A DNA stretch of 64,000 bases from Shigella phage ESh24, in the sequence record ON528734. One strand, 5' to 3'. Both the position numbers and the translations under genes were made by a program. The notes beneath the pieces were generated by a model. That model did no database searches. It was not told the DNA's origin and saw only the letters and a list, made by a program, of their open reading frames with translations. This document shows, one piece after another, positions 1 through 64,000 of the stretch. Position 1 is the first letter of the stretch. Each line of letters starts with the position of its first letter.

Positions 1-1
1 A

Positions 2-340
2 ATAGATAAGACCACAACTGAATATGGTTCGCGTGAAAAACTCGGTGATATGTCTATTGTTTTTAAACATAAACCTAATGGTTTTGGCATATGTTATAAC
101 TTGTATACGCAATACGAACCAGGTCCTAATCTTGATTATGGTGCTTTAGTAAACTGTATGATAGAATTAAATCTACAGGCAGAAACCCTTTTGTTTAAAC
201 CGATAATTTACATTCCACGCATAGGTTGTGGTATTGCTGGCGGCGATTGGGATAAAGTTTCTAAATTAATCGACATGTTTACTCCTGATATTGATTTAAT
301 AGTGGTGGATTATGAAAGTACATTACCCGCATCCGTTTGA
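2..340 (+). CDS. hypothetical protein, probably 5'-truncated by window edge (frame open from position 2; first ATG at 50)
   Basis: Open frame to window start; motif PRIGCGIAGGDWD is faintly macro-domain-like; lies upstream of tk. Confidence 0.45.
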   Translation: MDKTTTEYGSREKLGDMSIVFKHKPNGFGICYNLYTQYEPGPNLDYGALVNCMIELNLQAETLLFKPIIYIPRIGCGIAGGDWDKVSKLIDMFTPDIDLIVVDYESTLPASV

Positions 341-524
341 TCCTAAAAACAAAGCAGTAATTATTCGTCAATGGGAACGCATTTGCCGTACTAAATGTCC
401 AATTAATAGTCCACATGATGTAGATAAAGACTACATTGGAACATTCGTTGAATATACCTTTATTGATAAGAAAGGTCGTAAACAACATGTAGAAGAATAT
501 TGCTTAAAGGTTACATGGTTATGA
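312..524 (+). CDS. hypothetical protein (70 aa)
   Basis: ORF overlapping upstream gene end, co-oriented in early-gene array. Confidence 0.45.
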   Translation: MKVHYPHPFDPKNKAVIIRQWERICRTKCPINSPHDVDKDYIGTFVEYTFIDKKGRKQHVEEYCLKVTWL

Positions 525-727
525 GCCAAACTAATATTCTTAAAAATGCCCACTGTGAAAAGTGTAAGTGGCCGGTTGTTTTTGCTTTATGCAACGATGA
601 AATGGCTTGTGATTTCGATTATTGGTGCTATTGTTCTAATAAAGGATGCATCAATCATAAAGGTGAAGGATTTTATTCAGGATTTTATCCTTATCCTGAT
701 TTCGTTAAAGAAGGTAAACCAAAATGA
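521..727 (+). CDS. hypothetical Cys-rich small protein (68 aa)
   Basis: ATGA stop/start overlap with upstream ORF; CxxC and multiple Cys (CEKCKW...CNDEMACDFDYWCYCSNKGC) suggest metal binding. Confidence 0.5.
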   Translation: MSQTNILKNAHCEKCKWPVVFALCNDEMACDFDYWCYCSNKGCINHKGEGFYSGFYPYPDFVKEGKPK

Positions 728-897
728 ATAGTTTTGAGTTACAATACGAAGTGTTACGTGAGCTTGATAATTTAATTGAACTCGCTGTTAATAAAGGTTT
801 TGCCATTGGAATCGGTCAAAAAGATACTGGTCATTTAACTATGGAAATATTTAAGCAAAAGCGAATTATTTTAAAACTCCTGGAAATTAATATATGA
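724..897 (+). CDS. hypothetical protein (57 aa)
   Basis: ATGA overlap with upstream ORF; not in ORF track because <60 aa. Confidence 0.4.
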   Translation: MNSFELQYEVLRELDNLIELAVNKGFAIGIGQKDTGHLTMEIFKQKRIILKLLEINI

Positions 898-1079
898 GTC
901 TGAGTAAAGAACAAAAAGATAAATTGTTTGAGCTTATTCATGAACTTCTAGATGAGCATATAGAAGCAAACACCTTTTATGATGAATACGGCCCGCTATC
1001 TCCAGAACAGCAGGAAGAATTTGCTGATCGGTTTGATAAGAAAGAAAACGAATTAATAGCTTATGTGAATACGCTTTAA
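894..1079 (+). CDS. hypothetical acidic small protein (61 aa)
   Basis: ORF with overlapping start; immediately upstream of tk. Confidence 0.5.
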   Translation: MSLSKEQKDKLFELIHELLDEHIEANTFYDEYGPLSPEQQEEFADRFDKKENELIAYVNTL

Positions 1080-1088
1080 GAAGGTGAT

Positions 1089-1670
1089 ATGGCGAGTTTA
1101 ATTTTTACTTATGCAGCAATGAATGCTGGAAAATCTGCTTCTCTTTTGACTGCTGCACATAATTATAAAGAGCGTGGAATGAGTGTATTAGTTCTTAAGC
1201 CTGCTATTGATACTCGCGATTCTGTCTGTGAAGTCGTTTCTCGCATTGGAATTAAGCAGGAAGCGAATATTATTACAGATGATATGGACATTTTCGAATT
1301 CTATAAATGGGCTGAAGCACAAAAAGATATTCATTGCGTATTTGTAGATGAAGCTCAGTTTTTAAAAACTGAACAGGTGCACCAATTAAGCCGAATTGTT
1401 GATACATATAATGTTCCTGTTATGGCTTATGGATTAAGGACTGATTTCGCTGGAAAATTGTTTGAAGGTTCTAAAGAACTTTTAGCGATTGCAGATAAAC
1501 TTATTGAACTAAAGGCAGTTTGTCATTGCGGCAAAAAAGCGATTATGACAGCTCGATTAATGGAAGATGGAACACCAGTTAAAGAAGGTAATCAAATCTG
1601 TATTGGTGATGAAATTTATGTTTCTTTGTGTAGAAAACATTGGAATGAATTAACTAAAAAGCTTGGTTAG
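1089..1670 (+). CDS. tk: thymidine kinase
   Basis: 193 aa, P-loop NAGKSASLL, VDEAQF Walker B, C-terminal Cys pairs; matches T4 Tk. Confidence 0.93.
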   Translation: MASLIFTYAAMNAGKSASLLTAAHNYKERGMSVLVLKPAIDTRDSVCEVVSRIGIKQEANIITDDMDIFEFYKWAEAQKDIHCVFVDEAQFLKTEQVHQLSRIVDTYNVPVMAYGLRTDFAGKLFEGSKELLAIADKLIELKAVCHCGKKAIMTARLMEDGTPVKEGNQICIGDEIYVSLCRKHWNELTKKLG

Positions 1671-1712
1671 TGCAAAAGTTATAAATAGGTTTATCTAACT
1701 AAAGGGGTATAT

Positions 1713-1925
1713 ATGCTACAATTAACTGAAAAGCAACTTCGCAATCTTACTGTGCTTCAATTAGATGAAATTCGTAGGGAAGTTGGAAATATCATTTCAG
1801 CTTTGCGTCGAGAAGTATCACTCAACCAATCTCCGGCAGACTATACTAGATTGCGAAATTTTGAAAAATACCTTGATAAAGTTAAGGCCGTGCATCGGCA
1901 TAAAGTAAATACAGGACAAAAATGA
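1713..1925 (+). CDS. hypothetical protein (70 aa), rI.-1 position
   Basis: ORF with GGGG RBS; between tk and rI. Confidence 0.55.
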
Positions 1926-1937
1926 TAGGAGGCCTTT

Positions 1938-2231
1938 ATGGCCTTAAAAGCAACGGCACTATTTGCCATGCTAGGATTGTCATTTGTTTTATCTCCACCA
2001 ATTGAAGCGAATGTCGATCCTCATTTTGATAAATTTATGGAATCTGGTATTAGGCACGTTTATATGCTTTTTGAAAATAAAAGCGTAGAATCGTCTGAAC
2101 AATTCTATAGTTTTATGAGAACGACCTATAAAAATGACCCGTGCTCTTCTGATTTTGAATGTATAGAACGAGGCGCGGAGATGGCACAATCATACGCTAG
2201 AATTATGAACATTAAATTGGAGACTGAATGA
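1938..2231 (+). CDS. rI: lysis inhibition regulator rI (membrane/periplasmic)
   Basis: 97 aa, N-terminal signal-anchor MALKATALFAMLGLSFVLSPP; size and position as T4 rI. Confidence 0.85.
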   Translation: MALKATALFAMLGLSFVLSPPIEANVDPHFDKFMESGIRHVYMLFENKSVESSEQFYSFMRTTYKNDPCSSDFECIERGAEMAQSYARIMNIKLETE

Positions 2232-2614
2232 AATTCAGCGACTTTTCACAAAGTGGAAAACCTTCAAAGGCAGATGAATACTTAGGTTTATTAATGGCTG
2301 CACAAGCTTATTTTCATTCTGCACATTTTGAAACTAAAAGTTATGCTAGACACAAAGCATACGATTTTATTTTTTCTGAGTTACCAGATTTGATTGACAA
2401 ATTTGGTGAGCAATATTTGGGGTACTCTGGTAGAAAATACACACCTTCAATTCCAGATGCCAGTAAACTTCCTACCGACACAATTAAAATGATTGATCGC
2501 ATACTAGACCAATCTGACAGCATTTATAAAGAAATGCCTCCAGCCATCCAAAGCACGATAGATGATATTACTGGAATGTTTTACCAGAGTAAGTATCTTC
2601 TTTCCCTCGAATAA
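2228..2614 (+). CDS. hypothetical protein (128 aa), rI.1 position
   Basis: ATGA overlap with rI; followed by terminator. Confidence 0.6.
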
Positions 2615-2618
2615 CATT

Positions 2619-2642
2619 AGTCTCCTTCGGGAGACTTTTTTC
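2619..2642 (+). terminator. rho-independent terminator (GTCTCC-UUCG-GGAGAC + T run)
   Basis: Perfect 6-bp stem, UUCG tetraloop, T6 tract. Confidence 0.8.
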
Positions 2643-2651
2643 ATTTTACCG

Positions 2652-2683
2652 GTTTACTTTTCGTTTGAGCCGTGGTACTATAC
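2652..2683 (+). promoter_or_regulatory. T4-type early promoter
   Basis: GTTTAC (2652-2657), 18-nt spacer, TGGTACTATACAA extended -10. Confidence 0.7.
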
Positions 2684-2709
2684 AACCATCGGATAAAGAG
2701 GAGAACATC

Positions 2710-2898
2710 ATGAAAATTGAAGCACTCAATCAAGAAGGAAATATTTACGTCATCATTAATGGTGATTTTTTCGTCGACATGGATGAAGTTACTAGTGAAG
2801 AACTTGTAGAACTTCTTAAGAAACGTTATAATATGTGTGATGAAGTTGCAACTCACATGGCGTGTGCAATATTCTCTCTTTCATATGTGGTGGAATAA
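2710..2898 (+). CDS. hypothetical protein (62 aa)
   Basis: AGAGGAG RBS then ATG at 2710; ORF-track start 2665 lies inside the promoter. Confidence 0.5.
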
Positions 2899-3101
2899 TG
2901 ATTAGTATAGAGCAAGCAGATAAAATCAAGGAATTAGTGGCTTCAATTCGTAAAGCAGATGAGGAACTTAGTGACTTTGCTTGGTTTTCGTCAGGCATTG
3001 CAAATAAAGGTATTGATGAACTTGAAACTAAAGTTGATAATGCTTTAGAAGCGTTAGATATGTTTCTTGATGAAATTATCGATCATAATACGAGAGTTTA
3101 A
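2898..3101 (+). CDS. hypothetical protein (67 aa)
   Basis: TAATG overlap with upstream ORF. Confidence 0.5.
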   Translation: MISIEQADKIKELVASIRKADEELSDFAWFSSGIANKGIDELETKVDNALEALDMFLDEIIDHNTRV

Positions 3102-3103
3102 GT

Positions 3104-3298
3104 ATGCTAACACGCGAACAGTTTGAAAAAATCATTAAATTAGCACGTGATATTGAAATAGATTCATACCAATTAGCAGTTGAGCATTGTGAAGGATATT
3201 CATACGACGGTATAGAAACAGCTAAAAAGGATTTGGATAAATCTAAAGCTAAGTTAGTTCAATATCTTGAAATGATTAGGTGGAATAATGAAAACTGA
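3104..3298 (+). CDS. hypothetical protein (64 aa)
   Basis: ORF in tightly packed array. Confidence 0.5.
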   Translation: MLTREQFEKIIKLARDIEIDSYQLAVEHCEGYSYDGIETAKKDLDKSKAKLVQYLEMIRWNNEN

Positions 3299-3461
3299 AA
3301 AGCAGATGCTTTTAATGAAACTAATTGAAGAATATGCTAACGCAGTTTCTGACTATGAATGTTCTTCTCGGGAAAGAGGTACAGCTTTCGCCAAAGAAGA
3401 AATGAAAATCATGGTTGATGCTCATACAAAGCTTCAAAATTTTATTGAAAACGTCATTTAA
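3288..3461 (+). CDS. hypothetical protein (57 aa)
   Basis: ORF overlapping upstream stop; <60 aa so absent from track. Confidence 0.4.
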   Translation: MKTEKQMLLMKLIEEYANAVSDYECSSRERGTAFAKEEMKIMVDAHTKLQNFIENVI

Positions 3462-3463
3462 TG

Positions 3464-3495
3464 GTTTACAAGTTGGCAAGGTTATGGTATAGTAA
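3464..3495 (+). promoter_or_regulatory. T4-type early promoter
   Basis: GTTTAC (3464-3469) and TGGTATAGT -10. Confidence 0.65.
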
Positions 3496-3625
3496 TCTTG
3501 TCAACTGTTAAGGAGAAGAGAATGAAAGTTTTGTTTGTTGTGTATGTAATGATTCAATATAATCACCCAATGTTTACTTATAATCTGGTGAACAACATTA
3601 TTGATATTATTCAAAGGAGTATGTA

Positions 3626-3811
3626 ATGACAAGTGAGCAGGCTTTTAAATTAAGAGAATTAATTGAGACGTATAGTAAAGCTGTTCATACATCAACAATT
3701 ATTGATGAATCAGCTTTCTCCGGACATGCCAACAAGATTAAATACAAAACTCTTATGGAAGAAGCTAAAGTAAATCTTGATTCTTATATTGAAACTTTAA
3801 TTGGTGAATAA
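3626..3811 (+). CDS. hypothetical protein (61 aa)
   Basis: AGGAG RBS; ORF. Confidence 0.5.
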   Translation: MTSEQAFKLRELIETYSKAVHTSTIIDESAFSGHANKIKYKTLMEEAKVNLDSYIETLIGE

Positions 3812-3812
3812 C

Positions 3813-4079
3813 ATGGGCTTTCCTAAATTAGAAGTAGGTGATTTGGTCTTAACAAAATTATGGAATGATGTTCAATCAGTAGAAATCTGTCAATATCGTG
3901 GAGCAACAGGTAATTTGATGTACACGATTTATAATCCAGAAATTTTATTAGAGTGTCATTTGGAACGCTTTATAAAAGACACCGATAGTATGCCGTATAG
4001 TGTATCGATTGTACGTAAATCTGATACAAAGGAATACTCTAAAATTTTAGAACAAATCAGCGCAAATAAAAAGGATTAA
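3813..4079 (+). CDS. hypothetical protein (88 aa)
   Basis: ORF starting MGFPKLEV just after upstream stop. Confidence 0.5.
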   Translation: MGFPKLEVGDLVLTKLWNDVQSVEICQYRGATGNLMYTIYNPEILLECHLERFIKDTDSMPYSVSIVRKSDTKEYSKILEQISANKKD

Positions 4080-4080
4080 T

Positions 4081-4614
4081 ATGAAACGATTAGTATTAGA
4101 AGTTAGTCCACTTTTTGGTGAATTGGCTATAGAAAAAGTAAATAATATGTATCGTTTGACACAAGAAGACGATATGATGTATTTTACACCTAGTGAAATT
4201 ATTCATTTAACCCAAATTGAATATCCTTATACTGATAAAATAATAAGCATCAATGATGAGCACAAAATTCATTTTTATTCTTCATGCCCAGGATTTAATA
4301 TTAAAAGTGAGTCAATGTGTTTATCAGTTATCCATTGGGATAGTTTTATAGCCAAGATTAAATATTTTTATTATTCTAATGAAAGAAAACATAGTTTAAA
4401 ATGGCTCAAAAATTGTAATGCTATTATTACTAACGCTTGCAATCAGAATGATGAAACTCTTTTAAATGTATCAAAATGTTATGAAGAGGGAGATGTCTTA
4501 ACTATTCGTCAAATTGACGATTTTCGATCGCATATTGTCACATTTACCAAAGACGAAGCTATTGCACTAAAAGCTTATCTTGATTCTGTTATTCCAACTA
4601 TGATTTCAAAGTGA
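4081..4614 (+). CDS. hypothetical protein (177 aa), paralog of next gene
   Basis: C-terminal FTKDEAIALKAYLDSVIPTMISK matches LSKSEAEAMIKYLTTVTPSMKG of neighbour. Confidence 0.6.
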   Translation: MKRLVLEVSPLFGELAIEKVNNMYRLTQEDDMMYFTPSEIIHLTQIEYPYTDKIISINDEHKIHFYSSCPGFNIKSESMCLSVIHWDSFIAKIKYFYYSNERKHSLKWLKNCNAIITNACNQNDETLLNVSKCYEEGDVLTIRQIDDFRSHIVTFTKDEAIALKAYLDSVIPTMISK

Positions 4615-4620
4615 GGAAAT

Positions 4621-5142
4621 ATGTTTATTTCAAGTGAAAGTGGTTTAATTCGTGCTGAATTTAAAAATGACATCTTTCTTATTCAAGGAGATGATATTAT
4701 TAAAATGAGTTATGACGAAATCAAGAAAATTTGTCATGCTCTTGAAAGTCATGGAAAAGTGAACGCTGTTATTGATATTGGCGATTTATGGGTGACACTT
4801 TATGAAGTATCCGAAGGATTTAACATTGAAGATGAAAATAACATTTTAGCTATTGATAAAAGAAGTGATTTGTTTGATGTATTAAAAGTTTATGAACAGT
4901 CAAATGGCGGAAGAAAAGCTGTATTGATTTATCAAAAACCGCATTCATGTGGAACTGCTTCAATCATTTCAAATATTGAAGATGAAACTGATACTTATAT
5001 GTGTGTTTTAAAAGCTGGTGGTGACCGTCATCCGGATTTTATTTCTATTCGTCAAAACAATGGAGAAATTTCATTATCAAAATCAGAAGCTGAAGCGATG
5101 ATTAAGTATTTAACAACCGTTACGCCTTCAATGAAAGGATAA
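4621..5142 (+). CDS. hypothetical protein (173 aa), paralog of previous gene
   Basis: Shared C-terminal motif with 4081-4614. Confidence 0.6.
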   Translation: MFISSESGLIRAEFKNDIFLIQGDDIIKMSYDEIKKICHALESHGKVNAVIDIGDLWVTLYEVSEGFNIEDENNILAIDKRSDLFDVLKVYEQSNGGRKAVLIYQKPHSCGTASIISNIEDETDTYMCVLKAGGDRHPDFISIRQNNGEISLSKSEAEAMIKYLTTVTPSMKG

Positions 5143-5144
5143 TT

Positions 5145-5606
5145 ATGATTATTAATGAAAACTCTTGGCACTATAAATTATTCAAATTGTTTAACGATGA
5201 ATGGCAACGACCTAAGACACTATGTGCATACTTTTGGTCTATTGTTATCCCTACATTTTTCGTTTCTATTTTTGGGTGTACTATACTCGTAGGGCTAACA
5301 ATTATTTGTGCAGAAAGCCTACAACGTTGGCTTATTTTCGGTAGTTTATGGACTCTTCTTCCATTAGCATTTATACTTGCGCTTTTGGTTGTTTTACTTA
5401 TTATCGGTTCATTTGTTATTCCTGCACATTTGCGTGAAAAATATAAAGATTATAAATGGAAAAAGGATTATGCTTTACACGTAGAAAATATTGATAGGGC
5501 GTATAAAGGTTTACCTCCTATTCAACCCAAGAAATCTATTATCGTCGAATTTTTAAAAGCTCGTAAAGCTAAAGTATGTCCTGTTATTGAATATAAGGCT
5601 GAATGA
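5145..5606 (+). CDS. predicted integral membrane protein (153 aa)
   Basis: Three hydrophobic segments; ATGA-coupled to downstream NTase gene. Confidence 0.6.
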   Translation: MIINENSWHYKLFKLFNDEWQRPKTLCAYFWSIVIPTFFVSIFGCTILVGLTIICAESLQRWLIFGSLWTLLPLAFILALLVVLLIIGSFVIPAHLREKYKDYKWKKDYALHVENIDRAYKGLPPIQPKKSIIVEFLKARKAKVCPVIEYKAE

Positions 5607-6616
5607 TGAAAACAGTAATGAAAAGCTATTTTGGTAGTCATCTTTATGGAACTTCTACCCCAGAATCTGATGTAGATTTTAAAGAAATTTTTGTTCCTCC
5701 TGCTCGCGATATTCTTATCGGAAATGTTAAAGAGCATATGAGCAAAAACACTAACAACACATCATCTAAAAACACTAAAGATGATATTGACCATGAACTA
5801 TACAGTCTTAAGTATTTCTTTAAATTAGCAGCAGATGGTGAAACCGTAGCATTGGATATGCTTCACACTCCACCTGAACTAGTGGTTAAATCTGATTTGC
5901 CTGATGTGTGGAAGTTTATTCAAGACAACCGTTCTCGTTTTTATACGACTAACATGAAATCCTATTTAGGATATGTTCGCAAGCAAGCTTCTAAATACGG
6001 TGTCAAGGGTTCTCGTTTGGCTGCATTACGCGATGTATTGAAAGTAGTTAATCAAATCCCTGAGCAATGGGTTGATTACCAAGAAGATGGTTCTATTAAG
6101 CAGCGTCGTACTAAAGTTGAAGATATTAAGCATCGTCTTCCAGAAAACGAATTCTGTGAATGGGTGTTCCATAATCATGAGAAAACAGGTCCACAAACGT
6201 TCTATACTGTATTGGGTCGTAAATATCAGACAACTCTTTCTCTTATTGAGCTTAAGCAGTCACTGAACAAATTAGATGCTGAATATGGTGAACGTGCTCG
6301 TAAGGCCGAAGCCAATGAAGGTATTGACTGGAAAGCACTAAGTCATGCTTGTCGTGGTGGACTTCAACTATTGGAAATTTACAAAACTGGCGACTTAGTT
6401 TATCCACTCAAAGATGCTCCTTTTATTCTCGACGTGAAGTTGGGTAAGCATCCATTTAAAACGGTTCAAGAGTTTTTGGAAGATGTGGTCGATCAAGTAG
6501 AAGCAGCATCTACTGAAGCTTCTAAGAACGGTATGCAACAAAAAGTAGACATGAGTTTCTGGGATGACTTCCTTGAGAAGGTCTATCTTGAAAACCACCG
6601 AAATTATTATAAATGA
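5603..6616 (+). CDS. predicted Pol-beta-superfamily nucleotidyltransferase-fold protein (337 aa); nrdC.11 position
   Basis: Motif FGSHLYGTSTPESDVDF = hG[GS]-x(10)-D-h-D NTase signature; later hhDhh (VALDMLH). Confidence 0.65.
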   Translation: MMKTVMKSYFGSHLYGTSTPESDVDFKEIFVPPARDILIGNVKEHMSKNTNNTSSKNTKDDIDHELYSLKYFFKLAADGETVALDMLHTPPELVVKSDLPDVWKFIQDNRSRFYTTNMKSYLGYVRKQASKYGVKGSRLAALRDVLKVVNQIPEQWVDYQEDGSIKQRRTKVEDIKHRLPENEFCEWVFHNHEKTGPQTFYTVLGRKYQTTLSLIELKQSLNKLDAEYGERARKAEANEGIDWKALSHACRGGLQLLEIYKTGDLVYPLKDAPFILDVKLGKHPFKTVQEFLEDVVDQVEAASTEASKNGMQQKVDMSFWDDFLEKVYLENHRNYYK

Positions 6617-6618
6617 TA

Positions 6619-6643
6619 GGGAGCCTTCGGGCTCCCTTTTTTA
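6619..6643 (+). terminator. rho-independent terminator (GGGAGCC-UUCG-GGCTCCC + T run)
   Basis: 7-bp GC stem, UUCG loop, T6 tract. Confidence 0.85.
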
Positions 6644-6666
6644 TTTCAAAAATTTTTCACAAAGTT

Positions 6667-6698
6667 GTTTACAAGCATAAAGCTTTATGGTACTATAC
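6667..6698 (+). promoter_or_regulatory. T4-type early promoter with conserved leader cassette
   Basis: GTTTAC, TGGTACTATACAACTATCAACT core; A-rich upstream element. Confidence 0.75.
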
Positions 6699-6730
6699 AA
6701 CTATCAACTGATACGGATTTGGAGAATAAA

Positions 6731-7699
6731 ATGAAAACTGTAACTATCAATAAGGGTATCTACTTTGGCAAAGAAATCTCTGGAACTTTTGAACTCTTAG
6801 GTGAATGGTTCCCAGATAATGCTCCAGTAGATGCACAAGGAGATGGTAAAGTTTTTGTTGAAATTGACGGTAAACGTCGCGGTGTTTGGGTTTACAAATC
6901 AGACATTTCATATGATGGTGTAAAAGTTGAAGAAGTTAAAGAATCGTATGAAGATATGAAAACCCGCATTAATAAAAGATTTAATGTTATGGGAATGATG
7001 ACGAATGGTATTATTAACGGAAACATTCGTTCATTAATTATCTCTGGTGCGGCGGGTATTGGTAAAACGTATTCTTTAGATAAAGCTTTAAATAAAGCAA
7101 ATGATATTGGATACATTGAATATAAAAGCATTAACGGTAAAATCTCTGGTATCGGTCTTTATGAACAGCTTTGGAATAATCGTGAAGAGAATTCTGTCCT
7201 TTTGATTGATGATGTGGATGTTTTCTCTGATATGGACATTCTTAATCTTCTGAAAGCTGCTCTGGACACCGGAGAGACCCGTAAAGTCTGCTGGAGCACC
7301 GCATCTTCTTACTTAGAAGAAAAAGGCATTGAGCGTGAGTTTGAATTTAAAGGAACGATTGTTTTTATCACAAACGTTGACATTGACCGCGAATTAGACC
7401 GTGGTACTAAACTTGCTCCACATTTACAAGCATTAGTGTCCCGCTCAGTTTATTTGGATTTGGGTGTTCACACTAATGAAGAAATTATGGTCAGGGTTGA
7501 AGATGTTATTCTTTCAACTGACATGATGCAAAAGCGCGGTCTTTCTGATGAAGAAACTTATAAAGCATTATCATGGATGAAAGTCAATGTTAATCGTTTA
7601 CGCAATGTTTCACTGCGTACTGCACTTTATCTTGCTGACTTTATTATGACCGACAAAAATGGTTGGGAAGAAATTGCTGAGGTTACTCTTCTGAAATAA
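6731..7699 (+). CDS. predicted P-loop ATPase (AAA-like), 322 aa; nrdC.10 position
   Basis: Walker A GAAGIGKT, Walker B VLLIDDVD; ORF-track N-extension is leader, real start after GGAG RBS. Confidence 0.7.
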   Translation: MKTVTINKGIYFGKEISGTFELLGEWFPDNAPVDAQGDGKVFVEIDGKRRGVWVYKSDISYDGVKVEEVKESYEDMKTRINKRFNVMGMMTNGIINGNIRSLIISGAAGIGKTYSLDKALNKANDIGYIEYKSINGKISGIGLYEQLWNNREENSVLLIDDVDVFSDMDILNLLKAALDTGETRKVCWSTASSYLEEKGIEREFEFKGTIVFITNVDIDRELDRGTKLAPHLQALVSRSVYLDLGVHTNEEIMVRVEDVILSTDMMQKRGLSDEETYKALSWMKVNVNRLRNVSLRTALYLADFIMTDKNGWEEIAEVTLLK

Positions 7700-7797
7700 T
7701 TCATAAGAGGCCTTCTAAGATAAAAAGGCAGTTCAGAAATAGATTATATGGACTGCCATTAAAAAGATGACTAGAATTAAACTGGTAAATGGAGGTA

Positions 7798-8103
7798 ATG
7801 ATGTTATACTCAAAGGCTCGTGAAATTTACGAAACTAAAATTAAAGAAGCAGTATTTCAGTTCGCAACAACGATGCGATGGACAAATGATTGGGAATATT
7901 CAAAAAATCATAAGAAGCCCATGGTGACAAGAAAGGCTCATGTGTTAGTGTTAATAGACCGTGAGCAGATTAAAGCCCGAGAAGCCCTCCAGAATCATAA
8001 AAAGGCTGCCTTTGAATGGTTTATGGATAACACTGCTCCTGAGACTAAGAAAGCAGTGAGCGCTTGGTTCAGTGGAAAAAATTGTGAAAGAAGTTTCTTT
8101 TAG
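7798..8103 (+). CDS. hypothetical protein (~101 aa)
   Basis: GGAGG RBS 7791-7795; tandem ATGs at 7798/7801. Confidence 0.5.
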   Translation: MMLYSKAREIYETKIKEAVFQFATTMRWTNDWEYSKNHKKPMVTRKAHVLVLIDREQIKAREALQNHKKAAFEWFMDNTAPETKKAVSAWFSGKNCERSFF

Positions 8104-8105
8104 TT

Positions 8106-8137
8106 GTTTACAAGACAGTTCCTCTGTGGTACTATAC
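8106..8137 (+). promoter_or_regulatory. T4-type early promoter with conserved leader cassette
   Basis: GTTTAC, TGGTACTATACAACTATCAACTAC, GGAGGA RBS. Confidence 0.75.
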
Positions 8138-8163
8138 AACTATCAACTACGGAGGAACAGAAA

Positions 8164-8691
8164 ATGAATGCTAAAGATATTTTCAACTTGGTAAACTACA
8201 ATGATGGTAAATTTAAATCTGAAGCTCAAAGCAAGTTTTTTAATGATGTCTCAATCGGTGGTGAAATCACGGTTGATGGAGGACAAGTTTATAAATCTCG
8301 TTGGAATTGGATCGTTATTATCGATGAGATTGGTATTGTAGAAATTTACAAGAATACGAATAAAAATCGTACATTACACTGGTCTCGTGATACTAACGAA
8401 CAGTACAAAAAGGATAAAGCATCTAAATTATCTCGTGTAACTCAAGAAGATATTGAGTTCATCAAAAAGGATATTTTGATGTATGATAACTTAATTGCTG
8501 AAGAGCAAGCTGTTATTGATAAATTTGACGAGATTAAAGCTTCTCGTGAAATTCCTGATTTTATGAAAGAATCAGTAAATGAACGATACACTCTCATTTC
8601 AGAGCGTATTGAAACTTACAAAAAGCAAAGAGCTGAACGCCAGAACACTCTTCGGAAATTTGAAGAACGGTTAAAGACGGTACTCGCATAA
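8164..8691 (+). CDS. hypothetical protein (175 aa)
   Basis: Start after conserved leader; C-terminal charged helical region. Confidence 0.6.
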   Translation: MNAKDIFNLVNYNDGKFKSEAQSKFFNDVSIGGEITVDGGQVYKSRWNWIVIIDEIGIVEIYKNTNKNRTLHWSRDTNEQYKKDKASKLSRVTQEDIEFIKKDILMYDNLIAEEQAVIDKFDEIKASREIPDFMKESVNERYTLISERIETYKKQRAERQNTLRKFEERLKTVLA

Positions 8692-8715
8692 CCGCTTTAT
8701 ACCAAGGATGGTATA

Positions 8716-9150
8716 ATGGTTCTAAGCCCTTTAATTGAGAATATGAATATGAAACAGTTAATAATTAAAAGATTGAATTTATTGATATGTTGTTTATGTG
8801 TAATAGTTGCATATGGTTATTACGCAATTAATGATTATATGCATTATAAAGATTATGATGTTACTGTAGTTAATACCCTTACAGGAACTCAAGGAAAGGG
8901 ATCTAGTTTATCGTTTATTGCCGTATATGAACTCAAAGACGGTTATAGATTTAGTGAATATATTTCCCCAGAGATGTATTCATCAATAGAAAAAGGCGAT
9001 AATATTACTGTAAGTTTACGTCCTTTTGACGTAAAACAGACATGGTTTGATAATATTATTTGGTTCTTTGGAATGGCATTAGTTCAATCTATATGTGGTA
9101 CTTATATAGTATGTTCAATCTTATTCCGCATAATTGATAAAATTGAGTGA
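8716..9150 (+). CDS. predicted membrane protein (144 aa)
   Basis: N- and C-terminal hydrophobic segments. Confidence 0.5.
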   Translation: MVLSPLIENMNMKQLIIKRLNLLICCLCVIVAYGYYAINDYMHYKDYDVTVVNTLTGTQGKGSSLSFIAVYELKDGYRFSEYISPEMYSSIEKGDNITVSLRPFDVKQTWFDNIIWFFGMALVQSICGTYIVCSILFRIIDKIE

Positions 9151-9157
9151 GGAAAAT

Positions 9158-10048
9158 ATGTCAGTAGTAATTAATAATGTCAATGCAGTAATTAAATCTT
9201 TAGTTAATAAGAAAATGATGAATGAATGGACTGTACTTCGTCGTGGAGAGCCAGATAAATTTTTTCATAGATTTAACCCAACTTTGGATTTGAATGTTAT
9301 TGACAGAGATGTTCATGCAGAAATTTTAGATAAGTTTAAAGTTGATATTGGATTTGGATTAGAAAAACATTTACAGCGAACAAACGGGTCTGGAATGGGT
9401 TTATCTAATCGCATTATGAAAGCCCTTAATAAAATTGGAGCATTGTCTCGTATTAATGCAAGTGAAATTCTTCGCAATTATAATAAAGGCTATGATCTTT
9501 ATGGTCGATTAATGCCGAAATTATCATTTGACCAAATGATCGCGGATTTGTGGGAAAATCAACGACGATTATTAGCATTAGGCGCTCGATTAGCTAAAGG
9601 TCTAGATAAACAAATGATTTTTAAGACCAATAATACAGAAGACCTTAAATGCTTTAAATTTAGTACTCGTGGAGATGATTATTACATCAGAGCTCGCTCT
9701 ACTGATTATGCCAATATGGGTCATCATCTCTGTTTAGCTTTTGAAGTTTTAAAAGAAGCCGGAACATTAGAATATTCATCTGGTGCAAAATGCCCGATTG
9801 GTTCAAGTTGTATTTTAATTTATCGTCCGGATGAATCCAGTTCAACTAAATTGCCTACAAAACCTGTACCAGTTCGTAGTAATGAAAAACATTCTGAACA
9901 AATTGATTATTTTAATAAGCAAATTGAAGAGCTGAATATTTCTATTCAACAGTATGACGATGAAATTTTCAGACTATCTGGATTGAGTAGTAAAGCTAAA
10001 TCTGAGCGTGAAAAATTAATTAAAATTGTTGATTTACTTAAATCTTAA
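9158..10048 (+). CDS. hypothetical protein with C-terminal coiled coil (296 aa); member of tandem array
   Basis: GAGGAAA RBS; C-terminal heptad-rich segment. Confidence 0.6.
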   Translation: MSVVINNVNAVIKSLVNKKMMNEWTVLRRGEPDKFFHRFNPTLDLNVIDRDVHAEILDKFKVDIGFGLEKHLQRTNGSGMGLSNRIMKALNKIGALSRINASEILRNYNKGYDLYGRLMPKLSFDQMIADLWENQRRLLALGARLAKGLDKQMIFKTNNTEDLKCFKFSTRGDDYYIRARSTDYANMGHHLCLAFEVLKEAGTLEYSSGAKCPIGSSCILIYRPDESSSTKLPTKPVPVRSNEKHSEQIDYFNKQIEELNISIQQYDDEIFRLSGLSSKAKSEREKLIKIVDLLKS

Positions 10049-10056
10049 GGAACACC

Positions 10057-11079
10057 ATGAAAACTCGTTCTCAAATTGAAGATATGGTTCGTAATGCCAG
10101 CTATACTCGTGATGTTATGACATTTTTGTGCCAAAATAATTTAGACCCTGATAAAGTTAATCGTGTTATTCATCACTTTAAGTATACGAATAGCAGTGAA
10201 TGGGTGCGTAATTTTAGTAAAGCAGGGTATATTACGCAAATGACTGCTCGTGAACAGCTCACCGATTTCTGTAAAACTATTGATTATAAAAATCCTCTAT
10301 TTGTTCAAGGTGTTGGTCAAAGTAAGGTCGATTTATCATCTGGATTTTTCAATCCAAATCATTATCGTATTGAATGGAGATTTATTGCTCTATTCCGTAA
10401 ACAATTAAAGCAAATTTTGTCTACTGCTAGTCGATTAAAAGGTTCTGATATTAACTTAAAGAATCTGAAATTTGATGGTTATACTCTTCAGATGGAAGTA
10501 AGACCATTAAAAGAAAATAATAGAACTGCACGAATTAGCTTTAAACCTAATACAAAAAATTCTCTTTCAATTTGTGAATGCCTTAAATCACAGTTGACAG
10601 AAGCATTTAAGTATATGGATGTTGTTGCTGCTGTTCAATCTAAGATTTTACCTCGTTTTGAACGATTTAAGTTAGATACAACAACATATGAACTTGATAT
10701 GATTGTTTCATTTAAATACGATTTTTTGAGAAAGGACGAAGTCCCGCAAGAGAAAAAGCAGGAAGTGCAAGATACCTTAAATTCATCTAATTACTCATCA
10801 AACGATCCTAAATTTTGGATGTATAGCTCAAGCAATATAGATGCATGTAAACTTAATAAAGTGAGTTTTCTTCCTACTGAAAATTCAAATTTTAAACCTG
10901 TAGAAAAATGGCACGCTGACGCGATTGAGAAGTCTCTTAAGGCAGTAGATGATGAACTCGTTAAAGCGACCAATGAAGTGCTAGAAGCTGAAAAGGTGTT
11001 AGAACAAGCTCAGTCAAGGGTTCAAAATCTGACAAAGCAACGTTCTAAACTGAACAATGCACTAAATGCACTGAACTAG
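10057..11079 (+). CDS. hypothetical protein with C-terminal coiled coil (340 aa); member of tandem array
   Basis: Motif FRKQLKQILSTASRL resembles FKGQILKSASKL of next gene; C-terminal coiled coil. Confidence 0.6.
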   Translation: MKTRSQIEDMVRNASYTRDVMTFLCQNNLDPDKVNRVIHHFKYTNSSEWVRNFSKAGYITQMTAREQLTDFCKTIDYKNPLFVQGVGQSKVDLSSGFFNPNHYRIEWRFIALFRKQLKQILSTASRLKGSDINLKNLKFDGYTLQMEVRPLKENNRTARISFKPNTKNSLSICECLKSQLTEAFKYMDVVAAVQSKILPRFERFKLDTTTYELDMIVSFKYDFLRKDEVPQEKKQEVQDTLNSSNYSSNDPKFWMYSSSNIDACKLNKVSFLPTENSNFKPVEKWHADAIEKSLKAVDDELVKATNEVLEAEKVLEQAQSRVQNLTKQRSKLNNALNALN

Positions 11080-11110
11080 TTTACTTTGCCACAAGGATGT
11101 GGTATAATGT
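11079..11110 (+). promoter_or_regulatory. T4-type early promoter (GTTTACTTTGCCACAAGGATGTGGTATAAT)
   Basis: Near-identical 30-mer also at 55657-55686. Confidence 0.75.
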
Positions 11111-11136
11111 TCTTACTTTCTACTGAGGAGATTAAT

Positions 11137-12138
11137 ATGACTCGTAACGAATATATCAAATCATTCAATAGCGTTATTGATGATAAAGCTATACCGATGT
11201 TTGGCCAAAATAGCGTTCTTTCTATTATTAATCAATGGCTCAATAGTGTTGATGCAAGTATTGTTTCTTCTACTAAATTTATTCATGAAATTCGTAAAAT
11301 TTCTAGCCGTGTAGATAAAGATCTTATCAAGAAAACCTTTAAAGAGTCTCGTCTTCTTTCATATTTGGTTAATCGGGATATTCTTGGTAATTTTGGGAAA
11401 GAAATTAAACGAACCAAAGATGTAGTAGGATATAATTGGTTCGGTGATGTTAATTCTTATCATCTTAATAATAAAGAAGACCCTGAGAATATTTTTACTC
11501 GTCGTTGGATTAGTAATTTCAGACTTTTCAAAGGACAAATTCTAAAATCAGCTTCTAAATTATGTTATGGCGATTATCGTCAAATTCATCCTTTGGCTTC
11601 TGATATGATTATCGTAAAAGAATATGAGCTTGATGAAAATAAAGTAGCTATTTTTGTGAATTATGGATTTTTTACACCAAACGCTAACCAAAAGAATATT
11701 AATAAATTTTTCTCAATTGCTAGCACTATAACTCGTCAGTTAGAGACTGCATTACTTTGTATGGAAACAGTAGAAAATATTCATACATATCCTTTTAAGA
11801 ATATATGCGGATGGGAAGGATATAAAATTGTAATTAGTCTTCGTGAAGTGAAATGTGCTTATTCACCTACTGATAAAGAAATTTACCAACAAAAATGCGA
11901 AGAAATTGTGAATACTCCTAAAGAAGAAACTACCCTTGAGGAACTAATGGATAATCTTGATGATTCGCCTGAACCGGTAGAAATTCGTCCAGAAGTTATT
12001 GCGTTAGAAAAAGCTTATAAAGAAGTTCTAGAAATTTCTAATAAAGCACAGAAAGAATATGAGCAGGCTAAAAGGATTTGGGAAGAATCTGTTAATCGTC
12101 TTGATCGTTTGGAACAAGCTTTACAGTTAATTAAGTAA
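11137..12138 (+). CDS. hypothetical protein with C-terminal coiled coil (333 aa); member of tandem array
   Basis: GAGGAG RBS; shares internal motif with 10057 gene. Confidence 0.6.
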   Translation: MTRNEYIKSFNSVIDDKAIPMFGQNSVLSIINQWLNSVDASIVSSTKFIHEIRKISSRVDKDLIKKTFKESRLLSYLVNRDILGNFGKEIKRTKDVVGYNWFGDVNSYHLNNKEDPENIFTRRWISNFRLFKGQILKSASKLCYGDYRQIHPLASDMIIVKEYELDENKVAIFVNYGFFTPNANQKNINKFFSIASTITRQLETALLCMETVENIHTYPFKNICGWEGYKIVISLREVKCAYSPTDKEIYQQKCEEIVNTPKEETTLEELMDNLDDSPEPVEIRPEVIALEKAYKEVLEISNKAQKEYEQAKRIWEESVNRLDRLEQALQLIK

Positions 12139-12190
12139 TTTAAAGCCAAGGATGGCTCGGAGTATAAACCATTAACCAAGTGAGAAGAAT

Positions 12191-13117
12191 ATGAAAACTC
12201 GTAAACATTATATTGATTATTTTGACAGTCTTATTACTAAACATCGTGATTATCAGATAGGACACAGAACAGTAGTTAATAATATTCTTCGTGATTTTTT
12301 AGACTATATTGGATGGGAAAACCATATTTGTAAAGATACACAAAATGCGTATTCACATTCTCTTGGTTCTTTGCTAGGGTGGTTCAAACGTTCCCGATTA
12401 CTATCTTCTGTGATAGCTGTTAATAATGTTAAAAAATTTATGTATCCAAGCTATATTGAGACTAATGTATCAAATGCTAATGTTGTTACATTTAATATTA
12501 TTAATGACGTGAAAAGAACTTATTTAGAAGAATGGTTTTCTAAAAATAGTAAAGAAAAATTTGCTAGTGAGTTTTCACACGAATTTAATAATAATGTGAA
12601 TATGCTTTTTAAGCATTCTCGTAGACTGTTTTGTCATGGCGATGACCGTACTATTAATGTAAATGTAAAAGATTGGGTTACGGCTAAATTCATTCCATCA
12701 TCACAGAATGGACCATTTGAATTGTCAATTATTGTTTGTGCTCCACATGAAATATATAAAAATCTTCCATATATGAAACCATGTGAAGCTAATAAACATA
12801 ATAAAACGATTCGTTCTTTGACTTATAATCTTCGTACGTTATTGTCTAAAATGGACGTAGTTGAATCCTTTGATGATAATACGAATTATGGTCTTTCACT
12901 GTTTGAAACTAAAGTTGTTATTAAGTTAAAGGACCCTAGTAAATTTAAACCTACGCCAAAATCCAATCATGAAAATGATACTATGAAAGAAGAACGCGAA
13001 TATCTCAATGCTCGTTTGATTGAAGTTGAAGCCCAAATTGCAGAACACACCAAATTGTTAAAAGCTCTTAATGCAAAAGCAAATGGTTTACGTAATGCTA
13101 TTGAGGTATTGAAATGA
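12191..13117 (+). CDS. hypothetical protein with C-terminal coiled coil (308 aa); member of tandem array
   Basis: Same architecture as three upstream genes. Confidence 0.6.
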   Translation: MKTRKHYIDYFDSLITKHRDYQIGHRTVVNNILRDFLDYIGWENHICKDTQNAYSHSLGSLLGWFKRSRLLSSVIAVNNVKKFMYPSYIETNVSNANVVTFNIINDVKRTYLEEWFSKNSKEKFASEFSHEFNNNVNMLFKHSRRLFCHGDDRTINVNVKDWVTAKFIPSSQNGPFELSIIVCAPHEIYKNLPYMKPCEANKHNKTIRSLTYNLRTLLSKMDVVESFDDNTNYGLSLFETKVVIKLKDPSKFKPTPKSNHENDTMKEEREYLNARLIEVEAQIAEHTKLLKALNAKANGLRNAIEVLK

Positions 13118-13431
13118 AAAAGCGTCTATTAGAAGACATTGCAGCTTCAAGTAATTCTAGTCTAATTAAAATTATTATGGCTGGTGAAGAAGACGATCTG
13201 GAAATGCGTGGAAAGATTCATGGTTGTGACGATTTAGATTTTAAACCGCCAGCCTGGGACGCTATTATGGTTATGGTTGAACGTCGCGAAAGGGCTTCTA
13301 AAAACGTTCCTAATTGCCCTGAATGCGGTACTGAACAGGTGCAATTGGTCCATTGGCAGACTAGTAATCTTCGTTATAAATGTCGCCATTGTAAACACCG
13401 ATTTGACCGAGAAGAAAATGACCAAGCGTAA
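13114..13431 (+). CDS. hypothetical zinc-ribbon protein (105 aa)
   Basis: CPECG...CRHCKH four-Cys motif. Confidence 0.55.
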
Positions 13432-13660
13432 AGAATATATGGAGGCTGCTGAAAAGGCAGTCCGTGAATTAGCAATAGCTTATTATAATGAACATGGTAA
13501 ATTTCCTGATAGATACAGCGTGCTTAAATCTGCTTTAACTCGTTCATATAAAAATATGCTATCAGAAGTAAGTGATATTATATACAAACATAAAGAACAA
13601 ACAGGCCAAAGTCTTGATTACGACGAGACTTTTAAACAAGTACTAGGAATTAAGGAATAA
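13418..13660 (+). CDS. hypothetical protein (80 aa)
   Basis: ATG overlapping end of upstream ORF. Confidence 0.5.
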
Positions 13661-13661
13661 T

Positions 13662-13925
13662 ATGTTTAAAGTATATGGTTATGATAGCAACATCCATAAA
13701 TGCGTGTATTGTGATAATGCAAAACGTCTTTTGACCGTGAAGAAACAGCCATTTGAATTTATCAACATTATGCCGGAAAAAGGTGTTTTTGATGATGAGA
13801 AAATTGCTGAGCTTCTGACTAAACTAGGTCGTGATACTCAAATTGGATTGACAATGCCGCAGGTATTCGCTCCAGATGGAAGTCATATTGGTGGATTTGA
13901 CCAATTGCGGGAATATTTTAAATGA
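13662..13925 (+). CDS. nrdC: thioredoxin/glutaredoxin NrdC
   Basis: 87 aa, CVYC redox motif; matches T4 thioredoxin. Confidence 0.9.
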   Translation: MFKVYGYDSNIHKCVYCDNAKRLLTVKKQPFEFINIMPEKGVFDDEKIAELLTKLGRDTQIGLTMPQVFAPDGSHIGGFDQLREYFK

Positions 13926-14137
13926 TGCTTGAAGGAACTGATTATATCCATGACTACCGCGGAAGCGCGGTATATGTAGGTGATGAAGTTGCAGTTTACT
14001 ACGGGTATGGAACTTTGATGACAGCTAAGGTTATTCAAATTAAAAATAATCGTGCTAAACTCGAAGTTTATTATTCTAATGGTGAAAAGTCTATTTCTAA
14101 ATGGAAATATGGCGATTGCATGGTTAAACTGGGGTAA
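13922..14137 (+). CDS. hypothetical protein (71 aa)
   Basis: ATGA overlap with nrdC. Confidence 0.5.
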   Translation: MMLEGTDYIHDYRGSAVYVGDEVAVYYGYGTLMTAKVIQIKNNRAKLEVYYSNGEKSISKWKYGDCMVKLG

Positions 14138-14139
14138 AT

Positions 14140-14310
14140 ATGATTTACGATATTAGTGTATCAAGAACTCCGTCAATGGTTACTATTCCAGCTGAAGAAT
14201 TAGATCGTCTTCATAAAATTGAAGAACTTCTTTGGGAAATTGAATGTGACCTGCCATCAGGACTAGAATCCTGGATTGAATATGAAGAACTTAATAAGCT
14301 TCGGGATTAA
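14140..14310 (+). CDS. hypothetical protein (56 aa)
   Basis: ORF following upstream stop; <60 aa. Confidence 0.4.
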   Translation: MIYDISVSRTPSMVTIPAEELDRLHKIEELLWEIECDLPSGLESWIEYEELNKLRD

Positions 14311-14432
14311 ACCTTGGTGGGCGGCTAGATGGGAAACTGTAGAGCCAGAGCCGGAAGAACCGGTTTACACAGATGAAGAAATAGTATATAATGAACCAAC
14401 AATAAATGACTTAATTGATATGGAGATGGGAC

Positions 14433-14879
14433 ATGATTACAGTAAATAAATGGTTTAGAATTAATCGTGCTGATAATGGTCTTTGTACATACTGGCCAGA
14501 ACTCAATGTAGGCACCGTCTTTAAAGTTCGTCAAATTGCATGTGAAGATCTTGATAGTATAGAATCTGATACTGGAATTATTGAAATTGAACTTTCTGAC
14601 GGAAAGATTATTAATATCTACGATAAGCCAATTACTTACTGGTGTTTGTGGAATAACGAATCTGTCGAAAATGGCGAAATTGAAGAAGTTGTAGAACGAA
14701 TTGATCAAGTTCTTCATAAACCCAAAGCTGAATTCCAAGGTGAACGTATTTCTTATGCTCTAGCTAAATTAGCTGGGCAAGAGAATAATGATGGTTATGA
14801 AGGTAACCTGATGCAAGCTGCGGCAGAATATATTGAATGGCTTGAAACTCAAAAATCTTTTTCTGACCGAGCGTTTTAA
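14433..14879 (+). CDS. hypothetical protein (148 aa); possibly pin (protease inhibitor) by position
   Basis: Position between nrdC and 49; identity not verifiable from sequence alone. Confidence 0.45.
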   Translation: MITVNKWFRINRADNGLCTYWPELNVGTVFKVRQIACEDLDSIESDTGIIEIELSDGKIINIYDKPITYWCLWNNESVENGEIEEVVERIDQVLHKPKAEFQGERISYALAKLAGQENNDGYEGNLMQAAAEYIEWLETQKSFSDRAF

Positions 14880-15055
14880 TGAAAACTGAACTGATTTATA
14901 CAGAAAAACTGAATGGCGGCAAGGTCTGGAAACTTTTTATTAAAGGAAGTCCTGTCGATCCCAATATGACTACTTGTGTAGGAACTTATTCCCGTCCTAC
15001 TAAAAAGATGATTCGACAATATAAGCGATTGCATCGTGCATTTTACAATACTTGA
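14879..15055 (+). CDS. hypothetical basic small protein (58 aa)
   Basis: ATGA overlap with upstream ORF. Confidence 0.4.
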   Translation: MKTELIYTEKLNGGKVWKLFIKGSPVDPNMTTCVGTYSRPTKKMIRQYKRLHRAFYNT

Positions 15056-15096
15056 AAATAATAAATACCCTTATCTATTTAAGGTAAGGGTTTATT

Positions 15097-15570
15097 ATGT
15101 TATTGACTGGCAAATTATACAAAGAAGAAAAACAGAAATTTTATGATGCACAAAATGGTAAATGTTTAATTTGCCAGCGAGAACTAAATCCTGATGTTCA
15201 AGCTAATCATCTTGATCATGACCATGAATTAAATGGACCAAAAGCAGGAAAGGTACGTGGATTGCTTTGTAATCTCTGCAATGCCGCAGAAGGTCAAATG
15301 AAACATAAATTTAATCGTTCTGGCTTAAAGGGGCAAGGTGTTGATTATCTTGAATGGTTAGAAAATTTACTTACTTATTTAAAATCCGATTACACCCAAA
15401 ATAATATTCACCCTAACTTTGTTGGAGATAAATCAAAGGAATTTTCTCGTTTAGGAAAAGATGAAATGATGGCTGAGATGCTTCAAAGAGGATTTGAATA
15501 TAATGAATCTGACACTAAAACACAGTTAATAGCTTCATTTAAGAAGCAGCTTAGAAAGAGTTTAAAATGA
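15097..15570 (+). CDS. 49: endonuclease VII (Holliday junction resolvase)
   Basis: 157 aa; CLICQ...HLDHDHELNG...CNLCN His-Cys box typical of T4 EndoVII. Confidence 0.9.
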   Translation: MLLTGKLYKEEKQKFYDAQNGKCLICQRELNPDVQANHLDHDHELNGPKAGKVRGLLCNLCNAAEGQMKHKFNRSGLKGQGVDYLEWLENLLTYLKSDYTQNNIHPNFVGDKSKEFSRLGKDEMMAEMLQRGFEYNESDTKTQLIASFKKQLRKSLK

Positions 15571-17384
15571 CAATTGAAAAAGAAATTGAAGGATTGATTC
15601 ATAAAACTAATAAAGACCTTTTGAACGAGAATGCTAATAAAGATTCTCGTGTTTTTCCAACTCAACGGGACCTTATGGCTGGTATTGTGTCTAAACACAT
15701 TGCCAAAAATATGGTCCCGTCTTTTATTATGAAAGCGCATGAAAGCGGAATTATTCATTTCCATGATATTGATTATTCCCCTGCTCTTCCATTTACTAAT
15801 TGTTGTTTAGTAGATTTAAAAGGAATGCTTGAAAACGGATTTAAGCTTGGTAATGCACAGATTGAAACTCCTAAATCAATTGGAGTTGCTACTGCAATTA
15901 TGGCACAAATTACTGCGCAAGTTGCTTCTCACCAATACGGCGGAACGACCTTTGCGAATGTAGATAAAGTACTTTCTCCTTATGTTAAACGCACCTATGC
16001 AAAACATATTGAGGATGCAGAAAAATGGCAAATCGCCGATGCGTTGAATTATGCTCAATCTAAAACAGAAAAAGATGTATACGATGCATTCCAAGCTTAT
16101 GAATATGAAGTAAATACTCTCTTTAGTTCAAACGGACAGACTCCTTTTGTAACAATTACATTTGGTACGGGAACTGACTGGACTGAACGAATGATTCAGA
16201 AAGCAATTCTGAAAAATCGTATTAAAGGTCTTGGTCGTGATGGGATAACTCCTATTTTCCCTAAGCTTGTTATGTTCGTCGAAGAAGGTGTTAATCTTTA
16301 TAAAGACGATCCGAACTATGATATTAAGCAACTTGCTCTAGAGTGCGCAAGTAAAAGAATGTATCCTGATATTATTTCAGCTAAGAACAATAAAGCTATC
16401 ACTGGCTCATCTATTCCTGTTTCTCCAATGGGTTGTCGTAGTTTCTTGAGCATATGGAAAGATTCGACTGGTAATGAAATTCTTGATGGACGTAATAATC
16501 TTGGCGTTGTAACACTGAATCTTCCTCGTATCGCATTAGATTCTTATATTGGAACACAGTTCAATGAACAGAAATTTACTGAATTATTCAATGAACGAAT
16601 GGATTTATGTTTTGAAGCTTTGATGCGTAGAATTAGTTCCTTAAAAGGAGTTAAAGCTACTGTTGCTCCTATTCTTTACCAAGAAGGTGCATTCGGGGTT
16701 CGTCTTAAACCTGACGACGACATAATTGAGTTATTTAAAAACGGTAGAAGTTCAGTGTCTTTAGGATACATTGGTATTCACGAATTGAATATTCTTGCCG
16801 GTCGTGATATTGGACGAGAAATTTTAACTAAAATGAATGCTCGTCTTAAACAGTGGACTGAAAGAACTGGATTTGCTTTTAGTTTATATTCGACTCCTGC
16901 TGAAAACCTTTGTTATCGCTTCTGTAAACTTGATACTGAAAAATATGGAAGTGTAAAGGATGTTACCGATAAAGGCTGGTACACTAATAGTTTCCATGTT
17001 TCAGTAGAAGAAAATATTACTCCGTTTGAAAAGATTTCTCGTGAAGCGCCATATCATTTCATTGCGACAGGTGGTCACATTTCTTATGTTGAACTTCCTG
17101 ATATGAAAAATAACTTAAAGGGTCTTGAGGCTGTCTGGGATTATGCTGTGCAGCATTTAGATTATTTTGGTGTTAACATGCCAGTAGATAAGTGTTTTAC
17201 ATGCGGAAGTACCCATGAAATGACTCCTACTGAAAGCGGATTTGTTTGTTCTATTTGTGGAGAAAGTGATCCTAAAAAGATGAACACAATAAGAAGAACA
17301 TGTGGTTATTTGGGAAATCCGAACGAGCGCGGATTTAATCTTGGCAAAAATAAAGAAATCATGCATAGGGTTAAACACCAATGA
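15567..17384 (+). CDS. nrdD: anaerobic ribonucleoside-triphosphate reductase, intron-less
   Basis: 605 aa uninterrupted; glycyl-radical motif RRTCGYLG and C-terminal CFTCG...CSICG zinc site. Confidence 0.95.
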   Translation: MTIEKEIEGLIHKTNKDLLNENANKDSRVFPTQRDLMAGIVSKHIAKNMVPSFIMKAHESGIIHFHDIDYSPALPFTNCCLVDLKGMLENGFKLGNAQIETPKSIGVATAIMAQITAQVASHQYGGTTFANVDKVLSPYVKRTYAKHIEDAEKWQIADALNYAQSKTEKDVYDAFQAYEYEVNTLFSSNGQTPFVTITFGTGTDWTERMIQKAILKNRIKGLGRDGITPIFPKLVMFVEEGVNLYKDDPNYDIKQLALECASKRMYPDIISAKNNKAITGSSIPVSPMGCRSFLSIWKDSTGNEILDGRNNLGVVTLNLPRIALDSYIGTQFNEQKFTELFNERMDLCFEALMRRISSLKGVKATVAPILYQEGAFGVRLKPDDDIIELFKNGRSSVSLGYIGIHELNILAGRDIGREILTKMNARLKQWTERTGFAFSLYSTPAENLCYRFCKLDTEKYGSVKDVTDKGWYTNSFHVSVEENITPFEKISREAPYHFIATGGHISYVELPDMKNNLKGLEAVWDYAVQHLDYFGVNMPVDKCFTCGSTHEMTPTESGFVCSICGESDPKKMNTIRRTCGYLGNPNERGFNLGKNKEIMHRVKHQ

Positions 17385-17851
17385 ATTATGACAGAATATA
17401 CCCGTGCTGCTTTGTGAATGGCCCTGGATGCAGGACTGTTCTTTTCGTTACAGGTTGTTTGCATAAATGCGAAGGGTGTTATAATAAATCAACATGGAAT
17501 GCTAGAAATGGTATTCCATTCACTGGTGAAACACTAGAGCAATTAATTGAATGTTTGAATAATGATTATATAGAAGGATTAACTATAACTGGAGGAGACC
17601 CTCTCTATCCTGATAATCGAGATGTTATTCATTGCATTGTTCAAACAGTAAAAAATCTTTATCCCAATAAAAGCATTTGGTTGTGGACAGGATATAAATT
17701 TGAAGATATTAAACAACTAGAAATGCTTAAATATGTTGATGTTATTATTGATGGGAAGTATGAGAAAAATCTTCCGACTAAAAAGCTGTGGCGAGGATCA
17801 GATAATCAGCGACTTTGGTCAAATACCGATGGGGTGTGGAAACATGATTAA
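17381..17851 (+). CDS. nrdG: anaerobic RNR activating enzyme (radical SAM)
   Basis: 156 aa; CLHKCEGCYN radical-SAM Cys cluster; ATGA overlap with nrdD. Confidence 0.92.
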   Translation: MNYDRIYPCCFVNGPGCRTVLFVTGCLHKCEGCYNKSTWNARNGIPFTGETLEQLIECLNNDYIEGLTITGGDPLYPDNRDVIHCIVQTVKNLYPNKSIWLWTGYKFEDIKQLEMLKYVDVIIDGKYEKNLPTKKLWRGSDNQRLWSNTDGVWKHD

Positions 17852-17953
17852 ATTGAATTATATTATGGATACTATAAATGATATGATTTTTCATTTTGGT
17901 CCACAGTATAGTTTAGTGCTTATCAATGCTTGGTTAATTAATTAAGGGTAAAT

Positions 17954-18166
17954 ATGTATAAATTTCGTAAAGGTTTAGCTGATTTTCTTACAACTGTAAC
18001 ATTCTTTCTGTTTATGGCAGTTGGAGCTATTTTCCTTATTCCTTTTATTGCTATATTTTTCGTGATTAGTTTAATTTCTCCAGAAAAGGGCTTATCTTCT
18101 AGTGAGTTTAATGAGCGTCTGGATAAAATTACTAACAAGCTGAATGCTGCTCTTAGTAAGGAATAG
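17954..18166 (+). CDS. small membrane protein (70 aa)
   Basis: Long hydrophobic stretch FFLFMAVGAIFLIPFIAIFFVISLI. Confidence 0.5.
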   Translation: MYKFRKGLADFLTTVTFFLFMAVGAIFLIPFIAIFFVISLISPEKGLSSSEFNERLDKITNKLNAALSKE

Positions 18167-18168
18167 TT

Positions 18169-18477
18169 GTGAAACAAAATAAGATTGAAGTCTATGGAAT
18201 TCCAGATGAAGTAGGTCGTTGTCCTGGATGTCAATCAGTTACAAAACTTCTAAAGGAGCTCAATGCTCCTTTTACTTTCTATAAAGTTCTTACAAATAAC
18301 GGTAAGATTGAGTATGATCGTCCGCTGATTGTATCTCTTGCTAAACGCGCTGGATTCACATCTCTTAACATTCGTTATCCAGTCATTTTCATTAATGATT
18401 CTAGACAAAAGAACATTAAACACTTCAAAGAAACTCTCATTTCACTTGGATATGATAGAGATATCATAGAAGACTAA
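18169..18477 (+). CDS. nrdH: glutaredoxin-like protein NrdH (GTG start)
   Basis: 102 aa; CPGC redox motif; position after nrdG. Confidence 0.75.
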   Translation: MKQNKIEVYGIPDEVGRCPGCQSVTKLLKELNAPFTFYKVLTNNGKIEYDRPLIVSLAKRAGFTSLNIRYPVIFINDSRQKNIKHFKETLISLGYDRDIIED

Positions 18478-18478
18478 G

Positions 18479-18503
18479 ACGGGCCCTCTGGGCCTTTCTT
18501 TCT
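18479..18503 (+). terminator. terminator-like GC hairpin with T-rich tail
   Basis: GGGCCC-TCTG-GGCC hairpin then TTTCTTTC. Confidence 0.55.
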
Positions 18504-18575
18504 TACATTCTGTATATTACCATTCTAAGCTATCGTTCCATTCTTATCATTCCCTAAAATAATTTTCACAAAGTT

Positions 18576-18607
18576 GTTTACAACAAGTTCAAACTGTGGT
18601 ATTATTA
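18576..18607 (+). promoter_or_regulatory. T4-type early promoter
   Basis: TTTTCACAAAGTTGTTTACA...TGGTATTAT. Confidence 0.7.
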
Positions 18608-18635
18608 ACACATGAATTGCCTTTGAGGAATTGAT

Positions 18636-18818
18636 ATGGTTGTGGTTGATAAAGAAATTAAAAAGGGACAGTATTATCTTATTAATGGTAATGCTGTTCG
18701 CGTTACTTACGTAAATGGTTATGATGTTTATTATCTTATACTTAAGTTACATAAACACATGATTTGTGACCGTGCTGTATTTAGTTCAGTTGCTAAGGAA
18801 ATTAAACTCCATGGGTAA
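18636..18818 (+). CDS. hypothetical protein (60 aa)
   Basis: ORF downstream of promoter. Confidence 0.45.
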   Translation: MVVVDKEIKKGQYYLINGNAVRVTYVNGYDVYYLILKLHKHMICDRAVFSSVAKEIKLHG

Positions 18819-19104
18819 AACGTATCGTCGTAAAGACTTAAAAGTGCGTGATTATGACTATTTCGGAAAGCGTAAAGCTCCTGACGGTGTTAGCCACAAA
18901 GACATGGTTGAAAACATTTTCCGCTCAGATAAATGGAAACGTATGAAAGGCGTTGATTCTGAAGTCAAGAACGAAATGAATCGACAACTCCGCAAAGAAG
19001 TTCGTAAGTTGAAAAAAGATGTTTACAGTAAAGAAGAGTATGATTATAATACTTCTCATACTGAAGCCAAACGTAAAGCTAACGAATGTTATCGTTACAG
19101 TTGA
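18811..19104 (+). CDS. hypothetical highly basic protein (97 aa)
   Basis: Lys/Arg-rich throughout; possible nucleic-acid binder. Confidence 0.5.
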   Translation: MGKTYRRKDLKVRDYDYFGKRKAPDGVSHKDMVENIFRSDKWKRMKGVDSEVKNEMNRQLRKEVRKLKKDVYSKEEYDYNTSHTEAKRKANECYRYS

Positions 19105-19243
19105 GGAAAATATGAATATCAAACGCTGGCTTTTTAAGCAAGGGTTCTACACTTTAAATTCTGCTCCAAAAGGCGATACAACTAAGTGGTCAGTAAATGA
19201 CTGGATTAAATTCATTGATGAAAATGGTAATTGGAAAATTTAA

Positions 19244-19444
19244 ATGAATCCTGAATCTAAATTATCGCAACGAATTGCTGAAGCTCGTCGCCAGTTCTTT
19301 GAAAATATGATAGCCCAAGGTATTGATGACGAAGTTTTTCTAAACTGGTTTTGGAATCACAAATATTCAAGTTGCTCAGGAGCAATATTAATATCAGCCG
19401 CAATGATGTACGAAGGCTGGAAGGGTGCCAAACAGTTTAGCTAA
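19244..19444 (+). CDS. hypothetical protein (66 aa)
   Basis: ORF followed by terminator. Confidence 0.5.
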   Translation: MNPESKLSQRIAEARRQFFENMIAQGIDDEVFLNWFWNHKYSSCSGAILISAAMMYEGWKGAKQFS

Positions 19445-19462
19445 GGGCTTCGGCCCTTTTTG
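19444..19462 (+). terminator. rho-independent terminator (GGGC-UUCG-GCCC + T5)
   Basis: UUCG tetraloop hairpin and T run. Confidence 0.8.
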
Positions 19463-19496
19463 GATAATAAAATTTTAATGCAATTGAGGATAATGT

Positions 19497-19823
19497 ATGA
19501 CTATTCAAATTAAAAACGCCATCAATTCTTACGCATATGATAAAGTAGTTTCTTTGCTAGAAAAAGGCGATATTGTAACTCCTCAAATTTTGGATAAATG
19601 GGAAAAAGAGCTTCATCAGACGATGAAACAGAATGATCAGAAGATTGGACGCAATACTGTCCGTGAATTGTTGGTTCAATATATCTTGTCAGAATTTGAT
19701 GTTAAAGCTTTTGGTGTAGAATCTAAAGCTTATCAAAAGCATGAAATTTCCGATAAGACTATTCGTCGCATGAAAAATCAACGCAAGAAAAAATTTGCAG
19801 ACCTGAAAATTACTAAGGTATAA
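19497..19823 (+). CDS. hypothetical protein (108 aa)
   Basis: GAGGA RBS; basic C-terminus. Confidence 0.5.
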   Translation: MTIQIKNAINSYAYDKVVSLLEKGDIVTPQILDKWEKELHQTMKQNDQKIGRNTVRELLVQYILSEFDVKAFGVESKAYQKHEISDKTIRRMKNQRKKKFADLKITKV

Positions 19824-19825
19824 TT

Positions 19826-20041
19826 ATGAACGAAGCTCTTATTAACGATTTACGTCTTGCCGGATATGAAGTAAATACAAACGGCAATGGTTTAACTCAA
19901 ATTGAAGGAAATGGATTCATCCTTGAGTATGAATTTAGCCAATGGTGGTTATATGCTAATTACGGCGAATTAATTAAATATGTTGACCAATTTGATTCAC
20001 TAGATGCAGCTCTTGGAGCGGCTAAGCTAATGAATGCTTGA
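19826..20041 (+). CDS. hypothetical protein (71 aa)
   Basis: ORF. Confidence 0.5.
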   Translation: MNEALINDLRLAGYEVNTNGNGLTQIEGNGFILEYEFSQWWLYANYGELIKYVDQFDSLDAALGAAKLMNA

Positions 20042-20123
20042 AATTGATTCATCCTCTATGCTTTAAGATAGATCTTCAAATATTATGATATAATAGATCT
20101 ATGAATTGAGCTAAGAGGTGAAA

Positions 20124-20681
20124 ATGTCAGAAACTAAGCCTAAATATAATTACGTAAACAATAAAGAGCTTTTACAAGCTATTATTGATTGGAAAACAGA
20201 ATTAGCAAATAATAAAGACCCAAATAAAGTAGTTCGTCAGAATGATACTATCGGATTAGCCATTATGCTTATTGCAGAAGGCTTATCTAAACGTTTCAAC
20301 TTTTCAGGATACACCCAGTCTTGGAAACAAGAAATGATTGCAGATGGTATAGAAGCTTCTATTAAGGGGCTTCATAATTTTGATGAAACGAAATATAAAA
20401 ACCCACATGCATATATAACTCAAGCTTGTTTTAATGCATTCGTCCAGCGTATTAAAAAAGAACGTAAGGAAGTTGCAAAGAAATATAGTTACTTCGTTCA
20501 CAATGTCTATGACAGTCGTGACGACGATATGGTTGCGTTAGTAGATGAAACTTTTATTCAAGACATCTATGATAAAATGACGCATTACGAAGAATCAACC
20601 TATAGAACACCGGGGGCTGAAAAGAAAAGTGTTGTAGACGATTCTCCTAGTTTGGATTTTTTATATGAGGCTAACGATTAA
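20124..20681 (+). CDS. 55: late-transcription sigma factor gp55
   Basis: 185 aa starting [20 protein letters not shown]; matches T4 gp55. Confidence 0.92.
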
Positions 20682-20883
20682 CCTCTCCGGATTCTTGGAA
20701 GAAATACCTGAAGTTGAAGCTATTCCCTATTTACTTAAAATGTATCTCAGGGAAGTTTTAGCTCTTGACATTGATATTGATCCAGAAAATCCGTATGATA
20801 CCGCTTTTAAATCTAATGGTGTAGAATTAAACTATCGGTATCATTTAACAGATGATGATTTTTATTTTATATTAGAGAAATAA
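20665..20883 (+). CDS. hypothetical protein (72 aa)
   Basis: ORF overlapping 55 end. Confidence 0.5.
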
Positions 20884-20884
20884 T

Positions 20885-21202
20885 ATGACTGATAAACCCG
20901 AAATTAATGATGAAGTGGAAAAGCTTATTTCTTCTATTGAAGAAAAGAACCGTCTTGAAGCAGAAAGAAAAGCAAATAAGTTATTGTCTAAAAACAAACG
21001 CGAACTGAATCGTCTTTATAAGCACGCTCAGATCGCAGCTGAAAATAATAATTTTGCTCAATACGAATATGCTATCAAGAAAAGTCGGGATATTCTAAAA
21101 CAGCCATATAACGATGAACTCATCAGTATTCTTTGGAAGACTACTAGATCGCAAATTGAGGATATGATTGATGCTTACACACGTAAAATTCAAGCGTCTT
21201 AA
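20885..21202 (+). CDS. hypothetical protein (105 aa)
   Basis: Helical, charged. Confidence 0.5.
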   Translation: MTDKPEINDEVEKLISSIEEKNRLEAERKANKLLSKNKRELNRLYKHAQIAAENNNFAQYEYAIKKSRDILKQPYNDELISILWKTTRSQIEDMIDAYTRKIQAS

Positions 21203-21374
21203 AATTAATGCAGGATTTACTGAATCTTTGAATGGTCATCTTTGTGTGAAAATTTCTGAAAAAGAATACCATGATAGTTCAATTAAAGAAGTTAATCCTC
21301 CTATTGTAAGAGCAGACCCTAATATGAAAGTGTGGGTTGATTCCTATCAAGTCAAAAAATGGTGGCAACTGTGA
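21168..21374 (+). CDS. hypothetical protein (68 aa)
   Basis: ORF; overlap with upstream gene makes start uncertain. Confidence 0.4.
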   Translation: MMLTHVKFKRLKINAGFTESLNGHLCVKISEKEYHDSSIKEVNPPIVRADPNMKVWVDSYQVKKWWQL

Positions 21375-21377
21375 AAG

Positions 21378-21551
21378 ATGAACGCCCAGACTTGTGAAAT
21401 AGATTATAATAAAATTCGTTCCTCTAAAGTAGAAATGATGAGACGCTTTAAAGAGTCTCATGATAAAGCTAAAGCAGAAGGAACTATAAAATATAAGCGC
21501 ATAAAATTTAAAAGTTCTAACGAGCCTCTGTATGGCGTATTATGCGGATAG
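21378..21551 (+). CDS. hypothetical protein (57 aa)
   Basis: ORF ending at hairpin. Confidence 0.4.
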   Translation: MNAQTCEIDYNKIRSSKVEMMRRFKESHDKAKAEGTIKYKRIKFKSSNEPLYGVLCG

Positions 21552-21570
21552 GAGCTTCGGCTCCTATATT
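21549..21570 (+). terminator. RNA hairpin / terminator (GGAGC-UUCG-GCTCC)
   Basis: UUCG tetraloop hairpin; weak T tract. Confidence 0.55.
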
Positions 21571-21617
21571 GCTTTATAAATTTTTGGTAAAATAAACCAA
21601 AACAAAGAGGATATTAA

Positions 21618-22820
21618 ATGAAAGTATGTATTTTTATGGCTCGAGGTCTTGAAGGTTGTGGTGTAACAAAATTCTCACTCGAGCAACGTGATTGGTTTAT
21701 TAAAAATGGTCATGAAGTAACTTTGGTTTATGCTAAAGATAAATCATTTACTCGTAATTGTGCGCATGATTATAAGTCATTTTCAATTCCGGTTTTATTG
21801 GCAAAAGAATATGATAAAACACTTAAGCTGGTAAATGATTGTGATATTCTAATTATCAATTCAGTTCCTGCTACTTCGGTTGAAGAAGACACTATTAATA
21901 ACTATAAAAAAATTATTGATAACATTAAACCTTCTGTTCGTGTTGTAGTTTATCAGCATGACCATTCTTCTCTTTCTTTGCGCCGAAATTTGGGATTAGA
22001 AGAAACTGTTCGTCGAGCTGATGTTATTTTTAGCCATTCTGATAATGGTGATTTTAATAAAGTTCTGATGAAAGAATGGTATCCAGAAACTGTTTCTCTG
22101 TTTGATGATATTGAAGAAGCACCGACCGTATACAACTTTCAGCCTCCGATGGATATTGCTAAGGTTCGGTCAACCTACTGGAAAGATGTTTCTGAAATTA
22201 ACATGAATATTAACCGTTGGATTGGTCGTACGACTACATGGAAAGGTTTTTATCAGATGTTTGATTTTCACGAAAAACATCTTAAACCTGCAGGACTAAG
22301 TACTATTATGGAAGGTCTGGAACGTTCTCCAGCGTTCATTCCTATTAAAGAAAAAGGAATTCCATACGAGTATTATCGTCTTCATCAAGTAGACCAAATT
22401 AAAATTGCTCCTAATTTGCCAACGCAAATTCTTGACCGTTATGTAAATAGCGAAATGCTTGAACGCATGAGTAAATCCGGTTTTGGTTATCAGCTGAGTA
22501 AATTAGATAAAAAATATCTACAACGTTCTTTAGAATATACTCATCTCGAGCTTGGTGCATGTGGAACAATTCCGGTATTTTGGAAATCTACTGGCGAAAA
22601 TTTAAAATTCCGTGTTGATAATACTCCTTTGACCTCGCATGATAGCGGTATCATTTGGTTTGATGAAAATGACATGGAATCAACATTTGAACGTATTAAA
22701 GAACTGTCATCTGACCGAACTCTTTATGACCGCGAACGCGAAAAAGCTTATGAATTTTTGTATCAGCATCAAGATTCAAGCTTCTGCTTTAAAGAACAGT
22801 TTGACATTATTACAAAATAA
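21618..22820 (+). CDS. a-gt: DNA alpha-glucosyltransferase
   Basis: 400 aa; position between 55 and 47; matches T4 AGT N-terminus MKVCIFMARGLEGCGVTKFSLEQ. Confidence 0.9.
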   Translation: MKVCIFMARGLEGCGVTKFSLEQRDWFIKNGHEVTLVYAKDKSFTRNCAHDYKSFSIPVLLAKEYDKTLKLVNDCDILIINSVPATSVEEDTINNYKKIIDNIKPSVRVVVYQHDHSSLSLRRNLGLEETVRRADVIFSHSDNGDFNKVLMKEWYPETVSLFDDIEEAPTVYNFQPPMDIAKVRSTYWKDVSEINMNINRWIGRTTTWKGFYQMFDFHEKHLKPAGLSTIMEGLERSPAFIPIKEKGIPYEYYRLHQVDQIKIAPNLPTQILDRYVNSEMLERMSKSGFGYQLSKLDKKYLQRSLEYTHLELGACGTIPVFWKSTGENLKFRVDNTPLTSHDSGIIWFDENDMESTFERIKELSSDRTLYDREREKAYEFLYQHQDSSFCFKEQFDIITK

Positions 22821-22844
22821 AGGGCTTCGGCCCTTTAGCTTTAT
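22821..22844 (+). terminator. RNA hairpin / terminator (AGGGC-UUCG-GCCCT)
   Basis: UUCG tetraloop hairpin, T-rich tail. Confidence 0.65.
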
Positions 22845-22859
22845 ACGGAGTTTGATATA

Positions 22860-23000
22860 ATGATATTTCTTGGATATGTGGTACTTTTTCTTGCATTTTA
22901 TCTATTCACTAGAGCATGTTGGATTGGATTCTTTAGCACACCAGATGGGTTTATTTCAATAATTTTATTTTGCATTTCAATGACGGTTCTTGATATATGA
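22860..23000 (+). CDS. small hydrophobic protein (46 aa)
   Basis: ATGA overlap with gene 47. Confidence 0.4.
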   Translation: MIFLGYVVLFLAFYLFTRACWIGFFSTPDGFISIILFCISMTVLDI

Positions 23001-24016
23001 AAATTTTAAATTTAGGTGATTGGCATTTAGGCGTTAAAGCTGATGATGAGTGGATTCGCGGTATTCAAATTGATGGAATTAAGCAAGCGATAGAATATTC
23101 TAAGAAAAATGGAATTACGGTATGGATTCAATACGGTGATATTTTTGATGTGCGAAAAGCGATCACGCATAAAACTATGGAGTTTGCCCGTGAAATAGTT
23201 CAAATGCTTGATGGTGCTGGAATCACATTACATACTATTGTAGGAAATCACGATCTCCACTACAAAAATGTAATGCATCCAAATGCCTCTACTGAGCTTT
23301 TGGCTAAATATCCTAATGTTAAAGTATATGATAAGCCTACTACAGTAGATTTTGACGGATGTTTGATTGATTTAATTCCTTGGATGTGTGAAGAAAATAC
23401 TGGTGAAATTCTTGAACACATCAAAACTTCATCTGCTTCTTTTTGTGTTGGTCACTGGGAGCTGAATGGATTTTATTTTTATAAAGGAATGAAATCTCAC
23501 GGTCTTGAACCTGATTTCCTTAAGACTTATAAAGAAGTGTGGTCTGGTCACTTCCATACTATCTCTGAGGCTGCTAACGTCAGATATATTGGGACACCAT
23601 GGACACTAACTGCAGGTGACGAGAATGACCCTCGTGGGTTCTGGATGTTTGATACAGAAACAGAACGAATGGAATTTATTCCAAACAATACTACCTGGCA
23701 TCGTAGAATTCATTATCCATTTAAAGGAAAAATTGACTATAAAGATTTTACAAATCTATCAGTACGTGTTATAGTAACTGAAGTAGACAAAAATCTGACG
23801 AAGTTCGAATCTGAACTAGAAAAAGTTGTGCATTCATTACGAGTTGTGTCAAAAATTGATAACTCTGTCGAGTCAGATGAAAGTGAAGAAGTTGAAGTTC
23901 AATCTCTTCAGACGTTGATGGAAGAATACATCAATGCAATTCCAGACATCACTGATTCTGACCGTGAAGCACTTATTCAATATGCAAATCAGCTATATGT
24001 AGAGGCAACACAATGA
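22997..24016 (+). CDS. 47: recombination nuclease subunit gp47 (Mre11-like)
   Basis: 339 aa; phosphoesterase motifs LGDWHLG and GNHD. Confidence 0.93.
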   Translation: MKILNLGDWHLGVKADDEWIRGIQIDGIKQAIEYSKKNGITVWIQYGDIFDVRKAITHKTMEFAREIVQMLDGAGITLHTIVGNHDLHYKNVMHPNASTELLAKYPNVKVYDKPTTVDFDGCLIDLIPWMCEENTGEILEHIKTSSASFCVGHWELNGFYFYKGMKSHGLEPDFLKTYKEVWSGHFHTISEAANVRYIGTPWTLTAGDENDPRGFWMFDTETERMEFIPNNTTWHRRIHYPFKGKIDYKDFTNLSVRVIVTEVDKNLTKFESELEKVVHSLRVVSKIDNSVESDESEEVEVQSLQTLMEEYINAIPDITDSDREALIQYANQLYVEATQ

Positions 24017-24276
24017 CTTTTGATGAATTTAAAAATGTTATGATGAGTCAGCATTTTGAATGCGAAGTAAAAGATGATATTGGTCATAAAGAAATTATTG
24101 AATATTGGTTTGAACCGCTAGAGGTTGAAGATAATTGTATTAAAAAGGTTACAGTCTGCACTGACTGGGCTGTATCTTTTAACTTCAACATTTTAGATAA
24201 TGACACACCTAAATCATTACGAGATATGGCTGTATCTTGTATTAAGGATGCATACTGTGAAGTTTTCGACATTTGA
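24013..24276 (+). CDS. hypothetical protein (87 aa)
   Basis: ATGA overlap with 47. Confidence 0.5.
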   Translation: MTFDEFKNVMMSQHFECEVKDDIGHKEIIEYWFEPLEVEDNCIKKVTVCTDWAVSFNFNILDNDTPKSLRDMAVSCIKDAYCEVFDI

Positions 24277-24463
24277 CGTTAACGATGAATTCATAGCAAA
24301 TATTGATTATACCGAAGAAGATTCTAGATATGTTGGAATAATTTATATTACATCAAAAACAGCACAAGGTGTTGTTTGCATGGCTGAATTTGATGAATAC
24401 TTTTTAGATTATGATGATATGATAGAATGGTCTAAAAGATACATTAAAAGGAATCTTTTGTGA
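24200..24463 (+). CDS. hypothetical protein (start uncertain; overlaps upstream ORF by 77 nt)
   Basis: ORF ending at 46 start. Confidence 0.4.
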   Translation: MTHLNHYEIWLYLVLRMHTVKFSTFDVNDEFIANIDYTEEDSRYVGIIYITSKTAQGVVCMAEFDEYFLDYDDMIEWSKRYIKRNLL

Positions 24464-26142
24464 AGAATTTTAAACTAAACCGAGTTAGGTATCAAAATAT
24501 AATGTCAGTAGGTGGAAATCCTATTGACATTCAATTAGATAAGGTTCAAAAAACTCTTATTACTGGACGAAATGGCGGTGGTAAGTCTACTATGTTAGAA
24601 GCCATCACATTTGGGCTTTTTGGCAAGCCATTTCGTGATGTAAAGAAAGGTCAATTAATAAACAGCACAAATAAGAAAGAACTTTTAGTTGAACTGTGGA
24701 TGGAATATGATGAGAAAAAGTACTATATCAAAAGAGGACAAAAACCAAACGTTTTCGAAATCACCGTTAACGGTACACGTCTTAATGAATCTGCCAGCAG
24801 TAAAGATTTCCAAGCAGAATTTGAACAGCTTATCGGAATGTCATATGCCAGTTTCAAGCAGATTGTTGTCCTTGGTACAGCAGGGTATACCCCTTTCATG
24901 GGTTTGTCGACCCCTGCACGAAGAAAGCTTGTGGAAGACCTGCTTGAGGTAGGAACATTAGCTGAAATGGATAAGCTTAATAAAGCACTAATACGTGAAT
25001 TAAATTCACAAAACCAAGTGCTTGATGTTAAAAAAGATAGTATTATCCAACAAATTAAAATATATAATGATAATGTTGAACGTCAGAAAAAATTAACGGG
25101 TGACAACCTTACTCGTCTTCAAAATATGTATGATGATTTGGCAAAAGAAGCTAGAACGCTAAAATCGGAAATAGAAGAAGCTAATGAAAGATTAGTTAAT
25201 ATTGTTTTGGATGAAGACCCGACTGATGCATTTAATAAAATCGGTCAAGAAGCATTTTTAATTAAATCAAAAATTGACTCGTATAATAAAGTCATTAACA
25301 TGTATCACGAAGGTGGATTATGTCCAACCTGCTTGTCACAATTAAGTTCCGGTGATAAAGTTGTTTCTAAAATTAAAGATAAAGTTTCTGAATGTACGCA
25401 TTCATTTGAACAGCTTTCAACACACCGTGATAATTTAAAAGTTCTTGTTGACGAATACCGAGATAATATTAAAACCCAGCAGTCGTTGGCAAATGATATT
25501 CGCAATAAAAAGCAATCTCTAATCACGACGGTAGATAAAGCTAAAAAAGTTAAAGCAGCTATAGAAAAAGCATCTTCTGAGTTTATTGACCATGCTGATG
25601 AAATAGCACTGCTTCAAGAAGAACTTGATAAAATTGTTAAGACAAAAACTAATTTAGTAATGGAAAAATACCACCGAGGAATTTTGACTGATATGCTCAA
25701 AGATTCTGGTATTAAAGGTGCTATTATTAAAAAGTACATTCCATTATTTAATAAGCAGATTAACCATTATCTTAAAATAATGGAAGCGGATTATGTGTTT
25801 ACATTAGATGAAGAATTTAATGAGACAATTAAATCCCGTGGTCGTGAAGATTTTAGTTATGCTTCATTTAGTGAAGGCGAAAAAGCGCGAATTGATATTG
25901 CTCTTTTATTTACTTGGCGTGATATTGCTTCTATTGTATCTGGTGTTAGTATTAGTACATTAATACTCGATGAAGTGTTTGATGGGTCATTTGATGCCGA
26001 AGGTATTAAAGGTGTAGCTAATATTATAAATTCAATGAAAAACACTAATGTTTTTATAATTTCGCATAAAGACCATGACCCGCAAGAATATGGTCAGCAT
26101 CTTCAAATGAAGAAAGTTGGTCGATTTACTGTAATGGTTTAA
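24460..26142 (+). CDS. 46: recombination ATPase subunit gp46 (Rad50/SbcC-like)
   Basis: 560 aa; Walker A GRNGGGKST, CPTC zinc hook in coiled coil, Walker B LILDEVFDG. Confidence 0.93.
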   Translation: MKNFKLNRVRYQNIMSVGGNPIDIQLDKVQKTLITGRNGGGKSTMLEAITFGLFGKPFRDVKKGQLINSTNKKELLVELWMEYDEKKYYIKRGQKPNVFEITVNGTRLNESASSKDFQAEFEQLIGMSYASFKQIVVLGTAGYTPFMGLSTPARRKLVEDLLEVGTLAEMDKLNKALIRELNSQNQVLDVKKDSIIQQIKIYNDNVERQKKLTGDNLTRLQNMYDDLAKEARTLKSEIEEANERLVNIVLDEDPTDAFNKIGQEAFLIKSKIDSYNKVINMYHEGGLCPTCLSQLSSGDKVVSKIKDKVSECTHSFEQLSTHRDNLKVLVDEYRDNIKTQQSLANDIRNKKQSLITTVDKAKKVKAAIEKASSEFIDHADEIALLQEELDKIVKTKTNLVMEKYHRGILTDMLKDSGIKGAIIKKYIPLFNKQINHYLKIMEADYVFTLDEEFNETIKSRGREDFSYASFSEGEKARIDIALLFTWRDIASIVSGVSISTLILDEVFDGSFDAEGIKGVANIINSMKNTNVFIISHKDHDPQEYGQHLQMKKVGRFTVMV

Positions 26143-26197
26143 TTTATAAGAGATTATGCTTTAATTTATTAGAGTATAATCTCTGTGGAGGAAAAAC

Positions 26198-26386
26198 ATG
26201 GAATATTCAACTGGACAGCATCTATTAACTTTTCCTGAAATAAAACGATATATTCTGAGAAATAATTTTTCTAATGAAGAGCATATAGTTACTGAATCTA
26301 TGCTTAGGAATGCATTTAAAGCAGAATATACAAAAATAATGTCCAATAGAAATGAAGCTTGGACTGTTACTGATTATTATGACTAA
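26198..26386 (+). CDS. hypothetical protein (62 aa)
   Basis: GGAGG RBS. Confidence 0.5.
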   Translation: MEYSTGQHLLTFPEIKRYILRNNFSNEEHIVTESMLRNAFKAEYTKIMSNRNEAWTVTDYYD

Positions 26387-26395
26387 AGGTGTATT

Positions 26396-26785
26396 ATGAC
26401 TAAAATTACCGTGAATTATACTGTTGATGTAAAAGATATTCAGCCAAAACACGTGCGTTCTGAATCAAATCCACAAAACCAAAATAAAATTCGTCGAGCA
26501 TGGGTTTTGTCTCTTTCTGATAACGCAATGGAAGTTATTCAGAACAAAATTAAATCTGCACCTGCTCGTCATGCGTATTATGAAGCTATCGATCGTGAAG
26601 TAAGTAATAAATGGATTGAACTAATGCGCAAACATACTACAGAATCCCTAAACGCTGGTGCTAAATTTATTATGACTTCATGCGGTGAACGTCTTGAAGA
26701 TGATTATTGCGGTAATGCAGATGAACGTCTAATTGTTGCTGCTCAAATTGTTGCGGAAACAATTGTGGCCGAGTTTAATAAATGA
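26396..26785 (+). CDS. rpbA: RNA polymerase binding protein RpbA
   Basis: 129 aa; position between 46 and 45. Confidence 0.8.
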
Positions 26786-27670
26786 ATTTAGTATATCTTA
26801 TTAGCTTTCCAGAGCGGGAAGCTAAAAATATTTTTCCGTGTTATTATATAGGTTCAAAAATTAACGCAATTTTCGATGGAACAAATATAATTGATTCAGC
26901 TGGAAAGATTTATACTGGAAGCGTGTCATCGAGTTATAGTGATGAATATTTTGAGCTTATTAAAACCACTAAATATACCGTCAAAATTTTAGCTGAAACT
27001 ATATTAGATCCAAGAAAATTGGAAAGATTTTTTTCAATTAAAAGTTAAAGCAAAAAGCAATATAAAATATTTTAATAAAGCATACGCAGATGAAAATACT
27101 TTAATTGGCGCTAAAGGATATGGAACATATAAAAATGTTTTAACTGGAAAAATTGTAAAGCTTTCGCAATCTGAAATTACGCCCGATTATGTTGGTATTC
27201 GTAAAGGTTACAAACATAGTTCTGACGTAAAATATAAAATATCTAATTCAATGAAGAATCACTGGACCGATGAGAAAAAGCTTAAACTTTCAAATAAGAT
27301 GAAATTGAAATATCTTGATTGTAGTTATGCTAAAAAGTTTAGTGATATAATGAATTCAGAAAGTGTAAGATCAAAAATTTCTAAATCTCAAAAAGAGTTA
27401 TGGAATAATGCTGAAAGAAGACAGAGAGCTTCAATTCAAGCAACTGTTAGAAATAATTTACCGGAATTCAAATCAAAATTTAGAAAATCTAAAGCTAGAG
27501 GAACTTGGATTGAACATGAAGATGAATTAAAAACTTTATGGCATGCTTACGGAAAACCGAGTTATAATAAATTTCGTAAAATTGCAGTAGCTAATGGGTT
27601 TAACGACGAATCTTATCAGGGTGCTGTACGGTCCTGGTCTAACTATTATGTAAATAGGAAATTGAAATGA
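26782..27670 (+). pseudogene. seg-like GIY-YIG homing endonuclease gene split by a +1 frame change (parts 26782-27048 and 27008-27670)
   Basis: N part VYLIS...YYIGS (GIY-YIG-like); downstream frame has three NUMOD3-like repeats (GYKHSSDVKYKIS, TDEKKLKLSNKMK, SESVRSKISKSQKELW); frames meet at T7 run 27028-27034. Confidence 0.5.
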
Positions 27671-28353
27671 AATTATCTAAAGACACACTGAATATTTTGA
27701 AAAATTTCGCTACTATTAACTCCGGTATTATGCTTAAATCTGGTCAATTTATTATGACTCGCGCAGTTAATGGTACAACTTATGCGGAAGCAAATATTTC
27801 TGACGTTATTGATTTTGATGTAGCAATTTACGATTTGAACGGTTTTCTCGGTATTCTGTCTTTAGTTAATGATGATGCAGAAATTTCCCAGTCAGAAGAT
27901 GGAAATATTAAAATTGCTGATGCCCGCTCAACAATTTTTTGGCCAGCAGCCGATCCGAGTACAGTAGTTGCTCCTAATAAACCAATTCCATTCCCGGTAG
28001 CATCTGTTGTTACTGAAATTAAAGCTGAAGACCTTCAACAGCTGTTGCGTGTATCTCGTGGTCTGCAGATTGATACAATTGCTATCACGGTAAAAGAAGG
28101 TAAAATCGTAATTAACGGTTTTAATAAAGTAGAAGATTCTGCTCTGACCCGCGTTAAATATTCTTTGACTCTTGGTGATTATGATGGTGAAAATACATTT
28201 AATTTCATTATCAATATGGCAAATATGAAAATGCAACCAGGAAATTATAAACTTCTGCTCTGGGCAAAAGGTAAACAAGGTGCTGCTAAATTTGAAGGTG
28301 AACACGCGAATTATGTAGTAGCTCTTGAAGCTGATTCTACCCACGATTTTTAA
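27667..28353 (+). CDS. 45: sliding clamp gp45
   Basis: 228 aa; matches T4 gp45 (MKLSKDTLNILKNFATINSGIML...). Confidence 0.95.
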   Translation: MKLSKDTLNILKNFATINSGIMLKSGQFIMTRAVNGTTYAEANISDVIDFDVAIYDLNGFLGILSLVNDDAEISQSEDGNIKIADARSTIFWPAADPSTVVAPNKPIPFPVASVVTEIKAEDLQQLLRVSRGLQIDTIAITVKEGKIVINGFNKVEDSALTRVKYSLTLGDYDGENTFNFIINMANMKMQPGNYKLLLWAKGKQGAAKFEGEHANYVVALEADSTHDF

Positions 28354-28355
28354 TA

Positions 28356-28376
28356 GAGGGCTTCGGCCCTTTATAA
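28356..28376 (+). terminator. RNA hairpin / terminator (AGGGC-UUCG-GCCCT)
   Basis: UUCG tetraloop hairpin. Confidence 0.65.
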
Positions 28377-28404
28377 TTTACACTAAAACTTGAATGAGGA
28401 AATT

Positions 28405-29364
28405 ATGATTACCGTAAATGAAAAAGAACACATTCTTGAACAGAAATATCGTCCATCTACTATCGATGAATGTATTCTTCCCGCCTTTGATAAAGAAACC
28501 TTTAAATCTATTACAAGTAAAGGTAAAATTCCACATATTATTCTTCATTCTCCTTCTCCAGGAACAGGTAAAACAACTGTAGCGAAAGCATTGTGTCATG
28601 ATGTAAATGCTGATATGATGTTTGTGAATGGATCAGATTGTAAAATTGATTTCGTTCGTGGTCCTTTGACTAATTTTGCCAGCGCCGCTTCATTTGATGG
28701 TCGTCAAAAAGTAATCGTTATTGATGAATTTGACCGCTCAGGATTAGCAGAGTCTCAGCGACATCTTCGCTCCTTTATGGAAGCTTATAGTTCAAACTGT
28801 AGTATTATTATTACTGCTAACAATATTGATGGTATTATTAAACCACTTCAGTCACGCTGTCGAGTTATTACATTCGGTCAACCGACCGATGAAGATAAAA
28901 TTGAAATGATGAAGCAGATGATTCGTCGATTGACTGAAATCTGTAAACATGAAGGTATTGCTATAGCTGATATGAAAGTTGTAGCAGCTTTGGTTAAAAA
29001 GAATTTTCCTGATTTTCGTAAAACTATTGGCGAGCTCGATAGTTATTCATCTAAAGGTGTTTTGGATGCTGGTATTTTATCACTGGTTACTAACGATCGT
29101 GGTGCTATTGATGATGTTCTTGAGTCTCTCAAAAATAAAGATGTTAAACAACTCAGAGCTTTAGCACCAAAATATGCAGCCGATTATTCGTGGTTCGTTG
29201 GTAAACTTGCCGAAGAAATCTATACACGTGTAACACCACAGAGTATTATTCGTATGTACGAAATTGTCGGCGAAAATAATCAGTATCATGGTATTGCAGC
29301 TAATATTGAATTGCATCTAGCTTATCTTTTCATTCAGTTAGCATGTGAAATGCAGTGGAAGTGA
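28405..29364 (+). CDS. 44: clamp loader large subunit gp44
   Basis: 319 aa; Walker [11 protein letters not shown], Walker [12 protein letters not shown] motif. Confidence 0.95.
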
Positions 29365-29365
29365 T

Positions 29366-29929
29366 ATGAGCTTATTTGAAGATGATATTCAATTAAACGA
29401 GCATCAAGTTGCTTGGTATTCTAAAGATTGGACAGCTGTCCAATCCGCTGCTGATTCTTTTAAAGAAAAAGCTGAAAATGAGTTTTTTGAAATAATTGGA
29501 GCTATTAATAATAAAACTAAATGCTCTATTGCTCAAAAAGATTATTCAAAATACATGGTTGAAAATGCATTATCACAATTTCCAGAGTGCATGCCAGCTG
29601 TATATGCTATGAATTTAATTGGATCAGGCTTAAGTGATGAAGCCCATTTTAATTATCTAATGGCTGCAGTTCCTCGTGGTAAAAGATATGGTAAATGGGC
29701 AAAACTAGTTGAAGATTCCACCGAAGTATTGATTATTAAGTTACTTGCTAAACGGTATCAAGTTAATACAAATGATGCAATTAACTATAAATCAATTCTT
29801 ACTAAAAATGGAAAACTTCCTTTAGTATTAAAAGAACTAAAAGGTTTAGTCACGGATGATTTTTTGAAAGAAGTGACTAAGAACGTAAAAGAACAGAAAC
29901 AACTCAAAAAACTAGCATTGGAATGGTAA
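29366..29929 (+). CDS. 62: clamp loader small subunit gp62
   Basis: 187 aa; adjacent to 44. Confidence 0.9.
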
Positions 29930-29930
29930 A

Positions 29931-30299
29931 ATGATTGAAATTACTCTTAAAAAACCTGAAGATTTTCTGAAAGTAAAAGAAACTTTGACTCGTATGGGAA
30001 TTGCTAATAATAAAGATAAAGTTCTGTATCAGTCCTGTCATATTCTTCAGAAAAAAGGACTATACTATATCGTTCATTTTAAAGAAATGCTTCGTATGGA
30101 TGGCCGTCAAGTTGAAATGACAGAAGAAGATGAAGTTCGTCGTGATTCGATTGCATGGCTGTTAGAAGATTGGGGGCTGATTGAAATCGTTCCTGGACAA
30201 AGAACTTTTATGAAAGATTTAACTAATAACTTCCGAGTTATTTCTTTTAAACAAAAACATGAATGGAAACTCGTTCCTAAATATACGATTGGTAATTAA
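29931..30299 (+). CDS. regA: translational repressor RegA
   Basis: 122 aa; matches T4 RegA. Confidence 0.95.
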   Translation: MIEITLKKPEDFLKVKETLTRMGIANNKDKVLYQSCHILQKKGLYYIVHFKEMLRMDGRQVEMTEEDEVRRDSIAWLLEDWGLIEIVPGQRTFMKDLTNNFRVISFKQKHEWKLVPKYTIGN

Positions 30300-30301
30300 G
30301 C

Positions 30302-30324
30302 AAGGGGCTTCGGCCCCTTATTTG
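30302..30324 (+). terminator. RNA hairpin / terminator (AGGGGC-UUCG-GCCCCT)
   Basis: UUCG tetraloop hairpin. Confidence 0.7.
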
Positions 30325-30377
30325 GAGTATAATATATCAAGAGCCTAATAACTCGGGCTATAAACTAAGGAATATCT

Positions 30378-33074
30378 ATGAAAGAATTTTATATCTCTAT
30401 CGAAACAGTCGGAAATAACATTGTTGAACGTTATATTGATGAAAACGGAAAGGAACGTACTCGTGAAGTAGAATATCTTCCAACTATGTTTAGGCATTGT
30501 AAGGAAGAGTCAAAGTACAAAGACATCTATGGCAAAAATTGTGCTCCTCAAAAATTTCCATCAATGAAAGATGCTCGAGATTGGATGAAACGAATGGAAG
30601 ACATCGGTCTCGAAGCTCTCGGTATGAACGATTTTAAACTCGCTTATATCAGTGATACATACGGTTCAGAAATTGTTTATGACCGAAAATTTGTTCGTGT
30701 AGCTAACTGTGACATTGAGGTTACTGGCGATAAATTTCCTGACCCAATGAAAGCTGAATATGAAATTGATGCTATTACTCATTACGATTCAATTGATGAT
30801 CGTTTTTATGTTTTCGACCTTTTGAATTCAATGTATGGTTCAGTATCAAAATGGGATGCAAAGTTAGCTGCTAAGCTTGACTGTGAAGGTGGTGATGAAG
30901 TTCCTCAAGAAATTCTTGACCGAGTAATTTATATGCCATTCGATAATGAGCGTGATATGCTCATGGAATATATCAATCTCTGGGAACAGAAACGACCTGC
31001 TATTTTTACTGGTTGGAATATTGAGGGATTTGACGTTCCGTATATCATGAATCGCGTTAAAATGGTTCTCGGTGAACGTAGTATGAAACGCTTCTCTCCA
31101 ATCGGTCGAGTAAAATCTAAACTTATCCAAAATATGTACGGTAGCAAAGAAATTTATTCTATTGATGGCGTATCTGTTCTTGATTATTTAGATTTGTATA
31201 AGAAATTCGCATTTACTAATTTGCCGTCATTCTCTTTGGAATCAGTTGCTCAACATGAAACCAAAAAAGGTAAATTACCATACGATGGTCCTATTAATAA
31301 ACTTCGTGAGACTAATCATCAACGATATATCAGTTATAACATCATTGACGTAGAATCAGTTCAAGCAATTGATAAAATTCGCGGGTTTATCGATCTAGTT
31401 TTAAGTATGTCTTATTACGCTAAAATGCCTTTTTCCGGTGTAATGAGTCCTATTAAAACCTGGGATGCTATTATTTTTAACTCATTGAAAGGTGAACATA
31501 AGGTTATTCCTCAACAAGGTTCGCATGTTAAACAGAGTTTTCCGGGTGCATTTGTGTTTGAACCTAAACCAATTGCTCGTCGATATATTATGAGTTTTGA
31601 CTTGACGTCTCTGTATCCGAGCATTATTCGTCAGGTTAACATTAGTCCTGAGACTATTCGTGGTCAGTTTAAAGTTCATCCAATTCATGAATATATTGCA
31701 GGAACAGCTCCTAAACCGAGTGATGAATATTCTTGTTCTCCGAATGGATGGATGTATGATAAGCATCAAGAAGGTATCATTCCAAAGGAAATCGCTAAAG
31801 TATTTTTCCAGCGTAAAGACTGGAAAAAGAAAATGTTCGCTGAAGAAATGAATGCCGAAGCTATTAAAAAGATTATTATGAAAGGCGCAGGATCTTGTTC
31901 AACTAAACCAGAAGTTGAACGATATGTTAAGTTCAGTGATGATTTCTTAAATGAACTATCGAATTATACTGAATCTGTTCTCAATAGTTTGATTGAAGAG
32001 TGTGAAAAAGCAGCTACACTTGCTAACACAAATCAGCTGAACCGTAAAATTCTTATTAACAGTCTTTACGGTGCTCTTGGTAATATTCATTTCCGTTACT
32101 ATGATTTGCGAAATGCTACTGCTATCACAATTTTCGGCCAAGTTGGTATTCAGTGGATTGCTCGTAAAATTAATGAATATCTGAATAAAGTATGCGGAAC
32201 TAATGGCGAAGATTTCATTGCAGCAGGTGATACTGATTCGGTATATGTTTGTGTAGATAAAGTTATTGAAAAAGTCGGTCTTGACCGATTCAAAGAGCAG
32301 AACGATTTGGTTGAATTTATGAATCAGTTCGGTAAGAAAAAGATGGAACCTATGATTGATGTTGCATATCGTGAGTTATGTGATTATATGAATAACCGCG
32401 AGCATCTGATGCATATGGATCGTGAAGCTATTTCTTGCCCTCCGCTTGGTTCAAAGGGTGTTGGTGGATTTTGGAAAGCGAAAAAGCGTTATGCTCTGAA
32501 CGTTTATGATATGGAAGATAAGCGATTTGCTGAACCGCATCTAAAAATCATGGGTATGGAAACTCAGCAAAGTTCAACGCCTAAAGCGGTCCAAGAAGCT
32601 CTTGAAGAAAGTATCCGTCGTATTCTTCAAGAAGGCGAAGAGTCTGTTCAAGAATATTATAAGAACTTTGAGAAAGAATATCGTCAACTTGACTATAAAG
32701 TTATTGCTGAAGTAAAAACTGCGAACGATATAGCGAAATATGATGATAAAGGTTGGCCAGGATTTAAATGTCCGTTCCATATTCGTGGTGTGCTAACTTA
32801 TCGTCGAGCTGTTAGCGGTTTAGGTGTAGCTCCAATTTTGGATGGAAATAAAGTAATGGTTCTTCCATTACGTGAAGGAAATCCATTTGGTGACAAATGC
32901 ATTGCTTGGCCGTCGGGCACAGAACTTCCAAAAGAAATTCGTTCTGACGTACTGTCTTGGATTGACTACTCAACCTTGTTCCAAAAATCGTTTGTTAAAC
33001 CGCTTGCAGGCATGTGTGAATCGGCTGGTATGGACTATGAAGAAAAAGCTTCGTTAGACTTCCTGTTTGGCTGA
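30378..33074 (+). CDS. 43: DNA polymerase gp43 (family B, with 3'-5' exonuclease)
   Basis: 898 aa; exo motif CDIEV, pol motifs DLTSLYPS and YGDTDS-like AAGDTDS. Confidence 0.97.
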   Translation: MKEFYISIETVGNNIVERYIDENGKERTREVEYLPTMFRHCKEESKYKDIYGKNCAPQKFPSMKDARDWMKRMEDIGLEALGMNDFKLAYISDTYGSEIVYDRKFVRVANCDIEVTGDKFPDPMKAEYEIDAITHYDSIDDRFYVFDLLNSMYGSVSKWDAKLAAKLDCEGGDEVPQEILDRVIYMPFDNERDMLMEYINLWEQKRPAIFTGWNIEGFDVPYIMNRVKMVLGERSMKRFSPIGRVKSKLIQNMYGSKEIYSIDGVSVLDYLDLYKKFAFTNLPSFSLESVAQHETKKGKLPYDGPINKLRETNHQRYISYNIIDVESVQAIDKIRGFIDLVLSMSYYAKMPFSGVMSPIKTWDAIIFNSLKGEHKVIPQQGSHVKQSFPGAFVFEPKPIARRYIMSFDLTSLYPSIIRQVNISPETIRGQFKVHPIHEYIAGTAPKPSDEYSCSPNGWMYDKHQEGIIPKEIAKVFFQRKDWKKKMFAEEMNAEAIKKIIMKGAGSCSTKPEVERYVKFSDDFLNELSNYTESVLNSLIEECEKAATLANTNQLNRKILINSLYGALGNIHFRYYDLRNATAITIFGQVGIQWIARKINEYLNKVCGTNGEDFIAAGDTDSVYVCVDKVIEKVGLDRFKEQNDLVEFMNQFGKKKMEPMIDVAYRELCDYMNNREHLMHMDREAISCPPLGSKGVGGFWKAKKRYALNVYDMEDKRFAEPHLKIMGMETQQSSTPKAVQEALEESIRRILQEGEESVQEYYKNFEKEYRQLDYKVIAEVKTANDIAKYDDKGWPGFKCPFHIRGVLTYRRAVSGLGVAPILDGNKVMVLPLREGNPFGDKCIAWPSGTELPKEIRSDVLSWIDYSTLFQKSFVKPLAGMCESAGMDYEEKASLDFLFG

Positions 33075-33086
33075 TAGAATAAATCT

Positions 33087-33109
33087 AGGGACCTCCGGGT
33101 CCCTTTTTC
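33087..33109 (+). terminator. rho-independent terminator (GGGACC-UCCG-GGUCCC + T5)
   Basis: 6-bp GC stem + T run. Confidence 0.85.
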
Positions 33110-33190
33110 ATACAAGTAATATAAATCTATACTTAGGAAAAATAGATGATTCTGGACCCTTTGGATTCATTAAAAATTTTTCACAAAACT

Positions 33191-33222
33191 GTTTACATCC
33201 CTGTTCTTCCATGGTACTATAC
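33191..33222 (+). promoter_or_regulatory. T4-type early promoter with conserved leader cassette
   Basis: TTTTCACAAAACTGTTTACA...TGGTACTATACAACTATCAACTACTGATACAGATTTGGAGAATGAAATG. Confidence 0.75.
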
Positions 33223-33257
33223 AACTATCAACTACTGATACAGATTTGGAGAATGAA

Positions 33258-33638
33258 ATGAAAATCACTATTTTGGTTATTGCATTAGGTCTTACTGGTT
33301 GTGTAGCTCAAGGACCGGTAGTAAATCAGTCTGATGTAGGAAAAATTGTAAATTGTTCAAGTAAATTTTATAATCCTAATGTCAAGTGTTATAAAGAAGC
33401 TCCAAAGCAAACAGTAGAACAAATGCAGGCGAATTTTGACGAAGCTATTCGTCCAGATGAATCTGCTCAAGCATATCGTAATTCGGATGTAATTACACGC
33501 GAAGAAAAAATTGAAAACTACTGCGCCGAGCTTTGGGCTAATTGGGCTAATAATTACCAATGGCGTACTGGTAAAAATGCTCCGATGGAGTATGTAGTGA
33601 ATTCTTATAATTCATGTGTAAAAAATTTGACTAAGTGA
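33258..33638 (+). CDS. predicted lipoprotein (126 aa)
   Basis: Signal peptide with lipobox LTGC. Confidence 0.6.
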   Translation: MKITILVIALGLTGCVAQGPVVNQSDVGKIVNCSSKFYNPNVKCYKEAPKQTVEQMQANFDEAIRPDESAQAYRNSDVITREEKIENYCAELWANWANNYQWRTGKNAPMEYVVNSYNSCVKNLTK

Positions 33639-33645
33639 GGAAAAC

Positions 33646-33897
33646 ATGGAAACTTTAGTAGCAGGTTCAATTTTTATGGTTTTAGTTTCAGGTGTGTTGG
33701 CTATTATTATATACATGCTTCCATGGTTTATCGCCTTGATGCGTGGGTCAAAATCGACAGTAGGAATCTTTTTCACATCTTTACTGTTTAACTGGTCAAT
33801 TATTGGTTGGTTTATTACATTTATTTGGTCAATTGCGGGTGAAACTAAAAAGTCTGCACAACCAAATCAGGTAATTATCATCAGAGAGAAGGAATGA
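33646..33897 (+). CDS. imm: immunity (superinfection exclusion) membrane protein
   Basis: 83 aa, two TM segments; position between 43 and 42. Confidence 0.88.
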   Translation: METLVAGSIFMVLVSGVLAIIIYMLPWFIALMRGSKSTVGIFFTSLLFNWSIIGWFITFIWSIAGETKKSAQPNQVIIIREKE

Positions 33898-34043
33898 AAA
33901 GCAAAATTATAACAGTGTTGCTTTTAATCTTGATGATTATAATAAGTATATACTATAGTGTAACGGTTCCTCTTATGATTCCAACTATTATTTTAGGTTG
34001 GGGTTTATTACTGTTACAAGTTAAATATGAATGTATCAATTGA
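33894..34043 (+). CDS. small membrane protein (49 aa)
   Basis: ATGA overlap with imm; hydrophobic. Confidence 0.4.
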   Translation: MKSKIITVLLLILMIIISIYYSVTVPLMIPTIILGWGLLLLQVKYECIN

Positions 34044-34050
34044 GGTTTAA

Positions 34051-34791
34051 ATGATTAGTGACTCTATGACAGTTGAAGAAATCCGTCTTCATTTAGGGCT
34101 TGCATTAAAAGAAAAAGATTTCGTAGTTGATAAAACTGGTGTTAAAACTATTGAAATTATTGGCGCATCATTTGTAGCAGATGAACCGTTTATTTTTGGC
34201 GCTCTTAATGATGAATACATTCAGCGTGAACTTGAATGGTATAAATCTAAGAGTTTGTTTGTTAAAGATATTCCAGGTGAAACACCAAAGATTTGGCAGC
34301 AGGTAGCATCTTCTAAAGGTGAAATTAACTCGAATTATGGTTGGGCTATCTGGTCAGAAGATAACTATGCTCAATATGACATGTGTTTAGCTGAACTTGG
34401 TCAAAATCCTGATTCTCGACGTGGTATCATGATTTATACTCGTCCATCCATGCAATTTGACTACAATAAAGATGGTATGTCAGATTTCATGTGTACTAAT
34501 ACAGTACAGTACCTGATTCGTGATAAGAAAGTCAATGCAGTAGTAAGCATGCGCTCAAATGACGTGGTCTTCGGATTCCGTAATGATTATGCATGGCAAA
34601 AATACGTATTAGATAAATTAGTATCTGATTTGAATGCAGGCGATTCAACTCGTCAGTATAAAGCAGGTTCTATTATATGGAATGTCGGAAGTCTTCATGT
34701 ATATTCTCGTCATTTTTACTTGGTTGATCATTGGTGGAATACTGGCGAAACTCATATTGTGAAAAAAGACTATAAAGGTGAGTGGAAATGA
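34051..34791 (+). CDS. 42: dCMP hydroxymethylase gp42
   Basis: 246 aa; thymidylate-synthase-like; matches T4 gp42. Confidence 0.93.
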   Translation: MISDSMTVEEIRLHLGLALKEKDFVVDKTGVKTIEIIGASFVADEPFIFGALNDEYIQRELEWYKSKSLFVKDIPGETPKIWQQVASSKGEINSNYGWAIWSEDNYAQYDMCLAELGQNPDSRRGIMIYTRPSMQFDYNKDGMSDFMCTNTVQYLIRDKKVNAVVSMRSNDVVFGFRNDYAWQKYVLDKLVSDLNAGDSTRQYKAGSIIWNVGSLHVYSRHFYLVDHWWNTGETHIVKKDYKGEWK

Positions 34792-35630
34792 TTCAATTCG
34801 TAATTCCAAGCTATCAACGTGTAGGGGCAGTTTCTGCCATTGATATGTTTCCGACTGATTATGAACCTCATATTGTAGTGCGTGAACACGAAGAAAAAGC
34901 TTATTATGATGCCTATGGGTCTAAAGCTAAAATTATAACTATTCCTGATGATGTAAACGGAATTGCCGGTACTCGTAAAGCAATTACTGATATGTATGCA
35001 GGTCAACGAATCTGGATGATTGACGATGATACTACTATTCGTATGAGTTCAATGCGAAAAAGAGATGACCGTCGTTGTGTAGATAAAGTCAATCAATTAA
35101 CCCGTGAACAGTTCTATGAATTGATTCAATACGTTGAAGATGCCATGGATTGCGGGTATTATCACGGTCATGCTCGGCTACCAATTTTTAAAATTACTTC
35201 ATCTTGGGGTAATTATCGTGAAAATTCATATGGATTCACGAATACATGGTATGACCTTGGAAAACTTACGACAGAACAAATTGGGTATGGAAAAATTGAT
35301 TTATGCGAAGATATGTATGCATTTCTCAATTTAATTAATCAAGGTTATCCGCATTTGGCCTTGTTCAAATATCTTGTTGTATCCGGAAAAGCACAGGCTC
35401 CTGGCGGGTGCAGTTCAATTCGTAGTAATTCTAAACATAATAGAGCGCTTGAGCAGATTAATAGAGAGTTTCCAGAGCAAGCTCGTTGGAAAACTTCTAA
35501 TATTGAAAAACGAAAATCGTTGGGTGAAGAAGATGAACCATTAAAGGTTCTTCGCATGTGTGTTTCGCGCAAAGAAAAATCAGAAGCATTTCATAAGTTT
35601 AATGCTATTCATCCGATAGCAGTTGATTAA
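34788..35630 (+). CDS. GT-A-type glycosyltransferase with DxD motif; likely T2/T6-type beta-glucosyl-HMC-alpha-glucosyltransferase
   Basis: 280 aa; IWMIDDDTTI DxD motif; sits where T4 has beta-gt, which it does not resemble. Confidence 0.65.
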   Translation: MIQFVIPSYQRVGAVSAIDMFPTDYEPHIVVREHEEKAYYDAYGSKAKIITIPDDVNGIAGTRKAITDMYAGQRIWMIDDDTTIRMSSMRKRDDRRCVDKVNQLTREQFYELIQYVEDAMDCGYYHGHARLPIFKITSSWGNYRENSYGFTNTWYDLGKLTTEQIGYGKIDLCEDMYAFLNLINQGYPHLALFKYLVVSGKAQAPGGCSSIRSNSKHNRALEQINREFPEQARWKTSNIEKRKSLGEEDEPLKVLRMCVSRKEKSEAFHKFNAIHPIAVD

Positions 35631-35707
35631 TGCCTAAATTTATTGTGTTATAATTACTCTATCTTTAACCAGTGAGGAAAATATAATGATGCCTATGGAA
35701 AAAATGA

Positions 35708-36889
35708 ATGTCTATTGCAGATTTAAAATCCCGTTTGATTAAAGCTTCCACTTCTAAAATGACTGCTGAACTGACTACATCTAAATTCTTTAATGAAAAG
35801 GATGTAATCCGTACAAAAATCCCAATGCTTAATATTGCTATTTCTGGTGCGATTGATGGCGGTATGCAGTCTGGTTTAACTATTTTCGCAGGGCCTTCTA
35901 AACACTTTAAATCAAATATGTCTTTGACTATGGTTGCGGCATATTTGAACAAATATCCTGACGCGGTTTGTCTATTCTATGATAGTGAATTTGGTATTAC
36001 TCCAGCTTATTTGCGATCTATGGGAGTTGACCCGGAACGAGTAATTCATACACCAATCCAGTCAGTTGAACAGCTGAAAATTGATATGGTGAACCAGCTT
36101 GAAGCTATTGAGCGTGGTGAAAAAGTTATTGTATTCATCGACTCAATTGGTAATATGGCTTCCAAGAAAGAAACGGAAGATGCCTTGAATGAAAAATCTG
36201 TGGCAGATATGACTCGTGCTAAATCACTGAAGTCATTATTCCGTATTGTTACTCCTTATTTTAGTATTAAAAATATCCCATGTGTTGCGGTTAACCATAC
36301 AATTGAAACAATTGAAATGTTTAGTAAAACCGTGATGACAGGTGGTACAGGCGTAATGTATTCGGCTGATACCGTATTCATTATCGGTAAACGTCAGATT
36401 AAAGATGGTTCTGATCTTCAAGGGTATCAATTTGTTCTAAATGTAGAAAAATCTCGTACCGTTAAAGAAAAAAGTAAATTCTTTATTGATGTTAAATTTG
36501 ACGGCGGTATCGATCCTTATTCTGGATTGTTAGATATGGCTCTAGAATTAGGATTCGTGGTAAAACCTAAAAATGGTTGGTATGCTCGTGAATTTCTTGA
36601 TGAAGAAACCGGCGAGATGATTCGCGAAGAAAAATCTTGGCGTGCAAAAGATACTAATTGCACTACATTCTGGGGTCCTTTATTTAAGCATCAACCATTC
36701 CGAGATGCTATTAAACGTGCTTATCAGTTAGGTGCTATTGATAGTAATGAAATTGTTGAAGCTGAAGTTGATGAATTAATTAACTCAAAAGTTGAAAAAT
36801 TTAAATCTCCAGAAAGTAAAAGTAAATCAGCTGCTGATTTAGAAACTGACCTAGATCAGCTAAGTGATATGGAAGAATTTAATGAATAA
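35708..36889 (+). CDS. uvsX: recombinase UvsX (RecA-like)
   Basis: 393 aa; Walker A GPSKHFKS; matches T4 UvsX. Confidence 0.95.
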   Translation: MSIADLKSRLIKASTSKMTAELTTSKFFNEKDVIRTKIPMLNIAISGAIDGGMQSGLTIFAGPSKHFKSNMSLTMVAAYLNKYPDAVCLFYDSEFGITPAYLRSMGVDPERVIHTPIQSVEQLKIDMVNQLEAIERGEKVIVFIDSIGNMASKKETEDALNEKSVADMTRAKSLKSLFRIVTPYFSIKNIPCVAVNHTIETIEMFSKTVMTGGTGVMYSADTVFIIGKRQIKDGSDLQGYQFVLNVEKSRTVKEKSKFFIDVKFDGGIDPYSGLLDMALELGFVVKPKNGWYAREFLDEETGEMIREEKSWRAKDTNCTTFWGPLFKHQPFRDAIKRAYQLGAIDSNEIVEAEVDELINSKVEKFKSPESKSKSAADLETDLDQLSDMEEFNE

Positions 36890-37226
36890 AGATGATTTAG
36901 ACTTAGATCTAGAAATTATCGATGAATCCCCCTCTTCGGAGGGGGAAGAAGAAAGAAAAGAACGTCTTTTTAATGAATCTCTTAAGATAATTAAATCTGC
37001 CATGGAAAATGTTATCCAGGAGATTGTCATTAAACTAGAAGATGGTTCTACACACATTGTGTATGTGACAAAATTAGATTGGGTTGATGGAAAAGTCGTA
37101 ATGGACTTTGCTGTTCTTGACCAAGAAAGAAAAGCTGAGTTAGCTCCTCATGTAGAAAAATGTATTACAATGCAACTACAAGATGCATTTAATAAAAGGT
37201 CAAAGAAAAAGTTTAAATTCTTTTAA
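36882..37226 (+). CDS. 40: head vertex assembly chaperone gp40
   Basis: 114 aa; position between uvsX and 41. Confidence 0.8.
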   Translation: MNKDDLDLDLEIIDESPSSEGEEERKERLFNESLKIIKSAMENVIQEIVIKLEDGSTHIVYVTKLDWVDGKVVMDFAVLDQERKAELAPHVEKCITMQLQDAFNKRSKKKFKFF

Positions 37227-37235
37227 GGAGTAAGT

Positions 37236-38663
37236 GTGGTAGAAATTATTCTTTCTCATCTTATATTTGATCAAGCTTATTTTTCAAAAGTTTGGCCATA
37301 TATGGATTCAGAATATTTTGAAAGTGGTCCAGCTAAAAATACATTCAAATTAATTAAATCTCATGTTAATGAGTATCATAGCGTTCCATCTATCAATGCG
37401 TTAAATGTTGCATTAGAAAATAGTTCATTTACTGAAACAGAATATTCTGGTGTAAAAACACTTATTTCAAAACTGGCTGATTCTCCAGAAGACCACAGTT
37501 GGTTAGTAAAAGAAACAGAAAAATATGTTCAGCAAAGGGCGATGTTTAATGCTACGTCTAAAATAATCGAAATTCAAACTAATGCTGAGCTTCCTCCGGA
37601 AAAACGAAATAAGAAAATGCCGGATGTTGGTGCTATTCCTGACATCATGCGGCAAGCATTATCTATTTCATTTGATAGTTACGTTGGTCATGATTGGATG
37701 GATGACTATGAAGCACGTTGGCTATCTTATATGAATAAAGCTCGTAAAGTTCCATTTAAACTCAGAATTCTAAACAAAATTACTAAAGGCGGAGCTGAAA
37801 CAGGAACACTGAACGTTTTAATGGCTGGCGTTAACGTTGGTAAATCATTAGGACTTTGTTCATTAGCAGCAGATTATTTGCAGCTTGGTCATAACGTTCT
37901 TTATATCTCCATGGAAATGGCAGAAGAAGTCTGCGCTAAACGTATTGATGCTAATATGCTCGATGTTTCTCTTGACGATATTGATGATGGACATATTTCT
38001 TACGCTGAGTATAAAGGAAAAATGGAAAAATGGCGTGAGAAATCTACTCTCGGTCGTTTAATCGTTAAACAGTATCCTACTGGTGGAGCAGACGCTAATA
38101 CATTCAGGTCTCTCTTGAACGAATTGAAGCTCAAAAAGAATTTTGTTCCAACAATCATTATTGTCGACTATCTAGGTATTTGTAAATCTTGCCGCATTAG
38201 AGTTTATTCAGAAAATAGTTACACAACTGTTAAAGCTATTGCAGAGGAATTGCGTGCTCTGGCTGTTGAAACCGAAACTGTTCTTTGGACTGCAGCACAG
38301 GTCGGTAAACAAGCTTGGGACTCTTCTGATGTTAACATGAGCGATATTGCAGAATCTGCCGGTCTTCCAGCAACGGCTGATTTTATGCTTGCGGTCATTG
38401 AAACCGAGGAGCTAGCAGCTGCTGAACAACAACTCATTAAGCAAATCAAATCACGATATGGTGATAAGAATAAGTGGAATAAGTTTTTGATGGGTGTTCA
38501 AAAAGGAAATCAAAAATGGGTAGAAATTGAACAAGATTCTACTCCAAGTGAAGTGAGTGAGGTAGCAGGTTCACAACAGATTCAGGCTGAACAGAATCGC
38601 TATCAAAGAAACGAATCGACTCGAGCTCAGTTAGATGCTTTGGCAAATGAATTAAAATTTTAA
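37236..38663 (+). CDS. 41: replicative DNA helicase gp41 (DnaB-like), GTG start
   Basis: 475 aa; Walker A GVNVGKS; AGGAG RBS before GTG. Confidence 0.95.
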   Translation: MVEIILSHLIFDQAYFSKVWPYMDSEYFESGPAKNTFKLIKSHVNEYHSVPSINALNVALENSSFTETEYSGVKTLISKLADSPEDHSWLVKETEKYVQQRAMFNATSKIIEIQTNAELPPEKRNKKMPDVGAIPDIMRQALSISFDSYVGHDWMDDYEARWLSYMNKARKVPFKLRILNKITKGGAETGTLNVLMAGVNVGKSLGLCSLAADYLQLGHNVLYISMEMAEEVCAKRIDANMLDVSLDDIDDGHISYAEYKGKMEKWREKSTLGRLIVKQYPTGGADANTFRSLLNELKLKKNFVPTIIIVDYLGICKSCRIRVYSENSYTTVKAIAEELRALAVETETVLWTAAQVGKQAWDSSDVNMSDIAESAGLPATADFMLAVIETEELAAAEQQLIKQIKSRYGDKNKWNKFLMGVQKGNQKWVEIEQDSTPSEVSEVAGSQQIQAEQNRYQRNESTRAQLDALANELKF

Positions 38664-38694
38664 TTTACAAGCTGACAAGACTATGGTATAGTAG
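38663..38694 (+). promoter_or_regulatory. T4-type early promoter
   Basis: ATTTACAAGCTGACAAGACTATGGTATAGT. Confidence 0.65.
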
Positions 38695-38721
38695 TCTTGT
38701 TGGTTAAATGAGGAGATTGTT

Positions 38722-38904
38722 ATGGAATTGGTAAAGGTAGTTTTTATGGGGTGGTTTAAGAATGAAAGCATGTTTACTAAAGAAATCACAATGATGAAAG
38801 ATGACGTTCAATGGGCTACTACTCAATATGCTGAAGTTAATAAAGCATTAGTTAAAGCTTTCATTGATGACAAGAAAGTATGTGAAGTAGATTGCCGAGG
38901 ATAA
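38722..38904 (+). CDS. dmd: Dmd antitoxin (inhibitor of host RnlA/LsoA)
   Basis: 60 aa; position immediately after 41 as in T4. Confidence 0.85.
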   Translation: MELVKVVFMGWFKNESMFTKEITMMKDDVQWATTQYAEVNKALVKAFIDDKKVCEVDCRG

Positions 38905-38905
38905 T

Positions 38906-39163
38906 ATGCATATTGTTTTATTTAAACCTACTTCGTATAACGTCAGGAAAAATACGCAATTCAAAGCACTTATTGCAGATACATGGGAATTGGTGTTAGA
39001 TATTCCAGCAGAAGAAAGTCCTCCATTTGGTCGAGTGGAATTTATTAAGTTTGCTGTACGTCCTACGAAGAGGCAGATTCGTCAGTGTAAAAGGTATTTT
39101 CGTAAGATCGTTAAGCTAGAAAAACAGTTTGTAACATGTGATTACACAGAAGTTTTAAAATAA
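38906..39163 (+). CDS. hypothetical protein (85 aa), 61.4 position
   Basis: ORF between dmd and sp. Confidence 0.5.
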   Translation: MHIVLFKPTSYNVRKNTQFKALIADTWELVLDIPAEESPPFGRVEFIKFAVRPTKRQIRQCKRYFRKIVKLEKQFVTCDYTEVLK

Positions 39164-39223
39164 CTATTTACTTTTGTTGGAAATTGAGATACTATATAAA
39201 CATAAACTACTGAGGAGATTATC

Positions 39224-39517
39224 ATGAAAAAATTTATCTTTGCCACAATTTTTGCTTTAGCTTCTTGTGCTGCTCAGCCTGCTATGGCAGGTTATGATAA
39301 AGATTTGTGCGAATGGTCTATGACTGCTGATCAGACTGAGGTTGAAACTCAAATTGAAGCAGATATTATGAATATCGTTGAGCGCGATCGCCCTGAAATG
39401 AAAGCTGAAGTGCAAAAACAGCTTAAGTCTGGTGGTGTAATGCAGTATAATTATGTTCTGTATTGCGATAAAAACTTTAATAATAAAAATATCATCGCTG
39501 AAGTGGTAGGTGAGTAA
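39224..39517 (+). CDS. sp: spackle periplasmic protein
   Basis: 97 aa with signal peptide MKKFIFATIFALASCAAQPAMA. Confidence 0.8.
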   Translation: MKKFIFATIFALASCAAQPAMAGYDKDLCEWSMTADQTEVETQIEADIMNIVERDRPEMKAEVQKQLKSGGVMQYNYVLYCDKNFNNKNIIAEVVGE

Positions 39518-39530
39518 TTAGAGGTTAAGT

Positions 39531-39887
39531 ATGTATAGTTCTGAATTTTCATATTTAAAAATGGAAAAAATTTCATACGATTTTATAGATGAAAAGGTTT
39601 ATTATAGTTTCCATGAACCACGTTTTAATAGTGAGGTTGGGTTTATTGTAGTAAAAGACAATTTTATTTTAAAAATATATTCAGCATTAAAGGATTTTCA
39701 TTACGAAAATATTAACCTAAAATTTAATAAAGAAAACGTTCGTAATTGCGCAGTAACAATTACAGGAAATAAAGGTACATGTGTTATGCTATCTGATGAA
39801 ATTAATGATTTGCTAAATGATGCAGAAAATATTACTGCGCCATCTATTGATGACCAAATTTTTAATGCTTTTATGAATAGAGGTTAA
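39531..39887 (+). CDS. hypothetical protein (118 aa), 61.2 position
   Basis: ORF; T4 61.2 has been reported as an anti-defense factor (from memory, unverified). Confidence 0.5.
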   Translation: MYSSEFSYLKMEKISYDFIDEKVYYSFHEPRFNSEVGFIVVKDNFILKIYSALKDFHYENINLKFNKENVRNCAVTITGNKGTCVMLSDEINDLLNDAENITAPSIDDQIFNAFMNRG

Positions 39888-39888
39888 T

Positions 39889-40053
39889 ATGAAAACATAT
39901 AAAGAATTTATCAAAGAAGATATGGTCGCTGGAGATTCAGGTGGTAATCCTGAAAATATCTCTACTGGAACAACATCAGGTGCTGTAGTAAATAAAGGTC
40001 CTGAACAGATTCCTAAAAAGAAAAAAGAGGAATCTAAAGAAAAAGAAGAGTAA
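39889..40053 (+). CDS. hypothetical Gly/Lys-rich small protein (54 aa)
   Basis: ORF between 61.2-like gene and 61. Confidence 0.4.
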   Translation: MKTYKEFIKEDMVAGDSGGNPENISTGTTSGAVVNKGPEQIPKKKKEESKEKEE

Positions 40054-40055
40054 AA

Positions 40056-41084
40056 ATGTCATCAATACCTTGGATTGATAATGAGTTTGCATACCGTGCA
40101 TTAGCTCATTTACCTAAATTCACACAAGTAAATAATAGTTCAACTTTTAAATTGCGGTTTAGATGCCCAGTGTGTGGAGATTCAAAAACCGACCAGAATA
40201 AAGCTCGTGGATGGTATTATGGTGATAATAATGAAGGAAACATTCATTGTTATAACTGTAACTATCATGCACCAATCGGAATATATTTAAAGGAGTTTGA
40301 ACCTGATTTATATCGTGAGTATATCTTTGAAATAAGAAAAGAAAAAGGTAAAAGTCGTCCAGTAGAAAAACCTAAAGAACTTCCTAAACAACCTGAGAAG
40401 AAAATAATTAAATCTCTTCCGTCATGTGTTCGATTAGATAAACTGGCGGAAGACCATCCAATTATAAAATATGTAAAAGCTCGTTGTATTCCAAAGGATA
40501 AATGGAAATATCTTTGGTTTACAACCGAATGGCCTAAATTAGTTAATAGCATAGCACCGGGAACATATAAAAAGGAAATTTCTGAGCCTCGTCTTGTTAT
40601 TCCAATTTATAATGCTAATGGAAAAGCTGAGTCTTTTCAAGGACGTGCATTAAAGAAAGATGCTCCTCAAAAATATATCACCATCAAAGCTTATCCTGAG
40701 GCAACAAAAATCTATGGAGTCGAACGAGTTAAAGATGGTGATGTATATGTTCTAGAAGGACCTATAGATTCGCTTTTTATTGAAAATGGTATAGCTATTA
40801 CGGGTGGTCAATTAGACCTAGAAATTGTTCCATTTAAAGATAGACGTGTGTGGGTTTTAGATAATGAACCTCGTCATCCTGACACTATTAAGCGAATGAC
40901 TAAATTAGTTGATGCAGGAGAAAGGGTTATGTTTTGGGATAAATCTCCCTGGAAATCAAAAGATGTTAATGATATGATTAGAAAGGAAGGTGCAACCCCT
41001 GAACAAATTATGGAATATATGAAAAATAATATTGCCCAGGGGTTAATGGCTAAAATGCGGTTATCTAAATATGCTAAGATTTAA
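40056..41084 (+). CDS. 61: DNA primase gp61
   Basis: 342 aa; zinc ribbon CPVCG...CYNC, Toprim EGPIDSLF. Confidence 0.95.
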   Translation: MSSIPWIDNEFAYRALAHLPKFTQVNNSSTFKLRFRCPVCGDSKTDQNKARGWYYGDNNEGNIHCYNCNYHAPIGIYLKEFEPDLYREYIFEIRKEKGKSRPVEKPKELPKQPEKKIIKSLPSCVRLDKLAEDHPIIKYVKARCIPKDKWKYLWFTTEWPKLVNSIAPGTYKKEISEPRLVIPIYNANGKAESFQGRALKKDAPQKYITIKAYPEATKIYGVERVKDGDVYVLEGPIDSLFIENGIAITGGQLDLEIVPFKDRRVWVLDNEPRHPDTIKRMTKLVDAGERVMFWDKSPWKSKDVNDMIRKEGATPEQIMEYMKNNIAQGLMAKMRLSKYAKI

Positions 41085-41281
41085 ATTAACCCAACTAAAG
41101 CAAATGCTAAATCTACGAATGTATCAAGAGTAACTACTGGAATACTAACGCCATGAGCAATAGCAACTGGCGATAAAACAAAATTCCAAAGTAAAATTCC
41201 TATCATAGCAGAAATAGTAAAAGCTATACGTTTCTTATTACCTTTTATGGCATTAACAAGTGCCATTAATTTTTGTACCAT
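41081..41281 (-). CDS. antisense small membrane protein (66 aa), convergent with gene 61
   Basis: Only intergenic minus-strand ORF; strong RBS AAAGGAGG 6 nt before ATG on minus strand; two hydrophobic helices. Confidence 0.6.
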   Translation of the reverse strand: MVQKLMALVNAIKGNKKRIAFTISAMIGILLWNFVLSPVAIAHGVSIPVVTLDTFVDLAFALVGLI

Positions 41282-41316
41282 ATGTCCTCCTTTAAATTAA
41301 TATTTATCATAAATTT

Positions 41317-41348
41317 GTTTACTTTCTCAGCTTGTTATGGTATTATAA
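41317..41348 (+). promoter_or_regulatory. T4-type early promoter upstream of nuclease-like ORF
   Basis: GTTTAC (41317-41322) and TGGTATTAT -10. Confidence 0.65.
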
Positions 41349-41371
41349 AATAAATTGCTGAGGATGATATA

Positions 41372-42711
<1,340 letters not shown>

Positions 42712-42771
42712 TTGCTTACATATTCAAATGATATAATTATTTAACTTATTAATGAATTGAAAGGAAAAATA

Positions 42772-43290
42772 ATGGCTCACTTTAATGAATGTTCACAACT
42801 GATCGAAGGCGCTGATAAAGCTCAAAATGAATATTGGGATATTCTCGGTGATGAAAAAGACCCGCTGCAGGTTATGCTTGACATGCAGAAATCTTTGCAG
42901 GTTCGTTTAGCTAAAGATAAACCTGAATATAACCGTCATCCTGATGATTTGGCTACTGCAGGTGAAGTTGTTGATTGGCTGCGTAATCAGAAAGATTATA
43001 TTGACGATGAATTCCGTGAACTTCTGACTTCTCTTGGTGGTATGAGTAATGGTGAAAAAGACGCATCTGCTGTATGGAAACCTTGGAAGTCGCAGCATGG
43101 TGAACGTCGTGAAACTCTGATTACTGATTTGTCTCCACAGGACCAGTTAGAAATCAAATTCGAAATGATTGATATTCTCCATTTTGTTCTGAACATGTTT
43201 CAAGGTCTTGGTCTTACAGCAGAAGAAATCTTTAAACTTTATTATCTGAAAAATGCTGAAAATTTCGCTCGTCAAGACCGAGGTTATTAA
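42772..43290 (+). CDS. 56: dCTP/dCDP pyrophosphatase gp56
   Basis: 172 aa starting MAHFNECSQL; MazG-like. Confidence 0.9.
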   Translation: MAHFNECSQLIEGADKAQNEYWDILGDEKDPLQVMLDMQKSLQVRLAKDKPEYNRHPDDLATAGEVVDWLRNQKDYIDDEFRELLTSLGGMSNGEKDASAVWKPWKSQHGERRETLITDLSPQDQLEIKFEMIDILHFVLNMFQGLGLTAEEIFKLYYLKNAENFARQDRGY

Positions 43291-43330
43291 CAGCTCGTCT
43301 TAAAAGCCGCGAGAATTTATTATAAATAAT

Positions 43331-43338
43331 CATGTAAT
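43331..43338 (+). promoter_or_regulatory. T4 late promoter TATAAATA upstream of soc
   Basis: Exact TATAAATA 21 nt before soc ATG. Confidence 0.7.
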
Positions 43339-43358
43339 TTAAATAAAAGGAGAATTAC

Positions 43359-43604
43359 ATGGCTAGTACTCGCGGTTATGTTAATATCAAAACATTTGAG
43401 CAGAAATTAGATGGAAATAAGAAAATTGAAGGAAAGGAAATTTCAGTAGCTTTCCCTCTTTATTCTGACGTTCACAAAATTTCTGGTGCTCATTACCAGA
43501 CGTTCCCTTCAGAAAAAGCAGCATATACTACTGTATATGAAGAAAATCAGCGTACTGAATGGATTGCTGCAAACGAAGATTTGTGGAAAGTAACTGGTGG
43601 TTAA
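43359..43604 (+). CDS. soc: small outer capsid protein
   Basis: 81 aa; matches T4 Soc. Confidence 0.9.
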   Translation: MASTRGYVNIKTFEQKLDGNKKIEGKEISVAFPLYSDVHKISGAHYQTFPSEKAAYTTVYEENQRTEWIAANEDLWKVTGG

Positions 43605-43611
43605 TAATTCA

Positions 43612-43636
43612 AGGACTCCTTCGGGAGTCCTTTTTC
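43612..43636 (+). terminator. rho-independent terminator (GGACTCC-UUCG-GGAGTCC + T5)
   Basis: 7-bp stem, UUCG loop, T run. Confidence 0.85.
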
Positions 43637-43645
43637 ATTTAAACG

Positions 43646-43677
43646 GTTTACTTTCCAAAATGAGTATGGTATAATAA
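43646..43677 (+). promoter_or_regulatory. T4-type early promoter
   Basis: GTTTAC and TGGTATAAT. Confidence 0.7.
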
Positions 43678-43701
43678 AATTATCTTATAGAGGAGAGCAC
43701 T

Positions 43702-43914
43702 ATGTTAAATCGTTGGATTAAACCAAATGAAGACCTCCAGAAGGTTCTTGATAAAGCTATCTCTGATAAATGGGGTATGAAAAGCTGGGATTGCGATGTC
43801 GTTACGCATTCATTCATGATGCATGCAGATGGTTCAGTCGAGTTCAATGCTGAAATGCGATACACTGACTGGGGTGGATTTCAAAGAGTCGAATTTCAAA
43901 GAGGCTTTTTGTAA
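43702..43914 (+). CDS. hypothetical protein (70 aa)
   Basis: GAGGAG RBS. Confidence 0.5.
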   Translation: MLNRWIKPNEDLQKVLDKAISDKWGMKSWDCDVVTHSFMMHADGSVEFNAEMRYTDWGGFQRVEFQRGFL

Positions 43915-44252
43915 TGTTTATCTTTAATTGGTTTAAAAGTTTCTTTACGGATTTTTTCTCTACGACTCCTGGGGAAGGTGTAGTTCCTATTTCAAATGAC
44001 TACCTTCCTTTAACTGTAGTTGAGTATGTTTATATGGGAGATGGAACAGTAGAAGAAGTTACTATGACTTATGAAGAAGCCCAAGAATATTATAAAAATC
44101 CTTGGCGCTGGTCAGTACCTACATCATCTAACACACAGAATACACAGTCTAGTTCTGATTCATATGATACTAATGTTCCTGTTCATGTATGGGCGGGTGA
44201 TTCATGCGGAAGTTCTTGTGATTCTGGCTGTTCATCTACATCTTGTGATTGA
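43914..44252 (+). CDS. hypothetical protein with Cys/Ser-rich C-terminal tail (112 aa)
   Basis: C-terminus [18 protein letters not shown]. Confidence 0.5.
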
Positions 44253-44260
44253 GGAAAATT

Positions 44261-44746
44261 ATGGAAGCGATTTTGTTTGAAATGTATATTAGCAGTAATA
44301 GCATGTCGTTTGCTAAAGATGTTCCAATTACTGTAGCCGTAATGATTGATAAGGGTTATTGTGACCCAATGTATCTCGTAGAAAATTTCGTTTCAATGCC
44401 AGTTCCAGAAGATGCTGAAATAAAACTTAAAAAGATCGGAATTATTGAAACTGTGCCAAATATTCCGTTTAGAGCAATTGAAGCATTTACTAAATCCGAA
44501 TACATTAATGTTAACACAGAAAAATATAATGATAAACCTTTATCTTTCTATTCATATGATTCAGTATATAGTTGGAAAATAGATAAAGGAAATAAATTTA
44601 TAATTGTGAGTGAAGACGCTTTATCATACTTTATTTCTTCTGTATGGAATATTTTAAATCCAAATTTGCTAAAAATTCATGAATTTGACGGTGTCCATAC
44701 TATTGTTTTAGGTAAAATAAATGAAAGCTCTCAAGAAGATTCTTGA
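44261..44746 (+). CDS. hypothetical protein (161 aa)
   Basis: GAGGAAA RBS. Confidence 0.5.
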
Positions 44747-44924
44747 ATGGTTCAATAGACCAAACTCAATGTATATTGATGATGGTTGGGTTGAACAGGC
44801 AAATAAAGAAATGCAGAATGAATCGGAAGAATGGATGAAATCAATGATTAGTGCTGAGAAAGAAAAGAAATTAGAGCGCTCAGCGCTTAAATTGATGAGA
44901 GACATCTATGGGGATAAATCGTGA
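44721..44924 (+). CDS. hypothetical protein (67 aa)
   Basis: ORF. Confidence 0.45.
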
Positions 44925-44932
44925 ACAAAGAT

Positions 44933-45085
44933 ATGACGTTAGAAGAGGCTAAAGCAAAAGCAAATGAAGCAATGGATTTGCTTCTTAAAATCGGCAGTAA
45001 AATGATGGAAGAAAATGAGAAATATATCCAGGAAAACAAAATTCCCGATGGTCCATTAGTAGGCAAAAGGAAATCACATGATTGA
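44933..45085 (+). CDS. hypothetical protein (50 aa; alternative GTG start 44921)
   Basis: Small ORF bridging neighbours. Confidence 0.35.
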
Positions 45086-45548
45086 AGTAGCAAAATTATA
45101 TTCAATAGAATTTATGTCTAAAGAAGGTAAATCAGTAAATACACTTGATAAAAAATGCTCATTAATTATTCCTTTAGCAGAAAATCCGGATATTTTAATT
45201 AAAGATATAAAAGAAAGAAAATATCCAGAAAATGTTATTCTAATTATAAAGCATACTGAAGATATTTTGCAAAATACAGATTCACCATTTTCTTCTTCTG
45301 AAGCTTTAACTATTAAAGGCTATAAAAGAGCTCATGAATATGGTCTTTTTGACATGTTTGAAGACGATAAAGTTAAATTAGCGAGTCAACCTTCTAAAAG
45401 TAAAACATTCATTATTGAAGATATTAAAGATATAAATGCATTTGTTAGGATGGTCTGGGCTCATTTTGATGTTGGACTACGCTGGAGAATGTCCGAAGAA
45501 GAAAGAAAGATTGTTGAAGCTAATCGTCAATTTGGTTTTTATCGCTAG
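45078..45548 (+). CDS. hypothetical protein (156 aa)
   Basis: ORF. Confidence 0.5.
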
Positions 45549-45556
45549 GAATTAAT

Positions 45557-45739
45557 ATGGATTTATTTGAGATGTTAGAAGATAATCATTCTACGAATAA
45601 CCAGAATGATTCTAGTGATTATAAGAAAGAGTACCGTATAGTATTACAGAATTATGGAATTGAAGCCCCAGATGCTCTTCTAGAAGAACTAGCTTCATAC
45701 CATCTTGACCCTCCGCCTTGGGCTCCCTGGGCAAAATAA
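45557..45739 (+). CDS. hypothetical protein (60 aa)
   Basis: ORF. Confidence 0.45.
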   Translation: MDLFEMLEDNHSTNNQNDSSDYKKEYRIVLQNYGIEAPDALLEELASYHLDPPPWAPWAK

Positions 45740-45750
45740 TTCAAAAAGTT

Positions 45751-45782
45751 GTTTACTTTCCTTTCTAACGATGATATGATAG
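45751..45782 (+). promoter_or_regulatory. T4-type early promoter
   Basis: AAAAAGTTGTTTAC...GATATGAT. Confidence 0.65.
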
Positions 45783-45806
45783 CTTCTGAAGTATACGGAG
45801 GCTATC

Positions 45807-46430
45807 ATGATTATTAATCCTGCAGATGTTGAACAGTTATCTATAAAAGCTGAAAGCGTTGATTTTCAATATGATATGTATAAAAAAGTCTGTGAAAAAT
45901 TTACTGACTTTGAGCAGTCTGTTCTTTGGCAATGTATGGAAGCCAAAAAGAATGAAGCTCTTCACAGACAGTTGAATAAAATCATTAAAAAGCATTTAAC
46001 TAAATCGCCATATCAGTTATATCGTGGTATATCAAAATCGACAAAAGAGCTCATTAAAGATTTACAAGTTGGAGAAGTGTTTTCAACGAACAGAGTAGAT
46101 TCATTTACTACTAGTTTGCACACAGCATGCGGTTTTTCTTATGTTGAGTATTTCACTGAAATAATATTTCGCTTAAAAACTGATAAAGCTTTTAATTACT
46201 CTGACCATATCAGCGATATTATACTTTCTTCTCCTAATACTGAGTTTAAGTACACGTATGAAGATACTGATGGGTTAGATTCAGAAAGAACTGATAACTT
46301 AATGATGATTGTGCGTGAACAAGAATGGATGATTCCAATTGGAAAGTATAAAATAACTTCTATTTCAAAAGAAAAATTACACGATTCATTTGGAACATTT
46401 AAAGTGTATGATATTGAGGTAGTTGAATGA
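45807..46430 (+). CDS. modB: ADP-ribosyltransferase ModB
   Basis: 207 aa; ART signature R (YRGIS), S-x-S (FTTS), E-x-E (EQEWMIP). Confidence 0.8.
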   Translation: MIINPADVEQLSIKAESVDFQYDMYKKVCEKFTDFEQSVLWQCMEAKKNEALHRQLNKIIKKHLTKSPYQLYRGISKSTKELIKDLQVGEVFSTNRVDSFTTSLHTACGFSYVEYFTEIIFRLKTDKAFNYSDHISDIILSSPNTEFKYTYEDTDGLDSERTDNLMMIVREQEWMIPIGKYKITSISKEKLHDSFGTFKVYDIEVVE

Positions 46431-47029
46431 AATACTCAGTAATGCAATTAAAAGATTTTAAAATAAAATCAATGGATGCATCGGTGCGTGCTTCTATTCG
46501 TGAAGAATTACTTTCTGAAGGGTTTAATTTATCTGAAATTGAACTTTTAATTCATTGTATTACCAACAAACCAGATGACCATACTTGGTTAAATGAAATA
46601 ATTAAATCTCGTTTGGTTCCAAACGATAAACCTCTTTGGAGAGGTGTTCCAGCTGAGACTAAGCAGGTGTTAAATCAAGGAATTGATATTATTACATTTG
46701 ATAAAGTCGTATCAGCTTCATATGATAAAAATATAGCTCTACATTTTGCTTCCGGTTTAGAGTATAACACACAGGTTATTTTTGAATTCAAAGCTCCTAT
46801 GGTATTCAATTTCCAGGAGTATGCTATAAAAGCTCTACGCTGTAAAGAATACAATCCAAACTTTAAGTTTCCGGATAGCCATCGTTATCGTAATATGGAA
46901 TTAGTTTCAGATGAACAAGAAGTAATGATACCAGCTGGAAGTGTATTTAGAATTGCAGATAGATATGAGTATAAAAAGTATTCAACATACACTATCTATA
47001 CTCTTGATTTTGAAGGATTTAATCTATAA
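46427..47029 (+). CDS. modA: ADP-ribosyltransferase ModA
   Basis: 200 aa; paralog of ModB with WRGV, SASY, EQEVMIP. Confidence 0.8.
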   Translation: MKYSVMQLKDFKIKSMDASVRASIREELLSEGFNLSEIELLIHCITNKPDDHTWLNEIIKSRLVPNDKPLWRGVPAETKQVLNQGIDIITFDKVVSASYDKNIALHFASGLEYNTQVIFEFKAPMVFNFQEYAIKALRCKEYNPNFKFPDSHRYRNMELVSDEQEVMIPAGSVFRIADRYEYKKYSTYTIYTLDFEGFNL

Positions 47030-47085
47030 TGGAAGGACTTAGATTCATTATACCACGAAAGTTTTAAAGCATTTTACATAAAGTT

Positions 47086-47117
47086 GTTTACAAGTTAAAG
47101 TAAAAATGTTATAGTAT
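47086..47117 (+). promoter_or_regulatory. T4-type early promoter
   Basis: AAAGTTGTTTACA...GTTATAGTATAGT. Confidence 0.65.
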
Positions 47118-47151
47118 AGTAGTCAAACCGTCCGTAAGATGTGAGAAAAAT

Positions 47152-47898
47152 ATGAAACTGTCTAATAATCAAATTCGTAAAATTAAACGTCGTTTAGAGC
47201 ATACTCAGGCATCTGCTAAAAGACGTTCTAAAGATTTTAACTTAGACTTCAATTACATTAAGAACATTTTAGACCAAAAAGTTTGCGCTTACTCGGGAGA
47301 ACCTTTTGATAATCGTATTGAAGGAGAGAAATTATCATTAGAACGTTTTGATAATAACATTGGATACATTAAAGGGAATGTTATTGCAGTAAAGAAAAAG
47401 TATAATACATTTCGTTCTGATTATACTTTAGAAGAGTTGATTGAAAAACGGGATTTATTTGCTTTGCGAATTGGTCGTTCATCTGCGAAAAAAGTTCATA
47501 AACTAAATTTAGATGAAAAGAAATGGGCTAAAATCAAAAAGACTTATAATCAAATTAAAGCTATACAGAAAAAACGTGAAAACCGAATTGAACACATTTC
47601 TCAGCTTTCTAAATCAAAACAAACCGCTGATATTAAATTAACTATTGTAGCACTTAAAGCTCGTATTGATGGTTCTCGTATAGCAGAAGGCGCTGAAGTT
47701 GTTAAATTGAACGTTCTTCTTAAAGGCTCGGATTGGAAAATTGTGAAAAAGTTGTCAGAAGCAGAAATGCAATATGACATGTGTGATAAAATTATTCAAG
47801 GTGTAGAGCGGTATCAAAACTTGTCTTTTATTGATAAACTTAAACTGAAAAGAGGATACCCGCTAAATTGTTCAATTTTTAAACTTATCCGAGGATAA
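47152..47898 (+). CDS. hypothetical protein (248 aa); Srd-like by position and size
   Basis: Position between modA and dda.1; identity from gene order only. Confidence 0.55.
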   Translation: MKLSNNQIRKIKRRLEHTQASAKRRSKDFNLDFNYIKNILDQKVCAYSGEPFDNRIEGEKLSLERFDNNIGYIKGNVIAVKKKYNTFRSDYTLEELIEKRDLFALRIGRSSAKKVHKLNLDEKKWAKIKKTYNQIKAIQKKRENRIEHISQLSKSKQTADIKLTIVALKARIDGSRIAEGAEVVKLNVLLKGSDWKIVKKLSEAEMQYDMCDKIIQGVERYQNLSFIDKLKLKRGYPLNCSIFKLIRG

Positions 47899-47899
47899 T

Positions 47900-48211
47900 A
47901 TGGTTTATGTATATGCGATAGTGTATAGAGATAAGGATGGATTTACGGCACCAGTTCCACTTGATGAACATCGTCCTGCTGTATTTTTTGAATGGAATAT
48001 TGCTGATAAAGTATTTACCACTCTTAAAGAGCAGTATCAACTAGCTTTAGGTAAGGGAATTCCAAGATTAGTTGAGACTCCACGTAAATTTTGGTTTAAT
48101 AAAATAGAAGTTAAACATGTTAAGCCTGATGTAGACACACAAAGATTATATCAGCGAATTTTAGATACTGGGCGTATTGTTAGTATTCCAATTGCAGGGA
48201 CTTTCCGATGA
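47900..48211 (+). CDS. hypothetical protein (103 aa), dda.1 position
   Basis: ORF. Confidence 0.55.
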   Translation: MVYVYAIVYRDKDGFTAPVPLDEHRPAVFFEWNIADKVFTTLKEQYQLALGKGIPRLVETPRKFWFNKIEVKHVKPDVDTQRLYQRILDTGRIVSIPIAGTFR

Positions 48212-49527
48212 CATTTGATGATTTGACCGAAGGCCAGAAAAATGCCTTTAACATTGTTATGAGGGCTATTAAAGAAAAGAAACATCATGTAACTATTAAT
48301 GGACCTGCTGGTACTGGTAAGACTACTCTTACTAAGTTCATCATTGAAGCTTTAATATCTACGGGTGAAACTGGTATTATTTTAGCAGCTCCTACTCATG
48401 CAGCTAAAAAGATTCTTTCAAAACTGTCGGGGAAAGAAGCGAGTACTATTCACAGTATTCTTAAAATTAACCCAGTAACATATGAAGAAAATGTTCTTTT
48501 TGAACAGAAGGAAGTGCCAGATTTAGCTAAATGTAGGGTATTAATCTGCGACGAAGTGTCAATGTATGATAGAAAGCTATTTAAAATTCTGCTTTCAACT
48601 ATCCCGCCGTGGTGTACTATAATTGGAATAGGTGATAATAAGCAAATTAGACCTGTTGACCCAGGAGAAAACACTGCTTATATCAGTCCATTCTTTACAC
48701 ACAAAGATTTTTATCAGTGTGAACTTACTGAAGTTAAACGCAGTAATGCTCCTATTATTGATGTAGCTACTGATGTTCGCAACGGTAAGTGGATTTATGA
48801 TAAAGTTGTTGACGGTCATGGAGTACGTGGATTTACTGGTGATACCGCTTTACGTGATTTTATGGTAAATTATTTTTCAATCGTCAAATCACTAGATGAT
48901 TTGTTTGAAAATCGCGTAATGGCATTTACGAATAAATCTGTTGATAAGTTAAATAGCATTATTCGTAAAAAGATTTTTGAAACTGATAAAGATTTTATTG
49001 TCGGTGAAATTATTGTAATGCAGGAACCATTAATTAAAACATATAAAATTGATGGAAAGCCTGTATCAGAAATTATTTTTAATAACGGACAATTAGTTCG
49101 TATTATAGAAGCAGAGTATACATCAACATTTGTTAAAGCTCGTGGTGTTCCTGGAGAATATCTAATTCGTCATTGGGATTTAACAGTAGAAACTTACGGC
49201 GATGATGAATATTATCGTGAAAAGATTAAAATAATTTCATCTGATGAAGAGCTGTATAAGTTTAACTTATTTTTAGGTAAAACAGCAGAAACTTATAAGA
49301 ACTGGAATAAAGGCGGAAAAGCTCCGTGGAGTGATTTTTGGGATGCTAAATCACAGTTCAGTAAAGTGAAAGCACTTCCTGCATCAACATTCCATAAAGC
49401 GCAGGGCATGTCTGTAGACCGTGCTTTCATTTATACGCCTTGTATTCATTATGCAGATGCTGAATTGGCTCAACAACTTCTTTATGTTGGTGTTACCCGT
49501 GGTCGTTATGATGTGTTTTATGTATGA
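48208..49527 (+). CDS. dda: DNA helicase Dda (SF1B)
   Basis: 439 aa; Walker A GPAGTGKTT, Walker B LICDEVSM. Confidence 0.95.
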   Translation: MTFDDLTEGQKNAFNIVMRAIKEKKHHVTINGPAGTGKTTLTKFIIEALISTGETGIILAAPTHAAKKILSKLSGKEASTIHSILKINPVTYEENVLFEQKEVPDLAKCRVLICDEVSMYDRKLFKILLSTIPPWCTIIGIGDNKQIRPVDPGENTAYISPFFTHKDFYQCELTEVKRSNAPIIDVATDVRNGKWIYDKVVDGHGVRGFTGDTALRDFMVNYFSIVKSLDDLFENRVMAFTNKSVDKLNSIIRKKIFETDKDFIVGEIIVMQEPLIKTYKIDGKPVSEIIFNNGQLVRIIEAEYTSTFVKARGVPGEYLIRHWDLTVETYGDDEYYREKIKIISSDEELYKFNLFLGKTAETYKNWNKGGKAPWSDFWDAKSQFSKVKALPASTFHKAQGMSVDRAFIYTPCIHYADAELAQQLLYVGVTRGRYDVFYV

Positions 49528-49548
49528 TTAAATTTGAGGAAGCTATTC

Positions 49549-49794
49549 GTGGAAATAACTAAAGACCAGTTTTATCTACTTCAAGATAAAGTGAGCGAAA
49601 TATATGAAATAGCTTATAGTAAAAATTATAGAAATGTAAAAATTGAATCAGGCAAGTTAATGCTTCAATTGGAAGAAATTGAACGAGATTTGATTGCGTT
49701 AGAATTCTTTTGTGGTGAAGTGAAAACTGTTACAATCAGTGATTACATTTTAGGTGAAATTAGCCATCTTTATAAGGTGATTATTAATGTTTGA
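49549..49794 (+). CDS. hypothetical protein (~81 aa; non-ATG start likely)
   Basis: GAGGA RBS then GTG at 49549; track start at 49534 is TTG. Confidence 0.4.
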   Translation: MEITKDQFYLLQDKVSEIYEIAYSKNYRNVKIESGKLMLQLEEIERDLIALEFFCGEVKTVTISDYILGEISHLYKVIINV

Positions 49795-50470
49795 TTTTAT
49801 TATAGATTTTGAAACAATGGGAAGTGGTGAAAAAGCAGCTGTTATTGATTTGGCTGTTATTGCCTTTGACCCTAATCCAGAGGTAGTTGAAACATTTGAT
49901 GAATTAGTTTCGCGCGGCATTAAAATCAAATTTGATTTAAAAAGCCAAAAAGGACATCGTCTTTTTACTAAAAGCACTATTGAATGGTGGAAAAATCAGT
50001 CTCCTGAAGCTCGAAAAAATATTGCACAATCAGATGAAGATGTAAGCACTATCGATGGTATTGTAAAATTTAATGATTACATCAATGCACATAACATCGA
50101 TCCCTGGAAATCTCAGGGTTGGTGCCGTGGAATGTCGTTTGATTTTCCAATTTTAGTCGATCTCATTCGCGATATTCAACGTCTTAACGGCGTTTCCGAG
50201 AATGAGCTTGATACGTTTAAGTTAGAACCTTGTAAATTCTGGAATCAGCGTGATATTCGTACCAGAATTGAAGCACTTCTCCTTGTTCGTGATATGACCA
50301 CGTGTCCTCTTCCAAAGGGAACTTTAGATGGATTCGTTGCGCATAATTCTATTCATGACTGTGCGAAAGACATTCTGATGATGAAGTATGCTTTGCGATA
50401 TGCTATGGGTCTTGAAGATGCTCCATCAGAGGAAGAGTGCGATCCTCTGTCTCTTCCAACAAAACGATAA
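49787..50470 (+). CDS. dexA: exonuclease A (DEDD 3'-5' exonuclease)
   Basis: 227 aa; FIIDFETMG exo motif. Confidence 0.88.
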   Translation: MFDFIIDFETMGSGEKAAVIDLAVIAFDPNPEVVETFDELVSRGIKIKFDLKSQKGHRLFTKSTIEWWKNQSPEARKNIAQSDEDVSTIDGIVKFNDYINAHNIDPWKSQGWCRGMSFDFPILVDLIRDIQRLNGVSENELDTFKLEPCKFWNQRDIRTRIEALLLVRDMTTCPLPKGTLDGFVAHNSIHDCAKDILMMKYALRYAMGLEDAPSEEECDPLSLPTKR

Positions 50471-50476
50471 AAAGTT

Positions 50477-50508
50477 GTTTACTTCCTCGGTTAGTTGTGG
50501 TATTATAA
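50477..50508 (+). promoter_or_regulatory. T4-type early promoter
   Basis: GTTTAC and TGGTATTATAACA. Confidence 0.7.
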
Positions 50509-50533
50509 CACCATAGCTACTGAGGATAATAAA

Positions 50534-51031
50534 ATGAAAATTTATCGTGTTGAATCATCGTTTAGTATTCTTGATTATGAAGATGCTATAACAATACGTC
50601 GAAATCTTTGTGTTCAAATAACGCCGTACAGGAGTATAATAGATTCATGGAGCGAAGAGTGGCTATTACACGTAGGTTATGACAGACCTAATTTTATGCA
50701 TCATAGCGATAATAAAAGAATTCCTTTACCACACGAAGATAAACTATTAGTTAAAAACGCTAATATAGTAATTAATACTAAGTTCAAGAAAGATTATGTT
50801 GGAGTAGAATATCATATTCCAGGATGGTTTATAGCTCTTTATCATTTTGCTTTCGCTAGTGAATATGATATGATGAGATGGTTCACACGAGAAGAGAGGG
50901 AAGAATTATCTTCTAAAGGATTTTATCTTGCTGTATACGAAGTTCCTGAAGATGAAGTTATCATTGGTGGGCACCAAGTAATGTTCCGCAAATCGCATGC
51001 TGAACTTGTAGATTTTATTGAAATGAGATAA
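50534..51031 (+). CDS. hypothetical protein (165 aa)
   Basis: GAGGA RBS. Confidence 0.55.
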   Translation: MKIYRVESSFSILDYEDAITIRRNLCVQITPYRSIIDSWSEEWLLHVGYDRPNFMHHSDNKRIPLPHEDKLLVKNANIVINTKFKKDYVGVEYHIPGWFIALYHFAFASEYDMMRWFTREEREELSSKGFYLAVYEVPEDEVIIGGHQVMFRKSHAELVDFIEMR

Positions 51032-51033
51032 TT

Positions 51034-51579
51034 ATGAAATTTAATTATAATCCTGAATGCATACCAAATCCGGTAGCTAAACTGATTGATTTTGATGTTG
51101 TAAGCACTTATGTATGCCCTGTTAAACCACTGGAAATTAAGGAACCTACTATGACTACCGCTATTGAAATCGGCAAAACCTACAAACTGGTTGAACCTAA
51201 AATTAAAACTAATGCCTTGATTTCTGGTCATAAAACTCTGACTGATGTTTTTGGCGAAGGCGAATTTATTGTTGAAGAATTTGCCAAAAGTGAGTGGTTT
51301 AACAAATCTTACGTCATCCACGGTCGCCGGTTAGATAATAACAAAATAAAGAAAAACCTGGTTTATGAAGATGAGTTCATCCTGTTCCAAGAAGTTGAAG
51401 AACAAGACCCTACAGACCTGTTGTGTGCTGCTGTGTCTATCCGTCGTCCTTTTGATAATCCTATCTGTGGTTGGGTAACAGACCAGTGGATTGAAGATGG
51501 TGTTGAGCTTCTGAACGTTGTCCATGCAGGAGATTTTAGTGTAGTACCTCGTAGTGCGGTGGTAGCTATTTTGAATTAA
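51034..51579 (+). CDS. hypothetical protein (181 aa), paralog of downstream MotB-like gene
   Basis: Shared C-terminal motif CGWVTDQWIEDGVELLNVV vs CGYITDQWVEDGVKLYNVV. Confidence 0.55.
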   Translation: MKFNYNPECIPNPVAKLIDFDVVSTYVCPVKPLEIKEPTMTTAIEIGKTYKLVEPKIKTNALISGHKTLTDVFGEGEFIVEEFAKSEWFNKSYVIHGRRLDNNKIKKNLVYEDEFILFQEVEEQDPTDLLCAAVSIRRPFDNPICGWVTDQWIEDGVELLNVVHAGDFSVVPRSAVVAILN

Positions 51580-51582
51580 TAG

Positions 51583-51613
51583 TTTACAAACTCTTGGGAC
51601 CAGAGTATAATGG
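51583..51613 (+). promoter_or_regulatory. T4-type early promoter
   Basis: GTTTACAAACTCTTGGGACCAGAGTATAAT. Confidence 0.7.
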
Positions 51614-51656
51614 TCCTGTGGAGTATAAAAATCTTTTTAACAAGTGAGAGATAACT

Positions 51657-52145
51657 ATGATTATTAATATTGGTGAAATTGCTCGTGTATCTGATAAATC
51701 CCGTTCTAAAGCAGCAGGAAAATTGGTCGAAATTGTAAGCATTCAGCTTAAACACGGCGTTAAAGATGAAGATTCTGAAGTAAAAGTGCGTATCATTCCT
51801 AAAGATGGAAAGTCTAAACCTCAGTTTGGTTATGTTCGTGCGAAATTTCTTGAATCTGCGTTTTTGAAAGCTGTTCCCGCTAAAGGAATTGAAACGATTG
51901 ATACTTCGCATGTAGGTGTAGACTTTAAGTGGAAACTCGGTCAAGCTATTAAGTTCATTGCTCCTTGTGAATTTAAATTTATCAAAGATGATGGAAAGGC
52001 TGCTTATACTCGCGCTATGTGTGGATACATTACCGATCAATGGGTAGAAGATGGCGTTAAGTTGTACAACGTGGTATTTTTAGGAACATACAAAGTCATT
52101 CCTGAAAGTTGGATTAAACACTATAGCAATGCTCTCTATGCATAA
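51657..52145 (+). CDS. motB: MotB-like protein (162 aa)
   Basis: Size and position between dexA and 39 consistent with T4 MotB; symbol tentative. Confidence 0.5.
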   Translation: MIINIGEIARVSDKSRSKAAGKLVEIVSIQLKHGVKDEDSEVKVRIIPKDGKSKPQFGYVRAKFLESAFLKAVPAKGIETIDTSHVGVDFKWKLGQAIKFIAPCEFKFIKDDGKAAYTRAMCGYITDQWVEDGVKLYNVVFLGTYKVIPESWIKHYSNALYA

Positions 52146-52175
52146 AGTTTAAAATTTTTTCATAAAACTATATAC

Positions 52176-52218
52176 ATCAGTAGTTGATTATGGTACTATA
52201 TCAATATCAACTACTGAT
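52176..52218 (+). repeat. 13-bp perfect inverted repeat (ATCAGTAGTTGAT / ATCAACTACTGAT) flanking a -10-like TGGTACTATA
   Basis: Arms 52176-52188 and 52206-52218, 17-nt spacer. Confidence 0.8.
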
Positions 52219-52317
52219 ATAGAAAACAACTTGGAGAATAAAATGGATAATTCGTTAAAGGTGCTGATACTCTTCTGAAACGCATCGCTCCAATGTTCAA
52301 TTAATGAGGAAATTGTA

Positions 52318-52533
52318 ATGAAACGTAAAATTGTTCAGAACTGCACTAATGACGAATTTGAAGATGTATTATTTGATCCAGATTTGGTAGTGGTTCAAAA
52401 GGAACACACTATTAAGTTTACTCACTTGACTTCTGTTTATGTGTATGAGAAAGTCGGTGATAAACAGCCAATTTACGGTGTATTTCGTGAAATTACTGAA
52501 GACGGCACAACTTACTGGAAGGAAATTTATTAA
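52318..52533 (+). CDS. hypothetical protein (71 aa); Cef-like by size and position
   Basis: GAGGAAA RBS; assignment by position only. Confidence 0.45.
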
Positions 52534-52952
52534 TGGCTATTAAATTTGAAGTTAATAAATGGTATCAATTTAAAAATAAACAAGCTCAAGAAAATTTTAT
52601 TAAAGACCATACTGATAACGGAATCTATGCACGACGTTTAGGTATGGAGCCTTTTAAAATTTTAGATGCTGATTATCTTGGGCGTCCTACTAAAATTATG
52701 ACATCTATAGGTGTACTCAAACGTTGTGCCGGCGGTGATATCCTTGACGAAAACTTTATCTGGCTCTCTACTAACGAAGCTGGGTTCTTTGATGAAGTTG
52801 AAAATCCATATCAGGCTGCTGAAGAACAAGAGCAGGAAGAGCAAGAACAAATAGAAGATTTCATAGAATTCCCGGTAATGAAAGTTACTATTGAAAATAA
52901 TGAACAAGCATGGTCCTTGTATCAGATGTTGAAAGCTCACTTTAAGGAATAA
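52533..52952 (+). CDS. hypothetical acidic protein (139 aa); goF-like by position
   Basis: TAATG overlap; Glu/Gln-rich segment [10 protein letters not shown]. Confidence 0.45.
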
Positions 52953-52954
52953 TT

Positions 52955-53131
52955 ATGCCAATGTATGATTATAAATGCCAATCCGAAGATTGCGGGCATG
53001 AATATGAAAAAATTAAAAAGATTTCTGAACGAGAAAATGATGTTTGCCCTAAATGTCATCGTTTGTCTACTCGTCGGCCTTCTGCTCCTAAGCATGTGAA
53101 TGGTGGTTTTTACGACTTACTTAAAGGGTGA
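52955..53131 (+). CDS. zinc-ribbon small protein (58 aa)
   Basis: CQSEDCGH...CPKCH four-Cys motif. Confidence 0.45.
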   Translation: MPMYDYKCQSEDCGHEYEKIKKISERENDVCPKCHRLSTRRPSAPKHVNGGFYDLLKG

Positions 53132-53133
53132 TT

Positions 53134-53505
53134 ATGTTTAAAATCGGTAAGAAATATCGTATTCGCGAAGGCGAAGAAAAGAAATATCTAATGTCTGCTA
53201 TTTATAGGAATGGTTCTATTAATGCTGTAATATCTACAAGCGAATTTATCGTTGAAGATATGAAAGGTAATAATGTTACAATGATTAGTACAGCATCTGG
53301 AAATGATGGAAAAATTCTTCACAGTTTTCAGAGTAATGTTCTAATTTATGATGAAGAATTTGACTTCTTCGAAGAAGTTCCTGAAGATTTTGATTTTGAA
53401 TGCACCATCACTATGAAATCTGGTGACCCTCTTTCTTTTACAGTTAAAGATGAAAGAAGCCGTTTAAGAATTATTAGTCTCCTTCAAGCCATTAAATTTG
53501 AGTGA
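53134..53505 (+). CDS. hypothetical protein (123 aa)
   Basis: ORF. Confidence 0.5.
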   Translation: MFKIGKKYRIREGEEKKYLMSAIYRNGSINAVISTSEFIVEDMKGNNVTMISTASGNDGKILHSFQSNVLIYDEEFDFFEEVPEDFDFECTITMKSGDPLSFTVKDERSRLRIISLLQAIKFE

Positions 53506-53509
53506 AATT

Positions 53510-53770
53510 ATGAAATATGTTAATCGTTCTATCGCGGCATTAGTATTAGCAGTATCTTTAGTAGGATGTACTGATGCTGATAATGCAACCAAAGTTTTGT
53601 CTTCAAGTGGTTTTACTAATATTGAAATCACTGGATACAATTGGTTCGGTTGTTCTGAAAATGATTTCCAACATACTGGATTTCGTGCTATTGGACCTAC
53701 TGGGCAGAAAGTAGAAGGAACAGTATGTTCTGGTCTGTTCTTTAAGGATTCAACTATTCGTTTTAAATAA
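53510..53770 (+). CDS. predicted lipoprotein (86 aa)
   Basis: Signal peptide with lipobox LVGC. Confidence 0.5.
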   Translation: MKYVNRSIAALVLAVSLVGCTDADNATKVLSSSGFTNIEITGYNWFGCSENDFQHTGFRAIGPTGQKVEGTVCSGLFFKDSTIRFK

Positions 53771-53795
53771 AAGGCCTTCGGGCCTTTAGCTTTAT
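53771..53795 (+). terminator. RNA hairpin / terminator (AAGGCC-UUCG-GGCCUU)
   Basis: UUCG tetraloop hairpin, T-rich tail. Confidence 0.7.
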
Positions 53796-53839
53796 GATTA
53801 CCGGAGTATAATATTCCCGAAACCAAACGAGGATAAGTG

Positions 53840-55657
53840 ATGATTAAGAATGAAATTAAAATTCTGAGCGATATTGAACATATCAAAAAGCGTAGTGGCA
53901 TGTATATTGGCTCTTCTGCTAATGAAATGCATGAGCGCTTTCTGTTTGGTAAATGGGAAAGTGTTCAGTATGTACCTGGTCTTGTTAAGCTTATTGATGA
54001 AATTATCGATAACTCAGTAGATGAAGGTATTCGTACTAAGTTTAAATTCGCGAATAAAATTAATGTTACCATTAAAAATAATCAGGTAACAGTTGAAGAT
54101 AACGGTCGCGGTATTCCACAAGCGATGGTTAAAACACCTACCGGTGAAGAAATTCCTGGTCCAGTTGCTGCTTGGACTATTCCAAAAGCAGGTGGTAACT
54201 TTGGCGATGATAAAGAACGTGTCACCGGTGGTATGAATGGTGTTGGTTCTAGTTTGACAAACATTTTTTCTGTGATGTTTGTCGGTGAAACTGGCGATGG
54301 TCAAAATAATATTGTAGTTCGTTGTTCAAATGGCATGGAAAATAAATCATGGGAAGATATTCCTGGAAAATGGAAAGGAACTCGTGTTACTTTCATTCCA
54401 GATTTTATGTCATTTGAAACTAATGAGCTGTCCCAAGTTTATCTTGACATTACACTGGATCGTCTCCAGACGCTTGCTGTAGTTTATCCTGATATTCAAT
54501 TTACCTTTAATGGTAAAAAGGTTCAGGGCAATTTTAAGAAATATGCACGACAGTATGATGAGCATGCTATTGTTCAAGAACAAGAAAATTGTTCTATTGC
54601 GGTTGGTCGTTCACCGGATGGATTTCGTCAATTAACTTACGTGAATAACATTCATACTAAGAATGGTGGCCATCACATTGATTGTGTTATGGATGATATT
54701 TGTGAAGACCTTATTCCACAAATCAAACGTAAGTTCAAAATTGATGTCACTAAAGCACGTGTCAAAGAATGTTTGACTATCGTTATGTTTGTCCGTGATA
54801 TGAAAAACATGCGATTTGACTCTCAAACTAAAGAACGACTTACTTCTCCATTTGGCGAAATTCGTAGTCATATTCAACTTGATGCTAAAAAGATTTCACG
54901 TGCTATTTTAAATAATGAAGCAATTTTAATGCCAATTATTGAAGCTGCTTTGGCTCGTAAATTGGCGGCAGAAAAAGCAGCAGAAACTAAAGCAGCTAAA
55001 AAGGCTTCTAAAGCTAAAGTTCATAAACATATTAAAGCGAATCTTTGTGGTAAAGATGCTGACACTACATTGTTCTTAACCGAGGGTGATTCAGCTATCG
55101 GATATCTTATTGATGTTCGCGATAAAGAACTTCATGGCGGTTATCCATTGCGTGGTAAAGTTCTTAATAGCTGGGGTATGTCATATGCCGATATGCTTAA
55201 AAACAAAGAACTATTTGATATTTGCGCAATCACTGGATTGGTTCTTGGTGAAAAAGCTGAAAACTTGAATTATCATAATATTGCTATTATGACCGATGCT
55301 GACCATGATGGTCTAGGAAGCATTTATCCTTCTCTTCTTGGATTTTTTAGTAATTGGCCAGAACTGTTTGAGCAAGGAAGAATTCGCTTTGTCAAAACTC
55401 CTGTAATCATCGCTCAGGTCGGTAAAAAACAAGAATGGTTTTATACAGTCGCTGAATATGAGAGTGCCAAAGATGCTCTACCTAAACATAGCATCCGTTA
55501 TATTAAGGGACTTGGCTCTTTGGAAAAATCTGAATATCGTGAGATGATTCAGAACCCAGTATATGATGTTGTTAAACTTCCTGAGAACTGGAAAGAGCTT
55601 TTTGAAATGCTCATGGGAGATAATGCTGACCTTCGTAAAGAATGGATGAGCCAGTAG
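53840..55657 (+). CDS. 39: DNA topoisomerase II large subunit (GyrB-like), single uninterrupted gene
   Basis: 605 aa; GHKL ATPase EDNGRGIP and Toprim LTEGDSA in one ORF, versus split 39 + 60 in T4. Confidence 0.93.
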   Translation: MIKNEIKILSDIEHIKKRSGMYIGSSANEMHERFLFGKWESVQYVPGLVKLIDEIIDNSVDEGIRTKFKFANKINVTIKNNQVTVEDNGRGIPQAMVKTPTGEEIPGPVAAWTIPKAGGNFGDDKERVTGGMNGVGSSLTNIFSVMFVGETGDGQNNIVVRCSNGMENKSWEDIPGKWKGTRVTFIPDFMSFETNELSQVYLDITLDRLQTLAVVYPDIQFTFNGKKVQGNFKKYARQYDEHAIVQEQENCSIAVGRSPDGFRQLTYVNNIHTKNGGHHIDCVMDDICEDLIPQIKRKFKIDVTKARVKECLTIVMFVRDMKNMRFDSQTKERLTSPFGEIRSHIQLDAKKISRAILNNEAILMPIIEAALARKLAAEKAAETKAAKKASKAKVHKHIKANLCGKDADTTLFLTEGDSAIGYLIDVRDKELHGGYPLRGKVLNSWGMSYADMLKNKELFDICAITGLVLGEKAENLNYHNIAIMTDADHDGLGSIYPSLLGFFSNWPELFEQGRIRFVKTPVIIAQVGKKQEWFYTVAEYESAKDALPKHSIRYIKGLGSLEKSEYREMIQNPVYDVVKLPENWKELFEMLMGDNADLRKEWMSQ

Positions 55658-55688
55658 TTTACTTTACCACAAGGATGTGGTATAATTA
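55657..55688 (+). promoter_or_regulatory. T4-type early promoter (GTTTACTTTACCACAAGGATGTGGTATAAT)
   Basis: Overlaps gene 39 stop; near-identical to promoter at 11079. Confidence 0.75.
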
Positions 55689-55712
55689 ATTTGGGCAAAT
55701 GAGGATATTGAA

Positions 55713-55916
55713 ATGAAATCATATAAAGTAAATTTAGAACTTTTTGATAAAGCAGTTCATCGAGAATATAGAATCATTCAACGCTTTTTCGATATGGGAG
55801 AAGCCGAAGAATTTAAAAACCGCTTTAAAGATATTAGAGATAAAATTCAATCCGACACCGCAACTAAAGATGAATTACTAGAAGTTGCTGAAGTTATTAA
55901 GCGTAATATGAATTAA
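55713..55916 (+). CDS. hypothetical protein (67 aa)
   Basis: ORF upstream of rIIA. Confidence 0.5.
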
Positions 55917-55926
55917 TGAGGAAATT

Positions 55927-58104
55927 ATGATTATCACCACTGAAAAAGAAACAATTCTTGGTAATGGTTCTAAATCAAAAGCATTTAGCATCACAGCATC
56001 TCCTAAAGTATTTAAAATTCTGTCATCTGATTTATATACAAACAAAATTCGCGCAGTAGTCCGTGAATTGATTACCAACATGATTGATGCCCATGCTCTC
56101 AATGGAAATCCTGAAAAATTTATCATTCAAGTTCCTGGACGTTTAGATCCACGATTTGTTTGCCGAGATTTTGGTCCAGGTATGAGTGATTTTGATATTC
56201 AGGGTGATGATAATTCTCCTGGTTTGTATAATTCATACTTCAGTTCATCTAAGGCTGAATCTAACGATTTCATTGGCGGATTTGGTTTAGGTTCTAAATC
56301 TCCGTTTAGTTATACTGATACATTTAGTATTACTTCATATCATAAAGGCGAAATTCGTGGTTATGTAGCTTACATGGATGGTGATGGTCCGCAAATTAAA
56401 CCTACATTCGTAAAAGAAATGGGTCCAGACGATAAAACTGGTATTGAAATCGTAGTTCCAGTTGAAGAAAAAGATTTTAGAAACTTTGCTTATGAAGTTT
56501 CTTATATCATGCGACCATTCAAAGATTTGGCTATCATTAATGGCCTTGACCGCGAAATTGATTATTTTCCGGATTTTGATGACTATTACGGTGTAAATCC
56601 AGAAAGATACTGGCCTGATCGCGGCGGATTATATGCTATCTATGGCGGTATTGTTTATCCTATCGATGGTGTTATTAGAGACCGTAATTGGCTAAGCATT
56701 CGCAATGAAGTGAATTACATTAAGTTTCCAATGGGTTCACTGGATATTGCTCCATCACGCGAAGCTCTTTCACTGGACGATCGCACTCGCAAAAATATTA
56801 TTGAACGAGTTAAAGAGCTTAGTGAAAAGGCATTCAATGAAGATGTAAAACGATTTAAAGAATCTACATCTCCTCGTCACACATATCGTGAATTGATGAA
56901 GATGGGGTATTCTGCTCGAGATTATATGATTAGTAATTCGGTCAAATTCACGACTAAAAATCTGTCATATAAAAAGATGCAGAGCATGTTTGAACCTGAC
57001 AGTAAGTTATGTAATGCAGGAGTTGTGTATGAAGTAAATCTTGACCCTCGACTGAAACGCATTAAGCAAAGTCATGAAACTTCAGCCGTTGCATCAAGTT
57101 ATCGTCTGTTTGGTATTAATACAACAAAAATTAATATCGTTATTGATAATATTAAAAATCGTGTTAATATTGTCCGTGGATTAGCACATGCGCTAGATGA
57201 TAGTGAATTTAATAACACTTTAAATATTCATCACAATGAGCGTCTTCTGTTTATTAATCCGGAAGTAGAATCGCAGATTGATTTACTACCTGATATTATG
57301 GCAATGTTTGAAAGTGATGAAGTTAACATTCATTATTTGTCAGAAATTGAAGCTTTAGTTAAAAGCTATATTCCAAAGGTAGTTAAAAGTAAAGCTCCTC
57401 GTCCTAAAGCTGCTACAGCATTTAAGTTTGAAATTAAAGATGGGCGTTGGGAAAAAGAGGAATTATTTACACTTACGTCAGAAGCAGATGAAATTACTGG
57501 TTATGTAGCGTATATGCATCGTTCTGATATTTTCTCTATGGATGGTACTACATCACTTTGTCATCCATCTATGAATATTTTGATTCGTATGGCTAATCTT
57601 ATTGGTATTAATGAATTTTATGTTATTCGTCCGCTTTTGCAGAAAAAGGTAAAAGAGCTTGGTCAGTGCCAATGTATTTTTGAAGCTTTACGTGATTTAT
57701 ATGTAGATGCTTTTGATGATGTAGATTATGATAAGTATGTAGGTTATTCAAGTTCAGCTCAACGATATATTGATAAAATTATCAAGTATCCTGAACTAGA
57801 TTTTATGATGAAGTACTTCAGTACAGATGAAGTTTCTGAAGAATATACACGACTTGGTAATATGGTTAGTTCATTACGCGGTGTGTATTTTAATGGTGGA
57901 AAAGATACCATCGGTCATGATATCTGGACAGTAACTAATCTCTTTGATGAATTATCACGTAATGCTTCAAAAAATAGTGATAAAATGGTTGCTGAGTTTA
58001 CCAAGAAATTCCGTATTGTTTCTGACTTCATCGGTTATCGCAGCTCTTTAAGTGATGATGAAGTTTCCCAAATCGCTAAAACTATGAAGGCCCTTGCGGC
58101 CTAA
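55927..58104 (+). CDS. rIIA: rIIA membrane-associated protein
   Basis: 725 aa; matches T4 rIIA. Confidence 0.95.
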
Positions 58105-58115
58105 TAAGGAAAATT

Positions 58116-59054
58116 ATGTACAATATTAAATGCCTGACCAAAAACGAACAAGCTGAAATTGTTAAATTGTATTCAAGCGGTAATTACACCCAACAGGAAT
58201 TGGCTGATTGGCAAGGTGTATCGGTTGATACAATCCGTCGTGTTTTGAAAAATGCTGAAGAAGTTAAACGCTCTAAAGTTACTATTAGCGGTGATATTAC
58301 AGTTAAAGTTAATAGTGATGTAGTTATTGCTCCAGTTGCTAAATCTGACATTATTTGGAATGCATCTAAAAAATTCATTTCGATTACTGTTGACGGTGTA
58401 ACTTATAACGCAACTCCTAATACTCATTCAAACTTCCAGGAAATTCTCAATCTGCTTGTAGCGGATAAGCTGGAAGAAGCGGCACAAAAAATTAATGTTC
58501 GTCGCGCTGTTGAAAAATATATTTCCGGCGATGTTCGAATTGAAGGTGGAAGCTTGTTCTATCAAAATATTGAATTGCGGTCTGGTTTGGTTGATCGTAT
58601 TCTTGACTCGATGGAAAAAGGCGAAAACTTTGAATTTTATTTTCCGTTCTTGGAAAATCTGCTGGAAAACCCAAGCCAAAAAGCGGTATCTCGACTCTTT
58701 GATTTCTTGGTAGCAAACGATATTGAAATTACAGAAGATGGTTACTTCTATGCTTGGAAAGTAGTTCGCAGCAATTACTTTGACTGTCACTCAAATACCT
58801 TTGATAACAGTCCGGGTAAAGTAGTTAAAATGCCGCGTACTCGCGTGAATGACGATGATACACAAACTTGTTCTCGTGGTCTGCATGTGTGTTCTAAATC
58901 TTATATTCGTCACTTCGGTGGTTCAACCAGCCGAGTTGTAAAAGTTAAAGTTCATCCTCGCGATGTAGTATCAATTCCGATTGATTACAACGATGCTAAA
59001 ATGCGTACCTGCCAATACGAAGTAGTTGAAGACGTTACTGAACAATTTAAATAA
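58116..59054 (+). CDS. rIIB: rIIB protein
   Basis: 312 aa; adjacent to rIIA. Confidence 0.93.
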   Translation: MYNIKCLTKNEQAEIVKLYSSGNYTQQELADWQGVSVDTIRRVLKNAEEVKRSKVTISGDITVKVNSDVVIAPVAKSDIIWNASKKFISITVDGVTYNATPNTHSNFQEILNLLVADKLEEAAQKINVRRAVEKYISGDVRIEGGSLFYQNIELRSGLVDRILDSMEKGENFEFYFPFLENLLENPSQKAVSRLFDFLVANDIEITEDGYFYAWKVVRSNYFDCHSNTFDNSPGKVVKMPRTRVNDDDTQTCSRGLHVCSKSYIRHFGGSTSRVVKVKVHPRDVVSIPIDYNDAKMRTCQYEVVEDVTEQFK

Positions 59055-59070
59055 GGGCTTCGGCCCTTAA
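59054..59070 (+). terminator. RNA hairpin (AAGGGC-UUCG-GCCCUU), no T tract
   Basis: UUCG tetraloop hairpin; possibly an RNA stability element rather than terminator. Confidence 0.5.
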
Positions 59071-59082
59071 CTAAGGAAAATT

Positions 59083-59277
59083 ATGTTAGGTTATCAAGCA
59101 CGAGTAAAAGAAGAATACGATCAATTAATGCTCAAAATTAATGCACTGAGCAAATTTTTAGAAAGCGCAAAGTTTCTAACGGTTAGTGCAGTTGAGCAAG
59201 AACTTCTACTTTCACAGTTCATCTCAATGAAATCTTACGCAGAGTGTTTAGAAAAAAGAATTGCACAATTCAAATAA
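59083..59277 (+). CDS. hypothetical protein (64 aa)
   Basis: ORF between two hairpins. Confidence 0.5.
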   Translation: MLGYQARVKEEYDQLMLKINALSKFLESAKFLTVSAVEQELLLSQFISMKSYAECLEKRIAQFK

Positions 59278-59281
59278 AATA

Positions 59282-59305
59282 AGGGGCTTCGGCCCTTTTG
59301 TTTTA
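59282..59305 (+). terminator. rho-independent terminator (GGGC-UUCG-GCCC + T run)
   Basis: UUCG hairpin then TTTTGTTTT. Confidence 0.75.
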
Positions 59306-59341
59306 AGAGAAATTATGATTCCGACATAAAGGAAAGTTTAA

Positions 59342-59899
59342 ATGCAGAAAACAAATCCGGGTTTGCAGAGACTATTTCAGATTCCGACATTTACCCTATC
59401 GAACAGTGACTTGACTAGTGAAATGAAGGTCAAAATTGCTGATACAGCAAGATACTCTTTAAAACAAAATCCAAATCAGGATAAGGCAGAAGTTATCGAA
59501 AGATGCCGTATCGCTGTGTACGCAGAGTTTTTTGTGGCAGATTGGCTAAGCGGATATGTCAATAAAGGCCAAGAAGATGTCGATGATCCGTACACATATG
59601 CATGGGATGTTTTAGCACATCCAAAATACTGTGGGCTCCGTGTAGAAGTTAAGACACATCAAACTGACTCGCGTTGGATTTCGGTAACAACGGGATGCAG
59701 CGGAGAGTATCCATATGGTTCTGGAATAAATCTAGGGCCCATTCTAAATCATCAAGTCGCTGACTGTATAATTATATTCAACACTAAAGAAATTCATCCA
59801 GGTGTCATCCAGTACACTCCGAAGTTCATCGGTGATAGAGAAGACCTTCGTAAGGTTGTAAGAAAAAGCAACTACAACGGATGGTATCTTTCCATTTAA
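59342..59899 (+). CDS. denB: endonuclease IV DenB
   Basis: 185 aa; position after rIIB as in T4. Confidence 0.8.
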   Translation: MQKTNPGLQRLFQIPTFTLSNSDLTSEMKVKIADTARYSLKQNPNQDKAEVIERCRIAVYAEFFVADWLSGYVNKGQEDVDDPYTYAWDVLAHPKYCGLRVEVKTHQTDSRWISVTTGCSGEYPYGSGINLGPILNHQVADCIIIFNTKEIHPGVIQYTPKFIGDREDLRKVVRKSNYNGWYLSI

Positions 59900-59915
59900 A
59901 AAATTTCACAAAACG

Positions 59916-59947
59916 GTTTACATACCACAAGGACCGTGGTACTATAC
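59916..59947 (+). promoter_or_regulatory. T4-type early promoter with conserved leader cassette
   Basis: GTTTACATACCACAAGGACCGTGGTACTATACAATTATCAACTACGGAGGAGCGGAAAATG. Confidence 0.75.
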
Positions 59948-59973
59948 AATTATCAACTACGGAGGAGCGGAAA

Positions 59974-60237
59974 ATGAAATTTAAATTTTATTACGCTAAA
60001 CATAAAATAACTGATGAATTCGTGTCAGTTGAATATTCTAGCGATGATGAAGGTATGATTTATACTCGCTTAGGATTATCGCATTGGGAGTCTGATACGC
60101 CTTATTTTTCAACTCCCGAAGAAATTACACGCTTAGTTAATGGTCATATGAATGACCACTGGGATGTAATTCTTTCAGATAGTCTTAAAGCGGCTATTAA
60201 TAGTAATGAAATGAAAATTGCTGAGATTGAACTATGA
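59974..60237 (+). CDS. hypothetical protein (87 aa)
   Basis: Start after conserved leader. Confidence 0.5.
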   Translation: MKFKFYYAKHKITDEFVSVEYSSDDEGMIYTRLGLSHWESDTPYFSTPEEITRLVNGHMNDHWDVILSDSLKAAINSNEMKIAEIEL

Positions 60238-60421
60238 GTTCATTATGGTGGTGTTTTGTTTGGTTAATTAGTATTCCAGTAATTTGTTTAACATTTACTT
60301 TTGTGATGAGGTTATTATGAAAATTATGAATTCTGTACTTATTGCTTGCGCGTGGTGGGTTGCACAGGTTTCAGCGGTAGTAGTTGGTATTCACATTTAT
60401 TACGAATATTTTTAAAAAGCT

Positions 60422-60453
60422 GTTTACAAGACTGTTCTTCCGTGGTACTATTA
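60422..60453 (+). promoter_or_regulatory. T4-type early promoter with conserved leader cassette (variant)
   Basis: GTTTACAAGACTGTTCTTCCGTGGTACTATTACCCTATCAACTACGGAGGAACAGAAAATG. Confidence 0.7.
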
Positions 60454-60479
60454 CCCTATCAACTACGGAGGAACAGAAA

Positions 60480-60593
60480 ATGAAAAAGATTATTAAAGCT
60501 ATATGGAATGTAGTTATAATACTAATAGTTTTGAGTATATTCCCAATCGTTTTAATGATTGATGTATTAAACGCTTACTTTGGATTTATGTGA
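60480..60593 (+). CDS. small membrane peptide (37 aa)
   Basis: Hydrophobic; start after conserved leader. Confidence 0.4.
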   Translation: MKKIIKAIWNVVIILIVLSIFPIVLMIDVLNAYFGFM

Positions 60594-60600
60594 GGAAAAT

Positions 60601-60798
60601 ATGAAGCGTAAACGCAGTGCTTTTACATTTATTGAATGGTTTTTCGATAATATTTTTCCGGCTTTATTCATTTTCATGCTGATTTTTGCCTTAGGTTCAG
60701 TTGTAGTTGGAATCTATTTGATGGCGGTAGTCGGAATGGATATTCATCAAAATGGTTTAAAATCCGTAGTTGAAACAATTTGGAATGGTGTAAAATGA
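60601..60798 (+). CDS. small membrane protein (65 aa)
   Basis: GAGGAAA RBS; two hydrophobic segments. Confidence 0.5.
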   Translation: MKRKRSAFTFIEWFFDNIFPALFIFMLIFALGSVVVGIYLMAVVGMDIHQNGLKSVVETIWNGVK

Positions 60799-60913
60799 TG
60801 AATTTGTTGAGCGGTTGGTTTTATATTCTTATGTTTTACATTGGTGCAAATTTTCCATATTGGATGGGATGGTCAACAACTGCATTTGGATTTTATACTC
60901 CTTGAGGTGAATT

Positions 60914-61129
60914 ATGAAAAGTTTTAAAGATGTAAAAGTTGGTGAAATTTTCTGTTTAGATAACGGTGATCAGTTAATTCGTATTTCACCTCTTAAGAGC
61001 ACTAGCGAGAAACCGACAGTTAATGCTACTTTAGCAAATAACAGTAACGAACGTTTCTGTATTGAAAGTGATACTGAAACTTATACTGTAGAAGAGTTTT
61101 GGGAATTGAGCGTCGCCTGCGACGATTAA
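60914..61129 (+). CDS. hypothetical protein (71 aa)
   Basis: GAGG RBS. Confidence 0.5.
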   Translation: MKSFKDVKVGEIFCLDNGDQLIRISPLKSTSEKPTVNATLANNSNERFCIESDTETYTVEEFWELSVACDD

Positions 61130-61189
61130 TTTAATGGCCGTGTGTATTCATGCGGCCTTGGAGTAGAAAATAATTTAGAGGAAATTAAT

Positions 61190-61648
61190 ATGAAATACAT
61201 GACTGTTACTGATCTGAATAATGCAGGCGCTACTGTTATTGGTACAATCAAGGGCGGTGAGTGGTTTTTGGGAACTCCGCATAAAGATATTTTATCTAAA
61301 CCTGGATTTTACTTTTTAGTGAGTAAATTAGATGGTCGTCCATTTAGTAATCCATGTGTGTCTGCACGATTTTATGTGGGTAATCAGCGTTCTAAGCAAG
61401 GATTCAGCGCAGTTCTAAGTCATATTCGTCAACGCCGGTCTCAACTTGCGCGTACTATTGCAAATAACAATGTTCCATACACAGTATTTTATCTGCCTGC
61501 TTCTAAGATGAAACCTCTGACGACGGGATTTGGTAAAGGTCAGTTAGCTTTAGCGTTTACTCGTAATCATCATTCTGAGTATCAAACACTTGAAGAAATG
61601 AACCGTATGTTGGCTGATAACTTTAAATTTGTTTTACAGGCATATTAA
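61190..61648 (+). CDS. ndd: nucleoid disruption protein Ndd
   Basis: 152 aa starting [14 protein letters not shown]; matches T4 Ndd. Confidence 0.85.
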
Positions 61649-61707
61649 TGAGTAATTTCCACAACGAACACGTGATGCAGTTCTATCGTAATAATTTTAA
61701 AACTAAA

Positions 61708-61723
61708 GGCGTCTTCGGACGCC
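61708..61723 (+). terminator. RNA hairpin (GGCGUC-UUCG-GACGCC), no T tract
   Basis: UUCG tetraloop hairpin. Confidence 0.5.
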
Positions 61724-62035
61724 AGTGAGGAAAATATGGTTATTCTGGTTTTTTATTGAACTTATTACGGCTATTGTCTGTTCGGTTTGCTTCTTTTTAG
61801 GCATGTGGACCCCAGGTTCAGTATTCTTAAGTTTTCTGTTTATTGCCTGGGTGCTTTCTACTTCTGTTGGCTTACTTAAGATGATTAAAAATGATTAAGA
61901 AAATCTTGGGCTATTCATTAGCCCTTGCTATTTTATTAATAGCGTTATATTATGGAGTAATGTTCGGATTAATTCAAGTCGTGCTTTTCATTTCTGATGT
62001 TATTATGGCACTACATTCACTAGTATGGTAAATTT

Positions 62036-63364
62036 ATGCAACTGAATAATCGCGATTTAAAAAGTATCATTGATAATGAAGCATTGGCTTATGCTATGTA
62101 CACGGTTGAAAATCGTGCTATCCCAAATATGATTGACGGATTTAAGCCAGTTCAACGATTTGTTATTGCTCGAGCTCTTGATTTGGCACGAGGAAATAAA
62201 GATAAGTTTCACAAACTCGCTTCTATTGCAGGTGGTGTAGCGGACCTTGGATATCATCATGGTGAAAACTCTGCGCAAGACGCAGGTGCTTTAATGGCTA
62301 ACACTTGGAATAATAACTTTCCTCTGTTAGATGGTCAAGGAAACTTTGGTTCTCGTACCGTCCAAAAAGCAGCAGCAAGTCGTTATATTTTTGCTCGTGT
62401 AAGTAAAAATTTCTATAACGTATATAAAGATACTGAATATGCTCCGGTACATCAAGATAAAGAACACATTCCGCCTGCTTTCTATTTGCCTATTATTCCT
62501 ACTGTTCTTCTTAATGGCGTTTCCGGTATTGCAACTGGTTATGCAACTTACATTCTTCCTCATAGTGTTTCTTCTGTCAAGAAAGCTGTACTACAAGCTC
62601 TTCAAGGAAAGAAAGTAACTAAACCGAAGGTAGAATTCCCAGAATTTCGTGGTAAAGTCGTTGAAATTGATGGGCAATATGAAATTCGTGGAACATATAA
62701 GTTTACTTCACGAACTCAAATGCATATCACTGAGATTCCGTATAAGTATGATCGTGAAACTTATGTGAGTAAAATCTTAGACCCACTTGAAGATAAAGGC
62801 TTCATTACATGGGATGATGCTTGTGGTGAGCACGGCTTCGGCTTTAAAGTTAAATTCCGTAAAGAATATTCTTTGAGCGATAATGAAGAAGAACGCCATG
62901 CAAAAATTATGAAAGACTTCGGGTTGATTGAGCGTCGTTCTCAGAATATTACGGTTATTAATGAGAAAGGAAAGCTACAAGTTTACGATAACGTAGTCGA
63001 TTTAATTAAAGACTTTGTTGAAGTTCGTAAAACTTATGTCAAAAAACGAATTGATAACAAAATCAAAGAAACTGAATCAGCTTTTCGTTTAGCCTTTGCC
63101 AAGGCACATTTCATTAAGAAAGTAATTTCAGGTGAAATTGTTGTACAAGGTAAAACTCGTAAAGAACTAACCGAAGAACTTTCTAAAATTGATATGTATT
63201 CTTCTTATGTTGATAAACTAGTCGGAATGAATATTTTTCATATGACTTCCGACGAAGCAAAGAAACTTGCTGAAGAAGCAAAAGCTAAAAAAGAAGAAAA
63301 CGAATATTGGAAAACTACTGATGTAGTTACAGAATACACCAAAGATTTAGAGGAAATCAAATGA
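62036..63364 (+). CDS. 52: DNA topoisomerase II medium subunit (GyrA-like) gp52
   Basis: 442 aa; matches T4 gp52. Confidence 0.95.
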   Translation: MQLNNRDLKSIIDNEALAYAMYTVENRAIPNMIDGFKPVQRFVIARALDLARGNKDKFHKLASIAGGVADLGYHHGENSAQDAGALMANTWNNNFPLLDGQGNFGSRTVQKAAASRYIFARVSKNFYNVYKDTEYAPVHQDKEHIPPAFYLPIIPTVLLNGVSGIATGYATYILPHSVSSVKKAVLQALQGKKVTKPKVEFPEFRGKVVEIDGQYEIRGTYKFTSRTQMHITEIPYKYDRETYVSKILDPLEDKGFITWDDACGEHGFGFKVKFRKEYSLSDNEEERHAKIMKDFGLIERRSQNITVINEKGKLQVYDNVVDLIKDFVEVRKTYVKKRIDNKIKETESAFRLAFAKAHFIKKVISGEIVVQGKTRKELTEELSKIDMYSSYVDKLVGMNIFHMTSDEAKKLAEEAKAKKEENEYWKTTDVVTEYTKDLEEIK

Positions 63365-63510
63365 GTCCATTCATAGGTATTACAAGCGCTGCATTAGTAT
63401 CTGGTAGCATTTTACTGGCGGGTTTAGGCGTTGTTCCAGCCGTAGCAGGAGGTCTTCTTGCGTTCGGAATTCAACGTGTTATCATGACAGTTATCACAGT
63501 CATGCAGTAA
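63361..63510 (+). CDS. small hydrophobic protein (49 aa); possibly ac-like
   Basis: ATGA overlap with 52; Gly/Ala/Val-rich membrane peptide. Confidence 0.45.
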   Translation: MSPFIGITSAALVSGSILLAGLGVVPAVAGGLLAFGIQRVIMTVITVMQ

Positions 63511-63514
63511 TTTT

Positions 63515-63543
63515 AGGGAGAGCCTCGGCTCTCCCTTTTTTAT
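63515..63543 (+). terminator. rho-independent terminator (GGGAGAGCC-UCG-GCTCTCCC + T run)
   Basis: 9-bp stem then T6. Confidence 0.85.
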
Positions 63544-63566
63544 TTTAAAATTTTTTTCACAAAACG

Positions 63567-63598
63567 GTTTACAACCAAAGCATACTGTGGTACTATAC
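63567..63598 (+). promoter_or_regulatory. T4-type early promoter with conserved leader cassette
   Basis: TTTTTCACAAAACGGTTTACA...TGGTACTATACAACTATCAACTACTGATACAGAATTACGGAG. Confidence 0.75.
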
Positions 63599-63637
63599 AA
63601 CTATCAACTACTGATACAGAATTACGGAGATTAGAAA

Positions 63638-64000
63638 ATGTCTAAAGTAACTTACATCATCAAAGCTTCTAACGATGTTCTGAATGAAAAAACTGCTGCG
63701 ATTTTAATTACTATTGCTAAGAAAGATTTCATTACAGCCGCAGAAGTTCGTGAGGTGCATCCAGATTTAGGTAACGCAGTAGTTAATAGTAATATTGGGG
63801 TGTTGATTAAAAAAGGCCTGGTGGAGAAATCTGGTGATGGATTAATCATTACTGGTGAAGCTCAGGATATTATTTCAAATGCAGCAACTTTATATGCACA
63901 AGAAAATGCTCCGGAACTGCTGAAAAAACGAGCAACTCGTAAAGCTCGCGAGATTACTTCCGATATGGAAGAAGATAAAGACTTCATGTTAAAACTTTTA
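63638..64000 (+). CDS. motA: middle-transcription activator MotA (3' end outside window)
   Basis: N-terminus MSKVTYIIKASNDVLNEKTAAILITIAKKDF matches T4 MotA; ORF runs off window. Confidence 0.9.
   Translation, partial: MSKVTYIIKASNDVLNEKTAAILITIAKKDFITAAEVREVHPDLGNAVVNSNIGVLIKKGLVEKSGDGLIITGEAQDIISNAATLYAQENAPELLKKRATRKAREITSDMEEDKDFMLKLL

Follow-up and report, generated by a model that had tools for sequence, protein, structure and literature searches.

The two plus-strand open reading frames present at positions 4081-4614 (ORF A, 177 aa) and 4621-5142 (ORF B, 173 aa) of the 64-kb stretch of phage DNA under study (taken at its full length and referred to as the window) are genuine full-length paralogs standing as tandem duplicates, and they almost certainly belong to the MobD.1/Y05I protein family. 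They lie in a run of genes that is probably transcribed as a single operon, and it is tentatively proposed that they act as soluble, non-essential, early protein-binding adaptors tied to the membrane protein encoded immediately downstream. For the package as a whole (family identity, single operon and adaptor mechanism), a probability of approximately 0.55 is estimated.

The window belongs to a Tequatrovirus (T4-like phage), the region having many matches at 96-98% identity among Tequatrovirus phages of Escherichia, Shigella and Yersinia. Its counterpart in T4 is the tk-rI-mobD.x-nrdC.11-nrdC.10 segment, and the AAA protein NrdC.10 was also recognized among the neighbours of ORF A and ORF B from Pfam/PHROG matches. 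A HMM built from the family detected no third MobD.1-family copy across the 64 kb besides ORF A and ORF B, and a Rfam search of positions 2000-9000 gave no credible match. The features of the transcription unit are the following:

3465-3493, plus strand: T4-type early promoter, GTTTACA-17 nt-TGGTATAGT, which would head the transcription unit
3522-3626, plus strand: 34-aa ORF, homolog of T4 mobD.2 (from sequence reading and blastn collinearity with T4 mobD.2)
3626-3811, plus strand: 61-aa DUF7438 paralog (PF24219, E=1.4e-15)
3813-4079, plus strand: Phage_tudor domain protein, 88 aa from ATG (PF24144, E=9.5e-40), absent from T4
4081-4614, plus strand: ORF A, 177 aa, ortholog of T4 MobD.1 (Y05I), with T4_y05I_N and T4_y05I_C domains
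4450-4458, plus strand: GATGAAACT microhomology in ORF A, crossover point of natural A/B hybrids
4621-5142, plus strand: ORF B, 173 aa, tandem paralog of ORF A, with T4_y05I_N and T4_y05I_C domains, absent from T4
4981-4989, plus strand: GATGAAACT microhomology in ORF B, partner of that at 4450-4458
5145-5606, plus strand: small membrane protein, 153 aa (phrog_944); T4 has mobD instead
5603-6616, plus strand: RlaP-family Pol-beta nucleotidyltransferase (NTase), ortholog of T4 NrdC.11 (PF10127, E=1.9e-11; phrog_388, E=1.5e-136)
6618-6637, plus strand: intrinsic terminator, 8-bp GC-rich stem plus T run, which would end the transcription unit

In the initial annotation, tight packing of the pair with the genes for the membrane protein and the NTase had been taken to suggest one operon. 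The packing is borne out by the gene junctions (4079/4081, 4614/4621, 5142/5145 and a 4-nt overlap at 5603-5606), with gaps of a few bases at most along the whole mobD.2, DUF7438, Tudor, A, B, membrane protein, NTase order; the Tudor gene is also annotated, at 267 nt, in phage PYPS2T. The operon is, in turn, supported by sequence signals. T4-type early promoters (GTTTAC...TGGTAnnnT) were found at 2653, 3465, 6668 and 8107, and strong intrinsic terminators at 2619-2636 and 6618-6637, the latter directly 3' of the NTase gene and followed by the next early promoter at 6668. The promoter at 3465-3493 is the top sigma-70-like match in the region (10/12, with an extended -10 TG), and co-transcription from this promoter to the terminator at 6618-6637 appears probable. 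The candidate for a MotA-box middle promoter, at 3967, is no more than a pattern match.

Early expression of the pair is suggested by the early-type promoter at 3465-3493 and by the behaviour of the T4 ortholog: early RNA and early protein have been reported for T4 mobD.1 and mobD, early RNA and middle protein for nrdC.11, and Y05I peptides have been quantified in T4 (PMC9697503, supplements). A viable genome-reduced T4 had lost the nrdC.11-mobD.3 segment (PMC9825161). From the early MobD.1 products of T4 and the possibility to delete the nrdC.11-mobD.3 segment, it follows that the family is expressed and dispensable in the laboratory.

The pair had been described as tandem paralogs from a C-terminal block common to both proteins (their final 22-23 residues), with the caveat that a full-length alignment might restrict the similarity to a chance short motif. 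Such an alignment rules this out. By BLASTP, residues 8-174 of ORF A align with residues 3-171 of ORF B with 27% identity, 48% positives and E=3e-8. The significance of the relation was also evaluated by comparing Smith-Waterman scores with those of 2000 shuffles, yielding z=12.2 for the full-length proteins, z=8.3 for the C-terminal block alone, z=6.6 for the N-terminal domains alone and z=7.4 when the last 25 residues were omitted. In each of the four tests, none of the 2000 shuffles equalled the observed score. The similarity therefore extends beyond the C-terminal block and is not a short chance motif. In the family alignment, ORF B forms a separate deep branch and is 25% identical to ORF A.

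Assignment to the MobD.1/Y05I family (Y05I being the UniProt name of T4 MobD.1; Y05I_BPT4, P39240) is based on both domains. Scores for PF24449 (T4_y05I_N; gathering score, 24.9) were 133.1 bits for ORF A and 115.9 bits for ORF B, and those for PF24448 (T4_y05I_C; gathering score, 27) were 74.4 and 82.9 bits, respectively; PHROG 1502 was matched over the entire length of both (ORF A, E=5e-80; ORF B, E=9e-67). ORF A and T4 MobD.1 share 85% amino-acid identity and the genomic slot, T4 mobD.1 being collinear with positions 4083-4639 of the window, so that ORF A is the ortholog, whereas ORF B is a paralog with no T4 counterpart. ORF B does share the two-domain architecture of T4 MobD.1, and all of them are early genes of the tk-nrdC region, but it is only 25-27% identical to ORF A and its slot is occupied in T4 by the mobD HNH cassette. 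Pfam, PHROGs and UniProt already contain entries for the family with its two domains and for the T4 ortholog, and the A/B gene pair itself is present in hundreds of GenBank records, so that the arrangement as such is known. There, owing to gene-name confusion, the A and B genes are often mislabelled as 'molybdopterin-guanine dinucleotide biosynthesis protein MobD' or 'thioredoxin'. In the literature, no functional study was found of MobD.1/Y05I, of the Phage_tudor domain or of these Pfam accessions. NCBIfam gave no match for either ORF, nor did PADLOC, the library of which covers defence rather than anti-defence proteins.

When 1.84 billion representative proteins were searched with a profile, only 29 MobD.1/Y05I-family clusters were retrieved at E<=0.001. 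Full-length members (173-196 aa) account for a few of them, and stand-alone C-terminal domains (67-87 aa) for about a dozen. All genomic contexts examined were T4-like, and the family is considered to be confined to T4-like (Tevenvirinae) phages. The stand-alone y05I_C proteins (PHROG 7763/10804), such as gp109 of Yersinia phage TG1 and gp200 of Klebsiella phage kv_tblp8, contain the same C-terminal domain with the ...TKxEAxAL..YL.SVIPTM signature and are encoded at the same position, immediately 5' of the membrane-protein gene. Other lineages encode small proteins of the DUF7189 family (PF23819) just 5' of their y05I genes. Both types are single-module proteins of 54-87 aa, unlike ORF A and ORF B, which consist of two such modules plus an inserted beta4-alpha unit.

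The modular construction emerged from profile-profile comparison with hhalign, in which N-domain residues approximately 14-46 matched the core of the C domain with 90% probability (E=1.6e-6; score, 32.5, compared with a maximum of 11.9 for the reversed and 30 column-shuffled controls). Both aligned segments are beta-beta-beta-alpha units in the ORF B model from AF2, indicating that A and B each hold two copies of this module, one per domain. DUF7189 proteins match the repeated module weakly (E of about 1e-4 to 1e-5 against ten sequences). A DNA match of 36 nt (75%) notwithstanding, the C-terminus of DUF7438 is not a convincing homolog of the y05I C-terminal helix (probability, 8.5%). Structure prediction, which had been recommended as a check on the pair, was successful for one of the two proteins: the ORF B model, obtained with a 28-sequence alignment, is usable (mean pLDDT, 81.5, with the N domain above 90), that of ORF A, obtained with a 15-sequence alignment, is not (pLDDT, 53). 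In the ORF B model, the N domain is formed by a beta-beta-beta-alpha unit followed by beta4-alpha, and the C domain by five strands and a C-terminal helix.

A sequence-profile search of the PDB gave nothing credible (top match TRAP1, E=0.65), and with Foldseek the ORF B model had no PDB match at E<=0.001. The entries of highest probability were 2nvn (0.92; E=0.084; TM-scores, 0.32/0.41) and 2it9 (0.87; E=0.15), with TM-scores of 0.3-0.4 for the pair. Both are cyanobacterial proteins with function-less annotation, which we take to be two-repeat beta4-alpha proteins and, presumably, related to the PC4/Whirly-type fold. In topology, the N domain resembles their beta-rich repeats with the helices that follow, but the E values (0.08-0.15) and TM-scores are poor and there is no sequence similarity to A or B. 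Against BFVD, Foldseek retrieved the family itself and, beyond it, nothing but uncharacterised Bacillus-phage proteins. Acidity is common to every member of the family (pI 4.1-5.8): the net charge of the N domains ranges from -3 to -14, and none of the domains is consistently basic; PC4-type nucleic-acid binders are, instead, basic.

Comparison with T4 clarifies how the region differs between the two phages. The T4 match ends at position 3637 of the window and restarts at 4083. The intervening stretch (3638-4082) is missing in T4, which therefore lacks most of the 61-aa DUF7438 gene (only its first approx. 12 nt are retained) and the entire Tudor gene, both still present in the window phage. 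As a consequence of this deletion, the first four codons of T4 mobD.1, the start codon included ('MSEA-KRLV...'), are derived from the DUF7438 gene. The T4 match then covers positions 4083-4639, namely ORF A and the first 18 nt of ORF B, after which the mobD HNH homing-endonuclease cassette fills the space until homology restarts at 5602, at the beginning of nrdC.11, with 96% nucleotide identity from there onward. The breakpoints at 4639 and 5602 thus show that in T4 mobD replaces ORF B and the membrane-protein gene, the displaced sequence corresponding to 4640-5601 of the window. In a review of T4 mobile elements, the mobD site is given as 'nrdC.11/mobD.1' (PMC2988022). The window contains this same insertion site of a free-standing T4 homing endonuclease with no endonuclease in it, and reveals which genes were displaced in T4. 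In the phage collection, 433 records, T6 and RB68 among them, carry ORF B with an identity of >90%, and 728 carry an A-type gene, whereas the T4-type mobD arrangement was matched over most of its length in only 47. The arrangement of the window is therefore the common one and that of T4 is derived, and the window represents the ancestral, endonuclease-free state of the mobD insertion site.

The locus is plastic in other phages as well. In T2 both ORF A and ORF B are fragmented, in phage ADUt a 47%-identity allele occupies the A slot beside a 97% ORF B, and in Bas43 a deletion joins MobD.5 to the C-terminus of ORF B. At least six metagenomic contigs carry a single in-frame hybrid gene that combines the N domain of A with the C domain of B, the crossover being exactly at the 9-nt GATGAAACT microhomology; in one such hybrid (P0020, from loci L017/L018) the match to the window extends up to 4458 and resumes at 4981. 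The sequence at the junction points to a microhomology-mediated origin of the hybrid. Despite this plasticity, the dN/dS values (ORF A, 0.06-0.22; ORF B, 0.07-0.16; NTase, 0.03-0.04) indicate that intact copies of A and B are under purifying selection.

A y05I C-domain gene is found immediately upstream of the membrane-protein ortholog in every lineage examined, namely VR7 (Gaprivervirus), kv_tblp8, TG1 and loci L005, L006, L007 and L017. In kv_tblp8 the upstream gene encodes the C domain only, as in TG1, where the membrane protein is present and the NTase is absent from this position. These lineages include three metagenomic T4-like contigs, one with a B-type copy only and another with the most divergent member of the family, and the contigs with a hybrid gene likewise carry the C-domain gene directly 5' of the membrane gene. 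In an alignment of seven lineages, the membrane protein shows invariant SWH, LC.Y and K.C residues in both tails, which are net positive, and a variable hydrophobic core. Among the 97 clusters of the membrane-protein family, no Rosetta-stone fusion with a y05I domain was detected, and its distant homologs have neither a y05I neighbour nor a constant neighbour; one of them adjoins a Thg1-like RNA-repair polymerase and the others have unrelated neighbours. In L006 and kv_tblp8, extra genes separate the membrane gene from the NTase gene. The 173-175-aa proteins encoded between these two genes in other lineages were considered as hidden paralogs and rejected (hhalign probability, 0.3%).

On these grounds, a role of A and B as adaptors is possible, if doubtful when taken by itself. 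The conserved C-terminal domain, which carries the ...EAxAL..YL.SVIPTM helix and tail, would bind to the basic cytoplasmic tails of the membrane protein encoded downstream, leaving the more variable acidic N-terminal domain available to bind a host or phage target. Gene duplication, divergent alleles and natural N/C hybrids may then serve to widen the target range of the N domain. Against the proposal, it should be considered that broad collinearity and tight packing are general in T4-like genomes, which makes conserved adjacency and short spacers weak evidence of a functional link. Furthermore, T4 retains A but not the membrane protein, and in TG1 the C-domain gene and the membrane protein are retained but not the NTase, so that none of the partnerships among A, the membrane protein and the NTase is obligate. 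The label chosen by the Pfam curators, a putative transcription factor, also speaks for a different function.

Indeed, the Pfam names of the N- and C-terminal domains ('y05I-like putative transcription factor') would make A and B nucleic-acid-binding transcription factors, which use a PC4/Whirly-like or MotA double-wing-like beta-sheet to redirect early expression, with the two paralogs recognizing different sites. Early expression, the beta-rich/alpha repeat topology of the AF2 model with the 2nvn and 2it9 matches (0.92 and 0.87), and the presence of a DksA/TraR-type zinc finger protein and of the Tudor protein in the same gene cluster of related phages are in line with this explanation. However, it is unlikely, given the uniformly acidic character of the family, with no consistently basic domain, and the results of the searches: no helix-turn-helix or other DNA-binding Pfam family was found at E<=1, MotA-type domains were absent from the Pfam scan and from the top 50 structural matches, and the PDB returned neither a sequence match nor a Foldseek match at E<=0.001, with TM-scores of 0.3-0.4. 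The same acidity, together with early expression and dispensability in laboratory hosts, would suit acidic decoys or DNA mimics that neutralize a host restriction or defence protein, with an arms race driving duplication and allelic turnover. The highly divergent alleles in the A slot of otherwise near-identical phages (47% versus 97%) and the recurrent deletions, hybrids and pseudogenes at the locus could be so accounted for, but the dN/dS values of 0.06-0.22 are clearly below 1, with no whole-gene sign of positive selection. Since, moreover, neither a match to known anti-defence proteins (PADLOC, a defence-protein library, being blank for A and B) nor a structural match to known mimics (Foldseek against PDB and BFVD) was found, decoys are considered very unlikely.

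The NTase offers a different perspective, in which A and B would be accessory subunits of a membrane-associated module for RNA 3'-end repair or counter-defence, built around the RlaP protein NrdC.11 and the membrane protein, for example for restoring tRNAs that host anticodon nucleases have trimmed. Enzymes of the RlaP family, of which T4 NrdC.11 is a member, extend damaged RNA 3' ends by 1-2 nucleotides (PMC12776372), a biochemistry that fits such a module. The RlaP NTase (PF10127, 5603-6616) lies within the same promoter-terminator unit as A and B, Tequatrovirus, Gaprivervirus and a number of metagenomic T4-like lineages share the gene order y05I, membrane protein, RlaP NTase, and the distant membrane-protein homolog beside the Thg1-like polymerase, although a single case, goes in the same direction. 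The module is nevertheless quite improbable when the exceptions are taken into account: TG1 lacks the NTase at this position despite having the C-domain gene and the membrane protein, T4 lacks the membrane protein despite having A and the NTase, extra genes intervene between the membrane and NTase genes in L006 and kv_tblp8, and the remaining distant membrane-protein homologs have unrelated neighbours. Besides, RlaP occurs much more widely than y05I, a family of only 29 clusters, and co-occurrence of the two is not obligate. A more elaborate combination of this module with the adaptor mechanism has little chance of being correct: the y05I C-terminal domain would be a module dedicated to docking on the membrane protein, and these two and the RlaP NTase would make up a device of T-even phages, tethered to the membrane, for RNA-end repair or counter-defence, with the duplicated and recombining N-terminal domains of A and B as interchangeable target-recognition heads. 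If true, such a device would be previously unrecognised in T-even phages.

To what is catalogued for the family, the present analysis adds the identity of the genes displaced by T4 mobD (ORF B and the membrane gene) and the chimeric start of T4 mobD.1, the internal beta-beta-beta-alpha repeat with its weaker DUF7189 match, the A/B hybrid of apparently microhomology-mediated origin and the acidic nature of the family, which is at odds with the 'transcription factor' label. In practical terms, two 'hypothetical' genes in hundreds of T-even genomes become MobD.1-family paralogs, which is a matter of tidy annotation. As for their biology, genes that are early, selectively conserved in nature and dispensable in the laboratory have the profile typical of host-range or counter-defence genes, so that the MobD.1/Y05I family is a reasonable candidate for functional screens.

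In a natural hybrid gene, found in at least six contigs (at 2501-3040 in the L017 and L018 contigs), the N domain of ORF A, the T4 MobD.1/Y05I ortholog, is fused in frame to the C domain of its tandem paralog ORF B. The two paralogs share, at equivalent positions, a 9-nt identity (GATGAAACT; 4450-4458 in ORF A and 4981-4989 in ORF B), and the hybrid gene arose via recombination at this site.

Comparison with the T4 locus (L002) revealed that two segments of the window, 3638-4082 and 4640-5601, are missing from T4. Deletion of the former removed most of the DUF7438 gene along with the Tudor gene, joining the DUF7438 start codon to mobD.1, while the latter, which comprises ORF B and the membrane protein gene, is swapped for the cassette of the HNH homing endonuclease mobD, with only 18 nt of ORF B left as a remnant. 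In phage T2 (L003, 1940-3019), the homologs of ORF A and ORF B are each broken into several short annotated ORFs and look like pseudogenes; the membrane protein and NTase genes are both intact.

The set of DUF7438 (PF24219) genes is a second paralog expansion, adjoining that of ORF A and ORF B, with five small helical proteins (approx. 57-67 residues; E = 1e-15 to 3e-19) dispersed over the tk-mobD early region.

DUF7438 (PF24219) paralogs in the window
894-1079, DUF7438 paralog
2898-3101, DUF7438 paralog
3104-3298, DUF7438 paralog
3288-3461, DUF7438 paralog
3626-3811, DUF7438 paralog

The 3' end of the last of these genes (3767-3802, KVNLDSYIETLI) and that of ORF A (4570-4605, KAYLDSVIPTMI) match at the DNA level over 36 nt (75%), which is probably due to chance or to a common C-terminal helix motif, because profile comparison of the two yielded a probability of only 8.5%. 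GenBank and RefSeq records matching the region are systematically mislabelled owing to confusion of gene names, with mobD.x genes given as 'molybdopterin-guanine dinucleotide biosynthesis protein MobD', nrdC.x genes as 'thioredoxin' and one DUF7438 gene as 'helicase loader' or 'kilA'.

The ORFs at 6665 and 8104 are listed with TTG starts, which fall within near-identical early promoter/leader cassettes, corresponding to repeats D1, D4 and D5.

Early promoter/leader cassettes
6668-6696 (in the stretch 6665-6730), at the TTG start of the ORF at 6665
8107-8135 (in the stretch 8104-8170), at the TTG start of the ORF at 8104

For NrdC.10, the AAA protein encoded 3' of the NTase gene, residue 23 is the first to align with PHROG 1250, so that translation probably starts at the ATG at 6731 instead. 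A pattern match identified a MotA-box-like candidate middle promoter (3967-3998; cGCTTtA, approx. 12 nt, TAGTAT) within the Tudor gene, a short distance upstream of ORF A.

The small membrane protein (5145-5606) belongs to a family of at least 97 clusters from diverse phages, among which no constant neighbours were found; in one contig (L016) the gene of a family member adjoins that of a Thg1-like polymerase. In Tequatroviruses two alleles occur, of 153 and 157 residues and approx. 50% identical. The transmembrane core is hypervariable, and SWH, LC.Y and K.C are invariant in the N- and C-terminal tails, where these residues could make a metal or redox site.

Follow-up and report, generated by a model that had tools for sequence, protein, structure and literature searches.

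The window analysed here, a 64,000-nt stretch of Shigella phage ESh24 (ON528734), belongs to a T4-type coliphage of the genus Tequatrovirus that is ~96–98% identical to many isolates in genome comparison, and its early-gene strand is the + strand. An earlier note on this DNA had described a cassette recurring in at least seven copies, and this family is real: all eight copies listed there were recovered in place, and an additional weak copy was found at 39166–39226. The eight are named here by the first position of their −10 elements (2676, 6691, 8130, 33215, 52194, 59940, 60446 and 63591). A 24-nt core, TGGTACTATACAACTATCAACTAC, has six matches at three mismatches or fewer (6688, 8127, 33212, 52191, 59937 and 63588), compared to 0.00 expected from 100 shuffles, and a scan allowing five mismatches adds 2674, 60444 and the weak 39188. 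De novo repeat grouping of the window clustered seven copies, including those at 2648 and 60418. In order, each copy has an UP element rich in A/T, GTTTAC as −35, an 18-nt spacer whose last bases are TGG, TACTAT as −10 and a predicted +1 A, followed by a short unstructured leader, GGAG and ATG; a Shine-Dalgarno and start codon lie at the 3' end of all eight. The parts of the focal copy and the remaining members are as follows.

6618..6643, + strand: intrinsic terminator of the focal copy, identified by terminator scan (hairpin 6618–6637; 8-bp GC-rich stem, UUCG loop, T-run)
6646..6666, + strand: A/T-rich, UP-element-like region of the focal copy, with TTTTCACAAA at 6654–6663; recurs in the alignment
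6667..6672, + strand: −35 of the focal copy, GTTTAC; this motif is the minus_35_signal of a paralogous T4 cassette in GenBank L13089
6688..6696, + strand: extended −10 of the focal copy, TGG + TACTAT, identical in 8/8 copies; TACTAT is the minus_10_signal in L13089
6703..6730, + strand: predicted leader of the focal copy, from the +1 A (ATCAACTG...) to the base before the ATG
6721..6733, + strand: Shine-Dalgarno and putative RegB/S1 site of the focal copy, GGAGAATAAAA, overlapping the ATG (6731–6733) of the nrdC.10 homologue (phrog_1250)
2619..2712, + strand: degenerate copy upstream of the mobD.5 homologue (UUCG terminator 2619–2636, −35 2652–2657, −10 2676–2681, ATG 2710); T4 ortholog found
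8085..8166, + strand: type A copy upstream of the nrdC.8 homologue (−35 8106–8111, −10 8130–8135, ATG 8164)
33170..33260, + strand: type B copy upstream of the imm.1 homologue, phrog_1754 (−35 33191–33196, −10 33215–33220, ATG 33258)
39166..39226, + strand: weak extra copy upstream of the sp homologue (ATTTAC-N18-TACTAT, ATAAACATAAACTAC, TGAGGAG, ATG 39224)
52150..52245, + strand: degenerate type B copy between motB and cef (−10 52194–52199, ATG 52243)
59895..59976, + strand: type A copy downstream of denB (−35 59916–59921, −10 59940–59945, ATG 59974 of an 87-aa ORF, phrog_2390)
60401..60482, + strand: type A copy upstream of the ndd.4 homologue (−35 60422–60427, −10 60446–60451, discriminator TACCCT, ATG 60480)
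63515..63640, + strand: type B copy upstream of motA (terminator 63515–63536 with CUCG loop, −35 63567–63572, −10 63591–63596, GGAGATTAGAA, ATG 63638)

The A/T tract upstream of the −35 is evident in the family alignment, with TTTTCACAAA present in copies 6691, 33215, 59940 and 63591 and replaced by the variant TTTTCATAAA in 52194. The ORF downstream of 52194 is an 11-codon remnant. The alignment also reveals an internal ACTAT/ACTAT/ACTAC repetition in the 24-mer block, and a discriminator that varies in two copies (60446 and 52194).

Early promoters of T4 have been described as UP/−35/TGn/−10 promoters with "additional regions of consensus", located 5' to early genes and unknown ORFs (Hinton 2010, PMC2988021). 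The family displays the features of this class: an UP element, a GTTTAC −35, TGn, a −10, correct spacing, and placement in front of a gene on the early-gene strand. The −35 and −10 are labelled in the paralogous T4 cassette of GenBank L13089, and promoter activity is taken from the literature. The pattern GTTTAC-N16-19-TANNAT matches the window 18 times where 1.19 matches are expected (15-fold over chance), with 17 of the 18 on the + strand. A generic sigma-70 scan was undiscriminating (85 sites versus 82–89 expected); the T4-specific pattern alone is informative. The eight copies are a subfamily among the roughly twenty early promoters of the window. Transcription is predicted to begin at the A of ATCAAC, ~7 nt past the −10; the +1 of the focal copy was placed by this 7-nt distance, and our literature search found no genome-wide start-site paper for T4.

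Conservation does not stop at the promoter hexamers. As the earlier note had held, the multiple alignment of the copies shows it continuing beyond the −35 and −10: mean pairwise identity is 1.00 across TGG and the −10, 0.65 from −6 to −1 and 0.84 from +1 to +9 (ATCAACTAC), the last rising to 0.94 when the degenerate 2676 copy is left out. The 12 other early promoters of the window average 0.36 from −6 to −1 and 0.29 from +1 to +9. The family's spacer is at background level (0.37), and a background-level spacer between near-identical flanks argues against simple recent copying as the sole cause of the resemblance. In RB69, which belongs to a different genus, early promoters repeat CTATCAA around +1, with the imm.1 promoter reading TACTAT CTTTCTATCAACTAC; this recurrence suggests selection on the start region. 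Early-promoter logos published for relatives likewise prefer C at −3 to −1.

Two leader types follow the start region. Type A, ..CAACTAC-GGAGGAACAGAAAATG, occurs in copies 8130, 59940 and 60446, and type B, ..CAACTAC-TGATACAGATTTGGAGAATAAAATG, in 33215, 52194 and 63591, with a 3-nt-shorter form in 6691. The fixed GGAG-to-ATG spacing claimed for the cassette holds inside each of the two types, but not across the whole family. A RegB-type GGAG context had also been suggested for the leader. The RegB/S1 target is GGA(G/U) with an A-rich tail, GGAGRAYARAA, which in T4 is GGAGAAUAAAA (Durand et al. 2006, PMC1702504). Read against this consensus, copies 6691 and 52194 fit exactly, the focal site GGAGAATAAAA matching GGAGAAUAAAA; 33215 (GGAGAATGAAA) has one mismatch to GGAGAAUAAAA, 63591 (GGAGATTAGAA) has one to GGAGRAYARAA, and the type A leader (GGAGGAACAGA) fits less well. 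Cleavage itself is known from the literature: among T4 substrates tested, motA RNA was good and nrdC.8 "moderately cleaved", and no specific sequence is required 5' of the GGAG (PMC1702504). The suggestion is supported for the GGAG and A-rich part and, like that of a recombination substrate, had been published before; since RegB needs nothing 5' of the GGAG, it does not account for ATCAACTAC. Positions +5 to +9 (ACTAC) and TGATACAG are accounted for by no known signal. A sigma-dependent promoter-proximal pause at the repeated ACTAT/ACTAC hexamers was considered from the sequence and set aside; AACTAT overlaps the predicted start, and AACTAC lacks the critical final T.

Three copies were said to follow a GC-rich UUCG terminator, and three hairpins were indeed found (2619–2636, 6618–6637 and 63515–63536), so that three of the eight family copies have an upstream terminator; only the first two loops are UUCG, the third being CUCG. 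Stems also occur within the spacer (CCAC..GTGG in 59940, ATAAAG/CTTTAT in 6691) or straddle the −10 (8130, 60446 and 52194), and in copy 33215 no clear stem-loop adjoins or overlaps the promoter.

This arrangement has been described before. PeSL (promoter-early stem-loop) cassettes were reported for T4 and PST with the consensus TTTACW-N17-TAYWAT (Comeau, Arbiol and Krisch 2014, PMC4122927) and in T4-like phages by Arbiol et al. 2010 (PMC2839356). Here TTTACA/TTTACT-N17-TACTAT is found in seven of the eight copies (52194 has TATACA), which fits the published T4/PST consensus and supports the earlier description of a PeSL-like terminator-promoter-leader cassette. The repeats are a T4 early-promoter subfamily with ribosome-binding leaders, previously published as PeSL; the identification is correct and the finding ordinary. 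T4 itself (NC_000866) has cassettes upstream of mobD.5, nrdC.10, nrdC.8, imm.1, the remnant ORF upstream of cef, ndd.6, ndd.4 and motA. The cassette was matched in 568 GenBank phage records, at 6–9 places per genome; an exact 23-mer scan of IMG/VR returned only 12 stretches from 5 contigs.

In the published PeSL model, neighbouring cassettes recombine to form mini-circles. Candidates for such an event in the window are the pair 59940/60446, separated by 506 bp, and the pair 6691/8130, separated by 1439 bp; the ndd.4/.5 locus, where an exchange has been described (Fig. 6A of PMC4122927), also lies within the window. Comparison across genomes shows joints inside the core and exchange between copies. 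Downstream of denB, 8 genomes combine a single promoter half with leader A, B or B' (a 3-nt-shorter B) and with three different downstream sequences, five combinations in all, and other genomes show a recombination joint where CAACTAC ends. In L012 the nrdC.10 promoter half carries a foreign leader, the joint lying inside ACTATCAA. An extra gene upstream of motA has the same leader in two phages, but its spacer is of the nrdC.10 type in one of them and of the motA type in the other. Distant cassettes also exchange: in VIPECOOM03 the derived TATTAT and TA(C/T)CCT are common to the nrdC.8 and ndd.4 cassettes, and in L014 ndd.4 has an nrdC.8-type core. Indel boundaries fall within the core at 59958–59971 and 63588–63610.

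The idea that the cassettes are a recombination substrate is supported in part by these joints in other genomes, but the indel enrichment appears only against a random-position null: six of 29 events touch cassettes versus ~1.9 expected under that null. If events are instead allowed to fall at any gene junction, our own arithmetic puts about one-third of them at the 20 junctions that bear a promoter, leaving no enrichment. One of the six events (52243) is an intragenic deletion beside an ATG and not a cassette crossover. Most indels of the window are gains or losses of homing endonucleases or introns.

Taken together, the cassettes are very probably immediate-early sigma-70 promoters joined to ribosome-binding leaders, kept near-identical through selection and through recombination or gene conversion, and shuffled in the modular PeSL manner. 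Unmodified host sigma-70 RNA polymerase would read them as immediate-early promoters, insulated where a hairpin terminator is present from transcription arriving from upstream. The combination of UP element, GTTTAC, TGn-extended TACTAT and the CTA(+1)TCAA start region would give very strong initiation, and the unstructured, G-poor leader would keep the Shine-Dalgarno open. GGAG with its A-rich tail would act both as ribosome-binding site and as RegB/S1 cleavage site, shutting off the early mRNAs after a few minutes. The copies would be near-identical because these signals are under selection and because the copies exchange by homologous recombination or gene conversion, in relative weights that we infer; the same recombination would join one promoter half to differing leaders and genes in different phages.

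An alternative account, in which the −15 to +9 block is kept solely as the best possible promoter and cassette recombination is incidental and evolutionarily unimportant, is unlikely but has some points in its favour: the RB69 recurrence of CTATCAA, the published C preference at −3 to −1, and the lack of indel enrichment over general gene junctions. Against it, 12 other early promoters in the window do without the block (29–36% identity at −6 to +9), several of these 12 have a better −10 (TATAAT) than TACTAT, and the mosaic combinations and derived states common to distant cassettes show that exchange occurs. It is less probable again that the block binds a phage or host protein controlling a subset of promoters, such as an early shut-off factor or one mediating the response to Alt ADP-ribosylated polymerase. 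A fixed 24-mer with internal repetition would suit such a site, published work calls the mechanism of early-promoter shut-off unknown, and the stimulation by Alt is limited to certain early promoters and traced to no one position (PMC2988021); yet the block occurs in only ~8 of 20 early promoters whereas shut-off is general, and the discriminator varies in 60446 and 52194.

A shared RNA regulatory structure in the leader is not supported by folding. The own-promoter leaders of the eight copies are no more stable than shuffled sequence (MFE 0 to −4.7 kcal/mol, z −0.41 to +1.08; focal leader −2.6 kcal/mol, z −0.41, unstructured), and are predicted to be single-stranded, as the RegB/S1 site requires; an Rfam scan of the whole window gave 0 matches at gathering thresholds. 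Type B leaders do contain a small potential hairpin, AUCA-ACUAC-UGAU, but it has only 4 bp and is absent from the 6691 form, and two interchangeable leader modules serve one promoter and even one gene, so a structured cis-regulatory RNA common to the downstream genes (riboswitch-like, an attenuator or a protein-binding hairpin) is very improbable. Pairing of UP element TTTTTCACAAA with ATTTGGAGAAT in type B was seen in folds and rejected as not significant versus shuffles (6691, 0.08; 33215, 0.115); copy 52194 reaches 0.04 in the upstream-shuffle test, with a fold that includes its spacer:leader helix as well. A small mobile element, MITE-like or borne by homing endonucleases, is scarcely credible as the source of the repeats. 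Near-identical dispersed copies, some adjoining variable genes, might suggest one, but they occupy orthologous positions in T4 and hundreds of relatives, all lie on the early-gene strand before a start codon, show no terminal inverted repeats or target duplications in the sequences read, and are located away from the window's homing-endonuclease indels.

One possibility would add to the early-promoter explanation without replacing it: in a subset of cassettes the promoter may be enclosed in an RNA hairpin by which the ribosome-binding site is masked, an idea we regard as open to considerable doubt. Read-through RNA would contain the spacer, which would pair with the Shine-Dalgarno region and block translation; transcripts from the cassette's own promoter, without the 5' arm, would be translatable, and the gene would be made only while early promoters fire. 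Spacers pair better with their own leader than with others (−8.99 versus −6.04 kcal/mol; p<5e-5 by permutation), with z≤−2.9 reached by 8 of 20, and RB69 replicates this preference (−8.22 versus −5.92, p=0.0004). In the nrdC.8 copy (8130) the spacer plus GTGGT pairs with ACTAC plus GGAGGAAC, the ndd.4 copy (60446) has a spacer:Shine-Dalgarno duplex of −18.0 kcal/mol (z −5.25), and in 52194 spacer ATCAGTAGTTGAT is the exact reverse complement of leader ATCAACTACTGAT (−18.1 kcal/mol, z −7.55). The type A helix, of 13–15 bp and ~−20 kcal/mol, covers GGAGG and is 96.7% paired in 12 variants, with three internal variable pairs held by wobble. At the motB.2 promoter the helix is kept in three lineages with compensatory changes at three consecutive pairs, counted on an alignment anchored at CCTC/GAGG, as MAFFT misaligned the 5' arm between lineages. 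Predicted Shine-Dalgarno accessibility falls from 0.84–0.92 to 0.00–0.02 for 8130, 60446, 41341 and 50501, and from 0.77 to 0.00 for 45775. A review of T4 translational control lists late-promoter examples only (Uzan and Miller 2010, PMC3014915).

Several observations weigh against this idea. Composition-matched shuffled upstream sequence is already predicted to leave the Shine-Dalgarno largely paired (mean 0.34), the observed mean of 0.27 was reached by 9 of 200 replicates, and only 8130, 60446, 45775 and 52194 are individually significant against upstream shuffles. A general sequestration in read-through RNA, which at first appeared significant (Wilcoxon p=0.0012), proved under upstream shuffling to be mostly a composition effect, because U-rich upstream tracts pair with the purine-rich Shine-Dalgarno, and was kept for the subset only. 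In four promoters the inverted repeat pairs with +1 to +12 instead of the Shine-Dalgarno, type B copies depend on weak U-rich:purine pairing, and a double compensatory change is absent from the type A alignment. The inverted repeats could instead be the PeSL "stem-loop overlapping the −10" (attenuators or DNA structures), and upstream terminators limit read-through in three family copies. Spacer:ribosome-binding-site pairing in some early promoters, with the compensatory changes at motB.2, may be a new side result. More tentatively still, the type A cassettes of nrdC.8 and ndd.4 and the modB and motB.2 promoters could be built into such a hairpin, so that read-through RNA would be silent and the promoters' own transcripts would be translated and then destroyed by RegB; if so, hairpin and RegB would together limit the synthesis of these proteins, among them toxic ones such as ModB, to the opening minutes of infection.

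The cassettes matter in two ways: they switch on the earliest phage genes, seconds after infection, and they are seams for the exchange of small accessory genes among T4-type phages, many of these genes probably being concerned with host defences. Because both roles are already established, the present finding mainly confirms that a sequence-only reading can recover them. Its additions are modest: a signal-by-signal dissection, further joints and exchanges between distant copies, a caution on indel enrichment and a testable hairpin idea.

Compared to the T4 early-promoter consensus (Wilkens and Rueger 1994; Miller et al. 2003; via Hinton 2010, PMC2988021, and Nolan et al. 2006, PMC1524935), the subfamily is alike in UP element, GTTTAC, TGn, −10 and location, and differs in its non-consensus −10 TACTAT, fixed discriminator and initial transcribed sequence. 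Like known RegB/S1 sites, it has GGAG and then an A-rich 7-mer where early genes have their Shine-Dalgarno, in RNA that is single-stranded; cleavage here is predicted from the letters, and RegB covers only the final 11 nt of the cassette, leaving ATCAACTAC(TGATACAG) outside that system. In nrdC.8, ndd.4, modB and motB.2, as in T4 e, soc, 49 and I-TevI (PMC3014915), the 5' arm of a Shine-Dalgarno-covering helix lies upstream of the gene's own start. The helix here is known from predicted pairing, and the internal promoter is early sigma-70 where theirs is late, so the timing logic would be reversed; an early-promoter version of this principle is absent from the T4 reviews examined. Lambdoid morons and integron gene cassettes are similar in that single genes travel with a promoter and terminator and a short common sequence marks the insertion, but here there is no integrase or attC-type site, and exchange is thought to proceed via the phage's general homologous recombination over ~25–90 bp of shared promoter sequence. 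With PeSL cassettes the family has in common the order of A/T-rich region, sigma-70-type early promoter, stem-loop, Shine-Dalgarno and ATG, the fit to the T4/PST consensus and exchange joints within the cassette, and probably also a location in variable regions beside small genes of unknown function. In PST and T4 the PeSL stem-loops are marked just upstream of the promoter, an arrangement matched here by the upstream terminator in only 3/8 copies; in RB49 and phi1 they are described within the spacer or straddling the −10, and the same classes are seen in other copies here. Nothing essential differs, and the eight copies form a tighter subfamily, with an identical 24-mer, within the PeSL/early-promoter set.

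The repeated unit lies far above chance: its core 24-mer, TGGTACTATACAACTATCAACTAC, has six matches in the window at three or fewer mismatches and none in 100 shuffles, and a repeat finder with a looser scan adds copies at 2674 and 60444 and a weak ninth copy at 39188, upstream of sp. The copy coordinates in the earlier note were all correct. The T4-style pattern GTTTAC-N16-19-TANNAT was found 18 times against 1.19 expected, with 17 of the 18 on the + strand, which carries the early genes. Copies, named here by their -10 position, have either a type A leader (..CAACTAC-GGAGGAACAGAAAATG) or a type B leader (..CAACTAC-TGATACAGATTTGGAGAATAAAATG), the latter in a three-base-shorter form at 6691. 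UUCG hairpin terminators had been reported before three copies; all three terminators are present, but the loop of the last is CUCG.

Hairpin terminators before three copies
2619-2636: terminator before copy 2676
6618-6637: terminator before copy 6691
63515-63536: terminator before copy 63591, CUCG loop

T4 has orthologous cassettes upstream of mobD.5 (2676), nrdC.10 (6691), nrdC.8 (8130), imm.1 (33215), the remnant ORF before cef (52194), ndd.6, ndd.4 (60446) and motA (63591), weakly at sp, and an additional weak one at denV. An 88-nt cassette query matched 568 phage records, with six to nine cassette places per genome among the matches listed. Virtually all of the records are T4-type coliphages or related phages of Shigella, Yersinia and Salmonella. 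In the GenBank T4 entry L13089, another paralogous copy is annotated with GTTTACA as its -35 and TACTAT as its -10 signal. T4 early promoters have been reviewed as UP/-35/TGn/-10 plus additional regions of consensus (PMC2988021), and preferences near the start are lineage-specific according to the review literature. The PeSL (promoter-early stem-loop) concept and mini-circle experiments are from Arbiol et al. 2010 (PMC2839356); Comeau, Arbiol and Krisch 2014 (PMC4122927) described such cassettes in the T4/PST pair, in the order AT-rich tract, early promoter TTTACW-N17-TAYWAT, stem-loop, Shine-Dalgarno (SD), ATG, and proposed that flanking genes are shuffled via recombination between PeSLs, with the ndd.4/.5 locus as example. 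Because the same cassettes occur in T4 and have been published as PeSLs, the label "PeSL-like" was right and the cassettes were already known; the interpretation as regulatory leader or recombination substrate is supported, both parts having been published before. The cassettes are very probably early promoters of the T4 kind, each with a ribosome-binding leader sensitive to RegB. Their similarity is probably maintained by selection on promoter and leader signals plus exchange between copies, and they act as occasional recombination joints. They do mostly flank unknown genes: of seven downstream proteins tested, six have no known function, the exception being motA.

The window's first 25 kb and the 3 kb around copy 6691 are ~96-98% identical to several hundred Tequatrovirus (T4-type coliphage) genomes, and the window aligns to T4 (NC_000866) from ~60.9 kb down via rIIA/rIIB to ~163 kb, near motA. 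Relative to T4 it lacks the nrdD intron with I-TevII, mobC, mobB, segF and the mobA/60.1 insertion splitting gene 39/60, and the place of mobD is occupied by different DNA (window sites, mobD included: 16102-16105, 17381-17400, 21602-21627, 43290-43321, 55257-55322 and 4639-5602). T4 in turn lacks window segments 3637-4083, 26779-27656, 41308-41845, 53136-53508 and 34773-35720, which are insertions of ~370-880 bp, with the beta-gt/segA region replaced as well; the insertion at 41308 begins within the UP region of early promoter 41341. A second repeat family, the GC-rich hairpins GGGCTTCGGCCC with UUCG loops (19445, 22820, 28356, 30303, 53771, 59047 and 59282), consists of terminator-like stem-loops dispersed between early genes. 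Copy 59940, downstream of denB, contains CCACAAGGACCGTGG, which is related to sequence at 11087-11104 and 55665-55682.

For the conservation profile, 20 convincing + strand early promoters were collected, each with a -35, 18-nt spacer, -10, SD and ATG; eight belong to the family.

Mean pairwise identity, family (8) versus the other 12 promoters
TGG plus -10: 1.00 versus 0.77
-35: 0.92 versus 0.95
+1..+9 (ATCAACTAC): 0.84 (0.94 without 2676) versus 0.29
-6..-1: 0.65 versus 0.36
Spacer: 0.37 versus 0.35

The condition that would have refuted the earlier note, conservation limited to the -35/-10 hexamers, is thus not borne out, since identity outside them is high in the family (+1..+9, 0.84 versus 0.29). 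The -15..+9 block is a subfamily signature, with +1 inferred from spacing. CTATCAA recurs around the inferred starts of early promoters in RB69, which belongs to a different genus, so at least -2..+5 seems to be a conserved feature of the start site rather than a simple copy. The RB69 imm.1 promoter reads TACTAT CTTTCTATCAACTAC, with TACTAT ... CTATCAACTAC the same as in the T4 family; several RB69 early promoters start with AGTCCTATC.

The target of the T4 RegB/S1 nuclease is a single-stranded 11-mer, GGAGAAUAAAA (general form GGAGRAYARAA), with no specific sequence required 5' of GGAG; in T4, motA is a good substrate and nrdC.8 one with moderate cleavage (Durand et al. 2006, PMC1702504). The exact 11-mer is present in type B leaders 6691 and 52194, and 33215 and motA are one position off. 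Judged by sequence match, the suggested RegB-type context accounts for the 3' part of the leader, but ACTAC (+5..+9) and TGATACAG lie outside what published leader signals explain. A shared RNA structure is unsupported, because all eight leaders, folded from the inferred +1, are unstructured (MFE 0 to -4.7 kcal/mol, z -0.41 to +1.08) and an Rfam scan of the window gave no matches. An unstructured leader would suit ribosome binding as well as RegB.

Joints do occur inside cassettes. Relative to T4, a 241-bp insertion in the window starts exactly after CAACTAC of copy 59940. The denB-motA region was compared in eight genomes (the window, T4 and six further phages): at the denB-downstream locus the promoter half is the same in all, the leader is A, B or short B, and what follows is the 87-aa phrog_2390 gene, a gene unrelated to it or, in T4, only 8 codons left over from the phrog_2390 gene, giving five leader/downstream combinations. 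The T4 remnant, mini-ORF MKIAEIEL before ndd.6 (T4 167019-166993), is C-terminal; the gene is intact in the window (59974-60237), and what T4 has deleted reaches from around the cassette ATG as far as an internal AATGAAATGAAAAT. Upstream of motA, an extra gene has one leader, with an nrdC.10-type spacer in phage VIPECOOM03 versus a motA-type spacer in phage 107, the promoter/leader joint lying inside ACAACTATCAA; in a metagenomic contig the nrdC.10 promoter half is joined to a foreign leader, also inside ACAACTATCAA. The nrdC.8 and ndd.4 cassettes of VIPECOOM03, >100 kb apart, both have the derived -10 TATTAT and discriminator TA(C/T)CCT, and in another genome the ndd.4 cassette carries an nrdC.8-type core (record positions 1392-1414).

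VIPECOOM03 cassettes with common derived changes, in two sequence records
~49880-49905
1627-1690

Such derived states common to distant cassettes indicate gene conversion between copies, and together with the joints support the PeSL model. A caveat concerns how often indels fall in cassettes. Among 29 indel/replacement events versus T4 and VIPECOOM03, six have a boundary inside a cassette of an early promoter (~2 expected at random positions), but under a gene-junction null about one third would hit one of the 20 junctions that bear a promoter, and on this null the enrichment disappears. An intragenic deletion next to an ATG (52243) accounts for one of the six, and homing-endonuclease genes and an intron make up most of the window's indels. 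The 52194 cassette ATG opens only an 11-codon ORF (52243-52278), a remnant of an 89-aa gene (phrog_3720) that lies between motB and cef in VIPECOOM03; the same remnant seems to be carried by T4.

Across the 20 promoters the spacer pairs better with its own leader (-8.99 kcal/mol) than with other leaders (-6.04; permutation p<5e-5), with z<=-2.9 in eight, and 13 RB69 promoters likewise favour their own leader (p=0.0004). In the promoters listed below, strong pairing of the 15-nt spacer with the leader of the same promoter (z -3 to -7.5) forms an inverted repeat straddling the -10, a feature that RB69 has too.

Inverted-repeat promoters (+ strand) and spacer partner
3465-3522: 3488, +1..+12
38663-38722: 38687, +1..+12
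41317-41372: 41341, SD
50477-50534: 50501 (motB.2), SD; also RB69 record ~7373-7440 and further records, positions 325-406
51582-51657: 51606, +1..+12
52170-52245: 52194, +1..+12
8106-8166: 8130, SD
60422-60482: 60446, SD

The type A helix has 13-15 bp (~-20 kcal/mol), and its extended -10 GUGGU pairs with the conserved ACUAC; among 12 variants 96.7% of cells are paired, three internal variable pairs are altered on one side only with wobble pairing kept, and no double compensatory change was found. The motB.2 helix is kept in three lineages, three successive pairs showing compensatory changes (G.U/U-A/A-U, G-C/G-C/U-A and U-A/G-C/G-C). In promoter 45775 (45775-45809), before the ADP-ribosyltransferase gene modB, it is the -10 region that pairs, in a 14-bp hairpin of -10/discriminator with SD/ATG; SD accessibility is predicted at 0.77 for the own-promoter transcript and 0.00 for read-through RNA.

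Such helices would mask the ribosome-binding site on read-through RNA, leaving own-promoter transcripts free. As a general claim this is weakened by a control: when the upstream sequence is shuffled at equal composition, SD accessibility is already predicted to fall to 0.34, and a mean as low as the observed 0.27 came up in 9 of 200 replicates. Individual significance is limited to 8130, 60446, 45775 and 52194. The inverted repeats can also be placed in the PeSL class "stem-loop overlapping the -10" of Arbiol et al. 2010 (PMC2839356). Given the shuffle control and this alternative, translational gating is a testable possibility for a subset of promoters. Masking of the ribosome-binding site is known for T4 e, soc, 49 and I-TevI (PMC3014915); the principle would be the same, but their promoters are late, whereas those here are early.

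Follow-up and report, generated by a model that had tools for sequence, protein, structure and literature searches.

The nrdC.3-nrdC.6 array of a T4-type Shigella phage: one family of tandem paralogs with a possible role in blocking host immune sensors

Four consecutive genes of Shigella phage ESh24, nrdC.6, nrdC.5, nrdC.4 and nrdC.3, encode proteins that form one family, and one of them, nrdC.5, is the ortholog of a T4 gene with a published effect against the host defence Dsr1. No description of nrdC.3-nrdC.6 as a single family was found in the literature that we searched. Our best reading, to which we give about an even chance, is that these genes are ancient tandem duplicates of one gene, restricted to T4-like (Straboviridae) phages and very old as copies, and that they encode diversified, non-enzymatic, early blockers of host immune sensors. 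The window analysed was a stretch of 64,000 nucleotides (record ON528734) from a T4-type phage genome with ~96% identity to T4.

Genes and surroundings of the array

The four open reading frames delimited by the first-pass annotation were recovered at the same positions on the + strand, each with an ATG start and a GAGG-type ribosome-binding site ahead of it. Their proposed assignment to nrdC.3-nrdC.6 was also correct, and the T4 counterparts are, in order, nrdC.6, nrdC.5, nrdC.4 and nrdC.3.

9158-10048, + strand: nrdC.6, 296 aa; PF26899 / phrog_2257 (phrog_2257 match, E 4e-152); AlphaFold2 pLDDT 74
10057-11079, + strand: nrdC.5, 340 aa; DUF7235 (PF23882), 401 bits (cut-off 30)
11080-11108, + strand: early-promoter-like site in the nrdC.5/nrdC.4 spacer; TTTACT-17 nt-TATAAT with a TG extension; 10/12 in a consensus scan
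11137-12138, + strand: nrdC.4, 333 aa; PF26897 / phrog_1435; AlphaFold2 pLDDT 80.6
12191-13117, + strand: nrdC.3, 308 aa; phrog_1435 (E 3e-101); closest paralog nrdC.4; most variable member

The match of nrdC.5 to PF23882 scored above the gathering score and spanned profile positions 1-307 of 307, and the encoded protein is 94.4% identical to T4 NrdC.5 (Srikant, Guegler and Laub 2022, PMC9391042), which lies at the same genomic position. A search with PF23882 gave no match to nrdC.6, nrdC.4 or nrdC.3, leaving nrdC.5 as its sole member among the four; relative to T4 NrdC.5 the other three are distant paralogs, placed in other families, PF26899 and PF26897. The paralog with the highest conservation in the array is nrdC.6, and precomputed Pfam annotation assigns PF26899 to every nrdC.6 homolog. 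Judged by its consensus match, the site at 11080-11108 is a putative early promoter, and an Rfam scan of positions 6000-16000 found nothing.

In the direction of transcription, the accessory block to which the array belongs lies upstream of nrdC and gene 49, and this placement is kept in T4, RZ, SP18, Bp7, C6, NHEP10, IME523 and JD18. The same block holds nrdC.1, which counters Septu, and 49.2, which counters OLD. These genes and the dmd-tifA-adfA 'anti-TA island' represent the anti-defence clusters of T-even phages, in which early, dispensable accessory genes occupy variable blocks and each acts on one host system. Whereas such islands gather unrelated small genes, nrdC.3-nrdC.6 are four large (~300-aa) proteins that are mutually paralogous, which argues for diversification by duplication within the island and not by the collection of unrelated genes.

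Paralogy and common architecture

Plain pairwise BLAST connected nrdC.4 and nrdC.3 only (E 1e-4), and we therefore used profiles. In hhalign comparisons, nrdC.4 matched nrdC.3 with 98% probability (E 2e-13), nrdC.5 matched a merged profile of nrdC.3 and nrdC.4 with 75% probability (E 2.5e-5), and nrdC.6 matched the merged, unenriched profile of the other three with E 2e-4. Enriched profiles, built with added intermediate sequences, united all four (97.8%, 96.8% and 98.3% probability; E 9e-13, 2e-10 and 2e-14), with the proviso that they contain intermediates matching several families and are thereby pulled towards one another. The description of the genes as tandem, diversified paralogs thus holds beyond what pairwise BLAST shows. 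An exhaustive profile search retrieved just 33 representatives among 1.84 billion proteins, including intermediates that match at least two family HMMs. Homology between the N-terminal domains, whose absence had been named beforehand as one ground for refutation, was detected in the profile comparisons, and HMMs of the N-domain alone match common intermediates, P0238 and P0244 among them. Within isolated phages, the relatives of intermediates P0235 and P0244 are just 22-28% identical to them. On this basis we are confident that the four proteins constitute one family, and we propose an NrdC.3-6 superfamily composed of PF26899, PF23882 and PF26897. Identity between the paralogs is ~15-25%, and a recent duplication was rejected because they have no DNA-level repeats of >22 nt in common.

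Each protein is predicted to begin with a helical N-terminal region that varies, to continue with an alpha/beta core, conserved and bearing two shared motifs, and a floppy proline-containing linker, and to end in a conserved amphipathic helix of ~50 aa. A motif previously noticed in nrdC.5 and nrdC.4 (FRKQLKQILSTASRL and FKGQILKSASKL) is real, being aligned by hhalign, and the same motif is found in the remaining two proteins (ENQRRLLALGARLAKG in nrdC.6 and NNVNMLFKHSRRLFCHG in nrdC.3). The conserved cores are as follows.

9407-9790, + strand: nrdC.6 core, aa 84-211; motif A KALNKIGALSRINASEILRNYNK, motif B ENQRRLLALGARLAKGLDKQ; from hhalign, alignment and predicted secondary structure
10195-10650, + strand: nrdC.5 core, aa 47-198; motif A RNFSKAGYITQMTAREQLTDFCK, motif B LFRKQLKQILSTASRLKGSDI; from hhalign
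11320-11802, + strand: nrdC.4 core, aa 62-222; motif A KTFKESRLLSYLVNRDILGNFGK, motif B FRLFKGQILKSASKLCYGDYRQ; from hhalign and AlphaFold2 secondary structure
12377-12883, + strand: nrdC.3 core, aa 63-231; motif A GWFKRSRLLSSVIAVNNVKKFMY, motif B FNNNVNMLFKHSRRLFCHGDDRT; from hhalign against nrdC.4 and the superfamily alignment

The AlphaFold2 model of nrdC.4 is structured from residue 1 to ~274, followed by a disordered linker (274-283) and a single helix of 48 residues (285-332), while that of nrdC.6 is structured from residue 1 to ~222; there residues 228-244 form a disordered linker, after which come two helices (246-274 and 278-295). The two models run through their secondary-structure elements in one and the same order, and in nrdC.6 motif B is followed by a hairpin-helix-hairpin. 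Both models matched the same full-length uncharacterised proteins in BFVD, from phages IME523, PM2, fHyAci03 and PS2 (E 1e-3 to 1e-7), and the nrdC.4 model also matched nrdC.3 in the structure search (E 2e-8). Flexible linkage of the domains limited TM-scores in the fold comparison to 0.3-0.5. Judged by the profiles, nrdC.5 may have a similar fold. Only four positions of the superfamily alignment (L, A, P and L) are at least 90% conserved. Searches of Pfam, NCBIfam and PADLOC gave nothing above curated cut-offs except the DUF itself, and hence no catalytic signature; the NCBIfam and PADLOC scans yielded sub-threshold coiled-coil noise only, and PDB sequence searches with the array proteins returned nothing useful.

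A helical module of ~50 aa, with the conserved end motif QRxKLxxA[IL]xxLK, closes each protein.

9893-10042, + strand: nrdC.6 C-terminal module, aa 246-295; two helices with a break at LSGLS (AlphaFold2); periodicity p=0.0015; invariant alignment columns
10906-11076, + strand: nrdC.5 C-terminal module, aa 284-340; best period 3.50, periodicity p<0.0005; heptad score unmatched in 200 shuffles (p=0)
11989-12132, + strand: nrdC.4 C-terminal helix, aa 285-332; single 48-residue helix (AlphaFold2); periodicity p<0.0005
12977-13114, + strand: nrdC.3 C-terminal module, aa 263-308; periodicity p=0.03; end motif as in the paralogs

The C-termini had been called heptad-rich from the letters alone, with low coiled-coil scores named as the other ground for refutation, and a Fourier test of the 3.5-residue hydrophobic signal against 2000 shuffles bore the heptad pattern out for all four (p<=0.0015 for nrdC.6, nrdC.5 and nrdC.4, p=0.03 for nrdC.3; best period 3.45-3.50). 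A cruder heptad score based on a/d positions supported nrdC.6, nrdC.5 and nrdC.3 but failed for nrdC.4. Together with the models of nrdC.4 and nrdC.6, in which a globular N-terminal part precedes the C-terminal helix, these periodic C-termini agree with the common architecture described for the array at first pass. Profile comparisons of the C-terminus alone were not significant (best E 2e-3) because the segments are too short, and homology of the module therefore rests on the full-length alignments and the common end motif. Periodicity and models indicate helices of coiled-coil type that may pair in oligomers; alternatively, a helix of this length and amphipathic character may serve to bind a partner protein.

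Variation, selection and links to host defence

We compared the array across relatives of the T-even phages, and copy number ranged from one to four: T4-like phages of Klebsiella and Enterobacter carry one copy, Dhakavirus and Gaprivervirus three and T4 four. Natural deletions and fusions of array genes occur. Among 653 phage records, nrdC.3 exists as three deeply diverged alleles, with identity classes of 90-97%, 60-80% and <60%. The dN/dS ratio is 0.18-0.34 for nrdC.5, nrdC.4 and nrdC.3, against 0.00-0.15 (mostly <=0.1) for nrdC, gene 49, nrdC.1, nrdC.8, nrdC.9 and nrdC.10. For nrdC.6 it is 0.04-0.08, a housekeeping-like value that reflects strong purifying selection within Tequatrovirus and is not arms-race-like. 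Variation is found in aa ~20-60 and in the linker, with the core and the C-terminal helix almost invariant; within Tequatrovirus this applies to the nrdC.5 core as well, and the differences between the ESh24 and T4 NrdC.5 proteins fall in the variable regions.

The direct link to host defence comes from T4 nrdC.5, which, when supplied in trans, restores plating of a deletion mutant on cells carrying Dsr1 (PMC9391042). Dsr1 is an NADase of the SIR2 type with a TPR sensor for the major capsid protein (the trigger is described in a preprint, PMC12803255). In the sheets of the HIDEN-SEQ supplement that we used, nrdC.3-nrdC.6 are all called 'non-essential' on K-12, and their fitness changes in one host comparison given there are not significant; the main text of that study flags nrdC.1 and none of nrdC.3-nrdC.6. 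No defence-linked phenotype of nrdC.3, nrdC.4 or nrdC.6 was found in the literature that we searched. For the whole locus, support of a circumstantial kind comes from the roles of nrdC.1 and 49.2, the copy number of one to four, the replacement of nrdC.3 alleles and the raised dN/dS in three of the four genes. The first-pass reading of the array as an arms-race or anti-defence locus is thus supported overall, most directly for nrdC.5 through its published anti-Dsr1 phenotype, but the selection on nrdC.6 does not fit its arms-race part.

Modes of action and meaning of the array

In the reading that we prefer, the four proteins would most likely be non-enzymatic and made early. The C-terminal coiled coil would serve oligomerisation, and the diversified N-terminal part would bind and block host immune sensors ahead of the late proteins that trigger them. 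The target of NrdC.5 would be Dsr1, which it would bind directly, while NrdC.3, NrdC.4 and NrdC.6 would each have a separate, different target. Since nrdC.5 disarms Dsr1, nrdC.3, nrdC.4 and nrdC.6 are good candidate anti-immunity factors, and we infer anti-defence roles for them.

The published evidence for nrdC.5, plating rescue in trans, is a phenotype only (PMC9391042), and would also be seen if the proteins acted indirectly, by remodelling host processes early or by keeping a phage trigger such as unassembled major capsid protein from the sensors, with relief from Dsr1 as a side effect. The strongly conserved core and C-terminal module could then reflect one partner common to all paralogs, and the strong purifying selection on nrdC.6 is what a conserved target, whether cellular or of the phage, would lead one to expect. 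We consider such indirect action unlikely. The K-12 calls in the HIDEN-SEQ sheets used, together with the loss of most of the array in natural phages, imply that no general infection step depends on nrdC.3-nrdC.6, and variable N-terminal regions and allele replacement suit changing targets better than a fixed one. It is likewise improbable, in our estimate, that nrdC.5 alone is an anti-defence gene and that the other three are drifting or otherwise employed, for instance as host-takeover or exclusion factors unrelated to immunity. The silence of the literature on their phenotypes fits this view, and a paralog identity of ~15-25% is divergence sufficient for a change of function; however, hundreds of genomes keep all four open reading frames intact, at dN/dS values well under 1, all four proteins retain the architecture and end motif, and several genes of the surrounding block are now known counter-defences.

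Many GenBank records class these proteins with the thioredoxins or with enzymes of nucleotide metabolism. We regard either identity as very improbable, and the same holds for a role as virion or tail-completion protein. The thioredoxin/glutaredoxin label was rejected, as there was no thioredoxin match in Pfam or NCBIfam and no CxxC in any of the four; the genuine thioredoxin NrdC is encoded at 13662-13925. Resemblance to tail terminator/completion proteins of the lambda gpU type consists of low-scoring matches that cover only a third of the protein at 2-16% identity, and these proteins differ from the array in expression timing, dispensability and architecture. We treat this resemblance as a lead and not as homology. 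It leaves room for a reading that we hold to be a long shot, in which the family are decoys whose fold was taken over from a structural protein of phages, one of the tail-terminator type. The proteins would be made early and joined through the common C-terminal coiled coil, different paralogs perhaps mixing in one oligomer, and each head would occupy its own bacterial pattern-recognition sensor, of the kind that otherwise responds to late structural proteins; for NrdC.5 this would be the TPR sensor of Dsr1, and the other paralogs would target related sensors of the Avs7 type. DSAD1 of an SPbeta-type phage is reported to repress the sirtuin defence protein DSR2, which is activated by the tail tube protein. 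The likeness is one of role, in that a SIR2 NADase able to sense a structural protein of the phage is put out of action by another phage protein; comparison of the array proteins with DSAD1 found no relationship in sequence or fold. If the decoy reading were true, the array would act as an anti-sensor device with several heads, open to expansion, and tandem duplication would be the way in which its repertoire grows.

Dsr1 is a widespread NAD+-depleting defence, and paralogy to NrdC.5 singles out three genes of the best-studied phage as concrete candidates for counter-defence. The widespread 'thioredoxin' mislabel of nrdC.3-nrdC.6 is corrected. The constant parts of the proteins (core motifs and C-terminal helix) can be told apart from the varying parts (N-terminal helices and linker), and specificity and scaffold functions should therefore be separable by domain swaps. 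With one copy in Klebsiella and Enterobacter phages and four in T4, the array would be a clean example of an anti-defence repertoire enlarged by duplication.

Gene calls and surroundings of the array

The 4.5 kb around the array matched 540 phage records, the best of which were ~96% identical, with T4 at 95.7-95.8%. We named the ORFs by setting the window against the reverse-complemented T4 reference, and this alignment bore out both the coordinates and the nrdC.3-nrdC.6 names proposed in the first-pass annotation:

9158-10048, + strand, nrdC.6 (alignment to T4 reference)
10057-11079, + strand, nrdC.5 (alignment to T4 reference)
11137-12138, + strand, nrdC.4 (alignment to T4 reference)
12191-13117, + strand, nrdC.3 (alignment to T4 reference)

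All four start with ATG and have a GAGG-type ribosome-binding site in front. Downstream (3') lie nrdC.2, nrdC.1, the genuine thioredoxin nrdC (13662-13925) and then endonuclease VII. In many phage GenBank records nrdC.3-nrdC.6 (9158-13117) are annotated as 'thioredoxin', and in one T6 record nrdC.5 goes under the name 'tail sheath stabilizer and completion protein'. None of the four showed a thioredoxin family match or a CxxC motif; the thioredoxin label seems to derive from the locus name and to have then propagated.

The T4 reference NC_000866 (4159-5057 of the extracted locus) lacks one A within nrdC.6 (window 9920-9945, GCTGAATATT, versus GCTG-ATATT in T4). The resulting frameshift swaps the entire C-terminal helix of NrdC.6 for a 16-aa junk tail, and the protein is annotated there at 275 aa, versus 296 aa. 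Since the full 891-nt nrdC.6 is annotated in the T4D genome of the HIDEN-SEQ preprint, the missing base in NC_000866 may stem from an error in sequencing or from a mutation particular to one stock.

Several features were observed on either side of the array. A strong GC-rich hairpin (AGGGAGCC-TTCG-GGCTCCCT) followed by a T run, at 6618-6637 between nrdC.11 and nrdC.10, resembles a + strand terminator. Ahead of nrdC.10 (6668-6696) and nrdC.8 (8107-8135) stand two promoter-like sites of nearly identical sequence (TTTACA-17 nt-TACTAT with TG); the mechanical ORFs crossing them both encode GTIQLST, indicating that the DNA is repeated, and both sites probably represent a T4 early promoter with its leader, present in more than one copy. 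The nrdC.10 protein (6731-7699), hypothetical in the T4 record, carries motifs resembling Walker A (GAAGIGKT) and Walker B (LLIDDVD) and therefore looks like a P-loop ATPase. The window contains nothing that corresponds to T4 genes 49.3 and 49.2; their place at 13922-14310, between nrdC and 49.1, is taken by two small ORFs (71 and 56 aa) unrelated to them, which looks like a further swap point for accessory genes. The match to the Lon inhibitor Pin is split (region 14433-15055), with T4 Pin residues 1-146 at 14433-14870 and 144-161 at 14999-15052, the latter covered by a separate 58-aa ORF (14879-15055); the 3' end of pin therefore seems to have been rearranged or to have received an insertion.

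Relationship of the four proteins

PHROGs places nrdC.4 and nrdC.3 together in phrog_1435 and nrdC.6 and nrdC.5 each in a separate family. Pfam assigns nrdC.5 to DUF7235, and precomputed Pfam labels of homologs give PF26897 for nrdC.4 and PF26899 for nrdC.6. Pairwise BLAST supported nrdC.4/nrdC.3 as the sole pair (E 1e-4, 23% identity, 278 residues). Family alignments built from database homologs and ORFs of related phages were compared using hhalign, which joined nrdC.4 and nrdC.3 at 98%, nrdC.5 and the merged nrdC.3+nrdC.4 profile at 75% (E 2.5e-5, 146 columns), and nrdC.6 and the combined profile of nrdC.5, nrdC.4 and nrdC.3 at E 2e-4 over 104 collinear columns. Within the aligned stretch all four proteins carry two common motifs, of which the second is the one that the first-pass annotation had noticed in nrdC.5 and nrdC.4. 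Unguided MAFFT alignment of a balanced 22-sequence set brought both motifs into matching columns, and likewise the proline linker and the C-terminus; in the superfamily alignment only Leu, Ala, Pro and Leu were at least 90% conserved. No DNA repeats longer than 22 nt common to the paralogs were found, indicating that the duplications are old.

A profile from the MAFFT alignment gave just 33 matches at E<=1e-3 among 1.84 billion representative proteins, and the family is therefore very small. Several of the newly found full-length proteins are intermediate between the array families and matched the HMMs of both nrdC.6 and nrdC.5 (P0235, P0238, P0243, P0248, P0249), of both nrdC.5 and nrdC.4 (P0236, P0246), or of all four (P0244). 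Several double matches remained with HMMs stripped of the C-terminal helix, and coiled-coil composition is thus not their cause. Every intermediate was assigned to the family of its best match, and the enriched profiles joined nrdC.6 with nrdC.5 (97.8%, E 9e-13, 207 columns), nrdC.6 with nrdC.3+nrdC.4 (96.8%, E 2e-10, N-domain only) and nrdC.5 with nrdC.3+nrdC.4 (98.3%, E 2e-14), values that represent transitive homology and not independent evidence, as multi-family intermediates draw profiles together. The tandem paralogy suggested at first pass is in this way supported for all four genes, at 96.8-98.3%.

AlphaFold2 models of nrdC.4 (pLDDT 80.6) and nrdC.6 (74.2) showed an identical sequence of elements. 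An N-terminal helical region, short strands and a pair of helices bearing motif B come first, and a beta hairpin, long helix and second hairpin come next; a linker of low confidence then leads to the long C-terminal helix (residues 285-332 of nrdC.4; 246-274 and 278-295 of nrdC.6). Searching predicted viral structures with Foldseek, both models retrieved the same set of full-length uncharacterised proteins of 309-370 aa, from Enterobacter phage IME523, Pectobacterium PM2, Acinetobacter fHyAci03 and Serratia PS2 (E 1e-3 to 1e-7), and the nrdC.4 model matched nrdC.3 at E 2e-8. TM-scores were modest (0.3-0.5), as expected with a long helix on a flexible linker.

The heptad-rich C-terminal helix described earlier was recovered as a significant periodicity in all four proteins. 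Against 2000 shuffles, 3.5-residue hydrophobic periodicity in the last 46-57 residues gave p<=0.0015 in three proteins (nrdC.6, nrdC.5, nrdC.4) and p=0.03 in nrdC.3; best periods were 3.45-3.50, and in three of the four this was the protein's strongest such signal. The start (P[VI]x[VE]..H[YFW]A..[IM]E) and the end, at the protein's extreme end (QRxKLxxA[IL]xxLK), are conserved family-wide. Periodicity and conservation together argue from sequence that the module is a true common domain, and not a generic charged helix. Any pairing of the helix may be with itself, among the paralogs or with another partner.

Divergence and copy number

Among 653 records, nrdC.3 fell into three allele classes, with 90-97%, 60-80% and <60% identity. 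Pairwise dN/dS, calculated versus T4 and WL-3, was 0.18-0.34 for nrdC.5, nrdC.4 and nrdC.3, low for nrdC.6 (0.04-0.08), and 0.00-0.09 for nrdC, gene 49, nrdC.1, nrdC.8, nrdC.9 and nrdC.10. Substitutions in T4-type phages were concentrated at residues ~20-60 and in the linker region, and the core and C-terminal helix were nearly unchanged. Values were also raised, compared to the other neighbours, in nrdC.7 (8749-9150; 0.23-0.28) and nrdC.2 (13114-13431; up to 0.23); nrdC.7 is missing from the Gaprivervirus and Dhakavirus loci examined.

Comparison across phages, as the first-pass annotation had proposed, revealed one, three or four members depending on genus:

Kanagawavirus IME523: 1 member
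Jiaodavirus JD18: 1 member, approximately equidistant from all three profiles
Gaprivervirus, Dhakavirus: 3 members (nrdC.6, nrdC.5-like gene, nrdC.4)
Phage NHEP10: 3 members of other make-up (nrdC.6-like, nrdC.5-like, nrdC.3-like)
T4-type phages: 4 members

Some arrays have been rearranged in nature. The nrdC.5-like gene of SP18 (4956-5860 of its locus) is broken into two. ACG-C40 (4802-5213) retains nrdC.6 and has a 71-aa nrdC.5 stump joined to an nrdC.3 tail. In a contig of 167 kb nrdC.5 is fused to nrdC.3 (P0056) and nrdC.4 is missing, and Sf25 nrdC.6 (P0120) has an 82-aa internal duplication.

Proposed function

An evolved T4 deletion clone was unable to plate on either ECOR17 or MG1655 carrying the ECOR17 dsr1 gene, and regained plating on expression of nrdC.5 (Srikant, Guegler and Laub, PMC9391042). 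Dsr1 is a SIR2 NADase defence. Its TPR sensor, common to Avs7, is reported to be triggered by a phage major capsid protein (2026 preprint, PMC12803255). Two further genes of the same genomic block, nrdC.1 and 49.2, reportedly inhibit Septu and OLD, respectively. Transposon insertions in all four array genes are tolerated by T4 on K-12.

No enzyme family match was found for the array proteins in Pfam, NCBIfam or PADLOC. Together with the conservation of only four residues, this makes a non-enzymatic mechanism based on binding the most parsimonious interpretation. Scaffolding and oligomerisation would fall to the invariable parts, the core and the C-terminal helix, specificity would lie in the surface of the variable N-terminal region, and NrdC.5 may bind Dsr1 and stop its activation. 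The action of DSAD1 on DSR2 is a model for this by functional analogy; neither a sequence nor a fold relationship was found between NrdC.5 and DSAD1.

The genes were annotated long ago, and nrdC.5 has been known since 2022 to overcome Dsr1 (PMC9391042). In the literature searched, nrdC.3-nrdC.6 are nowhere treated as one family, and no mechanism is given. What is new is that a known counter-defence protein gains three candidate relatives, with a defined modular architecture. The relationship is unsurprising for a T4 accessory block, yet it opens direct, cheap experiments.

Follow-up and report, generated by a model that had tools for sequence, protein, structure and literature searches.

A homing endonuclease gene of the SegG branch, split by a single extra T, was identified between the genes rpbA and 45 in Shigella phage ESh24 (sequence record ON528734). 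The analyzed stretch, hereafter the window, comprises 64,000 nucleotides (64 kb) and is a segment of a T4-like (Tequatrovirus) genome. The local gene order is 46 (24460-26142), 45.2 (26198-26386), rpbA (26396-26785), the endonuclease locus and gene 45, encoding the sliding clamp (27667-28353), followed by 44, 62 and regA; all features of the locus and its flanks lie on the + strand. The flanking genes were identified from annotated relatives and from Pfam families matched on a near-identical Logan contig. The extra T is probably a genuine and very recent inactivating mutation, one of many independent dead-end losses of a selfish gene. Ordinary gene loss or a sequencing slip accounts for the locus, and no new mechanism is involved.

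The locus contains two reading frames. The 5' open reading frame (26782-27048) encodes an 88-aa product (MNLVYLISF...YYIGS...ERFFSIKS*) that contains most of the predicted GIY-YIG catalytic domain and ends at a premature TAA stop codon (27046-27048). The +1 frame (27008-27670), which encodes the remainder of the endonuclease, opens after a TAG at 27005-27007 and ends at a TGA stop codon (27668-27670). The first ATG, GTG or TTG of this frame lies at 27251, and its sole ATG-initiated open reading frame (27251-27670) encodes 139 aa, the DNA-binding half only. The two frames overlap at a run of seven T (T7, 27028-27034), one of only three homopolymers of at least seven in the window. A first-pass annotation, made from the sequence, had reported both open reading frames, the start at 27251, the T7 run and three repeat peptides in the +1 frame, and all of these are present as described.

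Deletion of one T yields an open reading frame of 888 nt encoding 295 aa. Direct alignment showed six T (T6), encoding F83-F84, in SholemSchwarzbard, bov9_1 and a Logan contig. The repaired protein was recovered uninterrupted by tblastn, as a single piece with 98-99% identity, in 22 records. Because the relatives have T6 and an uninterrupted open reading frame, the region between rpbA and 45 constitutes one gene interrupted by an additional T, which bears out the earlier proposal of a frameshift at the T run. E81 is encoded in the first open reading frame and N98 in the shifted frame; the extra T shifts the frame two codons past E81, and the product ends at residue 88 with the loss of N98, the linker and all DNA-binding elements. 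The 88-aa stub is almost certainly inactive, since it is predicted to lack the conserved Asn and all of the DNA-binding modules. No active endonuclease would be expected from the T7 allele, save by rare spontaneous slippage. The window copy differs from that of bov9_1 by two amino acids and shows no sign of decay beyond the extra T. An exact look-up of the 88-aa product gave no match in the public assemblies searched, and exact-pattern scans of IMG/VR and JGI metagenomes matched neither the T7 nor the T6 allele.

The assignment of the repaired protein to a family of homing endonucleases is based on several searches. PHROG 655 ('homing endonuclease') matches the protein end to end (E = 2e-32), and PHROG 7504 matches residues 1-103. 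The alignment of the conceptual fusion with T4 SegG, proposed in the first-pass annotation, gave 40% identity over 103 aa (residues 1-103) with a pairwise E value of 1e-16 (BLASTP), and the SegG match in the phage collection had an E value of 3e-9 (tblastn). An exhaustive profile search of 1.84 billion proteins found 243 matching cluster representatives. The invariant residues in a 15-member family alignment are Y5 (codon 26794-26796), Y22, I23 and G24 (26845-26853), S25, Y44 and S47 (Y44-T-G-S47, 26911-26922), E81 (27022-27024) and N98 (27074-27076, in the +1 frame). Both the GIY (VY5LIS) and YIG (Y21-Y22-I23-G24-S25) motifs are present, and the structural model has strands at residues 2-8 and 21-26. 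By alignment, the invariant residues match the GIY, YIG, catalytic Glu and Asn positions of the GIY-YIG superfamily, with E81 as the candidate catalytic Glu. These results agree with the earlier description of a seg-like GIY-YIG homing endonuclease between rpbA and 45. In I-TevI, the catalytic Glu is E75, the conserved Asn (N90) lies about 15 residues further on, and a conserved Arg (R27) follows the YIG motif. Between the YIG motif and E81 of the family, the 15-sequence alignment contains no invariant Arg; K26 and Y44-x-G-S47 are conserved.

An AlphaFold2 model of a 98%-identical homologue has an N-terminal domain with a pLDDT of 85-93, a series of helices and a three-helix C-terminal domain, and the N-terminal domain was accepted as having the alpha/beta GIY-YIG fold. 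The alignment and the model together point to a layout of a GIY-YIG domain (approximately residues 1-103), a conserved beta linker (27119-27196), degenerate NUMOD3-type helical repeats (27206-27256, 27260-27298 and 27353-27400) and a C-terminal three-helix domain (27509-27637). Pfam GIY-YIG (PF01541) gave no match to the repaired protein at E values up to 10. T4 SegG has no Pfam match either, and the Pfam test is uninformative for the SegG branch because this proven member is also unmatched. Searches of the repaired protein against Pfam and NCBIfam returned only sub-threshold matches to NUMOD3 and DUF7132. No GIY-YIG structure was found among PDB sequences by HMMER, either with the single protein or with the family profile, and a Foldseek search of the full-length model against the PDB gave nothing significant.

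Three NUMOD3-like DNA-binding repeats had been described in the first-pass annotation. NUMOD3 (PF07460) scores 10.2 bits (E = 0.78) on the full-length protein and 16.1 bits (E = 0.011) on the isolated segment, compared with a Pfam gathering threshold of 20.4 bits, and the first repeat alone contributes to the match. Genuine NUMOD3 is carried by homologues, as nine of the 15 family members match it in the aligned region (best E = 2.9e-13). The NUMOD3 character of the three repeats in the window protein is weakly supported.

Paralogues with a SegG-like N-terminal domain (35-43% identity) were observed at several other intergenic sites of T4-like phages, Proteus, Enterobacter and Vibrio phages among them, including sites beside the endonuclease VII gene 49 and beside gp59. 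A separate match, covering C-terminal residues 232-290 only, lies near the head completion gene of PHB13. Sequence matches of this kind suggest domain shuffling inside this endonuclease family.

SegG is an experimentally confirmed free-standing GIY-YIG endonuclease (PMC2988022). It is encoded by gene 32.1 of T4, between genes 59 and 32, and its approximately 100 N-terminal residues, which are 40% identical to those of the rpbA/45 protein, share with it MN-VY, YYIGSK, the Y-x-x-S motif, VKI, ER--QL-V-A and YFN--YA. Both genes are free-standing and promoter-less, immediately precede an essential replication gene, are oriented like their neighbours, and displace the promoter region of the downstream gene (PMC2988022). 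The two differ in site (59/32 versus rpbA/45) and in length (211 versus 295 aa), and the C-terminal half of the rpbA/45 protein, with its NUMOD3-like repeats and three-helix domain, is unrelated to that of SegG. The promoters of gene 32 lie inside segG, whereas no embedded MotA-type promoter was found in the rpbA/45 gene. The activity and marker exclusion of SegG are experimentally demonstrated, whereas those of the rpbA/45 protein are putative.

I-TevI, which is encoded in the T4 td intron (catalytic domain, PDB 1LN0), resembles the rpbA/45 protein in its arrangement of a GIY-YIG domain, a linker, NUMOD3-type helices and a C-terminal helical DNA-binding domain. The comparison with I-TevI that the first-pass annotation had also proposed detected no sequence similarity, by HMMER (with the family profile) against the PDB or through Pfam GIY-YIG. 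Unlike the intron-encoded I-TevI, the rpbA/45 gene is free-standing, and its product has an insertion of approximately 25 residues after the YIG motif, no zinc finger and no identified equivalent of R27. Genes likewise split by one frameshift into a nuclease and a DNA-binding open reading frame are T4 mobA (annotated as 'defective'), I-TevIII and ICP1 gp115/gp116, whose presence also varies by isolate and whose breaks recur (PMC10448857). Compared with these, the rpbA/45 copy is broken by one base and is otherwise undecayed, and the locus shows many independent young breaks in at least three genera. The T4 segA, segF, mobB, mobC, I-TevII and beta-glucosyltransferase open reading frames had no tblastn match in the window (T4 1-50000 compared). 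Judged by these comparisons, the phage carries a different set of mobile endonucleases from T4.

The distribution of the gene was examined by megablast of 26396-27700, and the cross-genome comparison recommended in the first-pass annotation revealed a sporadic insert. The gene rpbA is common to 502 Tequatrovirus records, 24 of which, representing 20 distinct phages, contain the 888-nt insert; about 478 of the 502, T4 included, are without it. In 23 of the 24 insert-carrying records the match falls one base short of the query; 22 of the 24 have an intact gene of 888 nt with T6. In T4 and e11/2, just a 55-bp spacer separates rpbA from 45. The insert replaces this spacer precisely and occurs sporadically among close relatives, as expected of a seg-type insertion. 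It had been suggested that the small T4 genes 45.1 and 45.2 could be remnants of the endonuclease gene. This is contradicted by T4 itself, where only the 55-bp spacer is present and 45.2 lies upstream of rpbA. Gene 45.2 is a separate conserved gene that is present with or without the endonuclease gene and is unchanged at 26198-26386 in the window.

Orthologues at the rpbA/45 site occur in Mosigvirus (AV109 and others), Gaprivervirus (TH15, VR26) and two metagenomic lineages; those of Mosigvirus, Gaprivervirus and one metagenomic lineage are in a single frame with 55-60% identity. The insertion site upstream of the sliding-clamp gene is occupied in at least five T4-like lineages. Record annotations of the gene vary among 'homing endonuclease', 'hypothetical protein' and none. 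The intact 295-aa open reading frame is unannotated in GiZh (KT184311/NC_054903) and ESh34 (ON528744), and in VR26 (KP007362) the gene is annotated from an internal start (CDS 556-1188 of the VR26 segment used, 210 aa), although tblastn aligns residues 1-295 in one piece; all three cases are gaps in the public annotation. A literature search found no paper on an endonuclease between rpbA and gene 45, and the site is not in the list of T4 endonuclease genes (PMC2988022). By its sequence, the rpbA/45 endonuclease is an uncharacterized yet already machine-annotated member of the SegG branch of the free-standing GIY-YIG type.

The spacer between rpbA and 45 in T4 (NC_000866.4, 32604-32658, between 45 at 32603 and rpbA at 32659) holds the middle promoter P45, with a start at 32626 (PMC2988021). 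No MotA box or TATAAATA late promoter was found inside the endonuclease gene. The nearest recognizable promoter for rpbA, the endonuclease gene and 45 is a MotA-box middle promoter (ATGCTTTA, 11 nt, TATAAT; 26155-26185) upstream of 45.2, equivalent to T4 P45.2 (PMC2988021). Since the P45 spacer is replaced and no promoter was found inside the insert, gene 45 in the carriers is probably expressed by read-through from the P45.2-like promoter. The endonuclease gene is joined to both neighbours by ATGA overlaps: the rpbA TGA stop codon overlaps the endonuclease ATG at 26782-26785, and the endonuclease stop codon overlaps the gene 45 ATG at 27667-27670. A search of 26000-28500 against Rfam gave no match. 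A terminator-like candidate, a 10-bp stem-loop followed by AAATATTTTT, lies at 26801-26825, 20 nt into the endonuclease open reading frame; it folds with an unremarkable energy (z = -1.3), is not retained in AV109 and was rejected. The corresponding position in TH15 is occupied by another hairpin, which is stronger (z = -3.7).

The sequences flanking the insert are also variant. In the carrier phages, thirteen substitutions relative to T4 are present within 27 nt of gene 45 (27673-27699, codons 3-11), which change TTAL of gp45 to TLNI, and the last approximately 20 nt of rpbA differ from the alleles without the endonuclease gene. The patch in the 5' end of gene 45 was considered as a signature of the target or of immunity. 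Identity with the window across the initial 124 nt of gene 45 reaches 95% or more in at least 45 gene-less GenBank records, and HY03 and ERS-1 retain the T4-type spacer, yet have variant gene 45 codons 8-11. The candidate is weakened by these gene-less phages, which carry much of the patch; as it also occurs in phages without the gene, it is not diagnostic. Either cleavage-resistant empty alleles or an older polymorphism could explain HY03 and ERS-1.

Elsewhere, the orthologous gene at the rpbA/45 site is disrupted by at least seven further independent indels, most of which fall in runs of five to seven A. These are a C added after a T5 run in EC121, A5 to A4 in Logan ERR11570814, A6 to A7 in JM17 (apparently in FL18 too), A7 to A11 (+4A) in AV115, A7 to A6 in G2285, A5 to A4 in AV111 and a one-base deletion in Logan SRR9703290. 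JM17, AV115, G2285 and AV111 belong to Mosigvirus, in which the gene is disrupted in five of 10 records. The disrupted copies are otherwise 99.6-99.9% identical to intact ones, and the EC121 copy is, apart from its indel, identical to an intact copy. Among frame-repaired Tequatrovirus copies, dN/dS is 0.06-0.14, which points to strong purifying selection over time. Such low values combined with recurrent breaks are consistent with young pseudogenes, each a dead end, of a selfish element that is otherwise under selection. Phage homing endonuclease genes with frameshifts have been described as typical (PMC10448857), and the homing-cycle idea has been described (PMC2988022). That cycle predicts long purifying selection accompanied by many very young independent breaks, a pattern to which these sequences correspond.

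In the favoured explanation, a free-standing SegG-type GIY-YIG gene is inserted precisely between rpbA and 45, in place of the 55-bp spacer of T4. By analogy with SegG, a phage lacking the gene would, on co-infection, have its rpbA/45 region cut by the intact enzyme and would then acquire the gene through recombinational repair. Selection on endonuclease function would act only while the gene spreads into empty genomes and not in carrier lineages. The extra T in the T6 run would then have produced the 88-aa stub without DNA-binding modules. A genuine mutation is favoured as the probable origin of T7 over a miscall, because no other window-specific frameshift was seen in 66 conserved open reading frames and breaks recur in this gene elsewhere.

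The second reading, less probable although by no means far-fetched, is a sequencing or assembly artefact in which the true sequence has T6, the gene encodes an intact, functional 295-aa SegG-like protein and the seventh T is a homopolymer miscall. The sole defect is indeed a single base, and the run that contains it is among the three longest homopolymers of the window; the remainder matches intact copies at 98-99% identity, all changes being synonymous or conservative, and the 88-aa product is missing from the public assemblies searched. An otherwise undecayed copy would be expected from an error and from a very young mutation alike. However, no window-specific frameshift was found at 71 other runs of six or in 66 conserved open reading frames (66 of the 73 matched T4 open reading frames keep one frame across 90% or more of their length). 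Independent indels are also present in the same 890-bp gene in at least seven assemblies from different laboratories and platforms with the flanking essential genes intact, and the +4 insertion of AV115 is unlikely to be a miscall. The earlier alternatives of a decaying gene and of a sequencing indel both stand. The one two-frame case among the matched open reading frames, gene 55.1 (19826-20085), was observed to have the C-terminus of gp55.1 in another frame relative to T4, ending at 20040; it is a lineage variant and not an assembly fault, because a variant of the same length occurs in BCH953P4 and FL12.

Three further readings give the T7 run or the split products a function. It is highly improbable that the homopolymer runs (T6, A5, A6 and A7) are mutational on/off switches or sites of low-level +1 slippage, with T7 as a reversible 'off' state and the gene body kept as the upstream expression context of gene 45. 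Regulated recoding, in which T7 would be a site of programmed +1 ribosomal frameshifting or transcriptional slippage giving a low yield of full-length endonuclease, is extremely unlikely. A tRNA-Phe on UUU would re-pair perfectly one base downstream in U7, with +1 as the productive direction, but the A-site codon is UCA, which is neither slow nor a stop, and no conserved stimulatory structure was seen. Seven U are fewer than the run length required for appreciable slippage by Escherichia coli RNA polymerase. Very low expression is usual for homing endonucleases (PMC2988022). The slippage regulation raised in the first-pass annotation is nevertheless not supported, because the relatives are in frame: 22 close relatives (T6) and orthologues of four other lineages (T6 or a different sequence) have a single frame, and the shifts of the other broken alleles vary in both position and direction. 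Least credible is a pair of separately functional proteins, the 88-aa N-terminal fragment and the 139-aa DNA-binding fragment, the latter of which might regulate gene 45 or protect the target site as a site-specific binder: the DNA-binding domain of I-TevI acts as an autorepressor, the 139-aa open reading frame starts with an ATG and runs into the ATGA shared with gene 45, and an identical product results from a different upstream frameshift in Logan ERR11570814 (contig ERR11570814_134), but no Shine-Dalgarno-like sequence lies upstream of 27251, the Logan product simply begins at the first in-frame ATG after any early frameshift, and no fragment pair is conserved, because the split points vary among phages.

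For annotation, the two open reading frames should be merged into one SegG-like GIY-YIG homing endonuclease entry, marked as a frameshifted pseudogene, or as intact if the run is T6. If the switch reading were true, a costly nuclease would be silenced yet could be re-activated, or would be leaked in traces. If the enzyme is active, its target would lie close to the 5' end of gene 45 or to the rpbA 3' end and would represent a new Seg specificity, and it could account for localized marker exclusion around gene 45 in T-even crosses. With inactivating mutation as the preferred reading, the recurrence of independent breaks across genera is the only mildly notable aspect, and the locus is a natural example of the life cycle of phage homing endonucleases, with at least eight independent, very young disruptions.
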